DNA of 64,000 nucleotides, taken from positions 1 to 64,000 of the IMG/VR virus record IMGVR_UViG_3300032314_000513. The stretch is one strand, 5' to 3'. The position numbers were made by a program, and so were the translations under genes. Shown piece after piece: positions 1 through 64,000 of this stretch (the stretch's first letter is position 1; each line of letters begins with the position of its first letter). The stretch is from a virus (Duplodnaviria; Caudoviricetes). The notes beneath the pieces were generated by a model. The model was not told the DNA's origin. It made no database searches and worked only from the letters and a program-made list of their open reading frames with translations.

Positions 1-827
1 TGATTTGAGGTATGGATATGGTTTTGGGGTTTGGAGGGAAATTTGAGGGGGTTCTGTGAGAATATGAGGGGTTTTTACACAGTTTGGATTGCGAGATAAG
101 TGTAGAGGGCGACTGTAAATCATAAATGAGCCGATTGTCAATCATTTACGGCTCAAAGTTGCTTTATTAGGTAACTTTTATGATTGATAAATGTGTTAAA
201 TTGACACATATTATTATAACATAAGTCATAAATGTTTTATTTTGACTTATATATAACTAGATATATTATCGTATAAATAAAGATATGTACGGATATTTTT
301 TTATATATAAGTTTACTATTAGCGAACTTTTGTAACCAAATTGGGAACATTGTTAGGGTGCAATATGTAAAATATTGATACAGAATTAGGGTATATATGT
401 CACAGATTTTCAAATAATTGTGACAAAATTTGTTAATTGTTGGTAGTCATACTACGCAAGTGTTCACATTTTTAAACCTTTCACGGATTCGTGAACATCA
501 CAAACTGTGTAACATTTATACACTTATTCATACGATAATGTGTCATAAAAGGAACATATAGATATTGTTATGTTACTTTTAAGGGATAAAGTAAAGCTAG
601 TACTTGACCCGACCCCCTATTGTGGTAAAGTTATAACTTGACAAAAAAAGGCCCCCTATGAGAGACAAAGGGGGCGATACACTTTAAATTTGGGCCTTCA
701 ATAAGTCATATAGTAATATGACCCTGTAAAAATAAGTAAAAAAAATTATAAAAAAAATTTGGTGGGTAATAAATTTTGATTACTTTTATATCGTAAAACA
801 AAATCATAAAAATTAAAAACCATTAAA
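1..827. other. Non-coding region rich in inverted repeats (candidate origin, terminus or early control region)
   Basis: No ORF of 60 aa or more in the track. Inverted repeats ATAAGTCA..TGACTTAT (~221-250) and TGTCACA..TGTGACA (~398-425). G-rich first 110 nt. Lies upstream of the early/replication genes. Confidence 0.4.
643..675 (-). terminator. Intrinsic terminator-like hairpin for minus-strand transcripts
   Basis: GCCCCCT(651-657) pairs with AGGGGGC(669-675), preceded by an A-tract that is a U-tract on the minus strand. Confidence 0.5.
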
Positions 828-1061
828 ATGAAAAGAGAAATTACTATTAAACAACTTGTCGATTACTTGGACAAGAAAAGCTCCGAGATTGAAGGAGAGT
901 CTATCTTAGCACAGATGGACAGAATAGAATCTACAATGAATATTACTACAACAGAAATCTTGAACAAGATGTATGAAATGGGTTTCAAGAGAGGGAAGAT
1001 TATTGGCAAGAGAGATTCTTTAATTGAACTAGCCACTTTTCTTAAAATGGATGAAAAATAA
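828..1061 (+). CDS. Hypothetical early protein
   Basis: 77-aa ORF with A-rich leader aaaaaccattaaaATG. Confidence 0.7.
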   Translation: MKREITIKQLVDYLDKKSSEIEGESILAQMDRIESTMNITTTEILNKMYEMGFKRGKIIGKRDSLIELATFLKMDEK

Positions 1062-1101
1062 AAATACTTAATATTAATTACATTAATTAAAATAAATTAC
1101 C

Positions 1102-1389
1102 ATGACGAATATTGAATTTAAAAACGCAGTAAGAGAGTTTCAAAGTAAATTTAAACAATTAGAAAACTCTGTTATTATTATTGAAAACAATGGAGATGTA
1201 CATGCTTCTATGCAGGGAAATATTATTGGGACTATAAACGCATTAATTGATGCGGCCCATAATGATGAGATACAATTTTCCATATTACTTACAGTTGGGG
1301 AAGCATTGAGAGCATCCCTTTCTCCGAAAGATATTAGTGCATTAACTAGGGTGCATCTAAAAAATGAATTAGAAAAAAATATTAATTAA
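1102..1389 (+). CDS. Hypothetical protein
   Basis: 95-aa ORF preceded by the recurrent AAATAAATTACC-ATG leader. Confidence 0.7.
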   Translation: MTNIEFKNAVREFQSKFKQLENSVIIIENNGDVHASMQGNIIGTINALIDAAHNDEIQFSILLTVGEALRASLSPKDISALTRVHLKNELEKNIN

Positions 1390-1445
1390 ATTTGATTATA
1401 TTAATTAATATTAATTATCTTTACATAAACAAAAAAACCATAAAA

Positions 1446-1745
1446 ATGAAAAACACCTACACAGTAAGAATCCAAAAATTATCTAAGTTTCATGGAGAAA
1501 CTAACAAAGCTTTTGTACATGGAGAAATCCACGAAGAAGTATATGAATATGAATATGAAGATTATGGGGATGCGTTAACCGAGTATAAAAAAAAGTGTTT
1601 AGAATGTACTGAACAAGTATCAATGGGTATTGTCTTTAATCATTGTTACACAATACAATTACTAAATCATGAAGGTACTAATCCTATTAGTGGGTTTAGA
1701 GAAAGAAGAAGAATTGAATTTCAAATAACTATTTCAAGCTTATAA
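1446..1745 (+). CDS. Hypothetical protein
   Basis: The track starts it at 1392. The in-frame ATG at 1446 has the typical aaaaaaccataaaaATG leader, so it is preferred. Confidence 0.65.
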   Translation: MKNTYTVRIQKLSKFHGETNKAFVHGEIHEEVYEYEYEDYGDALTEYKKKCLECTEQVSMGIVFNHCYTIQLLNHEGTNPISGFRERRRIEFQITISSL

Positions 1746-1755
1746 AAACCATCAA

Positions 1756-2160
1756 ATGAAACAAACCATCAAAGGAATCTTAATAGATTCAGAAAAAAGA
1801 GAAATTAGAGAAGTAGAACTTATCCAAGAAAATGGAAGTACACTCCAAAGTATCTACAAAGAATTAAAATGCGATTGCATCACTTCTGCATGTAGCGAAA
1901 TATTTAGACATGTAGACCACGCCCTTTTCGTTGATGACGAAGGTTTATTGAAAACGCACCCATTAGGTGCTTTCTGTGTTACTCTTAACCCAAGACCATA
2001 CACTAGTCAAACTTTAAGTGGTAATGGTATATTAGTTGGGATTGATGGAGAAGGGGAAACCATATCCCACAATTTAGATATTGAAATGATTAAGAATATA
2101 ATAGTATGGGAGGATATTTCAAACCTTCCTCAGCCTTCTTTTGAATTTCAATCCTTTTAA
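1756..2160 (+). CDS. DUF3846-like phage protein
   Basis: Motifs LQSIYKEL.CDCI, LFVDDEGLLK and LSGNGILVG.D.EGET resemble DUF3846. Confidence 0.6.
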   Translation: MKQTIKGILIDSEKREIREVELIQENGSTLQSIYKELKCDCITSACSEIFRHVDHALFVDDEGLLKTHPLGAFCVTLNPRPYTSQTLSGNGILVGIDGEGETISHNLDIEMIKNIIVWEDISNLPQPSFEFQSF

Positions 2161-2194
2161 TTAAAATAAATTACCATAATCAAAATTAATTACC

Positions 2195-2401
2195 ATGAAC
2201 AGAACTGAAATTAACTCCTTTCAAATACAGGAGATAGAAATTGAAACTTTAAGAGAACAACTTAAAAAAGAGCAGGATAAAAGAAAGCTATTGGAAAAGG
2301 CTTTTATATTCCTGCAAGGGGAAATAGTTGGGAAACAAATAAACACCCAACATCCAAACTTCCCCTATTATACCGAATACATTCAATCACAAAATAAATA
2401 A
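2195..2401 (+). CDS. Hypothetical coiled-coil protein
   Basis: 68-aa ORF with the conserved 21-nt leader. Confidence 0.65.
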   Translation: MNRTEINSFQIQEIEIETLREQLKKEQDKRKLLEKAFIFLQGEIVGKQINTQHPNFPYYTEYIQSQNK

Positions 2402-2403
2402 CC

Positions 2404-2628
2404 ATGAAAAAAGAATCCAAATATATACGAAGTAAATTGGGGGTCATCCTAGATGAAAGGAATCTTACACTAAAAGACTTTGCCGCTATGGTTTATGAGA
2501 AGACAGGGTACTTTATAGCTGTTACAAACCTATCCAACTATTGCACAGGTTTTAAGCCATTAAAGAAAATTGAGATAGCCAAAATATTCTCAGATACATT
2601 AGAAATACCCATAACAGATATACTTTGA
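2404..2628 (+). CDS. XRE/Cro-like helix-turn-helix regulator
   Basis: LGVILDERNLTLKDFA...LSNYCTG....KIEIAKIFSDTLEIPITDIL. Confidence 0.7.
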   Translation: MKKESKYIRSKLGVILDERNLTLKDFAAMVYEKTGYFIAVTNLSNYCTGFKPLKKIEIAKIFSDTLEIPITDIL

Positions 2629-2957
2629 GTAATAATATCATAATTTTTAGAGCCATAAATTATCTTAATCAAATTACAGGTAAGAACTATAATCAAAATT
2701 CATTTGCTAATAATACAGAAATGTGTAAGCTAATTGAACAAGGTTATGATTATCAAGATTTTAAAAGAGTAATAGATAATAAATGGAAACAATGGAAGGG
2801 AACTGCTTACGAACAATATGTTAGGCCTTCCACATTATTTGGTAATAAATTTGAAAACTATGTCAATGAACAATCAACTAGCGAAAGCAAACTTGCAAAA
2901 CTCAATAAGTCAGTACAAAGAGCAAAATCTGCTAATTGGAGATTGGATAAAAAATGA
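2625..2957 (+). CDS. Replication-initiator C-terminal-like protein (Phg_2220_C type)
   Basis: INYLNQITGKNY...GY...DFKRVIDNKWKQWKGT..EQYVRPSTLFGNKFENYVNE. TTG start overlaps the upstream TGA. Confidence 0.75.
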   Translation: MSNNIIIFRAINYLNQITGKNYNQNSFANNTEMCKLIEQGYDYQDFKRVIDNKWKQWKGTAYEQYVRPSTLFGNKFENYVNEQSTSESKLAKLNKSVQRAKSANWRLDKK

Positions 2958-3714
2958 GGCTGACCTCATGGTTGTACAAACCTTTTCGGAAAAAAGAATA
3001 GGCGATTTTGATAAAGATGATATGAAAGGCCTAGTTGAGATTATGGGTAAATGGAGATTTCTTTTAGGAGTACAATCCGAATCTAGCGATGCCGAACTTG
3101 TTTACATCTGTCAGTTTATATATGATGAGTTTAAAAAGTTCACACTATCTGATATTAGACTAGCTATGAATTGGGCCATATCAGGTAAAACCGATATGAC
3201 CTTTGTTAGCCAAAAATCCCTATCTGCTGCTTATGTCAGTAAAGCTATTCAGGCCTATGAAGATGAGAAAAGGTCTATTGTAAAGCGTATAGCCTATGAT
3301 AAGGAAGCCTATGAGAGAAATAAGCATGTCAATGAACCTTTAAATATAAGCCCTGAAGAACAGGCCAATACCTTCCTTTCTATACTTGTAGATGCTTATA
3401 ACGAATATAAAGAAAAAGGTAGCTTTTACGATTTAGGGGATTTCATATATAATTGGGTAAAGAAGCATAAGATAGTTACACCTACAAAACAGGTTATCAG
3501 CGATGCTATGATATTTGGAGAGACTCGTTTAAGAGAGTATAAATCTGAACAGAAGCATGATGCAGGAATGAGAAGAATAAAGATAATGGACTCAGGTAAC
3601 GATGAATCTCACAAAAAGAAATTTGCTAGAGAATACATTTTAAGGAAGTTTTTTGATAAGGTTGAATTTGAGCATTTAGTCAATTTAGTTAAAGTAGAAC
3701 AATTTAAAAAGTAA
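2860..3714 (+). CDS. Putative replication-associated protein (helicase-loader position)
   Basis: Long helical ORF directly after the initiator-like gene. Start is uncertain (2818, 2860, 2866 or 2968). Confidence 0.4.
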   Translation: MSMNNQLAKANLQNSISQYKEQNLLIGDWIKNEADLMVVQTFSEKRIGDFDKDDMKGLVEIMGKWRFLLGVQSESSDAELVYICQFIYDEFKKFTLSDIRLAMNWAISGKTDMTFVSQKSLSAAYVSKAIQAYEDEKRSIVKRIAYDKEAYERNKHVNEPLNISPEEQANTFLSILVDAYNEYKEKGSFYDLGDFIYNWVKKHKIVTPTKQVISDAMIFGETRLREYKSEQKHDAGMRRIKIMDSGNDESHKKKFAREYILRKFFDKVEFEHLVNLVKVEQFKK

Positions 3715-4497
3715 TCAATTTTAATTACCATGCTAGAGTTAAATAAAATATATAACGAAGATTGTCTTATTACTATGAGTAAGATAGAAGATAATTCTAT
3801 TGATTTAATAATAACATCTCCTCCGTATAATAAAGGATATTGGAGTAGTAATAGGAATATGAATAATGGTTTTAAAACTAAGTCAAGAAGAATTGATTAT
3901 GGAGACTATAATGACTCATTATCCCCAATAGATTATGAAAACAATCAAATAAAAGTGATATCTGAATGTTTAAGAATTTTAAAGCCAAATGGAAGCCTAT
4001 TTTACAATCACATCGATATTCTAAATAAGCATCAGACAATTCACCCAAAATGGGTTTATAATTTTCCTTTAAAACAAATAATAATTTGGAATAGAAAAAA
4101 CACCCCCAAATTGGATAAGTCTTATTTTTTTCCAATTAATGAATATATATTTTGGATTCAGAAAGATAAAAAGTCAAGAGCATATTTTGATAGGCATAAC
4201 TCAATTATGAATAAGTCTATATGGGATATAAGCCCTGATAATAAAAATAAATTTGCTGCACCATTTCCCAAACAATTACCTATGAACTGCATTTTGTCTT
4301 GTAGTAAAGAAAATGACATTATCTATGACCCTTATAGTGGTAGTGGTACTACCTGCTTAGTGGCAAAGGAATTAAATAGAAATTTTATTGGTAGTGAATT
4401 AAGCAAAGAACACTCTGACAGCTCTATATTTAAAATAGACCAATTTAAAAAGTAATCAAAATTAATTATCATGGACTTAAATAAAATATATAACGAA
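3700..4497 (+). repeat. ~60-bp direct repeats (3700-3759 and 4441-4497) flanking the first MTase gene
   Basis: caatttaaaaagtaatcaa(t/a)(t/a)ttaatta(c/t)catg...ttaaataaaatatataacgaa occurs twice. Both upstream ORFs end QFKK*. Confidence 0.85.
3730..4455 (+). CDS. DNA amino-methyltransferase, beta class (SPPY, probably N4-C)
   Basis: Catalytic DLIITSPPYN lies N-terminal to the SAM-binding motif DPYSGSGTT. Confidence 0.9.
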   Translation: MLELNKIYNEDCLITMSKIEDNSIDLIITSPPYNKGYWSSNRNMNNGFKTKSRRIDYGDYNDSLSPIDYENNQIKVISECLRILKPNGSLFYNHIDILNKHQTIHPKWVYNFPLKQIIIWNRKNTPKLDKSYFFPINEYIFWIQKDKKSRAYFDRHNSIMNKSIWDISPDNKNKFAAPFPKQLPMNCILSCSKENDIIYDPYSGSGTTCLVAKELNRNFIGSELSKEHSDSSIFKIDQFKK

Positions 4498-5844
4498 CCT
4501 TGTTTAGAAACATTAAAAAAAATGCCAAATGATTTTTTGGATTGTGTAATAAGCTCCCCTCCATATTGGCAATTAAGGGATTATGGGTATGATGGCCAAT
4601 GGGGATTAGAACCAACATTTAATGAATATCTTGAACACTTATGGGAAATGATGGATGAGATTTATAGAGTTTTAAAGCCAACAGGAACTTGTTGGATTAA
4701 TTTAGGAGATACTTATGGCGGAAATAGAAAGGGAAACGATGATAAAAAAACAAATGATAATGTTGGTGTAAATATTAATAAAAGTGATGGAATTAGCAAA
4801 TGTTTATTACTTATACCTCACAGGTTTGCAATAGGCTGTATTGATAGAGGATGGATAGTAAGGAATGATATAATATGGGCTAAAAGAAATGGGATGCCTG
4901 AAAGCGTTACAGATAGATTTAGTAAGAAACACGAATATTTCTTTTTTATGGTTAAATCTGAAAAGTATTATTTTGATTTAGACTCAATTCGTCAAAAATC
5001 TCAACCGCTTAATAGGTGGGGAGGAAATAAACTTGTAGCAAAAGGAAAATCAGAATGGGATGAAGGTACAGGACAAAGTTCATATAGAACTAGAGATTTA
5101 CAACCTAATAATGGAATGAAAAATCCCGGAACTGTTTCTGACTTTTGGGATATACCAACTAAACCATCTTCAAATGAACATTATGCAGCATATAATGACA
5201 AGTTATTAGAAAAGCCATTATTGAGTGGATGTCCTGAATTTGTTTGTAATAAATGTGGTAAACCAAGAGAAAAGATATTTGAGTATGAAGAGCAAATAGT
5301 TAGTGAAAAGGATTTTTCTGAGAAATACAAAGATTCAGGGGTCAACTCTGCAGGAGGAAGAGGTACATACATAACTGAAAAGCTGAAAGGAACACCTGAT
5401 AAAATAAAGATTGCAGAATACTTAAAATCTAATAAAGGTAAAAATACAAGTCAAATGCTAGATACTATTTTTGGTTATAAAGATACTGCTGCTCATTGGT
5501 TTAGGACTGATGTAGGTTTTTCTTTTCCTAATCCTACAGATTGGCTGAAGCTAAAAGAAATATTAGGTTTTGATGATACCTACGATAAAATTATGACCGA
5601 AACAGTTAAAGTAATAGTAGATGACAAAGGTTTCAAAGGAAAAATAAAAGGATTATCTGATTGTGGTTGTAATGCAGGATTTAAAAGTGGTATTATTTAT
5701 GACCCATTCATGGGTACAGGAAGTACAGCAGAAGTATGTTTAAGAACTAATAGAAATTATATAGGAAGTGAAATGAGTTCAAAATATTGTGATATAGCAG
5801 AAAAAAGATTAAATCCATTTAAACAACAAACAACATTATTCTAA
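4471..5844 (+). CDS. DNA amino-methyltransferase, beta class, with Cys cluster and inserted domain
   Basis: DCVISSPPYW and DPFMGTGST. CPEFVCNKC...DCGC brackets an insert of about 110 aa. Confidence 0.9.
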   Translation: MDLNKIYNEPCLETLKKMPNDFLDCVISSPPYWQLRDYGYDGQWGLEPTFNEYLEHLWEMMDEIYRVLKPTGTCWINLGDTYGGNRKGNDDKKTNDNVGVNINKSDGISKCLLLIPHRFAIGCIDRGWIVRNDIIWAKRNGMPESVTDRFSKKHEYFFFMVKSEKYYFDLDSIRQKSQPLNRWGGNKLVAKGKSEWDEGTGQSSYRTRDLQPNNGMKNPGTVSDFWDIPTKPSSNEHYAAYNDKLLEKPLLSGCPEFVCNKCGKPREKIFEYEEQIVSEKDFSEKYKDSGVNSAGGRGTYITEKLKGTPDKIKIAEYLKSNKGKNTSQMLDTIFGYKDTAAHWFRTDVGFSFPNPTDWLKLKEILGFDDTYDKIMTETVKVIVDDKGFKGKIKGLSDCGCNAGFKSGIIYDPFMGTGSTAEVCLRTNRNYIGSEMSSKYCDIAEKRLNPFKQQTTLF

Positions 5845-5866
5845 AAAGTAATCAAAATTAATTACC

Positions 5867-6142
5867 ATGAAAGAACAGCATTTAGGAAGTGGGAATAATA
5901 CAACCTATGAAACCGCAAAGCTATATACTATTAATAATACCGTAGCAGTTAAAGACAAAGATGATTGGATAGACCTGAATGTAAAAATTCAAGTAGACCT
6001 AAGTCAGGTGGATGAGAAATATCACGAAATATTTGTAAATATGCTAACAAGCAAGTATTTAGATGTAGCTTCTTTTGGAGATAATCCCTTTAGCTTATGC
6101 GAACCTGTAAATAAGAAACAATGGTGGCAATTTTGGAAGTAA
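5867..6142 (+). CDS. Hypothetical protein
   Basis: 91-aa ORF ending KKQWWQFWK, with the conserved leader. Confidence 0.65.
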   Translation: MKEQHLGSGNNTTYETAKLYTINNTVAVKDKDDWIDLNVKIQVDLSQVDEKYHEIFVNMLTSKYLDVASFGDNPFSLCEPVNKKQWWQFWK

Positions 6143-6174
6143 TCAAAATCAATTAATAATTTAAAAATAAAAAC

Positions 6175-6396
6175 ATGGAAAAAAACTTCAATTTCAACAA
6201 CGGAGAAACCGTTACAATCAAAATGGACTTCAATGCCGAAAACAATACCTTTCTTACACAAATGGTATTTATAGGCCTAGACCAAGAAAAAAAACAAGCA
6301 ACCGTATCATTTCAAAGTAAAGCAGAAAGAGATATTATGTTTGAAAACTATGGTATGGAGAGTGCGGAAGGTTTTGCTAATTTTATCAGAGGGTAA
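6175..6396 (+). CDS. Hypothetical protein
   Basis: 73-aa ORF with an A-rich leader. Confidence 0.65.
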   Translation: MEKNFNFNNGETVTIKMDFNAENNTFLTQMVFIGLDQEKKQATVSFQSKAERDIMFENYGMESAEGFANFIRG

Positions 6397-6427
6397 TCAA
6401 AATTAATTAATCATAAAAACCTAAACT

Positions 6428-6802
6428 ATGAAAAAAAAGTACGCACTATTTATTGGTAGATGGCAAAATTGGCACAAAGGCCACGAATGGCTAATCCGTC
6501 AACAATACGACCAAGGTAAAAATGTATGGTTGGCTATCAGAGATGTAGAAGTAGATGAGAATAATCCCAAATCTGCTGAACAGATATATACTGAGCTTGT
6601 TAATGAGCTATTTGTAATGATAGGTTCAGGTAGGCTTATGATTTCGGTTATCCCTGATATTGAAAGCGTTAACTATGGAAGAGGAGTTGGCTACGATGTA
6701 ATCTATCACGAACCACCTATCGAGGTTGGTAAAATAAGTGGAACTAAAATTAGAAAAGGTCAAATTAATCCTGATGGTACAAGCAAAGAGGCACATATTT
6801 AA
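6428..6802 (+). CDS. HxGH-family (cytidylyltransferase-like) nucleotidyltransferase
   Basis: ALFIGRWQNWHKGH near the N-terminus and ISGTKIR at the C-terminus. Confidence 0.8.
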   Translation: MKKKYALFIGRWQNWHKGHEWLIRQQYDQGKNVWLAIRDVEVDENNPKSAEQIYTELVNELFVMIGSGRLMISVIPDIESVNYGRGVGYDVIYHEPPIEVGKISGTKIRKGQINPDGTSKEAHI

Positions 6803-6980
6803 AGCGATTACCTACCGATTAGTAGGTACTACGCAAACAGCCATTATTGGTTACATCTTTACAGGTAGCTTTATTATTGCCTCATCAATGGGTGCTGTAG
6901 AGCTTTGCATAAAACCATTAATTTACTTCTTACATGAAAGAGTTTGGTATAAATATATTAAATTTGGTTTAAAGAAATAA
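6774..6980 (+). CDS. DUF2061-like membrane protein
   Basis: KRHIFKAITYRLVGT...KPLIYFLHERVW. ATG 6774 is preferred over GTG 6738. Confidence 0.75.
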   Translation: MVQAKRHIFKAITYRLVGTTQTAIIGYIFTGSFIIASSMGAVELCIKPLIYFLHERVWYKYIKFGLKK

Positions 6981-6981
6981 T

Positions 6982-7074
6982 ATGGAAAACTTCTTATACA
7001 TTGCCTTTATCATTTTATCTTGGGAAATACTCAAGGAATTTTTTTATTGGCTATTTAAAAAACTAGATAACTAA
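6982..7074 (+). CDS. 30-aa hydrophobic peptide (not in track)
   Basis: MENFLYIAFIILSWEILKEFFYWLFKKLDN*. Fills the gap between flanking genes. Confidence 0.5.
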   Translation: MENFLYIAFIILSWEILKEFFYWLFKKLDN

Positions 7075-7078
7075 ATTT

Positions 7079-7561
7079 ATGCAAACCAAAGAAGAGCTAG
7101 AACAATGGTATGATAATAACGACCCATGGGGATATGAAACTAATAAAGAAGATACTATGCGTTTGAAAAAGCTTTTATCTCTATTAGATAAGAAATATCA
7201 TAAAGCATTAGATATTGGAGCAGGAGAAGGATTCGTAGCTAAACACCTTCCTGCCGATATGATTTCAGGCATTGAGCTATCTGATACCGCAAAAGCTAGG
7301 TTTCCTGCAAATGTAGTTCCTGTCAAAGAACCAATAGGTAAATATGACCTTGTAATAAGTACAGGTACTTTATACGAACAATATGACCATAAATCTATTT
7401 ATGATATGATTATGGAATCAGCCTCCCATCATATCCTAATTGGAGGTATTAAGGATTGGTTGGTTAATTATAACTTTGGTAAACAAATAAAGACTATAGA
7501 GTTCCCTTATCGTGAATTTACTCAAAAAATGACCATCTATGAAGTTAGTCCTAGCTCATAA
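7079..7561 (+). CDS. Class I SAM methyltransferase, NodS-like
   Basis: WY..NDPWGYET and ALDIGAGEG. Confidence 0.7.
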   Translation: MQTKEELEQWYDNNDPWGYETNKEDTMRLKKLLSLLDKKYHKALDIGAGEGFVAKHLPADMISGIELSDTAKARFPANVVPVKEPIGKYDLVISTGTLYEQYDHKSIYDMIMESASHHILIGGIKDWLVNYNFGKQIKTIEFPYREFTQKMTIYEVSPSS

Positions 7562-8060
7562 TATAGGAGATATAAACCACGAGAACTATTCTACAAGGTC
7601 AATGATTTATAATTGTCCATATCCAATAGGGTTTGATGGAGTATATAAAAGCGTTTATGATAACCAAGATGTCCTAGAAGGTAAATCAGGAATATTCTTT
7701 GTTATGGGAGATTATGTAGGTAAGGATAATTCATTTGAATATCCAAACGAAGTTCCTGTTCTTGAACAGTACTGTACTTGGGAGCAAATACAAGAAATGT
7801 GTGATAAGTATGATTTTAAGATGGGTTGGCATACTTGGAGTCATCCTGACCTCACTCAAATATCTAGGCATGAGATGGTCAAAGAAATAACCCCTCCATT
7901 TCCCATGGATTATTTTGCTTATCCTTATGGTAGGTATAATAAGGTTGTCCTAGACTGTGTTCAACAAGCAGGATTTAAAAAAGCTTGGAGTGTAACACAA
8001 GGAAGTCAAGATATAAATGAACCTGATTTTATATTTAAACAATATAGACCATACCTATGA
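7539..8060 (+). CDS. Polysaccharide deacetylase (NodB/CE4-like)
   Basis: GFDGVY, MGWHTWSHPDLT and FAYPYGRYN. Confidence 0.8.
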   Translation: MKLVLAHNIGDINHENYSTRSMIYNCPYPIGFDGVYKSVYDNQDVLEGKSGIFFVMGDYVGKDNSFEYPNEVPVLEQYCTWEQIQEMCDKYDFKMGWHTWSHPDLTQISRHEMVKEITPPFPMDYFAYPYGRYNKVVLDCVQQAGFKKAWSVTQGSQDINEPDFIFKQYRPYL

Positions 8061-8677
8061 CATACTCCCTAGTAATAGCTTCTTATGGATATGGACACTT
8101 AGCGGCACATTCTATTGAAACAGCTCTTTCTCAATCTAAGGCTTTTGATAAGATAATTTTTGTAGATGATGCTGCAGGAGATTGTACTCATTTGCAAAAG
8201 TTGTACCCACAGGTGGAATTTATACTAAGAGAAAAGAATTTGGGTATTGTAGCCAACTTTCAAGATATGCTTAATAGGGTTGAAACAGACTATGTTATGT
8301 TTTTGGGAGCTGATAATTGGCTTAGGTCTGATACACTTGAAAAGCTAAGTGAGTTTAATACAGATATAATAACTTACAATATAATTGTAACAGGACAGCT
8401 TAAAGATGAAATAACTAAATTATACCCAAATACTACGCATGACTTTTTTGGAGAAATAAGATGGGTAAGAAAAGACCAACATCATGGCTCAATGCTGTAT
8501 AAGGTTAAAAAGGCAAAAGAAGTAGGTGGATATGAAAAGCACAGGCTTGACGGAGAAAGAACAGATGAAGATAATGCTCTTTGGGATAAAATGCTAAGAG
8601 CAGGAGCAACAGTACAATATGTAAATCAAGAACTTTTATATTATAGAAGGCACAAACAAAATTTTAATAAATACTAA
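8057..8677 (+). CDS. Glycosyltransferase family 2
   Basis: SLVIASY, IIFVDDAAGD, NLGIVANF, VMFLGADNW and EDNALW. Confidence 0.85.
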   Translation: MTYSLVIASYGYGHLAAHSIETALSQSKAFDKIIFVDDAAGDCTHLQKLYPQVEFILREKNLGIVANFQDMLNRVETDYVMFLGADNWLRSDTLEKLSEFNTDIITYNIIVTGQLKDEITKLYPNTTHDFFGEIRWVRKDQHHGSMLYKVKKAKEVGGYEKHRLDGERTDEDNALWDKMLRAGATVQYVNQELLYYRRHKQNFNKY

Positions 8678-8679
8678 CT

Positions 8680-9312
8680 ATGCAAGATTTATGTATTCTC
8701 ATCCCTACCATCAATAGGAAAGACCTCCTGATGAAAGCATTGGAAAGCTACACCGAACTAATGCCTGAAGTAACAAAACTGATATTGGACAACGGTAATC
8801 AGGACATTCCCTGCAACGATGACAATACATGGATTTGGCAGTCAACTCAGAATTTGGGAGTAGCTGCATCTTGGAACTATCTGATTGGCAAAGCAATAGT
8901 AAACGACTTCAAATACTTCCTTATTCTAAATGATGATGTTATACTTCAAAAGGATGAAGCACAGATTAGGCAGATTTTATCAAAAGGAAATCCTGAGCAT
9001 TTTTACCTATGCCGACCATTTTACAATTGGTCAAGCTTTATACTGTCTAAAAAGGTTTACGAAAAGGTAGGTCCATTTGATGAAAACTTTAAAAAGGCCT
9101 ATTTTGAAGATAATGACTATATGTACAGAATGAGACTTGGAGGGGTGTCAATTAAGTATGTAGATGAACTAAACCCCGATATATACCTAAATTCACAAAC
9201 TTTAGAAAAAGACCCTACCCTGAGTGGATATGTTGAGAATAGAGAATACTTCCTGCAAAAGTGGGGAGGCCTACCTGAAAGCGAAACATTCAAAACTCCT
9301 TTTAACAAATAG
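8680..9312 (+). CDS. Glycosyltransferase family 2
   Basis: ILIPTINR, NLGVAASWN, LILNDDV and VGPFDENF..AYFEDNDY. Confidence 0.85.
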   Translation: MQDLCILIPTINRKDLLMKALESYTELMPEVTKLILDNGNQDIPCNDDNTWIWQSTQNLGVAASWNYLIGKAIVNDFKYFLILNDDVILQKDEAQIRQILSKGNPEHFYLCRPFYNWSSFILSKKVYEKVGPFDENFKKAYFEDNDYMYRMRLGGVSIKYVDELNPDIYLNSQTLEKDPTLSGYVENREYFLQKWGGLPESETFKTPFNK

Positions 9313-9314
9313 GT

Positions 9315-9527
9315 ATGACAAAAAGCAAAAAACTTAAATTTTATACCTGTAATTTTTTTCACGATGTAAAAAGGAAAATACTATGTATTGATATTTTTGT
9401 TGGCAATAAACTAATCCATAAAGCTCAAATGAATAATATAAATAAATACATTTCAAATGATATTATTAGTAAATTTGACGATGAAATGGCCAAAGAGATT
9501 AAATCACTAGAATTAGAAATATTATGA
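9315..9527 (+). CDS. Hypothetical protein
   Basis: 70-aa ORF in operon spacing. Confidence 0.5.
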   Translation: MTKSKKLKFYTCNFFHDVKRKILCIDIFVGNKLIHKAQMNNINKYISNDIISKFDDEMAKEIKSLELEIL

Positions 9528-9877
9528 TACAAAAATTAGGAACATTTTTATTGGGAATTTTAATATGCTTTTTAGCTATGTACTTTGTGAATACACACAA
9601 AATAGACTCAGTTATCAAGGATTTGAAACTTGAGAACGATTCCCTCCATAAGGCAAACCTTGTCTTAGATTCCTTAGAAAACACATATCTAGTAGAATTA
9701 AATAAAGCCAACTTTGAGGTTTTAAAGCTAGAGAAGGAAGATTATGTATTGGAGAACAAGGTTAAAGACATGAATAAGAAAATAATCATTATAAATAAAA
9801 AATATGAAAAAGCTCGTAATTACGCTGATAGCTTTGGCTCTGATGACATCAAAAGGTATTTCTCAGAACTTAAATGA
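9524..9877 (+). CDS. N-terminally anchored coiled-coil protein (spanin-like candidate)
   Basis: N-terminal TM followed by heptad coil. Overlaps the next gene. Confidence 0.4.
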   Translation: MIQKLGTFLLGILICFLAMYFVNTHKIDSVIKDLKLENDSLHKANLVLDSLENTYLVELNKANFEVLKLEKEDYVLENKVKDMNKKIIIINKKYEKARNYADSFGSDDIKRYFSELK

Positions 9878-10220
9878 TTCTGTTACCTGCATACCTAATT
9901 ATCAACTCAGATTGGCTATAAACCTAATTGAGAAGGGTAAGGTTACCCAAGAAGAGCTAGACTCTACTAAAAAGCTTGTAAGTTTTCTTAATACTAGAAT
10001 AGTCAAAAAAGACAGCATTTTAATGTTATATGGTCAAAGAGACCTTAATTGGAAAAATATTGATGGTGTTAATAAAGAGAAAATAGGTAATCTAAATAAA
10101 GTAATAACTAATTCAAATAAAATTATAGATATACAAGCTAAATCAATAAGAAGAGGTAAATTTGGCAAAATAGCCCTATTAGTCCTTGGATTTGGAGCAG
10201 GGATTATAATAGGTAATTAA
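9804..10220 (+). CDS. Secreted/membrane protein (second spanin-like candidate)
   Basis: Signal-like N-terminus, coiled coil and hydrophobic C-terminus. Starts inside the upstream gene. Confidence 0.35.
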   Translation: MKKLVITLIALALMTSKGISQNLNDSVTCIPNYQLRLAINLIEKGKVTQEELDSTKKLVSFLNTRIVKKDSILMLYGQRDLNWKNIDGVNKEKIGNLNKVITNSNKIIDIQAKSIRRGKFGKIALLVLGFGAGIIIGN

Positions 10221-10245
10221 AATTAATTAACAACATAACCATAAA

Positions 10246-11487
10246 ATGAATAAGCAAATTCACATGATTTGCCTGTTTGATTATAATGCAATCACAGGTT
10301 TTGCAACAGTATCTAAAAATCTTATTTCTCATTGGAGAAGGATGTTCGCAGACAATATAAAAATAGATATTGTAGCCGTTAACTATTTTGGGGAAGATTA
10401 CAACGAAACTCCCAATATCAGGGTTATTTCAGCAAAAATGAAAGATATAGCCAAAGATGATTTTGGCCGTTATGTATTTATGAGGTCTTTAGCCGACATA
10501 GACTATGACCTTATGTTTATTCTTCAGGACTTAGGCGTAATTATCCCATTAGTACCTCATCTAAAAAAGATATATAATGATAAGAAAGAAGCCAAAAGAA
10601 AGCTTTTTAAAAGTATCTTCTATTTCCCTGTTGACTTTCAATTAACTCCCAATTTAGCCGTAGATATAGAGTTTTTTGACCAATTAGTAACTTTTACAGA
10701 ATATGGCAGAAAAATGCTTTTAAGACTAAAACCACAACTAAAACATAAAATTAAAGTAATCCCACATGGTAATAATATGAAAAACTACTACCCTATTGAA
10801 AATCAAACAGAAAAGGCAGACTTCAGAAAACAATATTTTGGAGATAATGCAGATAAATTTATTGTAGGTTGCGTTAATCGTAATCAATCAAGAAAAGACA
10901 TTCCTACCACTATTTTTGGCTTTATGGAATATTGGGAGACACATAACCGAAACGCTTTCCTTTATTTACACATGGACCCAAATGACCCTATGGGTTGGGA
11001 TTTAAGGACTATATTGAAGCAAACGCCATTAATAGAAGGTATGGACTTTATGTTCCCTTCAGATACTGATGGTGGCTTTAAAGGTACCCCTGTAGAGGAT
11101 ATGAATAAGATTTATAACTCTTTTGATGTGTTTTTAACTACAGCTACAGGTGGAGGTTGGGAATTAACTGTAACGGAAGCTATGGCTTGTAAAGTGCCTA
11201 CAATTACGCCAAAACACACTTCATTTCAAATATTAGGAGGGGAAAACGCAGAAAGGACTTTTTATATTGAGACCTTATACCCTATTGTGGCTATGGTCGA
11301 TAACATAATCAGGTTTCAAAGTGATTTATACGAAATATCCGATACTTTGGATTTAATACACAGACAATTAGAAGAAGGGGAGTCTGATGTTTATAATAAG
11401 ATAGATGAAGCCTATAAGTTTGTAGAAAGCTTAGATTGGAAAGATATTTCTAAGAAATTTGCAGACGATATTAAGAGATTGGGCTAA
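10246..11487 (+). CDS. Glycosyltransferase family 4 (GT-B)
   Basis: IKVIPHG, FIVGCVNRNQSRKDIP and FDVFLTTATGGGWELTVTEAMACKVP. Confidence 0.85.
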   Translation: MNKQIHMICLFDYNAITGFATVSKNLISHWRRMFADNIKIDIVAVNYFGEDYNETPNIRVISAKMKDIAKDDFGRYVFMRSLADIDYDLMFILQDLGVIIPLVPHLKKIYNDKKEAKRKLFKSIFYFPVDFQLTPNLAVDIEFFDQLVTFTEYGRKMLLRLKPQLKHKIKVIPHGNNMKNYYPIENQTEKADFRKQYFGDNADKFIVGCVNRNQSRKDIPTTIFGFMEYWETHNRNAFLYLHMDPNDPMGWDLRTILKQTPLIEGMDFMFPSDTDGGFKGTPVEDMNKIYNSFDVFLTTATGGGWELTVTEAMACKVPTITPKHTSFQILGGENAERTFYIETLYPIVAMVDNIIRFQSDLYEISDTLDLIHRQLEEGESDVYNKIDEAYKFVESLDWKDISKKFADDIKRLG

Positions 11488-11493
11488 AAACCA

Positions 11494-11526
11494 AAAACCC
11501 ACATAACATCTTGCTATATGGGTTTT
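11494..11526. terminator. Hairpin between convergent genes (possibly bidirectional terminator)
   Basis: AAAACCCACATA-loop-TATATGGGTTTT, with one mismatch. Confidence 0.55.
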
Positions 11527-11560
11527 CAGGAATCAGTCGGTGCCCCCACAGGGGAGCTAA

Positions 11561-11677
11561 TTACTTTTTCATCGCCTTATAGACTAAGTAGCCAATGCCT
11601 AACAACGCTAAAGTGTTGTGAACATTGTTACCACCTAACCAATTCGGAGACTTGATGTCTAAAAATCCTGTTCCCAT
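11561..11677 (-). CDS. 38-aa antisense membrane peptide (not in track)
   Basis: MGTGFLDIKSPNWLGGNNVHNTLALLGIGYLVYKAMKK*, with leader aattaaaatcaaaATG and its own promoter box. Confidence 0.7.
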   Translation of the reverse strand: MGTGFLDIKSPNWLGGNNVHNTLALLGIGYLVYKAMKK

Positions 11678-11715
11678 TTTGATTTTAATTTAGGGGTTAA
11701 AAATATATTACAATT

Positions 11716-11723
11716 CAAATTTA
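11716..11723 (-). promoter_or_regulatory. Bacteroidota-type -7 box TAAATTTG
   Basis: Matches TAnnTTTG about 40 nt upstream of the antisense ORF. Confidence 0.5.
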
Positions 11724-11767
11724 ATACTTATTTTTATATCCTAATTATATTTTATCAAAAAATAGGT

Positions 11768-13600
11768 ATGGAATTAAATATTCAATCTAAGCTGTCAGTA
11801 TCTGATATTGACCATAAATATCCTAATATACCCCATTCTTTTATCAATGAACAATTGATTAAGGGAATTAAGGTAGAAAAGGAGCATACCGATAACCCTG
11901 AAGTTGCTAGGAAAATTGCCTTAGACCATTTAGAGGAAAATCCCTTTTATTACGAGTATTTGGATAAGATGGAAGAGGAATTAAAAACCTTGGATATTGA
12001 TAAACATTTCCAAGAACTACAAACAGAAAATTATTATGCAAAAGGTGGTAATTTAGAAGCATACGATTTTGATACTCCCACAGGTTTTGAATCAAAACTT
12101 TCTTATATCCAACAAGTACTTGTAAGGACAAAAGCCTTTAAGAATTGGTTTGGAGATTGGCAACTTGCTGCTAGAACTTATTTACTAGATGGACAAAAAA
12201 ACTTTAATAAACATTATGAAAATGTTTCTAAGGTAATTGATATGGATACCTTGGAACCTAAAGTTGGTTATCATGGTACAAAAGAAGAAAAAGAGTTTTA
12301 TAGTTTTGCTACAAATAAAGAAACAGGTGCAGGTAGACCTTATGGATATTTTGCAGAAAATAAAGAATACTCAATGAACTTTATTGGCAGAAGCAATTTG
12401 CTATATGCTGCATTTTTAAATATCAGAAATCCTTTTATTGCTAGAGGTGAAAATTTTACTGAAAGAAAAATGGATTGGATGGATGCTAGTGTTGCTATTG
12501 CAAAAAGAATGGCTACAGATAAATACGAATTGTTTAGTGATGAGTATGTTAAAGAAATTGCTAATCTTATTAAAGTACACGAAGGACAAATTTGGGATTA
12601 TTTAAAAAAAACTTATGAAAACGAGAAGTACAATTTTTGGCTTTTAATGGCTAGGGATTTTCAAAGTGAATTTAAAAACTTTATAATATCTCATGGCTAC
12701 GATGGAATATTTGCTGATGAGCAATTAAAAGACCCATACGATGTAAAAGACCCAAGTCAGTTTACAAACACATTTATCATTTTTGATGCTTCACAGGTAA
12801 AATTGGCTGACGGTAGAAATTTAAAATTTGACCCTATGAGTGCAGATATTAGATACGAAGATGGAGGTTTAATATATAAAAAAATATATAATAAAGGTGG
12901 AGGAGGTTATACCACAATAATAAATGGAATGTTATATAATATTAATAAGCAATATGAAAGAGGTAAATGGGTTGCTACAAGTGATGATGGAGAATATTAT
13001 ATGGAAACAAGCACTTTAGCAGAATTAAAAGATTATCTTAAATATCTTGACAAAAAAAATACAATGGAAAAGGGAGCTCAATTAGACATGCCTTACACAG
13101 ATGAGGCTGCTCCACAAATATTATCAAAAGGTGGTAAAATGAGAGAACTTCTACTTGCACACAAATACAAGTCAGGTGGAGCTTTACATAACAAGGAAGG
13201 AGTTAAAGATGATGCAAAAGAAGGTGGCCTATTTGTAGGTCAAAGTCATGCAGATGGTGGAATTAAAGCATACAATGTTTCAACACAGCAACCAATAGAG
13301 GTAGAAGGTGGAGAAGTGATTATAACAAAAAAAGCGGTAGACGATGGAGAAAAAAGAGAGTTTGAAGGAGAAATGCTTACAAACAAAGAAATCTTATCAA
13401 GAATCAATGAATCAGGTGGGGGCGTTTCATTTGCAGATGGCGGTGAAATACATGGTTGCGGTTGCTCAGGGAAAAAGTATAACTATGGTGGCGAAACACT
13501 TGAAGACTTTATGATTATTAAAAAAATGAATGATGCGTATGGTATGACTATTGGTAAGAGTGTATCTTATGTAAATTCTTTAGTCAATAAATTAAAATAA
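11768..13600 (+). CDS. Polyvalent protein: DUF5661-like domain + ART-PolyVal-like ADP-ribosyltransferase domain + GxSHxxGG domain
   Basis: GIKVEKEHTDNPEVARKIALDHLEENPFYY. VRTKAFKNWFGDW...SKVID...EPKVGYHGT...FLNIRNPF. GQSHADGGI...IEVEGGEVIIT. Confidence 0.7.
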   Translation: MELNIQSKLSVSDIDHKYPNIPHSFINEQLIKGIKVEKEHTDNPEVARKIALDHLEENPFYYEYLDKMEEELKTLDIDKHFQELQTENYYAKGGNLEAYDFDTPTGFESKLSYIQQVLVRTKAFKNWFGDWQLAARTYLLDGQKNFNKHYENVSKVIDMDTLEPKVGYHGTKEEKEFYSFATNKETGAGRPYGYFAENKEYSMNFIGRSNLLYAAFLNIRNPFIARGENFTERKMDWMDASVAIAKRMATDKYELFSDEYVKEIANLIKVHEGQIWDYLKKTYENEKYNFWLLMARDFQSEFKNFIISHGYDGIFADEQLKDPYDVKDPSQFTNTFIIFDASQVKLADGRNLKFDPMSADIRYEDGGLIYKKIYNKGGGGYTTIINGMLYNINKQYERGKWVATSDDGEYYMETSTLAELKDYLKYLDKKNTMEKGAQLDMPYTDEAAPQILSKGGKMRELLLAHKYKSGGALHNKEGVKDDAKEGGLFVGQSHADGGIKAYNVSTQQPIEVEGGEVIITKKAVDDGEKREFEGEMLTNKEILSRINESGGGVSFADGGEIHGCGCSGKKYNYGGETLEDFMIIKKMNDAYGMTIGKSVSYVNSLVNKLK

Positions 13601-13601
13601 A

Positions 13602-15221
13602 ATGGCAGACAAAGACTCGGTACAAATTAAAAAACAGCTTTCTGAAAAACTACCTGAATATAAATTTTCTGTAACTAGAAATGATTTTGCAGGTGGACAT
13701 AGCGTAAATGTGAGGGTACTTAGTGGCCCTTTTGATGTTTTTGCAAACGATAATGCTAGAGACAGACAAAATGGATATATTGAAATTTGGAGAGATTCTT
13801 ATAAAGAGGATGAAAGAATAAACAATGCTATTAAGCCTGATATAGATAAAATGTATAAAATCATTTATGATATTGGTCAATTCCCTAGTGGCTATCATGG
13901 TGGTCCTTATTTGCATTGGAATTTTGGTAGTTATTCAAAACCTTATGAGGTAACTTCTTCTAAAAAAAGTACACCTGCTCCTCAAAAATCTAGCGGACAA
14001 ACAAATGCAGATTCTGAATTATTAATGTCTTTCTCACAAGGTTGGAATTTATACAAAACAACAATCAATAAAACAGGTACTGATGGTAACCCATTAACAT
14101 TGGTTGTTTACAATTTAGGTAAAACAAAAGAACTTAAAAATATACCTTACGATAAGTTTTTAGAGTTCAAAGGGGAAATGCTTACTAACTTAGGTATGAA
14201 ATGGGTTAACGGATTTGCCAAGTTTGAAAAGTGGACTTTCCCTCCTGACACAGATATTTTAAAAGTAATTATTGATAAATATTATGGAGTTGGCGAAAAG
14301 AAAGAGGAGACCCCCACTCCTCAGCCAACGCCTAAAAGCTCAAAAATGTCAGTTAAAGAAATTGCTGATAGATTAATGACTTTAGATTCTACGCTTTGGG
14401 ATAGATTAAAAATAGAATCAGGCTCTCAATTATATGCTGATAATGACTTACAAAAAAAATACATCAAATATTGGACTGAATTTTATGAAGGAGATACTTC
14501 CATTCCAACTAAGATGAAGGAACTTTCAATTAAAGAAAGAAATGAGTTGGGTGATTATTTTGAAGATGACAACTATCATAGCTTGAAGAACCTATTTATG
14601 CTATATGGTTATTTTGGTATTTCAAACAAAGTAAATGCAGAAACTTTTTATGAACAAAGAGGATATGGCTTAAATCCTAAAAACTTTAAACCTAAAGATA
14701 AAAATGAAGAAGATATTGAAGTAAGAGAAAGATATGTTTACTATGATAAAAAAAGAAAACTAAAATTTGAAATAATTGTCAATTATAGTAATAAAAAATA
14801 TGATATTAGGTATGAAAACGATACAGACAATACTACATCAATAACTAGAGAAGAATTAGTAAAAGGTATAAAAGAAGGTTCAATTATTAGAGTATTAGAT
14901 GAAGAGAAAGAAGAAATTACATTTAAAACAGGAGACAAGTTTTTAGTTAAAGGAAGACCTGATAAAATATTTGAATTAGGTCTTATTGCTATGGGGCAGG
15001 TTACTATAATAACTCCTGATATGGGAGAGGTTCAATATTCTCTTACTGAAGTAAAACAAAGATTTGAAAGTGGAGCATGGACTAAAGTTATAGACGAAGA
15101 GAAGGAAGGCGGTACAGAAGAAGATATTAAAAAAGCAATAGCTGCATTAGAGATACTTGCAGAGGATGGAGATGAAGATGCTAAAAAAGGAATTGAAGCA
15201 TTAAAAATATTATTAAATTAA
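13602..15221 (+). CDS. Polyvalent protein with LPD29-like N-terminal domain
   Basis: IKKQLSEKLPEYKFSVTRNDFAGGHSVNVRVLSGP. C-terminal tag is shared with 18265-18978. Confidence 0.55.
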   Translation: MADKDSVQIKKQLSEKLPEYKFSVTRNDFAGGHSVNVRVLSGPFDVFANDNARDRQNGYIEIWRDSYKEDERINNAIKPDIDKMYKIIYDIGQFPSGYHGGPYLHWNFGSYSKPYEVTSSKKSTPAPQKSSGQTNADSELLMSFSQGWNLYKTTINKTGTDGNPLTLVVYNLGKTKELKNIPYDKFLEFKGEMLTNLGMKWVNGFAKFEKWTFPPDTDILKVIIDKYYGVGEKKEETPTPQPTPKSSKMSVKEIADRLMTLDSTLWDRLKIESGSQLYADNDLQKKYIKYWTEFYEGDTSIPTKMKELSIKERNELGDYFEDDNYHSLKNLFMLYGYFGISNKVNAETFYEQRGYGLNPKNFKPKDKNEEDIEVRERYVYYDKKRKLKFEIIVNYSNKKYDIRYENDTDNTTSITREELVKGIKEGSIIRVLDEEKEEITFKTGDKFLVKGRPDKIFELGLIAMGQVTIITPDMGEVQYSLTEVKQRFESGAWTKVIDEEKEGGTEEDIKKAIAALEILAEDGDEDAKKGIEALKILLN

Positions 15222-15226
15222 AAAAT

Positions 15227-16660
15227 ATGGCAACAAGAAAAGAACTTGAAGACAAAATTGCAACAATGAAAGCAGGACTAAATACAGTTCCTGACAATCT
15301 TAAACCAAATCTTCAAGCCAAAATAGAAGATTACGAATACAAGCTATCTCAATTAGGAGATGAAACTCCTGCTGCTGAACCTCCTGCTGAAGGGGGTCTT
15401 GCTGCTATTGCACAAATGCTTAATGCCTTCATGGCAGGTGGCGGTGGTGCTGATAGTTTTGAAGTAAAACAAATTATTAAAGAATATTTAGATGTAGATA
15501 AGGTTAAGCTTTCTGAGTTAGACCAATCTGTTATTGATGAGATTACTAAAAATCAAAAAGTAACTATTGAGCTTCCTGCTTATGATATGAAAATTGAAAT
15601 GAAGCAGTCTGTATCTAAAATCCCTAATATCTTCTCAATGATTGATGATGTATTAGCAGGTAACAATGTATTTTTAATCGGAGAAGCAGGTGGTGGTAAA
15701 ACTTACGCTGCTGAAACTATTGCTGAATTATTAGACAGAAGAATACAAATTATTAACTGTTCTCAATACACTTCCCCTACTGAAATATTAGGAGGACAGA
15801 CTATTGAAGGTTACAAAGAGGGTAAATTAATTAAAGCTTGGAGAGATGGAGATGTCCTTATTTTGGATGAGATGCCAAAATTAGACCCAAATACTGCAGG
15901 TCTTTTCAATGATGCCTTAGCTAAGAGTAGCAAAACTAGAGAATCTAGTAAAGCTAAAATTAACTCTACCAACCCTGAAGAGCCTCCTGTAGAAAGAAAT
16001 AGCAAATTTGCTTGTATTGCAACAGGTAACATTTATCCTAATAGTCCTGATACTAGAAGATATGTAGGTAACAACCAACAGGATTTATCGTTATTAGACA
16101 GATTCTCAGGTAGCGTATACTTTGTAGAGTTTGCAGACTATTTAGACCAAACTTCAGCTCGTTACAATTTCTTATATGAAATGCTAGTAGGTAACTACCA
16201 TGAGTATATCAGAGATGTTAGAAATAAGCAAACACCTCCTACCCCTAGAGGCTTGAGAACGGTGCTTGAAAGCTTAAACATGAAGAATTATGCTTTGGTT
16301 TCTTATCGTACTTTAATTTCATTTAGAGTAGCTTTTGAATATGAGCTAGTAAGAGCATTAGCTAGAAAAGAGGGTAAAGATGTATCTAATAGAGGTAAAA
16401 CTGTAGTTCAAAACTTTGATAACTATTTAGTTGCGTTCCCTCCTGATGCTAGAGCAACCTTACTTAGCACTACTAAATATACTACTGAATATATCGACAA
16501 CTTGGTAAAGAAAGCTATTGACAAAGTAGTTAATTCAAAAAATGAAGTAAACGGATTTATAGATATTCTAGCTCCTGATGTTAAATCAACTGCAGGTAAG
16601 ACTAGAGGAGAATCAAGAGAATGGAAAATTGCTGAAGATTATATCCTTAAAGAAGAATAA
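15227..16660 (+). CDS. MoxR/CobS-like AAA+ ATPase
   Basis: Walker A GEAGGGKT, INCSQYTSPTEILGG, Walker B LILDEM, and QQDLSLLDRF. Confidence 0.85.
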   Translation: MATRKELEDKIATMKAGLNTVPDNLKPNLQAKIEDYEYKLSQLGDETPAAEPPAEGGLAAIAQMLNAFMAGGGGADSFEVKQIIKEYLDVDKVKLSELDQSVIDEITKNQKVTIELPAYDMKIEMKQSVSKIPNIFSMIDDVLAGNNVFLIGEAGGGKTYAAETIAELLDRRIQIINCSQYTSPTEILGGQTIEGYKEGKLIKAWRDGDVLILDEMPKLDPNTAGLFNDALAKSSKTRESSKAKINSTNPEEPPVERNSKFACIATGNIYPNSPDTRRYVGNNQQDLSLLDRFSGSVYFVEFADYLDQTSARYNFLYEMLVGNYHEYIRDVRNKQTPPTPRGLRTVLESLNMKNYALVSYRTLISFRVAFEYELVRALARKEGKDVSNRGKTVVQNFDNYLVAFPPDARATLLSTTKYTTEYIDNLVKKAIDKVVNSKNEVNGFIDILAPDVKSTAGKTRGESREWKIAEDYILKEE

Positions 16661-17955
16661 TGGCTAAAGCCTTATCATATAGCAAAGAGGTAGTTGCTCC
16701 TAGTACGACTGTATTCATGTTTGATAAAATATATGATTACAACGACTTTATTGAGCAGAAGGCTATTGAATTGCCTAAATTGAGTGCTAATGCTAAAAGG
16801 GTATTTGATTCTAGTGTATCTGATTCTGCTGTAAAGTCTATGTCAAATGACATTAAATGGTATGGTACTAAAGATGCAAATAGTGTAAAGGGCAAATTAG
16901 ATACATTTTTAGATTCTAATAGATTAAATAACTTTTTAGAGCAATTTAGAAATCAAACTGTTTCTTTTGATTCAATAGATATTGACCAAAAAAAGAAGAT
17001 TGTATTTACTTCTCAAGAGATTGGGATTTTCTCGTTTGATTTAGCTTCATTAGGTTTAATTAGGGTTTATGAGTATTTCAGCCCATATCTAAACAGAATC
17101 ATTAGTGGTAACTTTGTTAGAAGCTATAAGAATGATGAAGGCCAATTAGTTTTTTATCATATTATGGTTGAGGGTTATCCAAGACATCTTTTACAATTAA
17201 AAAATGGTGTTTTACATAGTACTAGGTTGGATAGAGAAATAAGTTTTCAAGAAGCAGAAAAAGTAGAGACAGAGGATAAGATTGAATATTACATGCCTGA
17301 AAAGCTAAAGATTGAGAAACATGAAGTTGAAAGAAGGCAAAAGGTGGATAAAAAAGGAAATAAAGTTTTCTCTAGCACTTTTAAAAAGAGCTTTATCTAT
17401 ATTCCAAAAGTAACTAGTCAGCTACCTAGAATAGATATAATTATTAATGCTAGTTATAGTGCAGGTGTAGATGCAACAGAACAAATGATTTGGAGTTCAA
17501 TGGCTGCTATTTCAATTGCAGAAAAGTTAAGTGCATCAAATGTAGATTATAGAATTTATGCTTCTTATCCTGTTAAATTTAATAACAATAAAAAAACATA
17601 CACTTTTGTTAAAATAAAAGATAGCGGAGAGCCATTGAATATCAATGGTTTAGCTATTATGACTAGTGATGCAAGGCAATTTAGATACCAACAATTTAAA
17701 GGATTTATTACAACAGGTGCAGATGCAGGTTATGGAGATGATATAAGTGGTGGTATTGGTACTCCTATAATCGATGAAAATAATATAAAAAATGCTTTTA
17801 TTGAATATTTAAAGAAAACGAAAGATTTTGATTCATCAGATGCTTCTGTATTTGAAGATAGTAAAATTGTATTTGGTCAGTCTTTAAATAGACAATCTGC
17901 AATTGATAAATATAAGGATGTAATTAAGCAAATATCTAAAGTAAAAACGCCATGA
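16660..17955 (+). CDS. vWA-like partner of the AAA+ ATPase
   Basis: TAATG overlap with the ATPase. RIDIIINASYSAGVD...AISIAEKLSASNVDYRIY is typical of phage MoxR partners. Confidence 0.6.
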   Translation: MAKALSYSKEVVAPSTTVFMFDKIYDYNDFIEQKAIELPKLSANAKRVFDSSVSDSAVKSMSNDIKWYGTKDANSVKGKLDTFLDSNRLNNFLEQFRNQTVSFDSIDIDQKKKIVFTSQEIGIFSFDLASLGLIRVYEYFSPYLNRIISGNFVRSYKNDEGQLVFYHIMVEGYPRHLLQLKNGVLHSTRLDREISFQEAEKVETEDKIEYYMPEKLKIEKHEVERRQKVDKKGNKVFSSTFKKSFIYIPKVTSQLPRIDIIINASYSAGVDATEQMIWSSMAAISIAEKLSASNVDYRIYASYPVKFNNNKKTYTFVKIKDSGEPLNINGLAIMTSDARQFRYQQFKGFITTGADAGYGDDISGGIGTPIIDENNIKNAFIEYLKKTKDFDSSDASVFEDSKIVFGQSLNRQSAIDKYKDVIKQISKVKTP

Positions 17956-18272
17956 CAGAAGAACAAAAAATAGCCTTAGATGACCTTTTTGAGGACCATA
18001 AATTAAACTGCTATCAGAATCAGTCTTATGGTAGTGCGGAATATTGTCAGTTTGTGGCTTATGAAAACAAAACAAATAATGGAAGGGATAAAAATTTAAC
18101 AGTAGTTAGAGTTGAAATATACGACCTAACACAGGACTATATCCCTAAAACTAAAATTATTAATAACCTAATTGAGCCAAATGGGAATGTTATGTTTTTG
18201 GAGGATTTCTTATCAGAAACAGAGATTGTAGAATATTTGGAGGTATTGACTAAAATAGACATGAATGAGTAA
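17952..18272 (+). CDS. Hypothetical protein
   Basis: 106-aa ORF with ATGA overlap. Confidence 0.65.
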   Translation: MTEEQKIALDDLFEDHKLNCYQNQSYGSAEYCQFVAYENKTNNGRDKNLTVVRVEIYDLTQDYIPKTKIINNLIEPNGNVMFLEDFLSETEIVEYLEVLTKIDMNE

Positions 18273-18978
18273 ACTTTTTAAATATCTTAACCTATCTGAA
18301 GCTGATACTAAGCTTTTAGACCCTGAAACCATGCAAATGGGGGAGGTAGTGGATATTATGCAGAAAACCTACATGGTTGCTCCTGATGGCCGTAAAAAGG
18401 ACACTTTAGCTAATATGATAGCCGAGACGGTGGCTTTAGTACTTGCTAGAGTAAACTCAATTAAAGACCTTTCTAAGGATGCAAAGAAGAAAATAGATGA
18501 AGAGGTCAAGGAATTACCAAAAGCACCTCAAATGCCAAAAGAAACCCCACCGGATGAGCCTAAGCAAAAGGAGCCACCAAAAGAGGAAAAAATGCCTATT
18601 GAGGTAGGTCAATTTTGGATGAATAATGTTATTATGAGAAAAATGGAAATAACTAAAATTCAACCTGAAATAGACCTTGTTACGATAAATGTTTATAATA
18701 AAGAAGTTGGGGAAGCATATTATTCATTAGAATTAGCTTTGGAGAAAGTTAAAAATGGAGATTGGGTTTTAATAAAAGAAGATAAAGAACAAAAAGCTCC
18801 GAAAGAAAAACCTAAAAAAGAACAACCTCCAAAGGAAAAACCAATGCCTGAAGATGAACCTGAAACAGAAGAAGAGATAAGACAAGCCATTCAAGGATTA
18901 AATATCCTAGCTAAAATGGGAGACAATGATGTAAAAATTGAAATAAAAAGACTAAAAGCTAAACTTAAAAAGAAATAA
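18265..18978 (+). CDS. Hypothetical protein with Pro/Glu/Lys linkers and shared C-terminal tag
   Basis: C-terminus EEEIRQAIQGLNILAKMGDNDVKIEIKRLK resembles that of 13602-15221. Confidence 0.65.
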   Translation: MSKLFKYLNLSEADTKLLDPETMQMGEVVDIMQKTYMVAPDGRKKDTLANMIAETVALVLARVNSIKDLSKDAKKKIDEEVKELPKAPQMPKETPPDEPKQKEPPKEEKMPIEVGQFWMNNVIMRKMEITKIQPEIDLVTINVYNKEVGEAYYSLELALEKVKNGDWVLIKEDKEQKAPKEKPKKEQPPKEKPMPEDEPETEEEIRQAIQGLNILAKMGDNDVKIEIKRLKAKLKKK

Positions 18979-19007
18979 TTATCTAATTTTAATCAAAATT
19001 AATTACT

Positions 19008-20594
19008 ATGGCAACTACTGCTACTATCAAAAAGAATATTGCAAAGCTCGAAGCTGCGTTGAAAAGCAAGGCTACACCTAAATCATTGAAGCCTAAACTA
19101 GAGACTCAATTGGTTAAGTCTAAAGCTGAATTAAGCGGAATGAATAAAGGTACAAAACCTAAAACTTCTTCTACCAAGTCTACTCAAACTGCATTGCAGA
19201 AATTGAAGGCAATGGTTAATAAAAATAAAAAGTATAAAACTTATAAAGGTGCAGGAGTTGACCTAGAGAAAGATGCTGACAGACCTGCATTGAGAACAGG
19301 TAGGCGTATTGCTAAAGAAAGCGGTAAAACTTATTATGAGTATCGTGCTAATCGTATTGATGTGAAGCAGCCTCCAAAAAAGTACCCTAAATTAGAGAAA
19401 GGTGGAGAAATAGATTCCGAAGCTATGATGTTAGCTAATAACGCTGCTTGGGATAATCAAGAACTTAGAGCTGAATATAAATCACTTAAAAAAGATTTAC
19501 AAAATTTAAACAATGGTTTATTAAAGCCTAGTAAAGTGATTGGAACAGGTTATAAATCTTCCGCTATTGCTAAAAGATTAGCTAAAGAATGGCTTGAAAA
19601 AAATATAGCTGTATTTGAAAAAACCTTAGAAATTAGGGGAGCAATAGATGATGATGGCTACATGGCTAAAGGTGGAGAAATGAAGCATGATAAATTAGAT
19701 GAAATGGTAGAAAAATATCAAACATGGCTTGATAAAAACAATCTACCTCAAATGAGTGCTGATGAATTATTAGTTGATGAATCAGTTAATTTAACTAAAG
19801 AACAAAGAAAATATATTCAAAATTTCTCTAATGAATGGGATGAAGAGCAAGATAAATACGCTAAAGGTGGCTATTATGCTAAAGGTGGAAGTTTAAGCTC
19901 AATTAAAGAAGAATATGATGAAAATGAAGACAATAACGCACATAGCGAAAATGTAGTTTTACTTGCAAAGCATTTTGGTACTAAAGAAGATTTGACTGAA
20001 GCAAAAAGAATATTGGCTTTACACGAAAAAGAAGGTAGTTTATCAATTGAAAATGGTAAAAAAAGACATGTGTTGCACTTAAAGTTAATTGAAAAGGCTA
20101 GAACAGAAATGGCTAAGGATGGTATTGAATTTGAGAAAGGTGGCTACATGGCTAAAGGTGGAGAAATGGCTCAAGTAAATAAAATGTCAAAAGATGAATT
20201 AAAAAATTGGCTTTCTGAAAATTATGGCTTTAGAGGAGTGGATGGAAAAGGTATAACAAAAGAGGTTAAAGATAGGACTATTGAAAATATGAGAAAAGAG
20301 GTATTAAGCCAAATGAAATATAATGAAAAAAATAATATAAAATACGCTGATGGTGGTATATCTGAAAAAGAAGTTGTAGAAAGCAATGCTGAAATGGTTT
20401 TAAGTCAAATTAAGGCAGTAAAACATCATGCTATGGAATTATCTAATGTTGTATCTAAAAATAGTGATATTGAAGCATGGGTAGTAGCTAAAATAGAAAG
20501 AGCTAGTACAGACCTAAGCGATATTACTCATTATTTAGAATATCAAACTAAGAAAATGGCTATGGGCGGAGAAATTCACAGAACACAAGAATAA
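19008..20594 (+). CDS. Multidomain putative internal virion protein with 8 [FYML]xxGG motifs
   Basis: LEKGG, MAKGG x2, YAKGG x2, FEKGG, YADGG and MAMGG separate small domains. Confidence 0.55.
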   Translation: MATTATIKKNIAKLEAALKSKATPKSLKPKLETQLVKSKAELSGMNKGTKPKTSSTKSTQTALQKLKAMVNKNKKYKTYKGAGVDLEKDADRPALRTGRRIAKESGKTYYEYRANRIDVKQPPKKYPKLEKGGEIDSEAMMLANNAAWDNQELRAEYKSLKKDLQNLNNGLLKPSKVIGTGYKSSAIAKRLAKEWLEKNIAVFEKTLEIRGAIDDDGYMAKGGEMKHDKLDEMVEKYQTWLDKNNLPQMSADELLVDESVNLTKEQRKYIQNFSNEWDEEQDKYAKGGYYAKGGSLSSIKEEYDENEDNNAHSENVVLLAKHFGTKEDLTEAKRILALHEKEGSLSIENGKKRHVLHLKLIEKARTEMAKDGIEFEKGGYMAKGGEMAQVNKMSKDELKNWLSENYGFRGVDGKGITKEVKDRTIENMRKEVLSQMKYNEKNNIKYADGGISEKEVVESNAEMVLSQIKAVKHHAMELSNVVSKNSDIEAWVVAKIERASTDLSDITHYLEYQTKKMAMGGEIHRTQE

Positions 20595-20603
20595 AATAAA
20601 ATT

Positions 20604-22049
20604 ATGAAGCTATTCACTAAAGAAGTAGATAAGCAATTATTTGCACAATATCCAAAAGGAAGCGACCTAGATAATCAAATGGTTGTAGCCAAAATCTTTA
20701 ACCCCTATGGAAAAGGAGTATACTACCTATTGAACTCAGACCCTGAAGACCCTGATTATATTTGGGCCATAGTAGACTTATTTGAAGTTGAAATGGGTAG
20801 TGTAAGTCGTTCTGAGCTTCAAACAGTAAAATTGCCGCCATTTGGCTTAGGATTTGAAAGAGACATATATTTTACACCTAAACCTGCAAAAGAAGTATGG
20901 GAAGGTGTAATTAGAGGCGAAAGATTTGCTCATGGTGGAATGACTGCAGGTCGTTATTATAAAGATAATAGTGGGAATGAGTTTAGATTTATTGGAGAAA
21001 GCGAAGGGAAACTACTATTTAAAGATGGAGAAAAGATAATTACGAAATCTCATGAAGATTTTGAGGATGCACCAAAAGAGAAAAAGCTATTTGGCATTTT
21101 TGATGATGGTGGCGAAACTGCTGCTGCAGAGCATAACATCAAACAGGCTAAATATGGTGCTAAGTTAGTAGGGAAACAAAAGAACTTAGATGTCAATAAA
21201 AATGGCAAATTAGATGCTGAAGACTTTAAGATGTTAAGAGGGGAAAAAATGGGTATGGGTGGAAAAGTTAAAAAAGACTTTAGAGTTGGAGATGAAGTAA
21301 TTTATGCTCCTAATGGTAAATGGTTTGTACGAAATAATCCAAATTTTAAAAATGGAGTTATTACAAACAAAGAAATAATTGGGGATTTAAAAATTATTAA
21401 CTACACAATAAAAATAAACAATGGTAGTGAAATAATGACTTCTAACACAAAAGAAATAGAACTAAATCCTGATTCAATGGCTATGGGTGGAAAGGTTAAA
21501 TTCGAGGACAAGGTAAAAGCTGTTAAAGAAAGCCTTTTAAAGCGTAAAAAGGTTTCTCCTAAAGTTCAAAAGGACTATGGGAAGACTTATAGCCCAAAAG
21601 AAGCTGAAGAATCAGCAAAAAGGATAATAGGAGCTCAAACTGCAAAGTATGAGTTAAAAAAAAAATTCAAAGAAGGCGGTAAAACAATAGCACAAACCCC
21701 TGCACCAAAAAAAGATAGAGTATTTGGCTCTTCTAAAAATAAAGCAGGAAGTGCTAGTTCAAAAAAAACTGCCTCAAACATTGAATTAAATAAAAGTATT
21801 GTAAAAACATTAGGAGAAAAAGCAAAAAAATATAACGAAAACCACTCAAGCAAAGTAAGTACAAGTACATTAAAAGCAGTAATGCGTAGAGGTATGGGTG
21901 CTTATTCTACATCTCATAGGCCCACTATAACAGGTGGAGCACCTAACTCAAGACAAGCTTGGGGATTTGCAAGAGTTAATAAATTTTTGTTAAAAAAAGG
22001 AGGAACAAAAGTAAAAGCCGCTTATGTTCAAGATGATGACCTACTATAA
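20604..22049 (+). CDS. Multidomain putative internal protein: DUF2958-like N-terminus, EF-hand-like motif, DUF5824-like C-terminus
   Basis: KIFNPYG...NSDPEDPD..WAIVDLFEVEMGSVSRSEL...GLGFERDIYF. DVNKNGKLDAED. LKAVMRRGMGAYSTSHRP...QAWGFARVNKF. Confidence 0.6.
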   Translation: MKLFTKEVDKQLFAQYPKGSDLDNQMVVAKIFNPYGKGVYYLLNSDPEDPDYIWAIVDLFEVEMGSVSRSELQTVKLPPFGLGFERDIYFTPKPAKEVWEGVIRGERFAHGGMTAGRYYKDNSGNEFRFIGESEGKLLFKDGEKIITKSHEDFEDAPKEKKLFGIFDDGGETAAAEHNIKQAKYGAKLVGKQKNLDVNKNGKLDAEDFKMLRGEKMGMGGKVKKDFRVGDEVIYAPNGKWFVRNNPNFKNGVITNKEIIGDLKIINYTIKINNGSEIMTSNTKEIELNPDSMAMGGKVKFEDKVKAVKESLLKRKKVSPKVQKDYGKTYSPKEAEESAKRIIGAQTAKYELKKKFKEGGKTIAQTPAPKKDRVFGSSKNKAGSASSKKTASNIELNKSIVKTLGEKAKKYNENHSSKVSTSTLKAVMRRGMGAYSTSHRPTITGGAPNSRQAWGFARVNKFLLKKGGTKVKAAYVQDDDLL

Positions 22050-22059
22050 AAGAATATAA

Positions 22060-22599
22060 ATGAATATAGACCAACAAATATATAATACAGCCATTCAGCA
22101 AGGATTTAATCCTGTTGCTGCTAAATTGATAGCAGCTCAGGCTAGATTTGAAAGTGCTGACTATAATTCTAATGTTTTTAAAAATAATAATAATACTAGT
22201 GGCATAAAATTTGTAGGGCAACCTAATGCAGTTCAAGGAACACTTTCTCCTGAAGGAAATTACTATGCTAAATTCAATACAATTCAAGATTCAATCAATG
22301 ATAAAATAGTTAGGATTTATAATATCACAATGGGTGGTATATCTCCTGACCAATTGAAAAGCTCAAATAGTGCAGATGATTTTGCAACTAAACTAAAGAA
22401 AAGAAATTATTTTGGTAATTATAGCTATGCTACTCCACAAGGTCAAAAAGAAGCATCAGCTTACGCTTCAGGTTTAAAGTCTAAATTGTTGAAAATCAAT
22501 GTAATAGAATTTATACAAAGAAACAAAGTAGCTTTAGGTTTAGGCTTATTATTGTTAGGTGGTGGTTTATGGTACTATTTAAAAATTAAAAAGAAATAA
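22060..22599 (+). CDS. GH73-like glucosaminidase with C-terminal TM anchor
   Basis: AQARFESADY...NNNTSGIK...FATKLKKRNYF, then GLGLLLLGGGLWYYLKIKKK. Confidence 0.7.
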   Translation: MNIDQQIYNTAIQQGFNPVAAKLIAAQARFESADYNSNVFKNNNNTSGIKFVGQPNAVQGTLSPEGNYYAKFNTIQDSINDKIVRIYNITMGGISPDQLKSSNSADDFATKLKKRNYFGNYSYATPQGQKEASAYASGLKSKLLKINVIEFIQRNKVALGLGLLLLGGGLWYYLKIKKK

Positions 22600-22601
22600 C
22601 T

Positions 22602-23087
22602 ATGTACGGAATTGCTACATACAACGCAACAAAACAATTTATCAAAGAGTATGGTGTTGGAATTGCCAATGCTATTAAAGGTACAGGTATATTCTTTCCT
22701 GTTGCTATTGGCCAAAAAGCTTTTGAAAGTGGTTATGGTAAAAGAATACCTGCAGGTTCAAATAACTTTGGAGGTATAAAGTATAATCCTAATTTAACAG
22801 GTGTTGTTGGATATGTTTTAGCAGATACAACAGAAGTTGTAAAAGGTAAAAAAGTTAATATTAAACAAAAGTTTTCAAAATTCAAAGATGTTGAATCAGG
22901 AATCAAAGGTTATGTAGAGGTTTTAAAAAACCCTTTATATGCTAAAGCGTTACAAGCTAAAACTCCTGAAGAGCAAATTAAGTTAATTGGTAAAGCAGGT
23001 TATAGTACAGCTCCAACCTATTCTACAATGTTAATGCCTCTTATTGAAGCAGCAAGAGATATTTCTAAATTAGGTAAAATTGTTTAA
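22602..23087 (+). CDS. GH73/FlgJ-like glucosaminidase
   Basis: GQKAFESGYG..NNFGGIK...Y.KAL.AKTPEEQ...AGYSTAPTY. Confidence 0.85.
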   Translation: MYGIATYNATKQFIKEYGVGIANAIKGTGIFFPVAIGQKAFESGYGKRIPAGSNNFGGIKYNPNLTGVVGYVLADTTEVVKGKKVNIKQKFSKFKDVESGIKGYVEVLKNPLYAKALQAKTPEEQIKLIGKAGYSTAPTYSTMLMPLIEAARDISKLGKIV

Positions 23088-23096
23088 ATTTACATT

Positions 23097-23243
23097 ATGA
23101 ATAAAAAGACTTTAATTTATTTAGGTGTAGGGGTAATTTTAGCTTGGGGCGGTTGGCTTATTTATAGAAACAACCGAAATACAAAAATTGATGCTACTCC
23201 TGTACCACTTGACGAAGCTATTAAAAAGATAGAAGAATTATAA
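23097..23243 (+). CDS. 48-aa single-TM protein (not in track)
   Basis: MNKKTLIYLGVGVILAWGGWLIYRNNRNTKIDATPVPLDEAIKKIEEL*. Confidence 0.7.
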   Translation: MNKKTLIYLGVGVILAWGGWLIYRNNRNTKIDATPVPLDEAIKKIEEL

Positions 23244-23266
23244 AATCACAATAAAACCATAAACAA

Positions 23267-23806
23267 ATGAGAAAATTTGAAAAAAAAATCAATGAGTTGA
23301 ACCTTGTAAAGGGAAAACTGTCAAAAGCACTTAATTCAAATATTAAGGACTTTGAAATGCTTGAACAATCTTTAGTTGGCTTACATGCTGAATTAAGAGA
23401 AGCCGAGGCTAAAGAAAACAATGAAGATGAAGTTGAAAAACTTACACAGGAGTCAGAAGAACTAGAAGAGCAATTAGAGAACTTTGATGGTATTTTAACT
23501 GAAAAAGTTCAAGTATATGCTGACAACTATGACTCTTATCAAGAAAGAATTAGAAAAATGGATGAAGGAAGAAAGGCTAAAGCTGCAGCTAAATCACAAC
23601 AAACTGCTCCTGTAGAACCTGCTCCTGCTCCACAAGTTGAACCAATTGTAGAACCTGCTCAACAACAAGCTGCACCCCCACCTCCGCCTCCACCTGCTCC
23701 AAAAGAAGAAGAGAAAGAGAAAAAAGGAACTAATTGGCTTTTATGGGGTGTTTTAGGTGTTGCAGGTATATTCGTAGGAATAAACTTGTTTAAAAATAAA
23801 AGATAA
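23267..23806 (+). CDS. Coiled-coil, Pro-rich, C-terminally anchored membrane protein
   Basis: Acidic coil, PPPPPPP linker and WLLWGVLGVAGIFVGINLFKNKR. Confidence 0.7.
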   Translation: MRKFEKKINELNLVKGKLSKALNSNIKDFEMLEQSLVGLHAELREAEAKENNEDEVEKLTQESEELEEQLENFDGILTEKVQVYADNYDSYQERIRKMDEGRKAKAAAKSQQTAPVEPAPAPQVEPIVEPAQQQAAPPPPPPPAPKEEEKEKKGTNWLLWGVLGVAGIFVGINLFKNKR

Positions 23807-24087
23807 TGGCATATCGTATTTTGAACTATACTTTGGAACAAGCTTCTAAGCTTGGGGTTACAGTAAAACCATCCTCTGTAAAGGGAAAAAAGATTGATGT
23901 GTTTAATAAAAAAGGCGAGAAGTTGGCTAGTGTCGGTGCAATAGGGTATGGGGACTATCCAACTTTTAAAGCTTTATATGGCAAAGAATATGCTGATAAA
24001 AGGCGTAAACTTTACAAAATGAGGCATGAATCTGACAGACATGAAAGAGGGACTGCAGGTTTCTATGCTGATAAATTACTTTGGTAA
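23806..24087 (+). CDS. Small basic protein, DUF5754-like
   Basis: KKIDVF..G.KLASVGAIGYGDYPT...ADKRRKLYKMRH..DRH..GTAGFYADKLLW. Resemblance is from memory. Confidence 0.55.
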   Translation: MAYRILNYTLEQASKLGVTVKPSSVKGKKIDVFNKKGEKLASVGAIGYGDYPTFKALYGKEYADKRRKLYKMRHESDRHERGTAGFYADKLLW

Positions 24088-24094
24088 AAAAATC

Positions 24095-24268
24095 ATGATA
24101 AAGCCTAAAATAAGAATATTGTACTTTATTGTATATTTTGCAATTATTTGGGTAATAAGTGCTTTAAGTTTTCAAAGTTATATGCTTTATTTATATTTTT
24201 CAGACCAAAATCAAAAAATAAAATTCATTATAAATAAGATAGAAAGTGTAATTGATAAAATAAGATAA
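24095..24268 (+). CDS. Small membrane protein (lysis cassette)
   Basis: One TM segment. ATG 24095 is preferred over 24026. Confidence 0.55.
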   Translation: MIKPKIRILYFIVYFAIIWVISALSFQSYMLYLYFSDQNQKIKFIINKIESVIDKIR

Positions 24269-24269
24269 T

Positions 24270-24578
24270 ATGTTTAGTTATCCTAATTTATGGGTTATGA
24301 TTACAGGTATTTTGTTGGGATTAACCATCATTATATCTTCTGTGTTCTTTGTAAATAAAATGTTTGTAAACGATACAAAAGATGTACTTGTAAGGTTTAT
24401 TATACTTGTATTTACAGCTTTAGTAGCTCTCTTTATAGTAGATAAGGTAATTGCTTTTAGAATTAAGTTATTGGATGATTCTGCAAGTAAAGAGCTCTTT
24501 GACCTTATAAAAACGCTGATATTGATGATTTTCAGCTATTATTTCGGTACAAAGAACAATTCAAAAGAAAACCATTAA
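24270..24578 (+). CDS. Holin-like 3-TM protein
   Basis: Three hydrophobic segments, ...ILMIFSYYFGTK, located upstream of the endolysin. Confidence 0.5.
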   Translation: MFSYPNLWVMITGILLGLTIIISSVFFVNKMFVNDTKDVLVRFIILVFTALVALFIVDKVIAFRIKLLDDSASKELFDLIKTLILMIFSYYFGTKNNSKENH

Positions 24579-24623
24579 ATATTAAATAGTATTACTTAAT
24601 TTTAATTAATAAATAAATAGTAT

Positions 24624-24884
24624 ATGAAACAATTTTTAATGAGAATGTTCTCTGACAAAAGCGATGTTAACTCAAAAGCTGTAGTAGGATTTATGTCCTT
24701 TATATCTATGTTAATTTATGGAATGACAGATGTGGTTACAGGAGCAATTGGAAAAGAGTTTTTAGTCGAACCAATAGTATTTAATGGTCTTATGTACACT
24801 ACATTTGGATGTTTAGGTATTGCAGGAGCTGAAGCAATATTTGGTAATAAGAATCTTGCAAAAGATGAACCAAAGTCTGAATAA
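24624..24884 (+). CDS. Holin-like 2-TM protein
   Basis: Two TMs and a charged C-tail, immediately before the GH19 gene. Confidence 0.55.
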   Translation: MKQFLMRMFSDKSDVNSKAVVGFMSFISMLIYGMTDVVTGAIGKEFLVEPIVFNGLMYTTFGCLGIAGAEAIFGNKNLAKDEPKSE

Positions 24885-24889
24885 ATTTT

Positions 24890-25486
24890 ATGATAGAAAA
24901 ATTAAATGGTAAGTTACCACAGGCTGTTTTAAACGAGCTTCCATTAGTAATGGAAAAGTTTGGTATTAGCAATTCTAATAGATTAGCTCACTTTTTGTCT
25001 CAAGTAGCTCATGAAAGTGGCAATTTCAAATTAGTTAACGAAAACTTAAACTATAGTTCTAAAGGTTTAATGTCTATATTTAAGAAATATTTCCCAACTG
25101 AAGCTTTAGCTACAGCTTTTGAAAGAAAGCCTGAAAAAATAGCCAATAAAGTCTACGCAAGTCGTATGGGTAATGGCGATGAGGCTTCAGGAGAAGGTTA
25201 TAAATTCAGGGGGCGTGGTTATATCCAATTGACAGGTAAAGACAATTATAAAGCCTTTTCTGATTTTATTGGGGAAGATTGTGTGGCAAACCCTGATTTG
25301 GTAGCTACAAAATATCCTTTAACTTCCGCAGCTTTTTTTTTCCATAAGAATAAATTATGGGATATTTGCGATAAGGGACATTCTCATGAAATAGTTACTG
25401 CGGTAACAAAGCGTGTAAATGGTGGGATTATAGGATTGGATGATAGAATTAAACATTTTGATGAATATAATAACTTATTAGCATAA
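24890..25486 (+). CDS. GH19 endolysin
   Basis: RLAHFLSQVAHESGNF...ENLNYS...FRGRGYIQLTGKDNY...VTKRVNGG. Confidence 0.9.
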   Translation: MIEKLNGKLPQAVLNELPLVMEKFGISNSNRLAHFLSQVAHESGNFKLVNENLNYSSKGLMSIFKKYFPTEALATAFERKPEKIANKVYASRMGNGDEASGEGYKFRGRGYIQLTGKDNYKAFSDFIGEDCVANPDLVATKYPLTSAAFFFHKNKLWDICDKGHSHEIVTAVTKRVNGGIIGLDDRIKHFDEYNNLLA

Positions 25487-25487
25487 T

Positions 25488-25940
25488 ATGGAAATGACAC
25501 CAATAAAATCGACATTTAGCAAAACTAGTGCTGTATTTTTAAAAATAGCAGCAATATCAACGGCAACTCTTGCTTTTGTTGGTTTATATACTTTTTATAG
25601 AAATAATTTGTGGCATCCAAAAGTGATAATTAATAGCATTGATTATGTAAATGGTGTTGCAAACCTTACAATTAATGGTAAAGAGGTTATTTTGAGAGGA
25701 GATTCCACATTTTTAATAGATTATGATTGGGGTATTAAATTTGGATATACTTATCTACCTGATGGTAAAAGAGTTTATGATAGAATTGAAGTAACTAAAA
25801 GAGGAATGGTTCATGAGGTAGTTAAACAAGCAGATAGTCCATCCACATTAGCTTTTACAGGTTTTAGTGAAGAAAACTATTGGAATGATGCTTTTAACCA
25901 ATTTCCTTCTTATACTCCCACAGATAGCGTAAAAAGATAG
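25488..25940 (+). CDS. N-terminally anchored beta-rich membrane protein
   Basis: TM at aa ~14-35, followed by beta-strand pattern. Confidence 0.6.
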   Translation: MEMTPIKSTFSKTSAVFLKIAAISTATLAFVGLYTFYRNNLWHPKVIINSIDYVNGVANLTINGKEVILRGDSTFLIDYDWGIKFGYTYLPDGKRVYDRIEVTKRGMVHEVVKQADSPSTLAFTGFSEENYWNDAFNQFPSYTPTDSVKR

Positions 25941-26085
25941 TATATAAATTAGTAATTTGATAATAATAAAATAATATTATATTTACATAAATAATAAAAA
26001 TTTAATATTATTTTTATAATGTGTATTAAGATGGTGATTAAGCAAGTGTAGATTTTTTTAAAAAAAAACCAAAAAAATACAATAA

Positions 26086-27093
26086 ATGCCACCAATTAGT
26101 CTCAGAAGCAAATTAGCTAGAGAATATCGTACTAAACATCCTGATTATCCTACTAAAAAATTAGCTAGGATAATGTATTCAGAAAACAATCTTACTTTTC
26201 TTAATGAAGAAGCTGCAAGGTCTACATTAAGATACATTGAAGGTAAAAATGGTAATTACCTAAGGACAAGAAAAATAGTACAAAATGGCGAGTTTTTAAA
26301 AGAAGAACCTAGGCCATACAATCCATATAATCTTCCAAAATCAGATGAAACCGCTTTTGAACCTTTTGTTTTTAAAGGGCATAAAAGAATTTTGATACTT
26401 TCTGATATTCATGTACCATACCACAGCATAGATGCGGTAACTGCAGCTATACAATATGCTAAGAAATCAAAACCTGATGCGTTACTTTTAAATGGAGATA
26501 CTATTGATTGTCATAGACTTAGTAGATTTGTAAAAGACCCAAAAAAAAGAAATTTTAAGTTAGAACTAGATACATTTAAAGCATTATTTGAAATATTTGA
26601 AAAAGAATTAAACTGCAAAATATATTTCAAAATTGGGAATCATGAAGAAAGATATGAGCATTTCCTATACGAAAAAGCAGGTGAATTAGTAGGCGTAGAA
26701 GAATTTGAGTTTGAAAATATTATCAAAGCAAGAGCTAAGGGTATTGAAATTATAGGAGATAAAAGGCCCATGAGATTAAATAATCTTTGGGGAATACATG
26801 GCCATGAGTATATAGGAGGTATTTCTGCACCTGTAAATCCTGCTAGAGGATTATTTCTTAAAGCAAAAGTTAGTACATTCCAAGGTCATAACCATCAGAC
26901 TTCAGAACATACTGAACCAACACTTACAGGTAAAATGGTAACTACTTGGTCTTTAGGATGTTTAAGCGAATTACATCCTGCATATATGCCATTAAATAAG
27001 TGGAATCATGGCTTTGCCGAGATTGACTTAGATTCTAATGGAGAAGATTTTGAATTTAGAAATAAAAGAATATATAAAGGAAAAATAGTATAA
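26086..27093 (+). CDS. Calcineurin-like metallophosphoesterase
   Basis: LSDIH, NGDTID, GNHE, HGH and GHNH. Confidence 0.85.
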   Translation: MPPISLRSKLAREYRTKHPDYPTKKLARIMYSENNLTFLNEEAARSTLRYIEGKNGNYLRTRKIVQNGEFLKEEPRPYNPYNLPKSDETAFEPFVFKGHKRILILSDIHVPYHSIDAVTAAIQYAKKSKPDALLLNGDTIDCHRLSRFVKDPKKRNFKLELDTFKALFEIFEKELNCKIYFKIGNHEERYEHFLYEKAGELVGVEEFEFENIIKARAKGIEIIGDKRPMRLNNLWGIHGHEYIGGISAPVNPARGLFLKAKVSTFQGHNHQTSEHTEPTLTGKMVTTWSLGCLSELHPAYMPLNKWNHGFAEIDLDSNGEDFEFRNKRIYKGKIV

Positions 27094-27094
27094 T

Positions 27095-27520
27095 ATGAAA
27101 ACTTTAAAGGTATTTAATAGGGGTAAAATCCTAAATCCTAGTTTTTATATAGAATTGAAAGAATTAGACTATAGAATTTTCAAAGATTGTGGAGATGAAT
27201 TTCAAAAAAATAGAGATTGGTGGGTTATTACTTCAGGAAATAAGATAATAGCTTATTGTGGCTGTTTATTTACTGAAAATATATGTATATTTGTAAGAGC
27301 TTGGGTACAAAAAGAGTATCGTGGACAGGGATTGCAGAAAAAAATGATAAAATTAAGGCTAAAATCAGCTTTTGATTGTAGAATAGCGATAACTTACACT
27401 ACTGTTGATAATTACCCAAGTGCTAATAGTTTAATATCTCAAGGATTTAAACTTTTTTCTCCTGAATATGCTTATGCAGGGAGACAAATGCTTTATTTTC
27501 AAAAAGAATTAAAAAATTAA
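27095..27520 (+). CDS. GNAT acetyltransferase
   Basis: RAWVQKEYRGQGLQKKM and NYPSANSLISQGF. Confidence 0.8.
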   Translation: MKTLKVFNRGKILNPSFYIELKELDYRIFKDCGDEFQKNRDWWVITSGNKIIAYCGCLFTENICIFVRAWVQKEYRGQGLQKKMIKLRLKSAFDCRIAITYTTVDNYPSANSLISQGFKLFSPEYAYAGRQMLYFQKELKN

Positions 27521-27576
27521 TCAAAAAGTATTAATTTTAAATAATTATTTATAATTTTAAACTAAAATTCAAATTT

Positions 27577-27687
27577 ATGAACAGTAAAGATTTAGTACCT
27601 GCTTTAGTAGGTTTTGGAATTAGCTTAGTTGGTGTTTACATCATCGTAAGAGTTGCTTCAGGAGCTTGGGCTTCAGGACAAAAATAA
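27577..27687 (+). CDS. 36-aa TM peptide (not in track)
   Basis: MNSKDLVPALVGFGISLVGVYIIVRVASGAWASGQK*. Confidence 0.65.
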   Translation: MNSKDLVPALVGFGISLVGVYIIVRVASGAWASGQK

Positions 27688-27697
27688 AAATAAAATA

Positions 27698-27817
27698 ATG
27701 GCGAAAGCAACAAAAAAAGTAGGCGTAGCAGATATTGCTAAACTTGCAAAGAAAATTAGGAAACCTAATGAAAAGTGGACTGATGCAATAAAAAGAGCAG
27801 CGGCCCAATTAAAGTAA
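27698..27817 (+). CDS. 39-aa basic peptide, candidate DNA-binding core protein (not in track)
   Basis: MAKATKKVGVADIAKLAKKIRKPNEKWTDAIKRAAAQLK*. Confidence 0.65.
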   Translation: MAKATKKVGVADIAKLAKKIRKPNEKWTDAIKRAAAQLK

Positions 27818-27823
27818 TTTAAC

Positions 27824-29431
27824 ATGGCAAAGAAGAATGTAGTCATCTTTGATGGGGAAGATAAATTTATCAACCCCAAAAAAGCCGTTTATAGCAAGTC
27901 AAAAGGACAATCAAAAAAAGCAGAGTCTTTTAAATCTGCTGTATCTGATGAAGATAGAAAAGGTCTTGTTGATGGAGGAGGTTCAGCAACTCAAGAGGCT
28001 GTTAGTGAAAACTTAACCGAACCGTCTGCTAATGATTCTCGTGTAGAAAGAACTGCAGTAAACAATATTCCTAGTATTACGGCACCTCCTATTGACATTC
28101 CTTCTCCTAGTACAATTGCTGCAGATATAAGGGCAACTGTGTTACCTAATATACAAACTAGTACTGTTACAAAAGAAACAGTAATGGCTCCTACTCCTCC
28201 ATTACCTTCATACGCTGCATCTTCTCCTGTTTCAGGTTTAGGTTTAAGTTTTGGTCAAAATGCCACAGCTAAAAGTTGTCCTGCAGGTTTTAGAGATTAT
28301 TTCGGTACATGTGTTCCTATAACAAACACTCAAGGTGCTTGTCAACAAGGTTACATGAAAGAGTACGAAGGTGGTCCTTGCGTTCCAATTCCTGCTTCTA
28401 CTTCAATTGGTGGATGTGCTGCAGGTTATGAATATAAAATGGGTATGAGGTCAGGTAGTTTAACTCCTGAAATGGGTTGTTATCCTATTGGTTCTACTCA
28501 AGATATTAATACAGGAAGTAGCACAGGTGCAATTTTAGGTGGTGGTGCAGGAACAAATATTGGTGGTGGTGGAACGGTTCAAGGCGGTGGTGGTTCTTAT
28601 GCTGATACTAGCGTTACTCAAGCAGCACAACCAAGTGCAGGTCTTACTTGTAATGATAATCAAATATTCGACCCTAAGACAGGAAGCTGTATACCAAAAT
28701 ATACAACTGCTCCTGTACCATGTCCTGCAGGTTTTACTTTAAATAAAGCTACAGGTACTTGTATAGAAAGTCTTAATCCTCAAGATTACAAATGCCCTCC
28801 TGTTGATTTACCAACTCCTCCTAAATGTAAAAAATATGCAGTAGTTGGAAAAGATACATTTGGATGCGATAGATTTGAGTTAGTAGACGATGCAGCTAAT
28901 TGTCCTGATGTAATTCAAGAGAAACCTATTGAATGTAAAGATGGTTTAATATATAGTGAAGCATTAAAAAAATGCGTAAATCCAATTGATGAGACTAAGA
29001 GACCTCCATTGACAACTCCTGAAGGAACTTGTCCTGTTGGTTATGATTGGAGTGTTGCTGAACAAAAATGTATTGCAAAATGTGAGGCAGGTAAAACTTA
29101 TGACCCTGTCAACATGATGTGTGTAGACACAACACCTAGCACTCCAAAAACTCCTTATTGCTCTGCAAATCAAGTTTGGGATGAAAAACTACAAAAATGT
29201 GTATTCTCAGGAACAATTACTAAACCTCCTGTTACTGCAAAACCTATTGATACTCTTGGTATTTTACCTATTGCACCTATTGATGGTGGTGGTTCTACAG
29301 GTGGAGGTGGAGGTGGTGGTGGAGAAGAATCCGTTGCAGCCGCTGTAGCTAAAAAGAACTATTTTTGGTGGTATGTAGGTGGTGCCGTATTAACATACTA
29401 TTTATATAAAAAATATTACAAGAAAAAATAA
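27824..29431 (+). CDS. Cys-repeat surface protein with C-terminal TM anchor
   Basis: Nine paired-Cys units (e.g. CPAGFTLNKATGTC) plus one 4-Cys unit, ending WWYVGGAVLTYYLYKKYYKKK. Confidence 0.75.
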   Translation: MAKKNVVIFDGEDKFINPKKAVYSKSKGQSKKAESFKSAVSDEDRKGLVDGGGSATQEAVSENLTEPSANDSRVERTAVNNIPSITAPPIDIPSPSTIAADIRATVLPNIQTSTVTKETVMAPTPPLPSYAASSPVSGLGLSFGQNATAKSCPAGFRDYFGTCVPITNTQGACQQGYMKEYEGGPCVPIPASTSIGGCAAGYEYKMGMRSGSLTPEMGCYPIGSTQDINTGSSTGAILGGGAGTNIGGGGTVQGGGGSYADTSVTQAAQPSAGLTCNDNQIFDPKTGSCIPKYTTAPVPCPAGFTLNKATGTCIESLNPQDYKCPPVDLPTPPKCKKYAVVGKDTFGCDRFELVDDAANCPDVIQEKPIECKDGLIYSEALKKCVNPIDETKRPPLTTPEGTCPVGYDWSVAEQKCIAKCEAGKTYDPVNMMCVDTTPSTPKTPYCSANQVWDEKLQKCVFSGTITKPPVTAKPIDTLGILPIAPIDGGGSTGGGGGGGGEESVAAAVAKKNYFWWYVGGAVLTYYLYKKYYKKK

Positions 29432-29438
29432 TTAAATA

Positions 29439-29834
29439 ATGGAAGCAAATGTAACTCCCCAAACAGCTCCTGCACCAATGGTTCCGCCTCCTGCCGCAGC
29501 TCCTGCTGCAGCTCCTATGGCTGCTCCTCCGATGGCTCCTCCACCTTATGAAGATGGTGGTGCTATTGTTAAAAAAGGTGGCGGAATAAAAGAATGGTTT
29601 AGCGATATTAATATTGTTGATGTGGCTGTAAGTGCTGTTATTGTCGGTGCTGTATTATATACTGTTCATTATTATAAATTTATGATGATGTTAGAAAAAT
29701 CAGGTTACGCTGATTTGAATACTAAAGTAGCTAAATTACAAAGTGCCGTAGATGCTCAAAAAGCTGAAATGAACGCTGCAGGTAATGGTAAGCTAGATAG
29801 ACAACGCAGAAAACCTGTAATGAGATTAGCATAA
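29439..29834 (+). CDS. Pro/Ala-rich single-TM protein
   Basis: PA-rich N-terminus, YEDGG, central TM, and MNAAG near the C-terminus. Confidence 0.7.
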   Translation: MEANVTPQTAPAPMVPPPAAAPAAAPMAAPPMAPPPYEDGGAIVKKGGGIKEWFSDINIVDVAVSAVIVGAVLYTVHYYKFMMMLEKSGYADLNTKVAKLQSAVDAQKAEMNAAGNGKLDRQRRKPVMRLA

Positions 29835-29846
29835 AATATATCCTTT

Positions 29847-30332
29847 ATGAAACAAAATAATAAATATATAATTCTAGGTATTTTAGCAATTGGTGGCTAT
29901 TTATTGTATAGAAAATATATGAAAAATAGTTCAACACAACCTGATTCTAATGTAAATTTTTTGGGTTTAAATATCCCTCCCATTCTAAATGATTGGAAAG
30001 ATAATTTTGATAATAAAAGATTAGATGAAATAACCAATAATTACGCACCTGACGGTATTTTAGTATCTACTTTTGGAGATATTTTAAAGGGTAGAAAGAA
30101 GATTAAAGACTATTTCAAAGGTTTATTTGAAAAAGATAATTTAAGTGTTGATTATTTAGGCACTCCTGATGTGAAAGACTTGAAAGATGTTAAAGTATAT
30201 ACAGGTTTATATCAATTTAATTATTTAGAAAATGGTAAAATGAATCATGTTAAATCAAGATATTCATTCATTTCTAAAGAGATTGATGGTAAAACTTATA
30301 TATTGAAACAACATTCTAGTGTTGCTAATTAA
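29847..30332 (+). CDS. TM-anchored NTF2/SnoaL-like protein
   Basis: YAPDGILVSTFGDILKGRKKIKDYF...ILKQHSS. Confidence 0.7.
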   Translation: MKQNNKYIILGILAIGGYLLYRKYMKNSSTQPDSNVNFLGLNIPPILNDWKDNFDNKRLDEITNNYAPDGILVSTFGDILKGRKKIKDYFKGLFEKDNLSVDYLGTPDVKDLKDVKVYTGLYQFNYLENGKMNHVKSRYSFISKEIDGKTYILKQHSSVAN

Positions 30333-30354
30333 AAGTTAAAAAAAACCATAAAAT

Positions 30355-31002
30355 ATGTTAGATTCAATATCTTGGGGAAATCCTCTCCAAAAGCATCTGC
30401 CGTACATTGAAAAAGACAACTTGACTTTTCTTGAGAAGTATTATCCTCAACTAATCAAGTATAGTTTCCCAAAAAACACTTCAAAAGCTACAAGAGAAGA
30501 ATTAAATCAGCTTGTAGATAATATTGAAGTTGCTAAATCAAACCCTGAGCATCTTAAAAGATATAAAGCTTATGATAATTCCCTTGTTAAAATATTTGGA
30601 GATGTAATTATTGAAAATAATTTAGGCGAAAAAGGAGCTGATTTGGTTGATAAGCTATTTGATGATACAGTTCCTTTAATCCTCAAGCTTAAATTCTTTT
30701 TTCAAAGACCTAGGCCTTATCAATTGGCTTACGCTTATAAATTAAAACTTTTCCCATTTTCATCTCCATCTTCAGATTCCCCTTCTTATCCTGCAGGACA
30801 TACTTTGCAGTCAGCTTTGATTTGCTATGTGTTGGGTAACCATTTCCCTGAAAAATTTGATTATTTTCAAAATCTAGCTAAAGACATAGAATACAGTAGA
30901 TTGTTCTTAGGTTTACATTACCAATCAGATAATGATTTTTCTTTATATATGTATGACTTAATTATCAGAGATAAGGAGTTTAAGGCGAAATATGCTTTAT
31001 AA
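30355..31002 (+). CDS. PAP2/haloperoxidase-fold phosphatase
   Basis: K....RPRP, PSYPAGH and SRLFLGLHYQSD. Confidence 0.8.
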   Translation: MLDSISWGNPLQKHLPYIEKDNLTFLEKYYPQLIKYSFPKNTSKATREELNQLVDNIEVAKSNPEHLKRYKAYDNSLVKIFGDVIIENNLGEKGADLVDKLFDDTVPLILKLKFFFQRPRPYQLAYAYKLKLFPFSSPSSDSPSYPAGHTLQSALICYVLGNHFPEKFDYFQNLAKDIEYSRLFLGLHYQSDNDFSLYMYDLIIRDKEFKAKYAL

Positions 31003-31403
31003 TGCAATTACAACTAAAAGAAGGGAGAGTTACTTGGAAACAAGGGTGGGCTGAAATATCCGATAAAAGGTGCTACTTCAGAAGCCGTTGGGAATATAGG
31101 TATGCCCTTTATTTGGATTTAATGAAAAGACATAATCATATTATTGATTGGTTTTATGAACCGCAAACTTTTTATTTTGAAGGTATCAAAAGGGGTACAA
31201 CAAATTATAAACCTGATTTCAAAGTAGTATTTCCAAGTGGTAACGAAGAATGGATTGAAGTTAAAGGATACATGGATGCTAAATCAGCAACCAAAATAAA
31301 AAGAATGGCTAAATACTTCCCTGAATTAAAATTAAGAGTAGTGGATGGTGATTGGTTCAAAGTTAATGCCTTAATGCTAAAAAAAGTTCTAAAAAATTGG
31401 TAA
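31002..31403 (+). CDS. PD-(D/E)xK nuclease (DUF1064-like)
   Basis: FRSRWE, YKPDF and IEVKG. Confidence 0.75.
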   Translation: MQLQLKEGRVTWKQGWAEISDKRCYFRSRWEYRYALYLDLMKRHNHIIDWFYEPQTFYFEGIKRGTTNYKPDFKVVFPSGNEEWIEVKGYMDAKSATKIKRMAKYFPELKLRVVDGDWFKVNALMLKKVLKNW

Positions 31404-31448
31404 AAAAAGCATAATTATACATATATTTACAATGTGTAAAATTATACA

Positions 31449-31880
31449 ATGAACCAACAGAATGAAATTATATTACTTGAAGAGTTAATTTCTATAGTCA
31501 AAAACAAAGGCTATACCAAAACTTTAAATATTCTTAAAAAGAATAATACATCTTTTTTTGAGATAGATAATTCCTACGATAAATTTGTCGTAAACCTAAT
31601 TGCTAATACTTTTGAAATAGATTCAAATGACTTATTACAAAGTAGATATAGTAGAGGTAATATGAAATACGCTATTGGATTTTGCGTTTATTATTTGTAT
31701 CAAGAAAGAACACTTGGCTACATAGGTAAAAATATATTCAAGGATAAGAATTTAACTTTGCTATCAAGATATAGACAAATGATATTCGAATTAACTAAAA
31801 AGGATTTACCTTATTACGAAATAAAAGAAGATTTAGATAAAAAAATAGAAAATTTTAAACTTAAAAATAAAGTTAAATGA
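31449..31880 (+). CDS. Hypothetical protein, possible DnaA-C-like HTH
   Basis: IANTFEI...DLLQSRYSRGNMKYAIGFCVYYL...TLGYIG. Weak resemblance. Confidence 0.35.
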   Translation: MNQQNEIILLEELISIVKNKGYTKTLNILKKNNTSFFEIDNSYDKFVVNLIANTFEIDSNDLLQSRYSRGNMKYAIGFCVYYLYQERTLGYIGKNIFKDKNLTLLSRYRQMIFELTKKDLPYYEIKEDLDKKIENFKLKNKVK

Positions 31881-33028
31881 GTACTGAACAAAACATACCC
31901 ACCGAAGAAGTAAAACCAAAACAATCTCCTTCTAATTATAATCCATTTTTGGAGCAAGTTAGTGAAAAGCCATATTCAACTGTGAATGTTGGAGTTACCC
32001 AAGAACAATTAAAATCCTCTATTCCTGAGCCTGTTTATTCTCCTTTTTCAGTAGATTCAAACGAGAACCCATATAATATGTTAGGCGGAGACGGACAGCC
32101 TAGTGGAGGAGGACAAAAAAGGGAATCAGCACCTTTTAATCCTATGATGAATGATGTTTCTGATGGAGATAAAAAAATGGGTGCACAGCACATGGCTAAA
32201 TTATTAGTTGAAGGCTATGAGCAATTACATGTTTTTGGTAATAAAGCTTTGCAGGTACCTGAGAAAAAGATTAGGAAAATGGAAAAGGAAGGACTTATAG
32301 ATTTATCTATTCCGATTCCTTATGAATATGGTAAGACTATTACTGCAGGAGAATTTTTACAAGATTTCAATGAACAAAATAAAGATGCTTTAACAGTATC
32401 AAGAGAATTTAAAAAAGAAGTTACTCCTGTATTAACTAGAGTTTTAGAAAAAAGAGGTGCAGGATTAACTGATGAGCAATATTTAGGTTTTTTAGTTGGT
32501 AAAGATTTAGTGGTAAAATTAGTTATTGTAGCACAATTGCGTTCTACTATGAATGACATGATTAATGTAATTAAAGATTATACAGAAGCTACAAGAGCAG
32601 GTGGTGGTGTACCTCCGCAGCCTCAAGCTCCTACTCCTCAAGCTCCTACTCCTCAACCATCAGCTCCACAGCCACAATATCAAGAGCCTTCTCATTCAGC
32701 ACCTGATTTTAACTTTCAAGATAATGAAGTGGTAATGAATAGTACAGTACAACAAATGCAAGTTCCTAGCACAGGTAAAGCAAGAGTTATTGCACAAATT
32801 CAAAAAGAAAAGAAATGGAAAAATGATGCGGATAAAGCAGGTGGGGGGTCATCTTACGAACAAGCTATGAAAGAAAGAAAAAATAGTGGCAAAAGAGGAA
32901 GAAAAAAAGCAAAAGATTATGTTGATGAAGTAAAAATGGATGAAGACCAAATTGCTGAAGCTATAATTTTGAATGAGACTATTAATCAACCTAAAAAGGT
33001 TAAGGACCCTTACGCAGATTTAGATTAA
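31877..33028 (+). CDS. Hypothetical Pro/Gln-rich protein (possible assembly factor)
   Basis: 383-aa ORF two genes upstream of the ATPase. Confidence 0.6.
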   Translation: MSTEQNIPTEEVKPKQSPSNYNPFLEQVSEKPYSTVNVGVTQEQLKSSIPEPVYSPFSVDSNENPYNMLGGDGQPSGGGQKRESAPFNPMMNDVSDGDKKMGAQHMAKLLVEGYEQLHVFGNKALQVPEKKIRKMEKEGLIDLSIPIPYEYGKTITAGEFLQDFNEQNKDALTVSREFKKEVTPVLTRVLEKRGAGLTDEQYLGFLVGKDLVVKLVIVAQLRSTMNDMINVIKDYTEATRAGGGVPPQPQAPTPQAPTPQPSAPQPQYQEPSHSAPDFNFQDNEVVMNSTVQQMQVPSTGKARVIAQIQKEKKWKNDADKAGGGSSYEQAMKERKNSGKRGRKKAKDYVDEVKMDEDQIAEAIILNETINQPKKVKDPYADLD

Positions 33029-33029
33029 T

Positions 33030-33317
33030 ATGAAAGTAAAAAATCAAGATTGGATTGAATTTAAAAAAACAATCATCTCTTTCATAAGGGTTTTTGAAAA
33101 CGAATCTACAAAATTTGAATACCCAATTTGTCAAGATGAAGATTTTACCATTCTTGTTGAAGAGTGTGAAGTATTTCCTGTATTTACTAAAAAAGAAGAT
33201 TTTTTAAAAATAGAATATGATTTTACACTATGTCAAACTAGTATTAGAACTTTAAGCTTTTCAAAATACAAAGATGCTGCAAGAATAGAAATTACTTTAA
33301 AAGATAAAAGTATTTAA
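33030..33317 (+). CDS. Hypothetical protein
   Basis: 95-aa ORF with 1-nt spacing on both sides. Confidence 0.6.
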   Translation: MKVKNQDWIEFKKTIISFIRVFENESTKFEYPICQDEDFTILVEECEVFPVFTKKEDFLKIEYDFTLCQTSIRTLSFSKYKDAARIEITLKDKSI

Positions 33318-33318
33318 T

Positions 33319-34140
33319 ATGGCAAGAGAACCTATGCTAATGGCTGCCTGTGGAAAGAAAGGGGTGGGTAAAAGTTATCAGCACATGATTCTCATGAACC
33401 AATATGTTCAAGGAGATTATTATAATGGTGTAAGAGGTAGAAAATGTTTGATAATGGATGTTAATGATGAATATGGTCATGGTACTTATTATGTACAAGC
33501 TTTATCATTAAAAGATGTTTCATTATTTTCTGTACATCCTAATGTTGAAATTAGAAGAATTAGGCCGTTTCATCCAAATGGAACTAGAATGACTTTAGAT
33601 GAATGGGCTCAAGCTTTATTCTATGTTTTAAATAGATTCAGAAATGGTTTATTATTAATTGAGGATGTAAATAAATTTATTGGAGACCATTTACCAAATG
33701 ATTTAGTGGGTTCTATTGCAACTAATCGACATGTTGGTTTAGATATAATTCTTTCTTATCAGTCTTTAGGTAGAATTAATACTAAGATTTGGGGTAATTT
33801 AAACCAATTAAGATTCCATAAAAACAATGAGAGTGTTGAAAGACATGCTTTAAAATTCCCTGATAAAGCCGAGTTTATGCGTATTGCAGAGATTATGGTT
33901 AATAATGAATATGCAAGAGGCAATAATAGATTTTTTTTATATGTAGATATGGATGAATCTAAAATTAGAGGTAATATTAATGATGAATTAAGAGAAGAGG
34001 CTCTAAATCAATATATTAACGAAAACTACAATATTCTTTTAAAGCCATTTTTGGTACAAAGAGATGGCAACAAGAAAAAACATACTACAGAAACTGCTAT
34101 AAAAGAGATAAAACAGAGACTTACTTCAGCCTATTTTTAG
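33319..34140 (+). CDS. A32/FtsK-HerA-type genome packaging ATPase
   Basis: N-terminal Walker A GKKGVGKS, Walker B LLLIED, and arginine-finger signature TNRHVGLDIILSYQS. 273 aa, no nuclease domain. Confidence 0.85.
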   Translation: MAREPMLMAACGKKGVGKSYQHMILMNQYVQGDYYNGVRGRKCLIMDVNDEYGHGTYYVQALSLKDVSLFSVHPNVEIRRIRPFHPNGTRMTLDEWAQALFYVLNRFRNGLLLIEDVNKFIGDHLPNDLVGSIATNRHVGLDIILSYQSLGRINTKIWGNLNQLRFHKNNESVERHALKFPDKAEFMRIAEIMVNNEYARGNNRFFLYVDMDESKIRGNINDELREEALNQYINENYNILLKPFLVQRDGNKKKHTTETAIKEIKQRLTSAYF

Positions 34141-34182
34141 GCTTTTTGCTTGATTTTCAGGCTTATATACCCATCTAATACA

Positions 34183-34215
34183 CCCTTTCCTATTTATTCA
34201 GGAAGGGGTTTTTTT
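34183..34215 (+). terminator. Intrinsic terminator
   Basis: CCCTTTCCT-loop-AGGAAGGGG followed by T7. Confidence 0.8.
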
Positions 34216-34307
34216 ATTTTCAACTAATTATATACATATAAAAGTAGCTATATAAAAAAGTTACAAAAAACTGATTAATTTATTTCTATTAATGCCTAGT
34301 AATTACC

Positions 34308-34315
34308 TAAATTTG
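34308..34315 (+). promoter_or_regulatory. Bacteroidota-type -7 box TAAATTTG for the capsid operon
   Basis: Matches TAnnTTTG between the terminator and the small ORF/MCP. Confidence 0.55.
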
Positions 34316-34380
34316 ATATGTCAATGCTGAATCTGTATTCACAATGACACTTATTCATAAAACAATTAAATAGTATTAAG

Positions 34381-34488
34381 ATGAATTTCAAAGCAATCGC
34401 AGGACAATTACTAATCGTTGCAGGTGGTGTTGCTCTATACATGTTGGCTATAAAGCCTATGTTAGACAAAGCTAATGTATCTAAGTAA
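34381..34488 (+). CDS. 35-aa TM peptide co-transcribed with the putative MCP (not in track)
   Basis: MNFKAIAGQLLIVAGGVALYMLAIKPMLDKANVSK*. Confidence 0.7.
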   Translation: MNFKAIAGQLLIVAGGVALYMLAIKPMLDKANVSK

Positions 34489-34544
34489 TCATAGAAGTAA
34501 ACGAATTTAAAATCAAATTAATTCAAAATTAAAATTCATTAAAA

Positions 34545-35243
34545 ATGAGTAGTATTCAACGCTATTTACAAATGGCAAACCGTCAAGTAAACGAATCGTT
34601 TATTGGCGTAGATGGTTTTGTAGACGATGACATGTATTTTGCAGCAGGAGATAATTTCTTCGGTGCAGACGGTACAGAAGCAGCTCCTGCTGCAGCACCT
34701 GCAGTTATGCGTTCTCAACCTTACATCTTAACAGTATCTAACGCTTCTAACGCAGCAGTTACTATTGATGTATTCGGAGCTTATATCTATTTGAACAACG
34801 CAGGTTTTTCAGGTGGAAGCTTAACAGTAAGCAATGTTACAATCACTTCAGGATTGTCAAATGTTACTTACTATAACTTATTGAACCAATCATCTGTATC
34901 TCCTTTCACAATTGGAAGTACTTTGATTTCTTCAGTAAATGGTACAACTAGCCAAGTGTTACAACCTTTAACACTTAGCACTTTAGATGCAAACGGTAAC
35001 CAAGCAACTAAAATCTTAACTCCTGTTATTGACCCGTATCAACAACAAAGTGGTGTTATTGAATTGAAACAACCATTCAGAATTGATGGTTTCACTAAGT
35101 TAACTTTCAGCATTTATGCTTCAAGTTCTGTTCAATTCCAATTCTACCCTTCTGATACAATCAACATCGCAAGAGGTTTAGGTGGTAACGCTGTATCTAA
35201 GCAATATGGTAGTCCAAAAATTATCAGACCGGCTTCTCGTTAA
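34545..35243 (+). CDS. Putative major capsid protein, single jelly-roll
   Basis: ~175-aa beta-strand-patterned domain after an acidic arm and AAPAAAP linker. Follows the packaging ATPase, has its own promoter and terminator, and is enriched in TTC/AAC/ATC/CGT codons relative to neighbours. The fold is inferred. Confidence 0.65.
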   Translation: MSSIQRYLQMANRQVNESFIGVDGFVDDDMYFAAGDNFFGADGTEAAPAAAPAVMRSQPYILTVSNASNAAVTIDVFGAYIYLNNAGFSGGSLTVSNVTITSGLSNVTYYNLLNQSSVSPFTIGSTLISSVNGTTSQVLQPLTLSTLDANGNQATKILTPVIDPYQQQSGVIELKQPFRIDGFTKLTFSIYASSSVQFQFYPSDTINIARGLGGNAVSKQYGSPKIIRPASR

Positions 35244-35270
35244 TCCGAGTAGATTAGGAAAAATATAAGA

Positions 35271-35312
35271 AAGGGGCGAGAGTGTGATTTTATCTTACTC
35301 CGCCCTTTTTTT
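35271..35312 (+). terminator. Intrinsic terminator after putative MCP
   Basis: AAGGGGCG(A)GAGT-loop-ACTCCGCCC followed by T7. Confidence 0.75.
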
Positions 35313-35325
35313 AATTAAAATTTAG

Positions 35326-35333
35326 TAAATTTG
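35326..35333 (+). promoter_or_regulatory. TAAATTTG box 4 nt before ATG 35338 (leaderless candidate)
   Basis: Sequence reads TAAATTTG-TGTT-ATG. Confidence 0.4.
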
Positions 35334-35337
35334 TGTT

Positions 35338-35757
35338 ATGTCATTACCTAGAGTAAATATATTCAACTATACCGCTGCAGCTAACCCTTATTTCGTTAAG
35401 AGTTTAGCCCATAAGTATGGTTATGAATTTGATAAGGACCAAAAATTAGATACTGTTTTACAACAACTAGTAACTTACGAAGGTGAACCTGTCATGATGG
35501 AAATAATTGAGAACAGTCCTGATAAGGATTTATTCATGGATTATTTTGAAAAGAAGTATGGCAAAAAAGAAGAAAAGAATAATTCAAATGAATTAGGTGG
35601 TGCAAGACTACTTGATACTTATATGAATTTCACAGGACAACTACAAGCTGCACAACAAACTGCTGAAAATAAAATGTTGACAAAAGAAACAAGTGTTATG
35701 GTTTTACTTGGTGCAGTTCTTATTTCATTCGCAATAATGTTTAAAAACAACAAATAA
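35338..35757 (+). CDS. Virion membrane protein candidate (MNFTG motif, C-terminal TM)
   Basis: TYMNFTGQ and VMVLLGAVLISFAIMFKNNK. Confidence 0.7.
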   Translation: MSLPRVNIFNYTAAANPYFVKSLAHKYGYEFDKDQKLDTVLQQLVTYEGEPVMMEIIENSPDKDLFMDYFEKKYGKKEEKNNSNELGGARLLDTYMNFTGQLQAAQQTAENKMLTKETSVMVLLGAVLISFAIMFKNNK

Positions 35758-35758
35758 T

Positions 35759-36427
35759 ATGGCACTTTCAGCAATAGAAACTGCAAAAGAATTAATTTCA
35801 TACGCAGTCGTAACAGATAAGAATGGTTTAGTTAAGTTATTACAAAGAAATGGTATTGAGTTACCAAATAATCCTTCTGACAACGAAGTAACAGTTGCTG
35901 TCTTGATGGCAAATAATAAAAGTGGTGTTTTCAGAAATGAATTAAAAAAATATTTAGGTGGGTTAGTTCCTGAAATATCTAATTATACAACAGAATTAGG
36001 TGGTGGAATGAACTTCACAGGTACAGATGATTTTTCTTTTACTGCAGGAGATGATAATTTTTATAATGCAACCGCTGCTGAGGCAAAAGCCTTAAGGGTA
36101 TCAGCTACAAATCCTACAGGCAAAACTAAAGTAGGTTTAGCATTAGCAAGTATTGGAACTTTCTTTAAAGATAGTGTACTTACAAAAGATAATATCAACG
36201 CAGGTATTAATATTGGTTTAACTAGTTTAGCTAATAAGACTCAAGCACAGCAAAATGCTGTTACTGCTCAGTCTTTACAATTACAAAATTATCAAGATAC
36301 TTTAAGACAACAATTACCTAATGCAGATAAGAAATCTAACACTATGTTATATGTATGGATTAGTGTTGGTGTGTTAGCTGTTGGTGTTTTAGGATTTGTT
36401 TTATACAAATCATATAAGAAGAAATAA
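35759..36427 (+). CDS. Virion membrane protein candidate carrying a copy of the MCP-arm motif
   Basis: MNFTGTDDFSFTAGDDNFYNATA, plus a C-terminal TM and KKK. Confidence 0.7.
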   Translation: MALSAIETAKELISYAVVTDKNGLVKLLQRNGIELPNNPSDNEVTVAVLMANNKSGVFRNELKKYLGGLVPEISNYTTELGGGMNFTGTDDFSFTAGDDNFYNATAAEAKALRVSATNPTGKTKVGLALASIGTFFKDSVLTKDNINAGINIGLTSLANKTQAQQNAVTAQSLQLQNYQDTLRQQLPNADKKSNTMLYVWISVGVLAVGVLGFVLYKSYKKK

Positions 36428-36618
36428 TGTCCAATAATAAAAAAATATTATTAATTGGAGGTGCTTTGGTAATAGCATATCTTTTATTAAAAAAGAAAAA
36501 AAATACTTTGGTTAGTGAAAATGGAAAAGAAAAGATAGTGCAGTTTGACCCTATAAATGTTAAACCAATGCCATGGATAGGTGTTCCAAATTCACTTCCT
36601 GAAATTAAAATAAATTAA
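36427..36618 (+). CDS. Small N-anchored membrane protein
   Basis: ILLIGGALVIAYLLLKKKK. Confidence 0.7.
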   Translation: MSNNKKILLIGGALVIAYLLLKKKKNTLVSENGKEKIVQFDPINVKPMPWIGVPNSLPEIKIN

Positions 36619-36619
36619 A

Positions 36620-36754
36620 ATGACTAAAGAGAATAAAGAATTATTATGGATAAGTGGATTTGTATTTGTTTTATATACACTTTATAAGATATATGAAAAG
36701 AAATATCAATCAGTTCCTGATTCAGTAGTAATTCCAACAGAGTTCGAAAATTAA
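36620..36754 (+). CDS. 44-aa TM protein (not in track)
   Basis: MTKENKELLWISGFVFVLYTLYKIYEKKYQSVPDSVVIPTEFEN*. Confidence 0.65.
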   Translation: MTKENKELLWISGFVFVLYTLYKIYEKKYQSVPDSVVIPTEFEN

Positions 36755-36781
36755 ATTAAATAACAAACAAAAACAAAAATT

Positions 36782-36925
36782 ATGTTAAAAGGTAAAAATT
36801 TATGGATTTTATTAGGTGTAGGTGCTGTAGCATACTACTATTTTATGATGAAGAAGAAAAAAGATGCTGCTGCTTCTGCTCCTGCAACTGCTGCAACTAA
36901 CTTCACAGGAACTATGGGATATTAA
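36782..36925 (+). CDS. 47-aa TM protein, paralog of the next gene (not in track)
   Basis: MLKGKNLWILLGVGAVAYYYFMMKKKKDAAASAPATAATNFTGTMGY*. Confidence 0.75.
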   Translation: MLKGKNLWILLGVGAVAYYYFMMKKKKDAAASAPATAATNFTGTMGY

Positions 36926-36949
36926 TTTTAAATTTTAAAAAATTAAAAA

Positions 36950-37222
36950 ATGTTAAAAGGTAAAAATTTATTGATTATTGCAGGTGTTGCTGCTGTAGGT
37001 TATTATTTATATAAGAAAAATCAAGATGCTAAAGTAATTGCTCCTGCAACTGCTGCAAAGAACTTCACAGGAGACTTAGATGTTTTAGCAAATCAAAACT
37101 TTACAGGAGATTTAGGTGTTCTTAACGCAAGTGGTCCTAGCGATAGACAATTAAATAGATTAGAAAAAGTTATGACTAGAAATCCACAAAGAGCTCAAAG
37201 AATGATTAAAAGAATGTTCTAA
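36950..37222 (+). CDS. TM protein with NFTG x2 and NASG motifs
   Basis: MLKGKNLLIIAGVAAVGYYLYKK...APATAAKNFTGDL..QNFTGDL..LNASG. Confidence 0.75.
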   Translation: MLKGKNLLIIAGVAAVGYYLYKKNQDAKVIAPATAAKNFTGDLDVLANQNFTGDLGVLNASGPSDRQLNRLEKVMTRNPQRAQRMIKRMF

Positions 37223-37240
37223 TCAGATAATTTAAAAATT

Positions 37241-37633
37241 ATGACAAATACAAAAAAAGTATTGTTATACGCAGGTGCTGTTATAGTAGGTTACCATTTA
37301 TGGAAATACTACAGTAAGCCTAAAAGCGTATTATTAAAAGGTTCTGATGCTGACACACCTGAAAAGGTAGAATATAGCACAGGAAAAGAAGGTATGTTAG
37401 GTTCTGATGGTTCTTTAGATACAATGATTAATTTAAAGAAACCCATCTATATTAGACCTCAAAATTCTATTCCTAATGTTTATGATAGAGGTATTGGACA
37501 ATTTATTAATGGTAGCGGTGGTTACATGAACGCAACAGGTTTTCATGAGAACTTAGCTACAGCTTGTAACGCTAAAACAGTTAAAAATTTAGGTGCTACA
37601 AAAATTGATATACCTATAATACCTCAAAACTAG
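37241..37633 (+). CDS. N-anchored membrane protein (MNATG)
   Basis: TM, then MLGSDG and YMNATGF. Confidence 0.7.
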   Translation: MTNTKKVLLYAGAVIVGYHLWKYYSKPKSVLLKGSDADTPEKVEYSTGKEGMLGSDGSLDTMINLKKPIYIRPQNSIPNVYDRGIGQFINGSGGYMNATGFHENLATACNAKTVKNLGATKIDIPIIPQN

Positions 37634-37636
37634 AAA

Positions 37637-37777
37637 ATGAATAAAACAACAAAATACATTTTAATTTATGCTGCAGTAGCAGGTGGAGTTTATTTACTTT
37701 ATAAACAATATCAAGTTATGCAAAATAAATTAGATGGAGATTCCGCTTTAAAAAAGTGGAACGCACAACACAATTAA
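37637..37777 (+). CDS. 46-aa TM protein (not in track)
   Basis: MNKTTKYILIYAAVAGGVYLLYKQYQVMQNKLDGDSALKKWNAQHN*. Confidence 0.65.
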   Translation: MNKTTKYILIYAAVAGGVYLLYKQYQVMQNKLDGDSALKKWNAQHN

Positions 37778-37787
37778 AATAAAAACA

Positions 37788-38024
37788 ATGGCAGAGGCAA
37801 AAGATATATTAGATAAAGTAAAACAATTAAAATCTAATTCTGAAAGCATGGCCTTAAAGAAAATGAAAGGAACTGTTTCAGGAGCATTGATTGGCATGGG
37901 TGGAGGCTTACTAATAGGATTTACAAGAGGCTATAGTTTAGTCTCTTCTGCGTTTGTAGGAGCTTTACTTGGTGGTGTTATATCTCAAGTTTTATTACCT
38001 AAATTAGATGATAATAATGAATAA
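37788..38024 (+). CDS. Gly-zipper 2-TM membrane protein
   Basis: GALIGMGGGLLIG...FVGALLGGVIS. Confidence 0.7.
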   Translation: MAEAKDILDKVKQLKSNSESMALKKMKGTVSGALIGMGGGLLIGFTRGYSLVSSAFVGALLGGVISQVLLPKLDDNNE

Positions 38025-38703
38025 TAAGTACATCAAAATGGCAGCTTTGGCTGCTATCGCAATAGGTGGTTATTTAGTGATTAAAAATTTACTAGGTAAA
38101 TCTGTTGGTACGCCTAAGCAAGTGGGTGATTCCGAAGCAGGAACAAGTAATGGTAAGGCTACAGTTTCTAATTATTTCCCTTTGGCTAAAGGTAGTAAAG
38201 GAGAAAAGGTTCGAGAACTACAGACTATTTTAGTAGGTATTGATGCAAACGCATTACCTAAATACGGTATTGATGGAGACTTTGGAAGTGAAACAGAAGC
38301 TGCTTTATTTAAGTATTTGAATAAGAAAAGTGTTGATAATCAAGAAGATATAGCTACTTTAAATTCTTTAAAGACTACCGCACAATCTAAAGCTTTAGCA
38401 TCTTCAATAAACGCTAATAGAAGTATAACTGCGAATGAAATTATCAATAATTGGAAGTTAAACAATACTAAAAGTGTTTATGCAGCGAACGACTTAGGAT
38501 ATGTTATAGGAGATTTATCAGCATCAGGCTTAGAATTAAACGCTGTAAACAAATACGCCAAGAAAGGTGATGTTATTGTTAATGGATTTGAAATTAAAGA
38601 TATGAAAGTACTACCTAGTGGATACATTATGGCTTCAATAGGTGTACTTGGCCTTGGGGGTAAATTTGCTAAATTTAGTCCTTTCGGTGTGATGATAAAT
38701 TAG
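38017..38703 (+). CDS. TM-anchored protein with peptidoglycan-binding domain (PG_binding_1-like)
   Basis: FPLAKGSKGEKVRELQ...YGIDGDFGSETEAAL. Start is 38017 or 38008. Confidence 0.75.
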   Translation: MNNKYIKMAALAAIAIGGYLVIKNLLGKSVGTPKQVGDSEAGTSNGKATVSNYFPLAKGSKGEKVRELQTILVGIDANALPKYGIDGDFGSETEAALFKYLNKKSVDNQEDIATLNSLKTTAQSKALASSINANRSITANEIINNWKLNNTKSVYAANDLGYVIGDLSASGLELNAVNKYAKKGDVIVNGFEIKDMKVLPSGYIMASIGVLGLGGKFAKFSPFGVMIN

Positions 38704-38731
38704 TAATTTTAAAGCAAAAAATAACCATAAA

Positions 38732-39022
38732 ATGGAAGAAGTGAATTTAGATAAAAAGCTTACTGCTAACCAACTTTTTAAAGAATATAAAGACGAGGGT
38801 GGCACATTGAATTTTTCAGATTGGTTGACTAGAGAAAAGACAAAAGGTATTTTCCCTATAAATTCTAATCTAAATCAAGAAGTAGGTAAAAAATTAACTG
38901 ATTTAAAACAAGAAGAAATGAATAAAACAGTTTTAGGTTTCCCTGTAAGCACCTTATTAATAGCAGGTGGAGTAATCATAGTAGCAATAGTTGCTGTTAA
39001 TGTATTAAAAAAGAAAGCATAA
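38732..39022 (+). CDS. C-anchored membrane protein
   Basis: LLIAGGVIIVAIVAVNVLKKKA. Confidence 0.7.
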   Translation: MEEVNLDKKLTANQLFKEYKDEGGTLNFSDWLTREKTKGIFPINSNLNQEVGKKLTDLKQEEMNKTVLGFPVSTLLIAGGVIIVAIVAVNVLKKKA

Positions 39023-39303
39023 TGAAAAAAGATAATTTTATTTGGTGGGTATTAGGTGGCGTTGGAGCTGTTGCTCTTTGGTATTATTATCAGAATAATA
39101 AAAAGAAAGTAACAACACAAGACTTAATAGTTGATGTTCTTAAAGAAGAGCAAGATAAGTATAGTACTCCTTTTAAGGCTGAGTACAATATAGTCATGCC
39201 TTCTGATTTAGTGTCAAAGAGAGTAAGAGAAAAAGGAGAACAATTAAGAGCAGGTAGATTTGAAATCCAACCTGATAAAGTACAAGCACCTTTATTTATA
39301 TAA
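39022..39303 (+). CDS. N-anchored membrane protein
   Basis: FIWWVLGGVGAVALWYYYQNNKKK. Confidence 0.7.
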   Translation: MKKDNFIWWVLGGVGAVALWYYYQNNKKKVTTQDLIVDVLKEEQDKYSTPFKAEYNIVMPSDLVSKRVREKGEQLRAGRFEIQPDKVQAPLFI

Positions 39304-39304
39304 G

Positions 39305-40111
39305 ATGCAGTACAAATTGTGGACAAGATATGAACCTGTAATGGTTAAAGTTGTGGTAAAAACAAATTCACCTCAACTTATTGTGTTAAAGGCATTTGAC
39401 CCAACACAAGCCAATACAGTTTTTATGGAAAGGGAAAAAACCATTGAAGGAGTACAAGAGTTGTATGTAAGGATGCCATTATCCCCTAGTTCAACTGCTC
39501 TATCAATTTATAATAAAAAAAATGGCAACTTACCAAAAGGTAAGGATAGTTCTTTTGAAGTAGTGGAAATTAAAAAAGAAGATTTGGACATTACCTTGGG
39601 TCAAACCAAAATGGACAATTCTTTAGTTAGGAATTTTGTTGCTTTTGCTCAGAAGTTTGCATTTAACGCAGGTTGGATACAAGCTCCAAAAGATTATATA
39701 AGTACAGTAGGTGCTTTTAAAATTGAATACTTACCTTATATAACAAACAACAAAACAAATGCAAAGATGGCTACACCTGCTCGTATAAGTACCAAGAATG
39801 GTCGTATACAAGTGTCTCAGGAAGCTTTCTTACCATTTACTATTCCTATGAGAATGGCAATATTATTACATGAGTTTAGCCATTTTTATTTGAATAGCGA
39901 TATTTCTAATGAGACTGAAGCGGATTTGAACGGACTTACAATTTATTTAGGATTGGGCTACCCTATCAAAGAGGCCTATTCTGCTTTTATAGATACCTTT
40001 ATTGGTTATCCTACAGAACAGAACAAAAGAAGATATGATATAATCAATAGGTTCATAAAGGACTATATTGAAGAATATAAAATAAAAGATGTCTACGCTG
40101 TAGGCGAATAA
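39305..40111 (+). CDS. Zinc metalloprotease-like protein (HExxH...ExEAD)
   Basis: MAILLHEFSHFYLNSDISNETEADLNG. ATG 39305 is preferred over TTG 39260. Confidence 0.7.
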   Translation: MQYKLWTRYEPVMVKVVVKTNSPQLIVLKAFDPTQANTVFMEREKTIEGVQELYVRMPLSPSSTALSIYNKKNGNLPKGKDSSFEVVEIKKEDLDITLGQTKMDNSLVRNFVAFAQKFAFNAGWIQAPKDYISTVGAFKIEYLPYITNNKTNAKMATPARISTKNGRIQVSQEAFLPFTIPMRMAILLHEFSHFYLNSDISNETEADLNGLTIYLGLGYPIKEAYSAFIDTFIGYPTEQNKRRYDIINRFIKDYIEEYKIKDVYAVGE

Positions 40112-40121
40112 AATTAAAGTT

Positions 40122-40649
40122 ATGGCAGATAAAGGTGCTTTACGAGTTTATACAGAATTACCACAATGGGCTAAAGGTGTTGTAGTCGTGGGTGGACTTG
40201 TTGTAGGTTACATAGCTGTTACTGCTATTTTAAGAAAGATAAAAGAAGCTAAAACTAAAGCAGAATCTTTAACAGAAGTTAACGATGCTACTAATGAATT
40301 ACAAACTGAAGTAAAAAATGGTAAAAGACCAACAATAGCTAAAACAACTGTTGAAGCAATGGCTAATGCAATTGTAGCAGCTTCAAATGATTGTGGAACA
40401 GATGAAGAAAAAATTTATTCTCAATTTGATAAAGTAAGTAATCAAGCAGATGTTTTATTATTGGTTCAAGTATTTGGTTTAAGACAAAAAGTAAGATGTC
40501 CTTTCTCAGATGACCCTAGAGAGTCTTTCTTCTCAGCAAATACACCTCCAATGTCATTATCAGCTATGTTAAATTCAGAATTGGATACAACACAGATGCA
40601 GACTTTGAACAATAAATTAGCAACAAAAGGAATTAAATATAAATTTTAA
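40122..40649 (+). CDS. Membrane protein with annexin-like GTDE repeat
   Basis: TM, then DCGTDEEKIYSQF..VSNQADVLLLVQVFG...LSAMLNSEL. Confidence 0.5.
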   Translation: MADKGALRVYTELPQWAKGVVVVGGLVVGYIAVTAILRKIKEAKTKAESLTEVNDATNELQTEVKNGKRPTIAKTTVEAMANAIVAASNDCGTDEEKIYSQFDKVSNQADVLLLVQVFGLRQKVRCPFSDDPRESFFSANTPPMSLSAMLNSELDTTQMQTLNNKLATKGIKYKF

Positions 40650-40652
40650 TAT

Positions 40653-41267
40653 ATGGCACTTTTTGAATCAGAAAAAAAGAGAGTAACAGAAGCAAGTAAT
40701 AGCTATGCACAGAAATATCCTTTAAGTGATAACATATCTAACTTACAAGCTAGTGTTAATGCGGCTAATGTAGATTTAGTTGGTTTAAGAAATGAACAAC
40801 CTGAAACTGCAGGAGGTAAGCGTGTAAGACAAAGAAACATTACTGCTTTATCTAATAGAATTATGCAGCTTCAAAATAAAATTAAAGATTTACAAAGCGG
40901 TATGAGTGGTAGTGATATTATTAAAATTGCTTATCCTTCTTTTGCTACTCTTCCAAAAGTTACTTCTCAAACTATTTTAGGAAGTACACCATATAGCTTT
41001 CAGATACCAATGTTGAATATGCCAAATAGCGTTAAAAATATAGCAAAATCAAAACCTGCATCAACTACAACTGATGCAACTGATTTAGCTGATAGTATTG
41101 CAAATAACGATGGTGTGCCTGTAGGTGGAGAAGCAAATGGTGCTAAAGGTGATTATCCACCTCCTTATGGAGTTCAAAATTCAGGAAGTAAATCAATATT
41201 ATTGTACGGTGGATTAGCAGTAATATTAGGTTTTACAGCTTATTATATGTTTATAAAGAAAAAATAA
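40653..41267 (+). CDS. C-anchored membrane protein, helical-hairpin paralog family
   Basis: KYPLSD...AGGKRVRQRNITAL is shared with the next gene. Confidence 0.7.
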   Translation: MALFESEKKRVTEASNSYAQKYPLSDNISNLQASVNAANVDLVGLRNEQPETAGGKRVRQRNITALSNRIMQLQNKIKDLQSGMSGSDIIKIAYPSFATLPKVTSQTILGSTPYSFQIPMLNMPNSVKNIAKSKPASTTTDATDLADSIANNDGVPVGGEANGAKGDYPPPYGVQNSGSKSILLYGGLAVILGFTAYYMFIKKK

Positions 41268-41271
41268 TTAT

Positions 41272-41736
41272 ATGGCAATATTAGGACCAACAGGTAAAAA
41301 AATAGCAATAGGGGCAGCAGTAGCAGGTGGTTTAACACTTGCAGGAATAGGTATTGCTAAAAACGCAGAGCAAAAAAGAGTTTTAGCGGCTGAAGATGAA
41401 ATGAAAAAGAAATATCCTTTCTCAGAAGATTGTCTTCAAATGCAACATATATATAAAACAGCAAAACTTACTTTGGCTCAATTAGAAGCTGAATCAGGTG
41501 GAGATGCAGGTGCTAAAAGAGTAAGAGCAAGAAATGCAGCAGCTTTAAAGAAAAGAATTTTAGAGCTTGAAAATTATATACCAAATTTAGATTGCTCAAA
41601 GGCGGTTTTAGCTCCTGATGGGTTACCACAAGCTTCACCTGCTCCTGCATCTAATATTACTAAATATTTGTTATATGGTGTTGCAGGTTTAATTTTATTG
41701 GTGGTATTTTCTAACTTAATGAAGAAAAAAGACTAG
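41272..41736 (+). CDS. Membrane protein, helical-hairpin paralog family
   Basis: KYPFSED...AGAKRVRARNAAAL. Both ends are hydrophobic. Confidence 0.7.
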   Translation: MAILGPTGKKIAIGAAVAGGLTLAGIGIAKNAEQKRVLAAEDEMKKKYPFSEDCLQMQHIYKTAKLTLAQLEAESGGDAGAKRVRARNAAALKKRILELENYIPNLDCSKAVLAPDGLPQASPAPASNITKYLLYGVAGLILLVVFSNLMKKKD

Positions 41737-41738
41737 TT

Positions 41739-42413
41739 ATGGCAATAGACATGATTGAAAATAATGAACTTGGTGCCCTTGCAAAAAGCAGATTAGGGGA
41801 TACTAAGCAGTTTACTGATGAAAACCAAAAGTTTAAAAACTTCTCAGGTAATGAGGAGGTTTTTCAAAGAGTAGACATAAATGAAGAGTTTGAAAACCTT
41901 TTTGGAAGTAAAACATTCAAAGACAATAAAGCAAAAGCTACTAAAGAAGCTGAAGATTTTGTCGCAGCTTTACCAAAAGGTAATTGTGATGATATTGAAA
42001 AAAGTTTAGAAAGACTTGCTTTATACATTGAAGCTCAAACTAAAGAATTGGGATTAGCTAAAGGTCATGTTACTGAATATCCTAAAAACAGATTAATAGT
42101 AGCTAGAAAAGCAGAAGCGAATTTAAAAATGGCACAATCTAATGCTGATTGTTTAAATATACAAGCTAAAGCACAATCTGAAGCTAAAAAAGCTGATTTG
42201 ATAAAGACTTTAACTAATGTTTCAGAAGCTAGTGTTCAACAAGCAAAAACAGACCTTTTTGGCACTCCTGTAGGCCAACCTTTGTACGCACCTGCTACAA
42301 GTGGTGAAGGGGCATTAAGTTCTGTGCAAAATGCACTTGGTTCTAATAAAAATTTATTAATTTACGGTGGAATTGGAGTAATTGCTCTAATTCTCTTATT
42401 AAGAAGAGACTAA
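41739..42413 (+). CDS. C-anchored membrane protein (NFSG)
   Basis: FKNFSGN, and LLIYGGIGVIALILLLRRD. Confidence 0.7.
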   Translation: MAIDMIENNELGALAKSRLGDTKQFTDENQKFKNFSGNEEVFQRVDINEEFENLFGSKTFKDNKAKATKEAEDFVAALPKGNCDDIEKSLERLALYIEAQTKELGLAKGHVTEYPKNRLIVARKAEANLKMAQSNADCLNIQAKAQSEAKKADLIKTLTNVSEASVQQAKTDLFGTPVGQPLYAPATSGEGALSSVQNALGSNKNLLIYGGIGVIALILLLRRD

Positions 42414-42415
42414 GA

Positions 42416-42907
42416 ATGAAATATTTAAAACCTGCATTGATAATTAGTGGATTAGGCGTAATTGGTTACGCCCTTTTCCGTTATTATAAGAAGCAAATAG
42501 ATTTTGTAAAAGATATTCAATACACCATTTCAGGGTTAAAAATTGTTAATATCGCTAAAGAAGATGTTACACTTGAAATATTTTTAAAAGTCTATAACGC
42601 ATCTAATGTCGAAGCTAAGGTTACTGAGATTTTTCTTGATGTAATTATGAATGGTACGAAAGTAGGTTCAATTAATGAATCAACTGAATTTACTATTAAG
42701 CCAACACAAACAACTGAGGTAAGCTATAAATTTAGCTTTAACCCTAGCTTGGTTATTAAAAATATTGTTAATATATTGACTTTGACTGTAGCATTGAAAG
42801 ATGTTGTAATAGTAGCAGATGGATATATGAAAGTAAAGAGTGGTTTTTTATCAACAACAATACCATTCACATATCAAAACACATTGAAAAATCTTTTAAA
42901 AAAATAA
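42416..42907 (+). CDS. TM-anchored LEA_2/WHy-like protein
   Basis: LEIFLKVYNASNVEAKV...DVIMNGTKVG...IKPTQTTEV. Confidence 0.65.
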   Translation: MKYLKPALIISGLGVIGYALFRYYKKQIDFVKDIQYTISGLKIVNIAKEDVTLEIFLKVYNASNVEAKVTEIFLDVIMNGTKVGSINESTEFTIKPTQTTEVSYKFSFNPSLVIKNIVNILTLTVALKDVVIVADGYMKVKSGFLSTTIPFTYQNTLKNLLKK

Positions 42908-42910
42908 GAA

Positions 42911-43186
42911 ATGGGAGCAACTAATATTTGGTCTAAAACAATTACTAATGATTCATTAACTGTATCAGCTAGTCAAAATGTAGTTAGAATATCAATTTTA
43001 GCTAGACAAGGACCTGTAACTCTTTTAGGTACAGCAACCTTTAATGGTGCTGCATCAGATTTAGTTACTTTTGCTACGGGCCAAGGTGTAACACTAACTG
43101 CAGCATCAACACAAAATCCAATTGATGGAGTATCTATAAATGTTGCAGGTGGTGGAATAGCAGATGTAGTATTATCTTATCAATAA
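42911..43186 (+). CDS. Small all-beta protein (vertex or fibre-base candidate)
   Basis: 91 aa with alternating beta pattern, located before the fibre genes. Confidence 0.45.
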   Translation: MGATNIWSKTITNDSLTVSASQNVVRISILARQGPVTLLGTATFNGAASDLVTFATGQGVTLTAASTQNPIDGVSINVAGGGIADVVLSYQ

Positions 43187-43215
43187 AAATATTAAAACAA
43201 AAAAAAATCATAAAA

Positions 43216-43614
43216 ATGGAAGAATTTATCCTATCGGAAACAAGAACAATTTTTAACAAAGCCATAAAAAGATTTGCAAAAGATAATAAGAAAGACCAAT
43301 TAGATGTGTCTTTCCTTTTGCGTTTGACTCCTGAACGAGAAGTTGGTTATATGTATTGTCAAGACCATGCTCCATTCAGGGAAACTAGTATTAAAGAGAT
43401 ACTAAATGTTAGAGCTTTTGATATGAAGGGATATACTGTTTTAGTTCCCCCTCAAATCAAAAAAATAATAGAGAATTTAGAATCTCAATTAAGCTCTACA
43501 AATGTTGAAGTTTGTGTATATCTTGATAGAGAAGATGAAGAAGAAATTCGTTATTTTGTATATCAAGATGGTAAATATATAAAGGAAGTTAATTTACTTG
43601 AATTGATTAAATAA
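43216..43614 (+). CDS. Hypothetical protein
   Basis: 132-aa ORF with aaaatcataaaaATG leader. Confidence 0.65.
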   Translation: MEEFILSETRTIFNKAIKRFAKDNKKDQLDVSFLLRLTPEREVGYMYCQDHAPFRETSIKEILNVRAFDMKGYTVLVPPQIKKIIENLESQLSSTNVEVCVYLDREDEEEIRYFVYQDGKYIKEVNLLELIK

Positions 43615-43620
43615 TTTGTA

Positions 43621-46600
43621 ATGAGTAGTACATTTTTAGGAGGAGATACTTTTAGTTTTATTAGTGGCGGTGCCGGTGGTGGCGGTGGAACTGATGGTTC
43701 TGCAGGTACATCAGGCGTATCAGGAACTTCAGGTACATCAGGTACTCTAGGTACTAGTGGTATAAGCTATGGCTCTAGTGGTACTAGTGGAACTAGTGCT
43801 TCTTCAGGTACTTCAGGCTCAACAGGTTTAACAGGTTCAAGCGGTACTTCAGGTGCAGGTGGTTCTAGTGGTACTTCAGGAAATTCAACTGCAGGTACTT
43901 CAGGTACAACAGGTTCAAGCGGTTCAAGTGGTTCAAGTGGTGTGAGTGGAACAAATGGTACAGCAGGTTCAAATGGTACATCAGGCTCTAGTGGAAATAA
44001 TGGCTCTAGTGGTACTTCAGGTGCTGCAGGGTCAAGCGGTAATAGTGGTACTAGTGGTGTCAATGGTACTAGTGGAACATCAGGTTCTACAGGTACATCA
44101 GGTTCTTCTGCCTCTTCAGGAACTTCAGGTTCTAGTGGTAGTGCAGGTACAACAGGTACGGATGGTAGTAATGGTACTTCAGGTTCAGCAGGTACTTCAG
44201 GTCGTGATGCAACTGCAGGAACAAGTGGTCGTGATGCGACTGCAGGAACAAGTGGTCGTGATGCGACTTCAGGTTTAGATGGTTCTTCAGGTACTTCAGG
44301 AATAGATGGTACAAATGGTTCTTCAGGTACTTCTGCATCAAGTGGAACTTCTGCAACTAGTGGAGCAAATGGTACTTCAGGTACAGATGGTACAAGTGGT
44401 ACTTCAGGTCGTGATGCAACTGCAGGTACTTCAGGACAAGATGCAACAGCAGGTACCTCAGGTTCTTCTGCAACAGCAGGAACTTCAGGTTCTTCTGCTT
44501 CTTCAGGTTCAAGTGGAACTAATGGTTCAAGCGGTACTTCAGGTACAACAGGCTCTTCAGGAACAGCAGGTTTATCAGGAGATAGATATAGAACGACCTC
44601 AAGTACTGAATTTACTTTATCAGGTTCAGGACAAATTACAATTACAATTGGTTTAGGCCTTTCTTACACAATAGGACAAGCTGTAACCATTGCTTACGAT
44701 ATTAACGACATTCAATTTGGTGATGTTGTATCTTATAATTCAAATAATGGAACTTTAGTATTTAATGCAACAACATTTACAGGTTCAGGAACATACAACT
44801 TTTGGACTGTAAACTTATCAGGTGCTGCAGGAGGAGATGGTTCTTCAGGTACTTCAGGTTCTTCAGGAACAAATGGTACTTCAGGTTCTTCAGGCACTAG
44901 TGGTACAAGTGCAAGTTCAGGTTCTAGCGGAACTACAGGAACAGATGGTTCTAGTGGTACAAGTGGAGTAGATGGTACTTCAGGTACTGATGGCTCTAGC
45001 GGTACTTCAGGCATTGATGGTACTTCAGGAACAGATGGTTCTAGTGGAACAGATGGTAGCTCAGGAACTTCAGGTTCTAGCGGAACTACAGGTACAGATG
45101 GTAGCTCAGGAACTTCAGGAACAGATGGTTCTAGTGGTACTTCAGGTACAGACGGAAGCTCAGGAACTGATGGTTCTTCAGGTACAACAGGTACAGATGG
45201 TTCAAGCGGAACAGATGGTAGCTCAGGTACAGATGGTAGCTCAGGAACTTCAGGAACTACAGGTACTACAGGTACTTCAGGTTCTTCAGGAACTAGTGGA
45301 ACTTCTGCAACTTCAGGTTCAAGTGGAACTTCAGGTACAGATGGTAGCTCAGGAACTTCAGGCTCATCAGGAACTACAGGTACCTCAGGAACTTCAGGTT
45401 CTTCAGGAACAGATGGTTCTAGTGGTACTTCAGGCTCTAGTGGAACAACAGGTACTTCAGGTACTTCTGCAACAGCAGGTTTATCAGGAGATAGATATAG
45501 AACAGCCTCTACAACTTCTGCAACTTTAGGAGTTAGTGGTACTATAACAATCGGTTTATCTTTAGCATACACCTCTGCTCAAACATTTATAATGACTTAT
45601 GATAGTTCAAACTATCAAATTTGTCAAGTAGTTACATATAATCCTTCAAATGGATTATTAACATATTCAGCACCTGTTACAGTTGTAGGTTCAGGTACTT
45701 ATGATGTATGGGTTGTTAACTTAGCAGGAGCTTCAGGAACTTCAGGTTCTTCAGGTACTTCTGCATCAAGTGGAACTTCAGGTACAACAGGTACTTCAGG
45801 TACGGATGGTAGTTCAGGAACTTCAGGTTCTTCAGGTACTTCAGGTTCAAGTGGAACTTCAGGTTCTTCAGCTACTTCAGGAACTTCTGCCTCTGCAGGA
45901 ACTAGTGGTAGTTCAGGAGCAGCAGGAGATAGATATGCTACTACTTCAGTAGAAACATTTACATTAGGAAATAGTGGTTCATTAACCGTATCTCCTAATT
46001 TATCATATACTGTAGGTCAATCAATTATTATAGCTTATGATATTAATAATTACCAAGAGTGTAATGTAGTATCTTATACAGCTGTTCCGGGTATATTATA
46101 TTTTGATGCTCCTACAATAACAGTAGGTAGTGGAGAATATAGCTCATGGGAAATTAACTTAAATGGTGCTACAGGTGGTGCAGGTTCAAGTGGAACTTCA
46201 GGTTCTGCAGGAACTTCAGGAACTACAGGAACAGATGGTTCATCAGGAACAAGTGGTACAAGTGGTACAGACGGAAGCTCAGGTACAACAGGTACTGATG
46301 GTTCTAGCGGTTCTTCAGGTACTTCAGGTGAATCAGGTTCTTCAGGAACGAGTGGTAGCACAGGAACTTCAGGAAGCTCAGGAACAAGTGGTTCTTCAGG
46401 TACTTCAGGAGTAAGTGGTGCTAGTGGAACTTCAGGTTCTTCAGGTACAGATGGTAGCAATGGCACAAGTGGTAGCTCAGGTTCAAGTGGTACTGATGGT
46501 AGTAATGGAACTAGTGGTACAACAGGTACTAGTGGAACAGATGGTTCTAGTGGTACTTCTGCTGCTGATGGAACAAGCGGTACTTCAGGAGAAAATGGTA

Positions 46601-46794
46601 CTTCAGGAACTACAGGAACAGATGGTTCAAGTGGTACTGATGGAAGTAGTGGAACTTCAGGCACAGCAGCAACAGCAGGTACAGCAGCAACTTCAGGATT
46701 ATCTACTTTAATGGCAGGAACAAGTGGAAGTACAATTACTATTCCACCTGCAGAAGCAACTACTAGTACAACAACAACTACTACAACAGTCTAA
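43621..46794 (+). CDS. Gly-X-Y (Ser/Thr-rich) collagen-like fibre with three internal beta-domains
   Basis: GTS/GSS/GTD triplets. Repeated GDRY.T.S...GSG.Y..W..NL.G domain at ~44570, ~45480 and ~45920. Confidence 0.8.
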   Translation: MSSTFLGGDTFSFISGGAGGGGGTDGSAGTSGVSGTSGTSGTLGTSGISYGSSGTSGTSASSGTSGSTGLTGSSGTSGAGGSSGTSGNSTAGTSGTTGSSGSSGSSGVSGTNGTAGSNGTSGSSGNNGSSGTSGAAGSSGNSGTSGVNGTSGTSGSTGTSGSSASSGTSGSSGSAGTTGTDGSNGTSGSAGTSGRDATAGTSGRDATAGTSGRDATSGLDGSSGTSGIDGTNGSSGTSASSGTSATSGANGTSGTDGTSGTSGRDATAGTSGQDATAGTSGSSATAGTSGSSASSGSSGTNGSSGTSGTTGSSGTAGLSGDRYRTTSSTEFTLSGSGQITITIGLGLSYTIGQAVTIAYDINDIQFGDVVSYNSNNGTLVFNATTFTGSGTYNFWTVNLSGAAGGDGSSGTSGSSGTNGTSGSSGTSGTSASSGSSGTTGTDGSSGTSGVDGTSGTDGSSGTSGIDGTSGTDGSSGTDGSSGTSGSSGTTGTDGSSGTSGTDGSSGTSGTDGSSGTDGSSGTTGTDGSSGTDGSSGTDGSSGTSGTTGTTGTSGSSGTSGTSATSGSSGTSGTDGSSGTSGSSGTTGTSGTSGSSGTDGSSGTSGSSGTTGTSGTSATAGLSGDRYRTASTTSATLGVSGTITIGLSLAYTSAQTFIMTYDSSNYQICQVVTYNPSNGLLTYSAPVTVVGSGTYDVWVVNLAGASGTSGSSGTSASSGTSGTTGTSGTDGSSGTSGSSGTSGSSGTSGSSATSGTSASAGTSGSSGAAGDRYATTSVETFTLGNSGSLTVSPNLSYTVGQSIIIAYDINNYQECNVVSYTAVPGILYFDAPTITVGSGEYSSWEINLNGATGGAGSSGTSGSAGTSGTTGTDGSSGTSGTSGTDGSSGTTGTDGSSGSSGTSGESGSSGTSGSTGTSGSSGTSGSSGTSGVSGASGTSGSSGTDGSNGTSGSSGSSGTDGSNGTSGTTGTSGTDGSSGTSAADGTSGTSGENGTSGTTGTDGSSGTDGSSGTSGTAATAGTAATSGLSTLMAGTSGSTITIPPAEATTSTTTTTTTV

Positions 46795-46815
46795 TAAAAT
46801 ATAAAATAAATATAA

Positions 46816-48699
46816 ATGTCTTATTCTAATATTACCATAACCACTAACACAGGTTTATCATTTTATCCCGGCCAATATGTTCAGGTGATACATGATGAGA
46901 ATAACTATATTTTTGGTCAAGTAGTAAGCTATGACCCTAATACAGGAATTTTTACTTTTTTACCTACAAATTTTTTAGGAGCAGGAACTTTTAATACATG
47001 GACTGTGGTGGCATCTGCTGTTTCAGGTTCAAGTGGTACTTCAGGTTCAAGTGGAACTTCAGGCTCTTCAGGTACAGACGGAAGCTCAGGTACAGACGGA
47101 AGCTCAGGTTCAAGTGCAAGTTCAGGAGAAAGTGGAACTTCAGGTACATCAGGAGTAAGTGGTGCTAGTGGAACTTCAGGCTCTTCAGGAACTGATGGCT
47201 CAAGTGGTACTTCTGCATTAGATGGAACTAGTGGAACGACAGGAACTTCAGGAACTACAGGAACTAGCGGAACAGATGGTAGTTCAGGTTCAAGCGGTAC
47301 ATCAGGTTATGATGGAACAGCAGGAACTTCAGGCACTAATGGAACTGCAGGTACTTCAGGAGAAAATGGAACAAGCGGAACAGATGGAAGCTCAGGTACA
47401 GATGGAAGCTCAGGAACATCAGGCACTAACGGAACAGCAGGAACAAGTGGAAGCTCAGGAACAGCAGCTACATCAGGTTTAAGTGGTGATTTATATAAAA
47501 CAACAACAACTGATTCAATTGATTTAGGAACATTAGCTCCGGGTGATGGTATAAATATTACTGTAGCAACAGGATTAGCATACACAATAGGTCAAACTGT
47601 AGTAGTATCTAATAGTATAACTGATTATTTAGAAGGAAATGTTAGTTCATACACATCTATTGATGGTGCAATGGAAATATTAATAGTTACTATAGTTGGT
47701 ACAGGTATATTTACTTCTTGGGAAGTTAACTTAGCAGGAGCAGCAGGAGGAGATGGTACAGCAGGTACTTCAGGCTCTGCAGGAACAAGCGGAACTAATG
47801 GAACTGATGGTTCTTCAGGTTCTAGTGGTACAAGTGGAGAAAATGGAACAAGCGGTACTTCAGGTTCTAGTGGTACTAATGGAAGCTCAGGAGAAACAGG
47901 TACTTCAGGTACAACAGGAACATCAGGTTCTAGCGGTACTAGTGGAAATGAAGGTGCTGATGGTAATTTAGCAGAATGGTTATATAACCCAAGCCCTGAT
48001 ACTACAACAAATCCCGGAAGTACAAAATTTACATTAGACATTAACTCATGGGGAGAAACTGTAACTAGCATTGCGATTAGTGATAACGCATATAATCCTG
48101 CAGTAAATTTTTCTACATACTTAAATTTCATTGGAGCAAATACTGTTATTAGATTAACAAGTTTAATAGATAAATCTACTTTTAAGTTTTTAAAAGTAAT
48201 TACAAATACTCCTCTTACAGCAGGTTTTGAAAACTATGATGTAACACAAATTGGTAGTGGTGGTACTGACCCTGCTCCAAATGCTGTATTCTATTTTAAT
48301 ATTATTGGTGTAAGTGGTACTTCAGGAACAAGTGGAACTAGTGGAAGCTCAGGTACTTCTGCTTCTGCAGGAACAAGTGGAAGCTCAGGTACAAATGGTA
48401 CAGCAGGTACTTCAGCATCTTCAGGTAGTAGCGGTTCTTCAGGAACTAGTGGTACAAATGGTACAGCAGGTACTTCTGCTTCATCAGGAACTAGTGGTTC
48501 ATCAGGAACAAGTGGTAGCTCAGGTACTTCAGCTTCTAGCGGTACTTCAGGAACAGATGGAAGCTCAGGTACAGCGGCTTCTTCAGGTTCTAGTGGAACA
48601 GCAGGTACTTCAGCATCTTCAGGAACTGCAGCAACCTCAGGTAATTCATCAACATATAATGGTACTTCAGGAACAACACAAACATTACCTTTGACTTAG
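46816..48699 (+). CDS. Gly-X-Y Ser/Thr collagen-like fibre, second subunit
   Basis: Starts with a truncated beta-domain, has one full internal copy plus another globular insert, and ends with an isolated first strand. Confidence 0.8.
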   Translation: MSYSNITITTNTGLSFYPGQYVQVIHDENNYIFGQVVSYDPNTGIFTFLPTNFLGAGTFNTWTVVASAVSGSSGTSGSSGTSGSSGTDGSSGTDGSSGSSASSGESGTSGTSGVSGASGTSGSSGTDGSSGTSALDGTSGTTGTSGTTGTSGTDGSSGSSGTSGYDGTAGTSGTNGTAGTSGENGTSGTDGSSGTDGSSGTSGTNGTAGTSGSSGTAATSGLSGDLYKTTTTDSIDLGTLAPGDGINITVATGLAYTIGQTVVVSNSITDYLEGNVSSYTSIDGAMEILIVTIVGTGIFTSWEVNLAGAAGGDGTAGTSGSAGTSGTNGTDGSSGSSGTSGENGTSGTSGSSGTNGSSGETGTSGTTGTSGSSGTSGNEGADGNLAEWLYNPSPDTTTNPGSTKFTLDINSWGETVTSIAISDNAYNPAVNFSTYLNFIGANTVIRLTSLIDKSTFKFLKVITNTPLTAGFENYDVTQIGSGGTDPAPNAVFYFNIIGVSGTSGTSGTSGSSGTSASAGTSGSSGTNGTAGTSASSGSSGSSGTSGTNGTAGTSASSGTSGSSGTSGSSGTSASSGTSGTDGSSGTAASSGSSGTAGTSASSGTAATSGNSSTYNGTSGTTQTLPLT

Positions 48700-48709
48700 A
48701 AAATATAAA

Positions 48710-51031
48710 ATGAATAATATAAATCCAAATACCTTATTAGCTGCTAGTGGAAATAATAACCCTACTAATAATAATATTCGTACTCTAATTCAATTTTTAT
48801 GGCAAGTACAAGGAGCAACTTCATATTATCCAACACCTATTGGTATAAATGATATAGGATATGGAGCAAGTGATGAAACATTCTTTTTTAATGGAGTAGA
48901 TTCAGATTTATTAAGTTCTAATTATCAAGAAGATATATTCATAGTAGTAAGGAATTTGACAAGTATAGCTCCTTATGACCAAACTTATGATATAAGATAC
49001 GCTAATAATGCAAATGAATTAATTCAAATTGCAAATTCATATTTATTCGAAGGTCAATCAGCTTATACAAATACAAGTACAGCAATTAATGGGATGTTAA
49101 ATAGTAACATTCTAATTATGCCATATAATTTACCAAATTTTTCAACTAATTTACAAGTTGTTCCTACAGATGGAGATGCAGGAAATTTAGGTATCGTATG
49201 CGGTTTTATTTCAGGATTTACCTCTTGTATATCAAAATATCTTACAACACCTGCATTAGTTAGATGTTTTACATCAGGATACACACAAGGTGATAATGTT
49301 GGAACTTATATGTCTAACAACACAAACCCAATTGTTTTAAGTTATGCAAATAATTATGCAATTCAAATGGTTGAGGGGGAAAATTTAGAATTAAATAATA
49401 CAGGTGATATTCCTAATGGTTCAGAATCTTTTTCTTTTAGTTGTTGGTTTAAAGCAGATAATACATCTACTACACAAGTTTTGGCATCATGGGGATATAT
49501 TCAAGTACAAATAACAAACAACAATGTTCAAATACTTGTTAATGGAACTTATCAAGATTTAGGTGGAAGTGTTTTATCTGCAGATACTTGGTACAATGTA
49601 TTTTTTACATACGATACAACAAGTTCCTTATTAAGTTATGAGCTATTTAATTTTAGTGGCTCTATTGATTCAGGTAATACAACTGTTGCTATAAATAACC
49701 CAACTCAAAACTTTTATTTAAGTGATTCTACAAATGTTGACAGTTTTGTAGGTTACATTAAATCTTGCATGTTGTATTCATTTACATTATCTCAGAATCA
49801 AATAGATAGTGATTATGCTAATATGGTGGCTTTAGTTAATGCTACACCATCAGCTCCAACAACAACTACAACTAGTACTACTACAACAACAACTACAATT
49901 TGTGCACCATATATTAATAATATTATTATTTCTAATGGTTCTTATACTGCTGCCAATGGAACTTATACAAGAGCTAATCCTTCAGAAGCTTTTGCTCTAA
50001 CAGGTGGAGGTGGTTCTATATTCTTTGGTGGTGATGCTTGGTATATTTTTAATACTGCAGTTGGTAATGTTGCAAGAAATACCTCTCAGCTAGGTACAGG
50101 AACTTGGGAACCTTGGGCTCCGGGAAATTCAACAGGAATTACTGCAGAGTATTCTAGTTATGTTTGTCCAACAACGACAACTACGACAACTAGCACCACA
50201 ACTACTTCTACAACGGAAGTTCCTACAACTACAACTAGCACCACAACTACTTCTACAACGGTAGCTCCTACTACTAGTACGACTACGACAACTAGTACAG
50301 CATCAGGAGGTCTCGTTACAGATGGATTAATAGTTAATTTAGATGCAAGTAATCCTTCTTCTTATTCAGGCTCAGGTAATACATGGACTGACTTAACAGG
50401 TAATGGATATAATGCAACAAGACAAGGTTCTGTACCATTTACTTCAGCAGGTCAACAATCTTATTTTGGTTTTAGTGGCTCAAGTTCTAATTACTTCTTA
50501 GGTAATAGTAATTTATATGGATTTAACTCTAATCAAATTAGTGGAACTGTTGGTATAACTGTTTCAATGATATTTAGACCATCAAATACTAGTACTAGAA
50601 GCACTTTATGGTCAACTTACGCAAGTGATAAAGGAAGTGTTTTTGAAATTGGAACATTAGGTGGATTATGGACAAATACATTAAGACAGTATTTAAGTGA
50701 TAATGGTCCTATTCGTAGCTCTGATAATAGAGGTGGTGCAAATACAATATCAAATGGAACAACTTACTTAATGACAGTTACTTGGAATCAATCAACTTTT
50801 ACAAGTACTATGTATGTAAATGGTAGTGCAATTGCACAAAGTAATGTTGGTTTTAATAAAAATAATATAACTTCAGCTTGGGCTAACTCAGCTAACTATA
50901 ATTTAGGAGGAGACCCAACTCAAACAGGTACTTATGGAAATTTATATACTGCTTATGTATACAATAGACCATTGACAGCAGGAGAAGTGTTACAAAACTA
51001 TAACGCATTACAATCAAGATTTGGATTATAA
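48710..51031 (+). CDS. Receptor-binding candidate with two LamG/ConA-like domains and poly-Thr linkers
   Basis: FSFSCWFK...TWYNVFFTY. LVTDGLIVNLDASNPSSYSGSGNTWTDL...YNRPLTAGEVLQNYN. Confidence 0.75.
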   Translation: MNNINPNTLLAASGNNNPTNNNIRTLIQFLWQVQGATSYYPTPIGINDIGYGASDETFFFNGVDSDLLSSNYQEDIFIVVRNLTSIAPYDQTYDIRYANNANELIQIANSYLFEGQSAYTNTSTAINGMLNSNILIMPYNLPNFSTNLQVVPTDGDAGNLGIVCGFISGFTSCISKYLTTPALVRCFTSGYTQGDNVGTYMSNNTNPIVLSYANNYAIQMVEGENLELNNTGDIPNGSESFSFSCWFKADNTSTTQVLASWGYIQVQITNNNVQILVNGTYQDLGGSVLSADTWYNVFFTYDTTSSLLSYELFNFSGSIDSGNTTVAINNPTQNFYLSDSTNVDSFVGYIKSCMLYSFTLSQNQIDSDYANMVALVNATPSAPTTTTTSTTTTTTTICAPYINNIIISNGSYTAANGTYTRANPSEAFALTGGGGSIFFGGDAWYIFNTAVGNVARNTSQLGTGTWEPWAPGNSTGITAEYSSYVCPTTTTTTTSTTTTSTTEVPTTTTSTTTTSTTVAPTTSTTTTTSTASGGLVTDGLIVNLDASNPSSYSGSGNTWTDLTGNGYNATRQGSVPFTSAGQQSYFGFSGSSSNYFLGNSNLYGFNSNQISGTVGITVSMIFRPSNTSTRSTLWSTYASDKGSVFEIGTLGGLWTNTLRQYLSDNGPIRSSDNRGGANTISNGTTYLMTVTWNQSTFTSTMYVNGSAIAQSNVGFNKNNITSAWANSANYNLGGDPTQTGTYGNLYTAYVYNRPLTAGEVLQNYNALQSRFGL

Positions 51032-51057
51032 AAAAAACCATAAAAAACTAAAAAACT

Positions 51058-51855
51058 ATGCCATACGCAGATTTAACATTTCAACTTCAGCCTAATCTGA
51101 GATTTGTTGCAAATGATTTTGTAACACTAACAGGTGTTAACTATACTACTACAACTAGTACTACAACTACTACAACTACATTGAATGTAATAAGTAGTGG
51201 ATTGCAATTATATGTTGATGCTAGTAATCCTGCTTCATATTCAGGAACAGGAAGTACATGGTATGATTTAAGTGGAAATGGTTATAATGGTACATTAAGT
51301 GGTAGTACAGCTTATAATTCTGCAAACGGTGGTTATATTTCCACACAATCTAATACAGGATATATAGATTTTGGTCTTTCTTCTCAAGGAAGTAGTACTA
51401 GTGCTTTTACTTGGGGTGGTTGGTTTAATGTTCCAAGTTTTACAAATATCCCTATGGCAAGAGGCAATGATATGACAGGAGGTTATCCCAATGGATGGAA
51501 TCTTGCTACTGTATTCTTGTCAAACGCATTTAATGCTTCAATAATCACTTCTGTACCCGGTATAACTCAAACAAATAGTTCATACTCTTCAAGTCCAAGT
51601 AGTAATACTTGGTATAATCATATATCAGTATGGAATCCGGGAGTAAGTTTAAAAGTATATATAAATGGTGTTTTAAGAGCTACTGTAAATACTTCAAATA
51701 CAGTTTTAAGAAATTCAGGTACAGGTTGGAATAGTTCAAATGATGCTACAAAGTATAACGCTAGTTATGGTTCAATGATTGTTTATAATATAGCATTGAG
51801 TGATGCACAAGTTCTTCAAAACTTTAATTCAACTAAAACAAGATTTGGATATTAA
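51058..51855 (+). CDS. Half beta-domain + poly-Thr linker + LamG-like domain
   Basis: MPYADLTFQLQPNLRFVANDFVTLTGVNY-TTTT-GLQLYVDASNPASY...YNIALSDAQVLQNFN. Confidence 0.75.
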   Translation: MPYADLTFQLQPNLRFVANDFVTLTGVNYTTTTSTTTTTTTLNVISSGLQLYVDASNPASYSGTGSTWYDLSGNGYNGTLSGSTAYNSANGGYISTQSNTGYIDFGLSSQGSSTSAFTWGGWFNVPSFTNIPMARGNDMTGGYPNGWNLATVFLSNAFNASIITSVPGITQTNSSYSSSPSSNTWYNHISVWNPGVSLKVYINGVLRATVNTSNTVLRNSGTGWNSSNDATKYNASYGSMIVYNIALSDAQVLQNFNSTKTRFGY

Positions 51856-51867
51856 AAATTAAAAATT

Positions 51868-52104
51868 ATGAAAAAATATTTAATATTATTTTTATTATTA
51901 TTTAGCATTAATTCTTATTCTCAAGTAGATAGCACTAAAAGAGCAGCAGCTAGACAAGAATGGTTATCTAATAAAGATAATTGGAGTAATGGTCAATCGA
52001 TGCCTAATTGGGATTTGGATGGTAATATTATACCAATAGTGGGTATTTTATTAATATCATCCATATTTTTAAAAAGAAAGAATAAATTAAGGTTTGGACT
52101 ATAA
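51868..52104 (+). CDS. Small secreted/membrane protein with Bacteroidota-style signal peptide
   Basis: MKKYLILFLLLFSINSYSQ and a C-terminal DLDG-hydrophobic-KRK segment. Confidence 0.6.
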   Translation: MKKYLILFLLLFSINSYSQVDSTKRAAARQEWLSNKDNWSNGQSMPNWDLDGNIIPIVGILLISSIFLKRKNKLRFGL

Positions 52105-52115
52105 AATAATTAACA

Positions 52116-53117
52116 ATGGCTAACGCATCAATATATGGAAGAGTAGTAAGTTATAATACCGTAACAGGCGTTATGGTGGTAACACCGCTTTCTTATTCAG
52201 GAGATGCAGGTTCTTATAGTACTTGGACTGTCTCATTAGATGGTCAAAATGGTACTTCAGGAACTTCAGTTATTTCAGGAACAAGTGGAACAAATGGAAG
52301 TTCAGGTACTTCAGGCACTAGTGGTACATCAGCTTCTTCAGGTTCTTCAGGAACAAGTGGAAGTGCAGGTACTTCAGCTTTATCTAATTCATCAGGTACA
52401 TCAGGTACAAGTGGTTCTGCAGGTACAAGTGCTGTACAAGGCGGTCAAGGTCCTACAGGTGCAACAGGTCCTCAAGGCCCTCAAGGATTAGGTGGTTCTT
52501 CAGGAACTTCAGGCTCTTCAGGTGCTACAGGTCCTCAAGGACCAATAGGAGCTCAAGGTCCTCAAGGATTTACAGGTAATCCGGGTCCGACAGGTCCTAC
52601 AGGTGCAACAGGACCACAAGGCCCAACAGGTACTTCTGCAAGTTATAATCAAGATAATAATGCAGGAGCATCAGTTACATTTACTTATCCTACTACTACA
52701 GGTACTTTTTATGCAGGAAGTAGATTTTATATGCCCGGTGACGCTTATTTAGGAATAGCAGGAAGTTATGGTCCTGTTTGGTTTGGATTTAACTTTGGTT
52801 GGGCTAGTAATGCAGGATTAGGAGGGGCATACTTTTTTAACTCATCTTCAAGAGAATCTAAAAAAGAAATTAAGCCATATACTGATTCTGCAACTGAAAT
52901 AATTAATAGCACAGAAATAGTTACTTTTGATATGGAAAGTGGAGAACATACTCATATAGAACATATTGGTTTTATTGCAGAAGATACTCCGCAAGAATTA
53001 TCAACTCCTGACCATAATGTAATGGATATTACAAACACAGTTGGAGTTGTTTTAAAAGCAATTCAAGAAATTGATGATAGAATAACAGCATTACAAAATA
53101 AAAATAACAATGGCTAA
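52116..53117 (+). CDS. Collagen-like tip fibre 1 with S74-like chaperone domain
   Basis: Half beta-domain, GTS and GPQ repeats, then SSRESKKEI...IGFIAED...KAIQEI. Confidence 0.8.
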
Positions 53118-54174
53118 CGCAACTTTTAATTGCTCACCTAATTTAAGCTATGTAGCAGGAGATTTCGTACAGCTAAGTTACGATGCGAATAACTATGTTA
53201 TTGGTACGGTAGTGTCATATAATGATATAACAGGTGTTATGGTAATTACTCCTGTACAATCTATTGGAAGTGGAACTTATTCTATATGGAATGTTGCTTT
53301 GACAGGTAATGCAGGTACAGCAGGAACTAATGGTACAGCAGGAACAGCAGGTTCAAGTGGAACTTCAGCTTCATCAGGTACTGCAGGTACTGCAGGTAGT
53401 TCAGGTACAAGTGGTTCGGCAGGTACAAGTGCATTTTCAGGTACAAGTGGTACATCAGGTACTAGTGGTTCGGCAGGAACGAGTGCATCCTCAGGAACTT
53501 CAGGAGCTATTGGACCAACAGGTGCTCAAGGTCCTCAAGGACCAATAGGTGCAACAGGAACTTCAGGTTCATCAGGAGTTTCAGGAGTTAATGGTCCAAC
53601 AGGACTAACAGGTGCAACAGGTCCTACAGGTGCAACAGGTCCGCAAGGTCCTGCTACTCCCGGTCCAACAGGACCAACAGGTTCTCCCGGAGGTCAAGGT
53701 CCACAAACAGTTTATAATCAAGCATTAACAACTAGTTCAAATGTTACTTATGGTGATATGGCTAGTAATAGCCCATTAGCAGGTGGTAACTTTTTAGTAC
53801 CTAATGGAGGTAAAGTTTCTAATAGTGCTAATCAAGGTGTAAGTTGGTATGGTAATAGTGGTACTTGGTTTTCTTATGGCTCTATAGGTTCTGCATATTT
53901 CTTTGGAACTTCTACAAGAGAAGTAAAAAAGAATATTCAACCTTTTACTAAATCAGGTATAGACCTTATCAAACAAACAGAAATTGTATCTTATAAGTAC
54001 GAAAATGAAACAGTTTATACTGATTTAACAAAAATAGGATTCATTGCAGAAGAAACACCTGAAGAAATGTCTTCAAAAGACCACGACCAAATGGTAATAA
54101 ATTCTACAATATGTGTAGCTATGAAAGCAATTCAAGAGTTAGATGAAAAAATTAAAAACTTACAAAATAAATAG
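53110..54174 (+). CDS. Collagen-like tip fibre 2 with S74-like chaperone domain
   Basis: N-truncated beta-domain, GPT/GPQ repeats, then STREVKKNI...IGFIAEE...KAIQEL. Confidence 0.8.
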
Positions 54175-54176
54175 AT

Positions 54177-54539
54177 ATGACAATTAATGATATTAAATAT
54201 ACATGGGAAATAACTCATTTACATGTAGCACCATCAAAAAACAATCAAAATAATGTAGTTACAAAAATTGCCTTTACTTTACATGGTGAATATACCAATG
54301 AAGTAGGTCAATTTTTTAGTGAATTTTGGACAGGAGCAACATTAATAGAATTTGATGAAAATTCTTCATTTACAAATGTTGACCAAATAACTCATGAAAT
54401 GGCTGTAAAATGGGTAGAAGATTCTGAAAACAAAAAACAAAGAAATGTAAATTGGATTAAAAATAAAGTATTAACAAGACTTCAAGAAAAAATTAATCCA
54501 AGTGTAGTAGTAATTACTCCTCCTTTTGCACAAAAATAA
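54177..54539 (+). CDS. Fibre-associated hypothetical protein
   Basis: YTWEIT...NVVTKIAFTLHG...ITHEMAVKWVE, located between tip fibres. Confidence 0.55.
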   Translation: MTINDIKYTWEITHLHVAPSKNNQNNVVTKIAFTLHGEYTNEVGQFFSEFWTGATLIEFDENSSFTNVDQITHEMAVKWVEDSENKKQRNVNWIKNKVLTRLQEKINPSVVVITPPFAQK

Positions 54540-54549
54540 TTAAGAAACA

Positions 54550-55623
54550 ATGCCTTATTCTAATTTGACATTTACTGTAAATACAAATCTTTCATTTGTA
54601 GCAAATGATTTTGTACAGCTTAGTGCAAATTCTACCAATTATATTATTGGAAGAGTAGTGTCATATAATCCTAGCACAGGTGCATTAATTATAACTCCTT
54701 TAGAATCAGTTGGTTCAGGCTCTTATAGTTCATGGACTGTTGCATTAACAGGATTTTATGGAACTTCAGGAACATCAGGTACGGCAGGTACTATGGGCTC
54801 TTCTGCTACAAGTGGATTATCAAGTTCATCAACTGCTGCAGGTTCTTCAGGTACATCTGCATCAAGTGGTAGTTCAGGCATTGCAGGTTCAAATGGTACA
54901 TCAGGTGCATCTGCTTCTTCAGGTTCTTCAGGTTTAGCAGGAGCTAATGGTGCAACAGGACCACAAGGTCCAATAGGCCCAACAGGTGCTCAAGGACCTC
55001 AAGGAGCTAGAGGTACATCAGGTTCTAGTGGTGTTAATGGAGGAACAGGTCCGCAAGGTCCTCAAGGAGCTAGAGGTCCGCAAGGCCCAACAGGAGCTAG
55101 TCCACAAGGTCCAACAGGTCCAACAGGTCCGCAAGGTCCTTCAAATACAAATGGTCAATCATTAAACTATGGTGATTCTCCAACATTTGCTAGTATAACT
55201 GCAAATGGACAAGTTTATTCTGCATCAAATATTAGAAATAATGGTGGTGTAAGAGGTATGTATGTAAATGGATATGGCATATATTTTTACAATAATACTT
55301 CAAGTCAATGGTATAGTAATGGTGGAATTGGTGCAGGTGGTGGTAATTTTTTCCCTGCATCTACTAGAGAAGTTAAAAAGAATATTGAGCCTTTTACTAA
55401 ATCAGGTTTAGATATAATAAACAGTACAGATATTGTTTCTTTTGAGTTTGAGATTACAGGACTTGAAGGACAAACACACATAGGATTTATTGCAGAAGAT
55501 ACCCCTGAAGAATTAGCTACTAGTACTCATGACCAAATGGTTGTACCTTCTAATTTAGGTGTTGTTATGAAAGCTTTACAAGAATTAGATGAAAAATTAA
55601 AAATATTAGAGAATAATACTTAA
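54550..55623 (+). CDS. Collagen-like tip fibre 3 with S74-like chaperone domain
   Basis: N-truncated beta-domain, GPQ repeats, then STREVKKNI...IGFIAED...KALQEL. Confidence 0.8.
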
Positions 55624-55652
55624 ATTTATATTTACAAAAAATAACCACAAAA

Positions 55653-56264
55653 ATGAACACATCAAAATTAAATACATCTATAGTTTTCCCTAAGGAAACA
55701 GTTGATTCTCAAAATTATTATTTTTTTAACCCCGGTTTTTCATCAGAAGAATTAGATATAATTTATAAAGGGGTATCTTTACTTCCATTCAAACCTGCAA
55801 TTATTGGCAATTATGAAGAAAATCCTGAAATTAGGACTTCTTCTATAAAGTGGGTTCCACCAACAGATGAGTGGAGATGGCTTTATGAGAAAATGATGCA
55901 CCAAATAGTTGAAGCAAATAATGCTATTTGGCATTTTGATTTAGATTATTTAATAGACAATATACAATACACAGAATATTATGCAGAAAATGGCGGTCAT
56001 TATACTTGGCATCAAGATGTTGGTCCGGGTGAAATGTCCAAAAGAAAAGTTAGTATAACTGTACAATTATCAGACCCTAGTGAATATGAGGGAGGTGATT
56101 TAGAATATTTTCAAGGCGGAAACCCTGATGAAGCTGTAAAAGCACCAAAAGGCAAAGGGGTTGTATTTATATTCCCTTCTTACATGATGCACAGAGTTAC
56201 AAAAGTAACTAAAGGAGTTAGGCGTTCTTTTGTATTATGGGTAGGTGGTGAGCATTATAAATAA
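55653..56264 (+). CDS. 2OG-Fe(II) oxygenase (PKHD/prolyl-hydroxylase type)
   Basis: YTWHQD, RKVSITVQL, FPSYMMHRVTKVTKGVRRS. Confidence 0.85.
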   Translation: MNTSKLNTSIVFPKETVDSQNYYFFNPGFSSEELDIIYKGVSLLPFKPAIIGNYEENPEIRTSSIKWVPPTDEWRWLYEKMMHQIVEANNAIWHFDLDYLIDNIQYTEYYAENGGHYTWHQDVGPGEMSKRKVSITVQLSDPSEYEGGDLEYFQGGNPDEAVKAPKGKGVVFIFPSYMMHRVTKVTKGVRRSFVLWVGGEHYK

Positions 56265-56269
56265 TTTAT

Positions 56270-56755
56270 ATGCAATCTATTATATTTAAGGCTAATATAG
56301 ATAGACCTTTTACAAAAGACGAAAGGCAAAGTTTTGTTAAATATTTAAGAAATGTAGCTAATATTGAAGCTCATGTCAAAAATGCAAAAACAAAAAATAT
56401 GTCTGTTTTATCAGAACCTGATTTAATAGATATAAAAGCATTTTGTTTAAATTCAATATATAAATACAGCAATAATACTGATATTTCTATTACAGAATCA
56501 TGGTTGAATTTTTCTATGCCCGGTGAGTCTCTTCATTCTATTAATTATCCAAATAGTTTTATTAGTGGTATATTCTATGTAAATGCTCGTATATCATTGC
56601 ATAATATTATATTTTCAGAAATTGGAGAAACAATTAGTGCAGGTAGAGGTGATTTATTACTATTTCCATCAAATTTATTACATCATGAGCCTAAAAATAC
56701 AGGTAATGATTTAAAGATAAGTCTAGCTTTCAATACAACAAAACCAATAAAATGA
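56270..56755 (+). CDS. TIGR02466-type 2OG oxygenase, degenerate metal site
   Basis: SWLN...LHSINYPNSFISGIFY, where the paralogs have HxHxNS. LLLFPSNLLH. Confidence 0.65.
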   Translation: MQSIIFKANIDRPFTKDERQSFVKYLRNVANIEAHVKNAKTKNMSVLSEPDLIDIKAFCLNSIYKYSNNTDISITESWLNFSMPGESLHSINYPNSFISGIFYVNARISLHNIIFSEIGETISAGRGDLLLFPSNLLHHEPKNTGNDLKISLAFNTTKPIK

Positions 56756-57567
56756 TTCAGCAAATATTCTATAATAGCAGTTTACCTAGGTCAGGAAGCA
56801 CATTATTACAAAATGTATTTAATCAAAACCCTGATATGTATGCTACACCAACAAGTGGAGTTATAGAGTTTTTAGAAGCTGCAAGAGTTATTTATGTACA
56901 AGCTGAATTTAAAGCTCAAGAGGTAAATACAATGGAAAAGGCTGTATTATCATTTTGTAGAGAAGGAATGAAAGGTTATGCTAATTCTATAACTAATAAA
57001 CCATATTTTATAGATAAAAGTTTTTATTGGGGTATGAATTATGATTATTTAAAATCAATTTTTGGATATGAACCTAAGATAATCATTATGATAAGAGATG
57101 TTAGAGACATATTTGCATCATTTGAATCTAATTTTAGAAAGAACCCATTAGTAATTAATCCTTTAGTAAGTTGGCCTGATTTGAAGAATACAACTATGGA
57201 AAAAAGAATAATTGATTGGACAAAAACTAAACCACTTGGTGTTGTATTTGATGGCTTAAAAGACATAATTAACTACAGAAATAGCTCTAAAATATTATTC
57301 ATTAAATATGAAGATTTTTGCCAAAACCCTAAAGAAGAAATGGCTAAAGTTTATAACTATTTAGAATTGCCATATTTTAATCATAATTTTAATAATGTAG
57401 AACAAACTACTAAAGAGAATGATGTATTCTATTTTGCAAGTCATGATATTAGAAATATAGTAGAGAAGAAAGAATCAAAAGCAGAACAAATTATAGGTAA
57501 ACCTGCATGTAATTGGTTATATAAAAACTATGATTGGTTCTTCCAATACTTTAAATATGATAAATAA
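56752..57567 (+). CDS. Sulfotransferase
   Basis: PAPS-binding loop SLPRSGSTLL, IIMIRDVRDIFAS and IKYEDF. Confidence 0.85.
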   Translation: MIQQIFYNSSLPRSGSTLLQNVFNQNPDMYATPTSGVIEFLEAARVIYVQAEFKAQEVNTMEKAVLSFCREGMKGYANSITNKPYFIDKSFYWGMNYDYLKSIFGYEPKIIIMIRDVRDIFASFESNFRKNPLVINPLVSWPDLKNTTMEKRIIDWTKTKPLGVVFDGLKDIINYRNSSKILFIKYEDFCQNPKEEMAKVYNYLELPYFNHNFNNVEQTTKENDVFYFASHDIRNIVEKKESKAEQIIGKPACNWLYKNYDWFFQYFKYDK

Positions 57568-58197
57568 TTATACAATATTATTTATTTCTAAGTAATTAAC
57601 TCCGTCATTTTCCATTCCAATTTTACCTTCATAAAAAGAATTAAAAGCTAAACTTATTCTAGTTTGTGTACTAGTAGTTTCAGGAACGCCATGAAAAACA
57701 TGAGAAGGGAATAATACCATAGCTCCTGTTCTTATTGGTAAATGATATAAATGTGAATTATAACCATTATGATTTTGAACATCAAATTGCCAATGTGATA
57801 TCTCTTTTGTATTAGTAAATACTATTTCATCATTATTAATATCTGCTTGTATGTATATAACACCACTAACAATACTATTAGGATGAAAGTGTTGGTGATG
57901 GTTTTCACCCGGTTCTGTAATATTTGTCCATGATTGAGTTAACTTTAATCTAACTTCATTTGGTCTTGCAGGGGAATTAATTTCCATAAACCATTGGTCT
58001 AAACCTTCTTGTGCAAACTTTTTAAGATTTGCCATAGCAGGGTCTTCTAAAACTCTATGATTATATGAACCTTCGTTTCCTACGCTGAATCCTAATTCTT
58101 GTCCTTTAATACAATCTATCTCTTCTTTTGTAAACTCTCTACCAATATCAAATGTCATTAATGGAGTAGCAAATATTCTTAGTGTGTCTAATTTCAT
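57568..58197 (-). CDS. TIGR02466-type 2OG-Fe(II) oxygenase
   Basis: Minus strand (CAT at 58195-58197); the track strand label is wrong. HHQHFHPNSIVSGVIY, VLFPSHVFH and RISLAFN. Confidence 0.85.
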   Translation of the reverse strand: MKLDTLRIFATPLMTFDIGREFTKEEIDCIKGQELGFSVGNEGSYNHRVLEDPAMANLKKFAQEGLDQWFMEINSPARPNEVRLKLTQSWTNITEPGENHHQHFHPNSIVSGVIYIQADINNDEIVFTNTKEISHWQFDVQNHNGYNSHLYHLPIRTGAMVLFPSHVFHGVPETTSTQTRISLAFNSFYEGKIGMENDGVNYLEINNIV

Positions 58198-58838
58198 TAT
58201 TTTATATTTAATTGATTAATTCCTTTTAATGGTCCGTCAATATATCCTACAGTTCCTGTTATGAAAGAGCTAAAAGCTAAACTAATTCTAACATAATTAT
58301 AATTATTTACAGGTGTGCTATGGTATAAATTAGCAGGGAATATTATTATATCTCCTGTATTAACGCTATTATGAAAATGACTAGCATTAAACGCAGTTGA
58401 TTCTTTTGATTGTATCTGCCAATTAAATTCTGTTTCAGTTTTAGTAAAAATAATACTATCCTTATCTCTATAAGCATTAATGTAAAGTACACCACTTAAA
58501 AATGAATTATAGTGTTTATGCTTTTCGTGAAATTTTCCCTGAGTTGTAAAATTTAACCAAGATTGTGTAATTCTTAATTTTACATCATTCGGGTTTATAG
58601 GGTCATATATTTTATAAAAGTATTGATTTAATGCTTCTTCACAAAAATATTTTATATCAGACAACCTTTCATCATCAAAAACATTATTATCATTTGAAAC
58701 TATAGATTCTGTTTTTGTATTTAATTTATCATAATGTTCCAATACGCAAGTCATCTCATCTTTTGTAAAATCTCTGTTTATTTTATTACTCATTATTACA
58801 GTTGGAAATAATGGTGTAATCTTACCTTCTTCTATCAT
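58197..58838 (-). CDS. TIGR02466-type 2OG-Fe(II) oxygenase
   Basis: Minus strand. HEKHKHYNSFLSGVLY, IIFPANLYH and RISLAF. Confidence 0.85.
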   Translation of the reverse strand: MIEEGKITPLFPTVIMSNKINRDFTKDEMTCVLEHYDKLNTKTESIVSNDNNVFDDERLSDIKYFCEEALNQYFYKIYDPINPNDVKLRITQSWLNFTTQGKFHEKHKHYNSFLSGVLYINAYRDKDSIIFTKTETEFNWQIQSKESTAFNASHFHNSVNTGDIIIFPANLYHSTPVNNYNYVRISLAFSSFITGTVGYIDGPLKGINQLNIK

Positions 58839-59902
58839 AAATTTTGTTTTATTTCATTTAATACAGTTTGCATACTAATTGATTTATGACATTCAAAATG
58901 TCTAGGCGTACCTTCATGCTCAGGACACCAAGTCCAATCTCCTTTATTAAACTTAAATACAGGATTATTCCAACAACTATTGCAAACTTTATCATTAGTT
59001 ATACGAATACAATTAGATTGAAATTCATGCTCTGAGTTAGTAAAGTTACTAATCATAACTGTCTTTTTTTGAATACCCCAATTTAACCAACTAATACCAC
59101 TAGAAAGTCCTATAAACAAATCAGCATGATGTAAGTAATTCATAGCAACATCTAAAGATGTATCTTCTAGTTTTTCAGCCCCCACATCATCAGCTTCTTT
59201 TGATAGTTCAATTACTCTATAACCCATATTTTTCAATTCCTGTATTAATTCAGGCCAATAGTACCAATGTTTACATTGAGCAGTAGAACGAGTAGATATA
59301 CATATATATTTATCTATTGGCTTTTCGGATGGCGTAAAAGCTATTCTAGGTTGTATTTCTTTATAATCTAATGCTAATATATTACTAGCAGATTGTTGTA
59401 AAGGAACTGTTGCAGGATGAAAAGGTTCTTTATCTTTATCCCAAAACCAACCAAGTTCTACTTGAGCAACTATATTATTAACCACAACTCCTCTTCCAAC
59501 AAACTCAAGTTCAGGGTAAACTGATTGAAATAGCTCATTTCTAAAAGAAGATACTATTACATGGCATTTGTATTTTTCTTGAAAATCTAAGCAATATGGA
59601 ATCCACGCAATACTATCACCTAAACTTTTAGACTCAAATACAATAAATACTCTTTTGCCTACTATCTCATCTAGTAGGTTAATTTGTTTTACTACACGAC
59701 CTTGATAAGTCAATATAATAGATAAATCAGATAGATATTTTCTATTAAGTTTAATCCAAGATTGTGGCTTTATTTTTGTTTCATAAATGCCTACATTAAA
59801 TCTTTTGTCTATGACAGTAACATCATATTCTCTATTTTTACCTTCATCATTTAAAAGCTCAAAATGTAAACCATTTACATGAGATATTTTGTATTGTATC
59901 AT
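58835..59902 (-). CDS. TibC/Aah-like (autotransporter O-heptosyltransferase family) protein glycosyltransferase
   Basis: Minus strand. SKSLGDSIAWIPY, STAQCKHW, FIGLSSGISWL, and C-terminal Cys cluster CNSCWN...CPEH...FECHKSI. Confidence 0.75.
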   Translation of the reverse strand: MIQYKISHVNGLHFELLNDEGKNREYDVTVIDKRFNVGIYETKIKPQSWIKLNRKYLSDLSIILTYQGRVVKQINLLDEIVGKRVFIVFESKSLGDSIAWIPYCLDFQEKYKCHVIVSSFRNELFQSVYPELEFVGRGVVVNNIVAQVELGWFWDKDKEPFHPATVPLQQSASNILALDYKEIQPRIAFTPSEKPIDKYICISTRSTAQCKHWYYWPELIQELKNMGYRVIELSKEADDVGAEKLEDTSLDVAMNYLHHADLFIGLSSGISWLNWGIQKKTVMISNFTNSEHEFQSNCIRITNDKVCNSCWNNPVFKFNKGDWTWCPEHEGTPRHFECHKSISMQTVLNEIKQNL

Positions 59903-60483
59903 CTTTCAGTATTTAAAAAAAATGTTTGAAATAATCTTCCATCGGAAATATTTCTTCCAAAATAGTCTAATGAGACATGGAATAAATCACCCCTATATAA
60001 TATAAGCCTATTGTAAATATTACCTATTCTATCTACCATTTCCCATTTAGTATAATCAACTTGGTCTCTTGTATGTGGTCCACCTGTTAAATTTTCTTCT
60101 TCGCTATATTCTGAATGAATCCAACCTCTTAGTCCTGTTTTTTTGTGTCTATAAATACCTGTTCCTGCAGAAAGTGGTGCATCAGGAGTTAAATAAATAA
60201 CACCTGCCCATGAAGTAGTTCCATCAGTATGAATCCATGACCTATCGGCTGATGTTGTGTATTGAAAACATCCTGAATCTTTACCTCCCCACCAAGTTAC
60301 TTCTCCGCAAAGTGGTCTAATTATATCTTGTATTAAATCTTTAACTCCATCGTTTAGAAAAGGTTTAGTTCTTCTACCGGGAAAATGTCCTGCATCTTCA
60401 TAATATTCTTGTTCCATAGCAAACTTTCTTACTTCATCTACATTACTATAAAAATCAGCTATTGATATTACTTCTAGTCTCAT
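59899..60483 (-). CDS. 2OG-Fe(II) oxygenase (DUF6445-like)
   Basis: SWIHTD, WAGVIYL, NRLILYRGDLFH and RLFQTFF. Confidence 0.8.
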   Translation of the reverse strand: MRLEVISIADFYSNVDEVRKFAMEQEYYEDAGHFPGRRTKPFLNDGVKDLIQDIIRPLCGEVTWWGGKDSGCFQYTTSADRSWIHTDGTTSWAGVIYLTPDAPLSAGTGIYRHKKTGLRGWIHSEYSEEENLTGGPHTRDQVDYTKWEMVDRIGNIYNRLILYRGDLFHVSLDYFGRNISDGRLFQTFFLNTER

Positions 60484-60486
60484 ATT

Positions 60487-61506
60487 TTAAATATTTTGAT
60501 ATAAATTAATGTATTTGTTTCTTATTGTATTTGAATCAAAGTTTTGGAATTGTTTTACAGCGTTATATTTCTTTTCTAAATTTTTACATACATTTAACCA
60601 ATCGTAAGATTCTCTTTTTATTGACATTTCTACAACTAAAATATCATATCTGCTAGATACAAAATTTATACCTTTAATAACTTCTTCAGTATTTAATTCA
60701 TTCATAACATACATTCCCTCAATTTTATTAGTTCCTTTATATGTACCAACAATTGGAAGGCAGCAACTTGCAGCTTCTAATAATGTTAAATTAGGATGTC
60801 CAAACTCTAAATTAGAAGGATGTAAGAATATTGTATGGTCTTGAAATATCTTTAACTTTTCTGCTTCAGTTGGGTTTGAGTCTATAATAGTCAATTTATC
60901 ATAATCTAATAAGTCTTTATGAATCTCAAAAAACTTAGTATTTGCATCTGCTCCAACAATAGTTATAGGTAAATTTAATGATTTTGCAGCCTCAATACCA
61001 TATCTAAAACCTTTCCTATCTGCACCATAATCACCTGCAACTCCATTATTAGCACACATAAGTAGCTTATGGTTACTATAATCAAAATTAGGTGTATAGT
61101 AGCTAGTATCTACTCCATGAGATAGATAAAATAACTTATCTGTATCATCAAAATAATCCACAACATATTCTGCAGGAGCTAAAGAGAATATAGATTTCTT
61201 CATTGCTTCTAATTGTTCTCTATAATTACTACTATTTTTACCATAATGATAGCTATGGTGGTCATGAGTTGAATAAACATACTCAATACCTCTTTTATGA
61301 GCTTCAATACAAAGGTTTGCTACATGAATATGAACTATATCATATATTTTAGGGTCTACATTGTTTAAATATAATAAGTCTAATTCATGTCCTAGTTTTT
61401 TAAGGTTTTTAGTATACTCATCCATGATTAATTCAGTTGCTCCCCATCCCCTTTGTCCTGTTGGTAAAATAGGTAAATTACTACTTATAACTTGTGCTAT
61501 TCTCAT
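60487..61506 (-). CDS. Glycosyltransferase family 4
   Basis: Minus strand. WGATE, HGVDT and FLHPSNLEFGHPNLTLLEAASCCLP. Confidence 0.85.
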   Translation of the reverse strand: MRIAQVISSNLPILPTGQRGWGATELIMDEYTKNLKKLGHELDLLYLNNVDPKIYDIVHIHVANLCIEAHKRGIEYVYSTHDHHSYHYGKNSSNYREQLEAMKKSIFSLAPAEYVVDYFDDTDKLFYLSHGVDTSYYTPNFDYSNHKLLMCANNGVAGDYGADRKGFRYGIEAAKSLNLPITIVGADANTKFFEIHKDLLDYDKLTIIDSNPTEAEKLKIFQDHTIFLHPSNLEFGHPNLTLLEAASCCLPIVGTYKGTNKIEGMYVMNELNTEEVIKGINFVSSRYDILVVEMSIKRESYDWLNVCKNLEKKYNAVKQFQNFDSNTIRNKYINLYQNI

Positions 61507-64000
61507 ATAAATTTCTTTTCTTGTTTGTCAATTAATGAAAATCCTTCAGCTTGAGTCGTTAATCTATTGTGAACTATTCCAAATTTGTATGGACTACCAT
61601 AGAAAACATGATTAAAGTACATATCTGCGGCATCCCACTTCTCTGTTCTTAGTCTTTCAAATAACCATTTTTTAACACTTTTAGGAAACCCAATACATTG
61701 AAGTCCAATTATATGGTCTGTAACAAATAATAAATCTTGGTCAGGTATTACCTGCTTTACAGGTGATTGTAACCATCCATGCTCTAATGTTTTTACATCT
61801 CCAAAAGACATATAACCAATTTTATTGTCTTCTATAATTTGATAAGACCTTTCGACCTTATTTACAAATTCATGTATAGGCACTTCTATTATGCAATCCC
61901 CTTCACATACTATTAAAAAGTCAATATTATCATCAAACTCACTCATTATCCCATTTTTGAAGGATTCAAAACATCCATAATGTGATGGGGTGAGGGCTGT
62001 TCCCAATTCTTTAACTTGCTGCTCATTGAAGAGTTCCATTGATACACAATTGGGTCTTTGACAATTGTACTTAGGTGGCAAATCTGCATAAGGGGTATTG
62101 GTGTGTATGATATATTCCCACCCATAGTTGGCCACATGCTTGAGTGATTCTCTACTTTTTTGTTCTCTTTCATCATTTCTAGTTGTTTGTAAGTGTACTA
62201 ATCTAATTTTAGGTTTTCTGTTTTTAATCTTATAATGACCTGTATTTTGATATTTATGAAGAGTTTTATCATTTAAAATATACTTTTCATTTTTATATAT
62301 TCTATCTCCATCATAAAAGTCAAGCTCTATTTCAATTTCACGATTTTTGTATTCAAATTCTTTTTTAAATTCTTTTGTTTTATCAATTTGCCATCTAAAT
62401 ATGAAAAAATCTTGTCCTCCTTCACGCATAGTAATATTTATCTTTCTATCATCTACATTATAGGTATAGAAATAAAACATATAAGTATTAGGCTTATTTA
62501 CTACAGGTATTATTGAATAATATTCAGAATTAGATGCCACACCTAGGCCGCTATGCTTTAATAGAGTTTCTTCTTGATTATGTTCAATAATATAATCGTT
62601 TTCTAAACCCTTCAGTTTTTTAACTAAATAATCTTCAAGAAAGTTTTGAGCACCAATATTTTGACAAATATTATTATATTCCTCTGCAATTCTTACATCA
62701 TCAAAAGTATTTAAAAAGAAGTCTACTTCAAAAGCCATACCATTTGTCTGTATACCTTTACCAAAAGGGGTATTTAAACTTGCTAAATAGGCTTTTGGAA
62801 GATATGGATTTGTTTTGTCTCCAATATCAAATGCCTTTTCAACTTGTGGTATATCTCTAGGGTCCAATACTACATCATAAGTAGTATAAAAGAAAGCTTC
62901 ATATCCTAATGATTTTGCGGCCTTAGCACCATTAAATAAATTAGTAAGTACAGTCAATGATTGGTTGCTATTTTTTAAACCATTAATATTAATTTCAGCA
63001 TGGTAATCATCTGTATATCTATAAAACCTAGTATAATATGAATGATGTGTCAATGGGTTATGCTCATCATAAATATAATAATCTACCATTTTTTGAATAT
63101 CATCATCAACAGGATAATGAGACAAAAGCATAATTTTTCTACCCAATGGCTTTAAGCTATTGATAGTATCTTTTGTTAATTGTTTTCTACTTTCTAAATT
63201 AGGCCAAGTACCTACAATTATTAATTCTCTTTTATTGTTAGTTGGTTTTGCTTGTGTCAATTGTAATACTTTTTCAGCATCCTCAGTAAGATTGCCTGTT
63301 AAATAATGAAAGTCTTCGTACCCATTCCACCTATTCAAATAAACATCTAGGTTATATATTAGCTTGGGTATTTGCTTATATTCTGCAGCCTCTTTAATTA
63401 CAATAGGGTTTAATTCCTTATTGCCTCTATCTCCTTTAGATGGGAAGAAGAAAAGGTCAGCAGCTTTGATAAAGTCTTCTGTATCGCCTCTTTCACCCCA
63501 AATAATGCAATTTTCAGGCTTATTGTCCATCAATGGTTTCCAATAGCTTTCAAAATTACCTGCTTGATTGCCTAAGAAGTGGAATTTAATTTTATAATCT
63601 TTAAGCTTTTCTCCCATCTCAAATCCATATTTCTGATTCTTTCTAGGAGTAAATAAACCAATAATTACTGCATGTTTATAATCATGCTCAAGTCCTAATT
63701 TATCTCTTGCTATTCTTTTATCTGAAGTTTTGGCATCTATTGGGTATTCAATAATCTCTTGATGTACATTTAAGTGGTCGTATTTCATCATATTATATGG
63801 ACTAACAAATACAAACTTATCAGGCATCCATTTTTTGTTTCTTGGATTAAAGCTGCTATCATGTGTTGTTTCTACTATTTTCCAAGTTTTTGATTCAGAA
63901 TATAAAAAACTTGACATTTTATCATCCATAAACATCTCAGGGAACTCTTCCATAGATACCACATCAGGATTGAACTGTTGCATTATTTCTACAAGTTCAT
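61503..64000 (-). CDS. Large multidomain glycosyltransferase (GT4-like plus further domains), 5'-truncated by window
   Basis: Minus strand. The frame stays open to the window edge (..ELVEIMQQF). GLFTPRKNQ, ADLFFFPS..ELNPIVIKEA, and C-terminal HYGCF..LIVCEGD. Confidence 0.8.
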   Translation of the reverse strand, partial: ELVEIMQQFNPDVVSMEEFPEMFMDDKMSSFLYSESKTWKIVETTHDSSFNPRNKKWMPDKFVFVSPYNMMKYDHLNVHQEIIEYPIDAKTSDKRIARDKLGLEHDYKHAVIIGLFTPRKNQKYGFEMGEKLKDYKIKFHFLGNQAGNFESYWKPLMDNKPENCIIWGERGDTEDFIKAADLFFFPSKGDRGNKELNPIVIKEAAEYKQIPKLIYNLDVYLNRWNGYEDFHYLTGNLTEDAEKVLQLTQAKPTNNKRELIIVGTWPNLESRKQLTKDTINSLKPLGRKIMLLSHYPVDDDIQKMVDYYIYDEHNPLTHHSYYTRFYRYTDDYHAEININGLKNSNQSLTVLTNLFNGAKAAKSLGYEAFFYTTYDVVLDPRDIPQVEKAFDIGDKTNPYLPKAYLASLNTPFGKGIQTNGMAFEVDFFLNTFDDVRIAEEYNNICQNIGAQNFLEDYLVKKLKGLENDYIIEHNQEETLLKHSGLGVASNSEYYSIIPVVNKPNTYMFYFYTYNVDDRKINITMREGGQDFFIFRWQIDKTKEFKKEFEYKNREIEIELDFYDGDRIYKNEKYILNDKTLHKYQNTGHYKIKNRKPKIRLVHLQTTRNDEREQKSRESLKHVANYGWEYIIHTNTPYADLPPKYNCQRPNCVSMELFNEQQVKELGTALTPSHYGCFESFKNGIMSEFDDNIDFLIVCEGDCIIEVPIHEFVNKVERSYQIIEDNKIGYMSFGDVKTLEHGWLQSPVKQVIPDQDLLFVTDHIIGLQCIGFPKSVKKWLFERLRTEKWDAADMYFNHVFYGSPYKFGIVHNRLTTQAEGFSLIDKQEKKFI

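Follow-up and report, generated by a model that had tools for sequence, protein, structure and literature searches.

The sequence analysed was that of an uncultured freshwater bacterial virus (Caudoviricetes; IMGVR_UViG_3300032314_000513), and the window is the whole stretch of 64,000 nucleotides studied (positions 1 to 64,000 of that record). Within it, adjoining genes of a collagen-like virion fibre share one small beta-barrel domain, which is cut at two fixed loops. A profile of the domain was built from the window copies and its pieces were named A (strand-1-like), B (strands 2-3) and C (strands 4-6). Genes are named by their first nucleotide. The features were as follows.

43621..46794, + strand: fibre segment 1, 1057 aa (Pfam Collagen 2.2e-83)
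44578..44823, + strand: intact barrel 1 of 43621, aa 320-401, the copy that was folded (AlphaFold2, profile)
45487-45729, + strand: intact barrel 2 of 43621, aa 623-703 (profile)
45925-46167, + strand: intact barrel 3 of 43621, aa 769-849 (profile)
46705..46743, + strand: class-1 piece A of 43621, TLMAGTSGSTITI, strand-1-like, followed by PPAE and a poly-Thr tail (sequence reading)
46816..48699, + strand: fibre segment 2, 627 aa (profile; orthologues in L027, L060, L068 and L010)
47485-47739, + strand: intact barrel of 46816, aa 224-308 (profile)
48649-48687, + strand: class-2 piece A of 46816 (sequence reading)
48710..51031, + strand: 773-aa protein, poly-Thr linkers, LamG-like module at the C-end, no barrel piece (PHROG 24074)
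51058..51855, + strand: cargo protein, 265 aa, with piece B (51058-51144), poly-Thr and a LamG/ConA-like body (profile, homologue)
51868..52104, + strand: 78-aa ORF within an inserted cassette, N-end signal-like, C-end hydrophobic (ORF reading)
52116..53117, + strand: tip 1, 333 aa, with piece C (52116-52244), collagen, tip domain and Peptidase_S74 chaperone (52845-52991) (profile; S74 7.7e-7)
53110..54174, + strand: tip 2, 354 aa, with B+C (53110-53307), collagen, tip domain and S74 (53911-54063) (profile, Pfam)
54177..54539, + strand: DUF7936 protein, 120 aa (Pfam DUF7936 1.7e-11)
54550..55623, + strand: tip 3, 357 aa, with B+C (54550-54753), collagen, tip domain and S74 (55360-55509) (profile, Pfam)

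The intact 82-aa barrel was found by profile search in four internal copies, three in 43621 and one in 46816, both of them collagen-like fibre proteins; these correspond to the four internal copies of an ~85-aa domain described in a first-pass annotation. The AlphaFold2 model of the copy at 44578..44823 is a six-stranded closed barrel (pLDDT 84), and both cuts fall in its loops, at residues 13-17 (strand1/strand2 loop) and at the 42-43 turn (strand3/strand4). The best solved matches of the model were small barrels, the closest being domain VI of the JBD30 baseplate hub (Z 9.1, rmsd 2.2 Å, 76 residues aligned, 18% sequence identity). JBD30 domain VI (PDB 8rk3) is a small six-stranded beta-barrel of a phage host-recognition organ (PMC11445458); it lies within a single chain, and the available part of that account describes neither a split nor a collagen context for it. 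BFVD matches were uncharacterised viral collagen-repeat proteins. An Ig-like pilin fold lacking its C-terminal strand was considered and ruled out, the model being a six-strand closed barrel whose solved matches are small barrels. The family comprises 4520 library representatives at E up to 0.001, and a Pfam search of the fibre proteins returned no model for the barrel. Breakpoints of representatives starting with M were concentrated at profile positions 16-20 and 43. N-terminal copies can be almost whole, as is shown by a few library proteins whose start lies near profile positions 4-7.

Gene 43621 encodes a 15-aa N-terminal peptide, long Gly-Thr/Ser-x collagen-like repeats, the three intact barrels, class-1 A and the poly-Thr tail. 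Gene 46816 encodes class-1 B+C (46816-47019), collagen, the intact barrel, a 114-aa 'NLAEW' globular insert (47965-48306), collagen and class-2 A. Collagen PF01391 scores were 274 bits for 43621, 137 for 46816 and 49-54 for the tips (cut-off 27.2), and Peptidase_S74 PF13884 scores were 29.8, 31.6 and 31.6 bits for 52116, 53110 and 54550 (cut-off 22). Neither 43621 nor 46816 has a C-terminal trimerisation domain; in both, a strand-1-like piece A stands behind the final collagen repeat. The lead-in TAATSG-xS precedes both of these A pieces and the intact domains alike.

Residues 2-68 of 46816, 53110 and 54550 matched profile positions 16-18 to 82 (B+C), and residues 2-25 of 51058 matched positions 16-39 (B only) at 13.3 bits, a score reached by 0/200 shuffles. 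The gene ends were much as first annotated: 43621 closes with piece A and a Thr tail, 46816 opens with B+C and closes with A, 51058 carries B followed by poly-Thr and a LamG-like body, and 53110 and 54550 open with B+C. Two details required correction. Tip 52116 does start with C only (residues 3-43, profile positions 43-82), and an in-frame stop 9 nt upstream means that the gene cannot extend further 5'; its break, described earlier as an exact match to the NY/IIG junction of 54550, agrees only to 2-5 residues, since 52116 begins with five residues of its own, MANAS. Complementary pieces are present at gene ends, but piece A is not always terminal, as a poly-Thr tail, or poly-Thr plus a small domain, may come after it.

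The LamG-like assignment of 51058 was taken from a 49%-identical homologue (L068:8216-8986) that matches Laminin_G_3 (PF13385) at 6.6e-13; the Pfam match of 51058 itself is a weak one to the Sialidase N-terminal domain only (E 0.04), and its AlphaFold2 model has a pLDDT of 32.6. The 78-aa ORF was absent from relatives; in L068, L060 and L073 the B gene and the C gene lie 11-14 nt apart. Gene 48710 intervenes between donor A and acceptors in the window only, and is missing at that place in L068, L073 and L077. The DUF7936 protein adjoins the tip genes in all clade-I relatives.

The census covered 758 non-overlapping ORFs from all distinct fetched loci. Carriers fell into two virus clades (clade I: window, L010, L027, L060, L068 and L073; clade II: L051, L053, L058, L064 and L065), and the same two breakpoints, the strand1/strand2 loop and the strand3/strand4 turn, recurred in both, in place of the random, non-complementary breaks that the first-pass annotation had named as grounds for rejecting its own proposal. 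Collagen with an A motif near the C-end was found in 14/758 ORFs, and in all 14 cases the next gene downstream, or the next but one, opens with B+C or B; as the clade-I contigs are mostly closely related, these counts exceed the number of independent events. Wherever the upstream side of a B+C start was visible, a donor was present upstream in the fibre gene cluster. Class-1 A with its tail recurs in L027 (686 aa), L060 (601 aa) and L068 (573 aa), and in clade II the donor is globular, 210-217 aa long, and contains about 10 collagen triplets.

A C-only S74 tip follows each of the eight B-only genes that could be seen in full (window, L010, L060, L068 twice, L071 and L073 twice), and the L009 sequence shows the 3' end of a LamG gene ahead of its C-only tip. 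Three types of cargo follow piece B, always after poly-Thr: LamG-like, a 180-aa Cys-rich domain and an ~85-aa Cys domain. The last of these also stands behind A plus poly-Thr in the 601-aa protein of L060 and the 573-aa protein of L068. Gene order in L068 and L073 is A, then B-cargo, then C-tip. In P0153/L077 a single gene encodes B+C; it shares 89% identity with 52116 and immediately follows a gene with class-2 A at its end. Conversely, 54550 is fused in the window and its orthologues in L009 (88% identical), L010 and L068 are divided between a B-cargo gene and a C-only tip. In L010, and again in L027, one of the two joints is missing altogether.

The B-only N-ends matched profile positions 16-40 in 8/8 cases at 11.8-23.8 bits (0/200 shuffles each), and piece B had a dN/dS of 0.23-0.40 among orthologues, measured on 25 codons only; these ratios indicate purifying selection on piece B, which is carried by three different cargo proteins. 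Piece A was retained in two clades. It lacks the GD(R/K)Y hallmark of strand 1, and a strand-1-only profile (138 intact domains) failed to retrieve it. On a position matrix the A pieces scored -5.6 to +7.7 against -17.5 +/- 6.7 for 420 collagen-exit segments, above nearly all of them, and with only a modest margin over composition-matched shuffles (p 0.01-0.2 for single pieces, which are not independent). The strand-1 likeness of piece A is thus weak, and its equation with strand 1 draws mainly on position, frame and neighbourhood.

Fused and split forms of close relatives are separated by one cassette flanked by G(T/C)TAAC, a 6-nt near-repeat, so simple insertion events produce the splits. 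A-to-B junctions were in frame in 7/11 cases, with 1-4 stops and 1-6 codons between (for example ...TLPLT(stop)VMPYAD in L068 and L073), which points to fission in place. Both observations would suit pieces that are debris of fission and insertion and make no contact: a long fibre gene would have acquired a stop in its strand1/strand2 loop, cassettes (poly-Thr, cargo, stop and new start) would have entered a tolerant loop, taking the start and first 29 codons of the tip gene, and the leftover A and B would lie idle while the tips attach otherwise. The failure of the strand-1 profile to find piece A, and the weak support for a complex fold given below, also fit this explanation. Idle peptides should decay, yet the B match was kept in 8/8 genes at the low dN/dS above and piece A was kept in two clades. 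The C-only tips hold full-length frames and S74 domains across lineages 78-92% identical, the same strand3/strand4 turn was split in two tip lineages, each carrying the piece B of its own lineage, and no alternative docking element was visible at the N-ends of the tips. Idle debris is accordingly judged unlikely.

The in-frame junctions were also weighed as signs of covalent joining, by stop-codon read-through, frameshifting or an intron, in which case the virion would contain intact domains split at the DNA level only. Five of the junctions contain a single stop (L051, L064, L060 653>124, L068 728>257 and L073). The spacers of others hold four in-frame stops (43621>46816 of the window), three (L027) or two (L010), and further junctions are out of frame. 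The B>C junctions are out of frame as well, with a whole cargo domain between, and Rfam, introns included, gave no match in 43000-56000 at E up to 1. Covalent joining is considered very improbable.

Alternatively, B+C may stand by itself as a five-strand domain with some other binding partner, such as the collagen stalk, the host, or a protein of the capsid or tail; the motif at the C-end would then be only an end-cap or registration signal of the collagen, and the gene neighbourhood would reflect a shared fibre function rather than strand insertion. The weak resemblance of piece A to strand 1 agrees with this, as do the few nearly whole N-terminal copies in the library. An autonomous domain would leave unexplained the B-only/C-only pairs, the identical lead-in before A and intact domains, the in-frame A-stop-B junctions and the donor upstream of every visible acceptor, and we consider it quite unlikely.

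A three-chain complex of the 46816 C-end, the 52116 N-end and, as partner, the 51058 N-end was predicted with a score of 0.43, the best control reaching 0.00, which weakly supports a rebuilt fold; no interface was listed for it. At least 84% of contacts agreed among the three-chain runs, and the partner pLDDT was at least 57. The fold mark was reached by 58/80 solved complexes and 2/110 mismatched pairs, and at 0.60 or under by 7/80 solved complexes plus both mismatches, counts that are only roughly valid here as the author's own alignments were used in the three-chain fold. The end-to-end docking proposed in the first-pass annotation is thus favoured by comparative genomics and, to a slight degree, by this model.

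The preferred reading is that gene-end barrel pieces form non-covalent fibre joints by strand complementation, with a probability of roughly 0.6. The fibre would consist of separate trimeric collagen-like proteins joined end to end by barrels rebuilt across chains. The A peptide of the upstream chain, directly behind its last collagen repeat, would complete the B+C (strands 2-6) of the downstream protein, and the three A strands of one trimer would close the three barrels left open in the next, so that the resulting knob would resemble the intact internal copies. Two joint classes, differing in their A and strand-2 sequences, may set the order 43621, 46816, tip, and class-2 A of 46816 could take any of the three S74-chaperoned tips. 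A single donor trimer here faces three tip types, a stoichiometry that such joints do not explain and that speaks against them. At tip 52116 the barrel would be cut again at the strand3/strand4 turn, with strands 2-3 placed on 51058 ahead of the poly-Thr linker and LamG-like domain; three chains would meet in this joint, which would present a lectin-like cargo. Three interchangeable tips and a grafted lectin can reasonably be inferred from the gene layout, as had been suggested.

Collagen helices nucleate at their C-ends. As 43621 and 46816 are without a C-terminal trimerisation domain, we speculate that a folded tip knob captures three A strands and so nucleates each upstream segment, with assembly proceeding from the tip backwards. 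The full scheme, held tentatively and at a little less than even odds, is that the 82-aa barrel, cut at one or two loops, is a universal non-covalent connector: at least two orthogonal classes would order the collagen-like segments, a single donor end would accept several alternative receptor-binding tips, a three-chain version would mount Thr-linked lectin-like cargo, and assembly would run tip-backwards, docking of three donor strands nucleating the next triple helix.

Pili of the chaperone-usher type, like the strand-exchange type V pili of Bacteroidota, complete an unfinished beta fold with a strand of the next subunit. The proposed joint is similar in giving a non-covalent fibre of ordered subunits in which a strand from a neighbour completes the fold. 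Pilins are Ig-like folds minus the last strand, completed by an N-terminal extension, whereas the virus domain is a six-strand barrel minus the first, or first three, strands and its candidate donor, a peptide at the C-end, follows a collagen helix. The viral units are proposed to be trimeric and, unlike pili, to involve no chaperone or usher; neither family was found in the fibre module with Pfam or PHROGs. We know of no three-chain version with cargo among pili.

The T4 long tail fibre (gp34-gp35-gp36-gp37; PMC5537660) is a multi-protein phage fibre. It likewise has separately encoded trimeric segments placed end to end, with ordered genes and the receptor-binding part last. Its segments are not collagen-like and need dedicated chaperones, unlike those proposed here. 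To our knowledge no T4 joint has been described in which a single domain is divided over two genes. Branched or adaptor-docked receptor-binding proteins (Klebsiella phages, CBA120 and G7C) resemble the present tips in that a conserved N-terminal module docks exchangeable proteins on an anchor, giving several specificities per virion, but they use complete anchor domains and docking peptides rather than pieces of one fold. A T4 gp10-like anchor domain was not named among the Pfam and PHROG matches of the fibre proteins, an absence from a list that does not exclude one. The three tips share collagen and a C-terminal S74 with collagen-like phage fibres bearing the Peptidase_S74 intramolecular chaperone, a family described without the N-terminal split-barrel acceptor found here. 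No earlier account of a split-barrel fibre joint was found in the published literature.

How multi-protein virus fibres are joined and receptor-binding parts exchanged has been detailed for few model phages only. If true, the division of a small barrel over several genes would be a joining principle both simple and new, which would account for the folding of collagen-like segments without their own C-terminal trimerisation domain and would show how one fibre bears alternative tips plus sugar-binding add-ons. It would provide a compact natural connector (about 14 + 68 residues, or 14 + 29 + 40 residues), a natural counterpart of split-protein tags, with tips and adhesins swapped via single cassette events. 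Given the size of the barrel family, for which Pfam has no model, the result would also annotate many uncharacterised viral collagen-repeat proteins.

The window (G+C ∼31%) covers the opening 64 kb of a virus record of 84 kb in IMG/VR, and a series of collagen-like proteins (Pfam Collagen) is encoded on its + strand from 43621 to 55623. Three of these proteins are terminated by a Peptidase_S74 chaperone domain scoring above the Pfam cut-off, and the whole series was labelled tail-fibre-like with PHROGs, chiefly through the collagen repeats. The 84-kb record gave no match to Pox_A32 or Terminase_6N, and a putative ATPase (33319-34140) gave a marginal PHROG terminase match (E 2e-4) and no sequence match in the PDB. 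On these results the term virion fibre is used rather than tail fibre. Large proteins with ART-PolyVal, DUF5661 and LPD29 'polyvalent protein' domains, an unusual cargo at this virus size, are encoded at 11768-15221. The fibre region contains the following genes, named by their start coordinates:

43621, + strand, fibre segment 1
46816, + strand, fibre segment 2
48710-51031, 773-aa protein lying, in the window only, between donor A and the acceptors, with several poly-Thr linkers, a C-terminal LamG-like module and no barrel piece
51058, cargo protein with a LamG/ConA-like body
52116, + strand, tip 1
53110, + strand, tip 2
54177-54539, 120-aa DUF7936 protein
54550, + strand, tip 3

An 82-aa non-collagen insert is intact at four sites (43621, residues 320-401, 623-703 and 769-849; 46816, residues 224-308) with the consensus GDxYxTTS....TL ... 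SYN..TG ... GSGTY..W.VNL.G. AlphaFold2, run with seven window copies, predicted a six-stranded fold (strands 5-8, 18-23, 35-41, 44-54, 59-68 and 76-80) at pLDDT 84. Foldseek against the PDB returned weak barrel matches only, to F1/V1-ATPase N-terminal barrels and the JBD30 baseplate; residues 477-557 of the JBD30 hub ranked first with an exhaustive structural aligner (Z 9.1, rmsd 2.2 Å, 76 residues). Many 'collagen triple helix repeat' proteins from uncultured viruses, all uncharacterised, matched in BFVD with TM ∼0.9. A profile search assigned 4520 library representatives to the family at E ≤0.001, and no Pfam family spans the 82-aa domain.

Parts of the same domain lie at the gene ends. Profile positions 16-18 to 82 (pieces B+C, strands 2-6) start at residue 2 of 46816, 53110 and 54550, and positions 43-82 (piece C, strands 4-6) start at residue 3 of 52116. 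Residues 2-25 of 51058 correspond to positions 16-39 (piece B, strands 2-3; 13.3 bits, 0/200 shuffles) and are followed directly by poly-Thr. Full-length 51058 was predicted by AlphaFold2 at pLDDT 32.6, too low to support a LamG fold or to show piece B alone. Segments 43621 and 46816 end in a 13-14-residue Thr/Ser-rich peptide terminating in T-I or T-L (piece A, strand-1-like), and the lead-in immediately before it, TAATSG-xS, also precedes intact domains. The first-pass annotation had described a fibre beta-domain split across consecutive genes; apart from small corrections this is borne out, with one cut located in the strand1/strand2 loop and the other in the strand3/strand4 turn. The most economical account, to which we give a probability of roughly 0.6, is that the split pieces form non-covalent joints.

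Donors (proteins ending in A) and acceptors (starting with B+C or B) were of two sequence classes. In class 1, ..SG(S/D)(T/S)ITIPP is paired with M(S/P)Y(S/A)NITIT; in class 2, ..Y(N/S)GTSGTT(Q/E)TLP is paired with MPY..(L/M)TF-type starts. Where a virus has two joints (the window, L060 and L068), one differs from the other in class.

Relative loci were gathered through protein searches, a degenerate DNA pattern and look-up of exact proteins, and were scanned with a profile from the window alone. Conservation of the split points, the check proposed at first pass, was found: the layout recurs in two virus groups, clades I and II. Representative clade-I loci were as follows:

L010: 1258-aa fibre ending ...YSGTSGTTETLPPA; then two B+C tips and DUF7936; then a B-only protein of 208 aa, which has poly-Thr and a Cys-rich domain; last, a C-only tip beginning MSDNY|IIGRVVSYN
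L027: 686-aa fibre ending in class-1 A and poly-Thr; then a 944-aa B+C protein whose 46816-like part continues directly into an S74 tip
L060: 601 aa with A, poly-Thr and an 85-aa Cys domain; 653 aa with B+C at the start and A and poly-Thr at the end; 124 aa with B, poly-Thr and a small domain; a C-only tip; two B+C tips
L068: two B-only LamG genes, with a C-only tip after each

L071 and L073 are similar. L009 has a C-only tip 88% identical to 54550, upstream of which the end of a LamG gene can be seen. Clade II (L051, L053, L058, L064 and L065) has gene neighbours unrelated to those of clade I. Its donor is globular, measures 210-217 aa, includes about ten collagen triplets and ends in ...Y.G.S....IT(L/I); a long protein with a B+C start follows immediately. 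PHROGs and Pfam returned nothing for this donor, and the ESM Atlas nothing useful.

Several neighbouring features were recorded in these loci. The DUF7936 protein is always among the tip genes (window, L010, L060, L066, L068, L071, L073) and may be either an assembly factor specific to the tips or a small component of the fibre. Immediately after the fibre genes (window 55653-60483; L010 13526-17433; L027 13291-17233; L068 13289-19002) lies a block kept in all clade-I relatives and encoding 2OG-Fe(II) oxygenases, one of the prolyl-4-hydroxylase-like PF13640 type, a sulfotransferase and glycosyltransferases; it might modify the fibres, for example at the tip GPQGP repeats or the poly-Thr linkers. 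A globular insert of ∼114 aa (NLAEW...) is conserved in the second-segment collagen (window 47965-48306; L010 ∼aa 1045-1160 of 4912-8688; L027 10001-12835) and L010 and L027 have a second, of ∼150 aa (ANWYG...), in their first segment; no Pfam family matched either insert. The first fibre protein of relatives (L010 4912, L027 7916, L060 507, L068 4281) starts with a Cys-rich domain of ∼50 aa (MNVTC..CPVILDSTCVFYEGP...) and is encoded behind the gene for a 1500-1750-aa protein; window 43621 has just a 15-residue N-terminal peptide (43621-43665) and is preceded by small membrane proteins. Different virion anchors seem to bear one and the same fibre module.

Among 758 non-overlapping ORFs from all distinct loci, the A motif was found near the C-terminus of 14, and in every case a gene with a B+C or B start comes next or next but one downstream. 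The fully seen B-only genes (8/8) precede a C-only tip and every C-only tip has a B-only gene. Because the motif was defined after the data had been seen and many clade-I contigs are closely related, these counts describe the pattern and do not test it; their independent part is the two clades plus the distant L010 and L027. In Met-starting library representatives, the points where the domain begins form clusters at profile positions 16-20 and 43. One candidate distant C-only start, P0005, lies within an open frame of 1605 aa and was rejected as a gene-call artefact.

The identity of piece A bears on a reading in which B+C is an autonomous domain and the donor carries an unrelated C-terminal cap. 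It is a weak point of the joint reading that piece A was not retrieved with a strand-1-only profile from 138 intact domains of other proteins. With a position matrix, 10/10 A pieces fell in the expected register, with Tyr on Y4 and T-L on T13-L14, at scores of -5.6 to +7.7; 420 collagen-exit segments scored -17.5 ± 6.7, with a maximum of -0.1. Per piece, shuffling gave p-values of only 0.01-0.2. We regard the cap as unlikely. For the non-covalent joint, the end-to-end docking proposed earlier gained weak support from a three-chain fold on author-made alignments (46816 C-terminus and 52116 N-terminus, with the 51058 N-terminus as partner; 0.43 versus 0.00 for the best control), in which no interface was reported. 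Runs agreed in at least 84% of contacts, with partner pLDDT at least 57. In calibration the mark was reached by 58/80 solved complexes and 2/110 mismatches, and values ≤0.60 comprised only 7/80 solved complexes and both mismatches.

The A-to-B junctions are in frame in 7 of 11 cases, with 1-4 stops and 1-6 codons between (for example ...TLPLT-stop-VMPYAD in L068 and L073). Such junctions could be read through, and covalent joining by recoding was considered. Rfam found no family, intron-like ones included, in 43000-56000 at E ≤1. Recoding appears most improbable. A look through the sequencing runs turned up none of RNA, and contigs of four DNA runs were uninformative, showing repeat-driven joints at the poly-Thr and collagen stretches only, with no clean fused or skipped form.

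In-frame junctions are the remnant to be expected where a stop arises in an intact domain at the strand1/strand2 loop, and the gene order in L068 and L073 (A, B-poly-Thr-cargo, C-tip) is colinear with that domain. In L077 a 52116-type tip (P0153, 89% identical) has B and C in one gene, directly behind a gene ending in class-2 A; compared with the DNA of L077, the window has an extra ∼980 nt at 51145-52124, a cassette with G(T/C)TAAC on either side. Within this cassette a 78-aa ORF (51868-52104), absent from relatives, has a signal-like start and a hydrophobic end; its ..RFGL terminus copies those of the LamG genes 48710 (..RFGL) and 51058 (..RFGY), which suggests that a 3' end was duplicated together with a spacer. 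In the window the 54550-type tip is undivided; in L009, L010 and L068 it is split, and since each split form carries its own-lineage piece B, the strand3/strand4 turn was opened at least twice. The pieces might on this history be inert fission debris. Piece B of cargo proteins keeps its profile match in 8/8 cases, with dN/dS of 0.23-0.40 between orthologues over only 25 codons, and C-only tips retain full-length frames and S74 domains in several lineages. Inert debris is rather unlikely.

Literature searches on complementation in phage fibres, whether of donor strands or beta-strands, and on interrupted viral collagens found no description of the arrangement, most subscription journals being outside coverage. 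Its closest parallels in principle are the donor-strand complementation of pili and the adaptor-docked receptor-binding proteins of phages; the fibre arrangement would work alike and is a member of neither. As non-covalent joints, a C-terminal strand would complete the N-terminal open barrel of the next trimer, and the differing classes would set the order 43621 to 46816 to tip. Behind A as well as behind B the chain exits the barrel through poly-Thr, in some cases with one and the same small domain, and these exits would fit surface loops of a real, assembled barrel. With the second cut, a separate protein would supply strands 2-3 and hang its Thr-linked domain at the joint.
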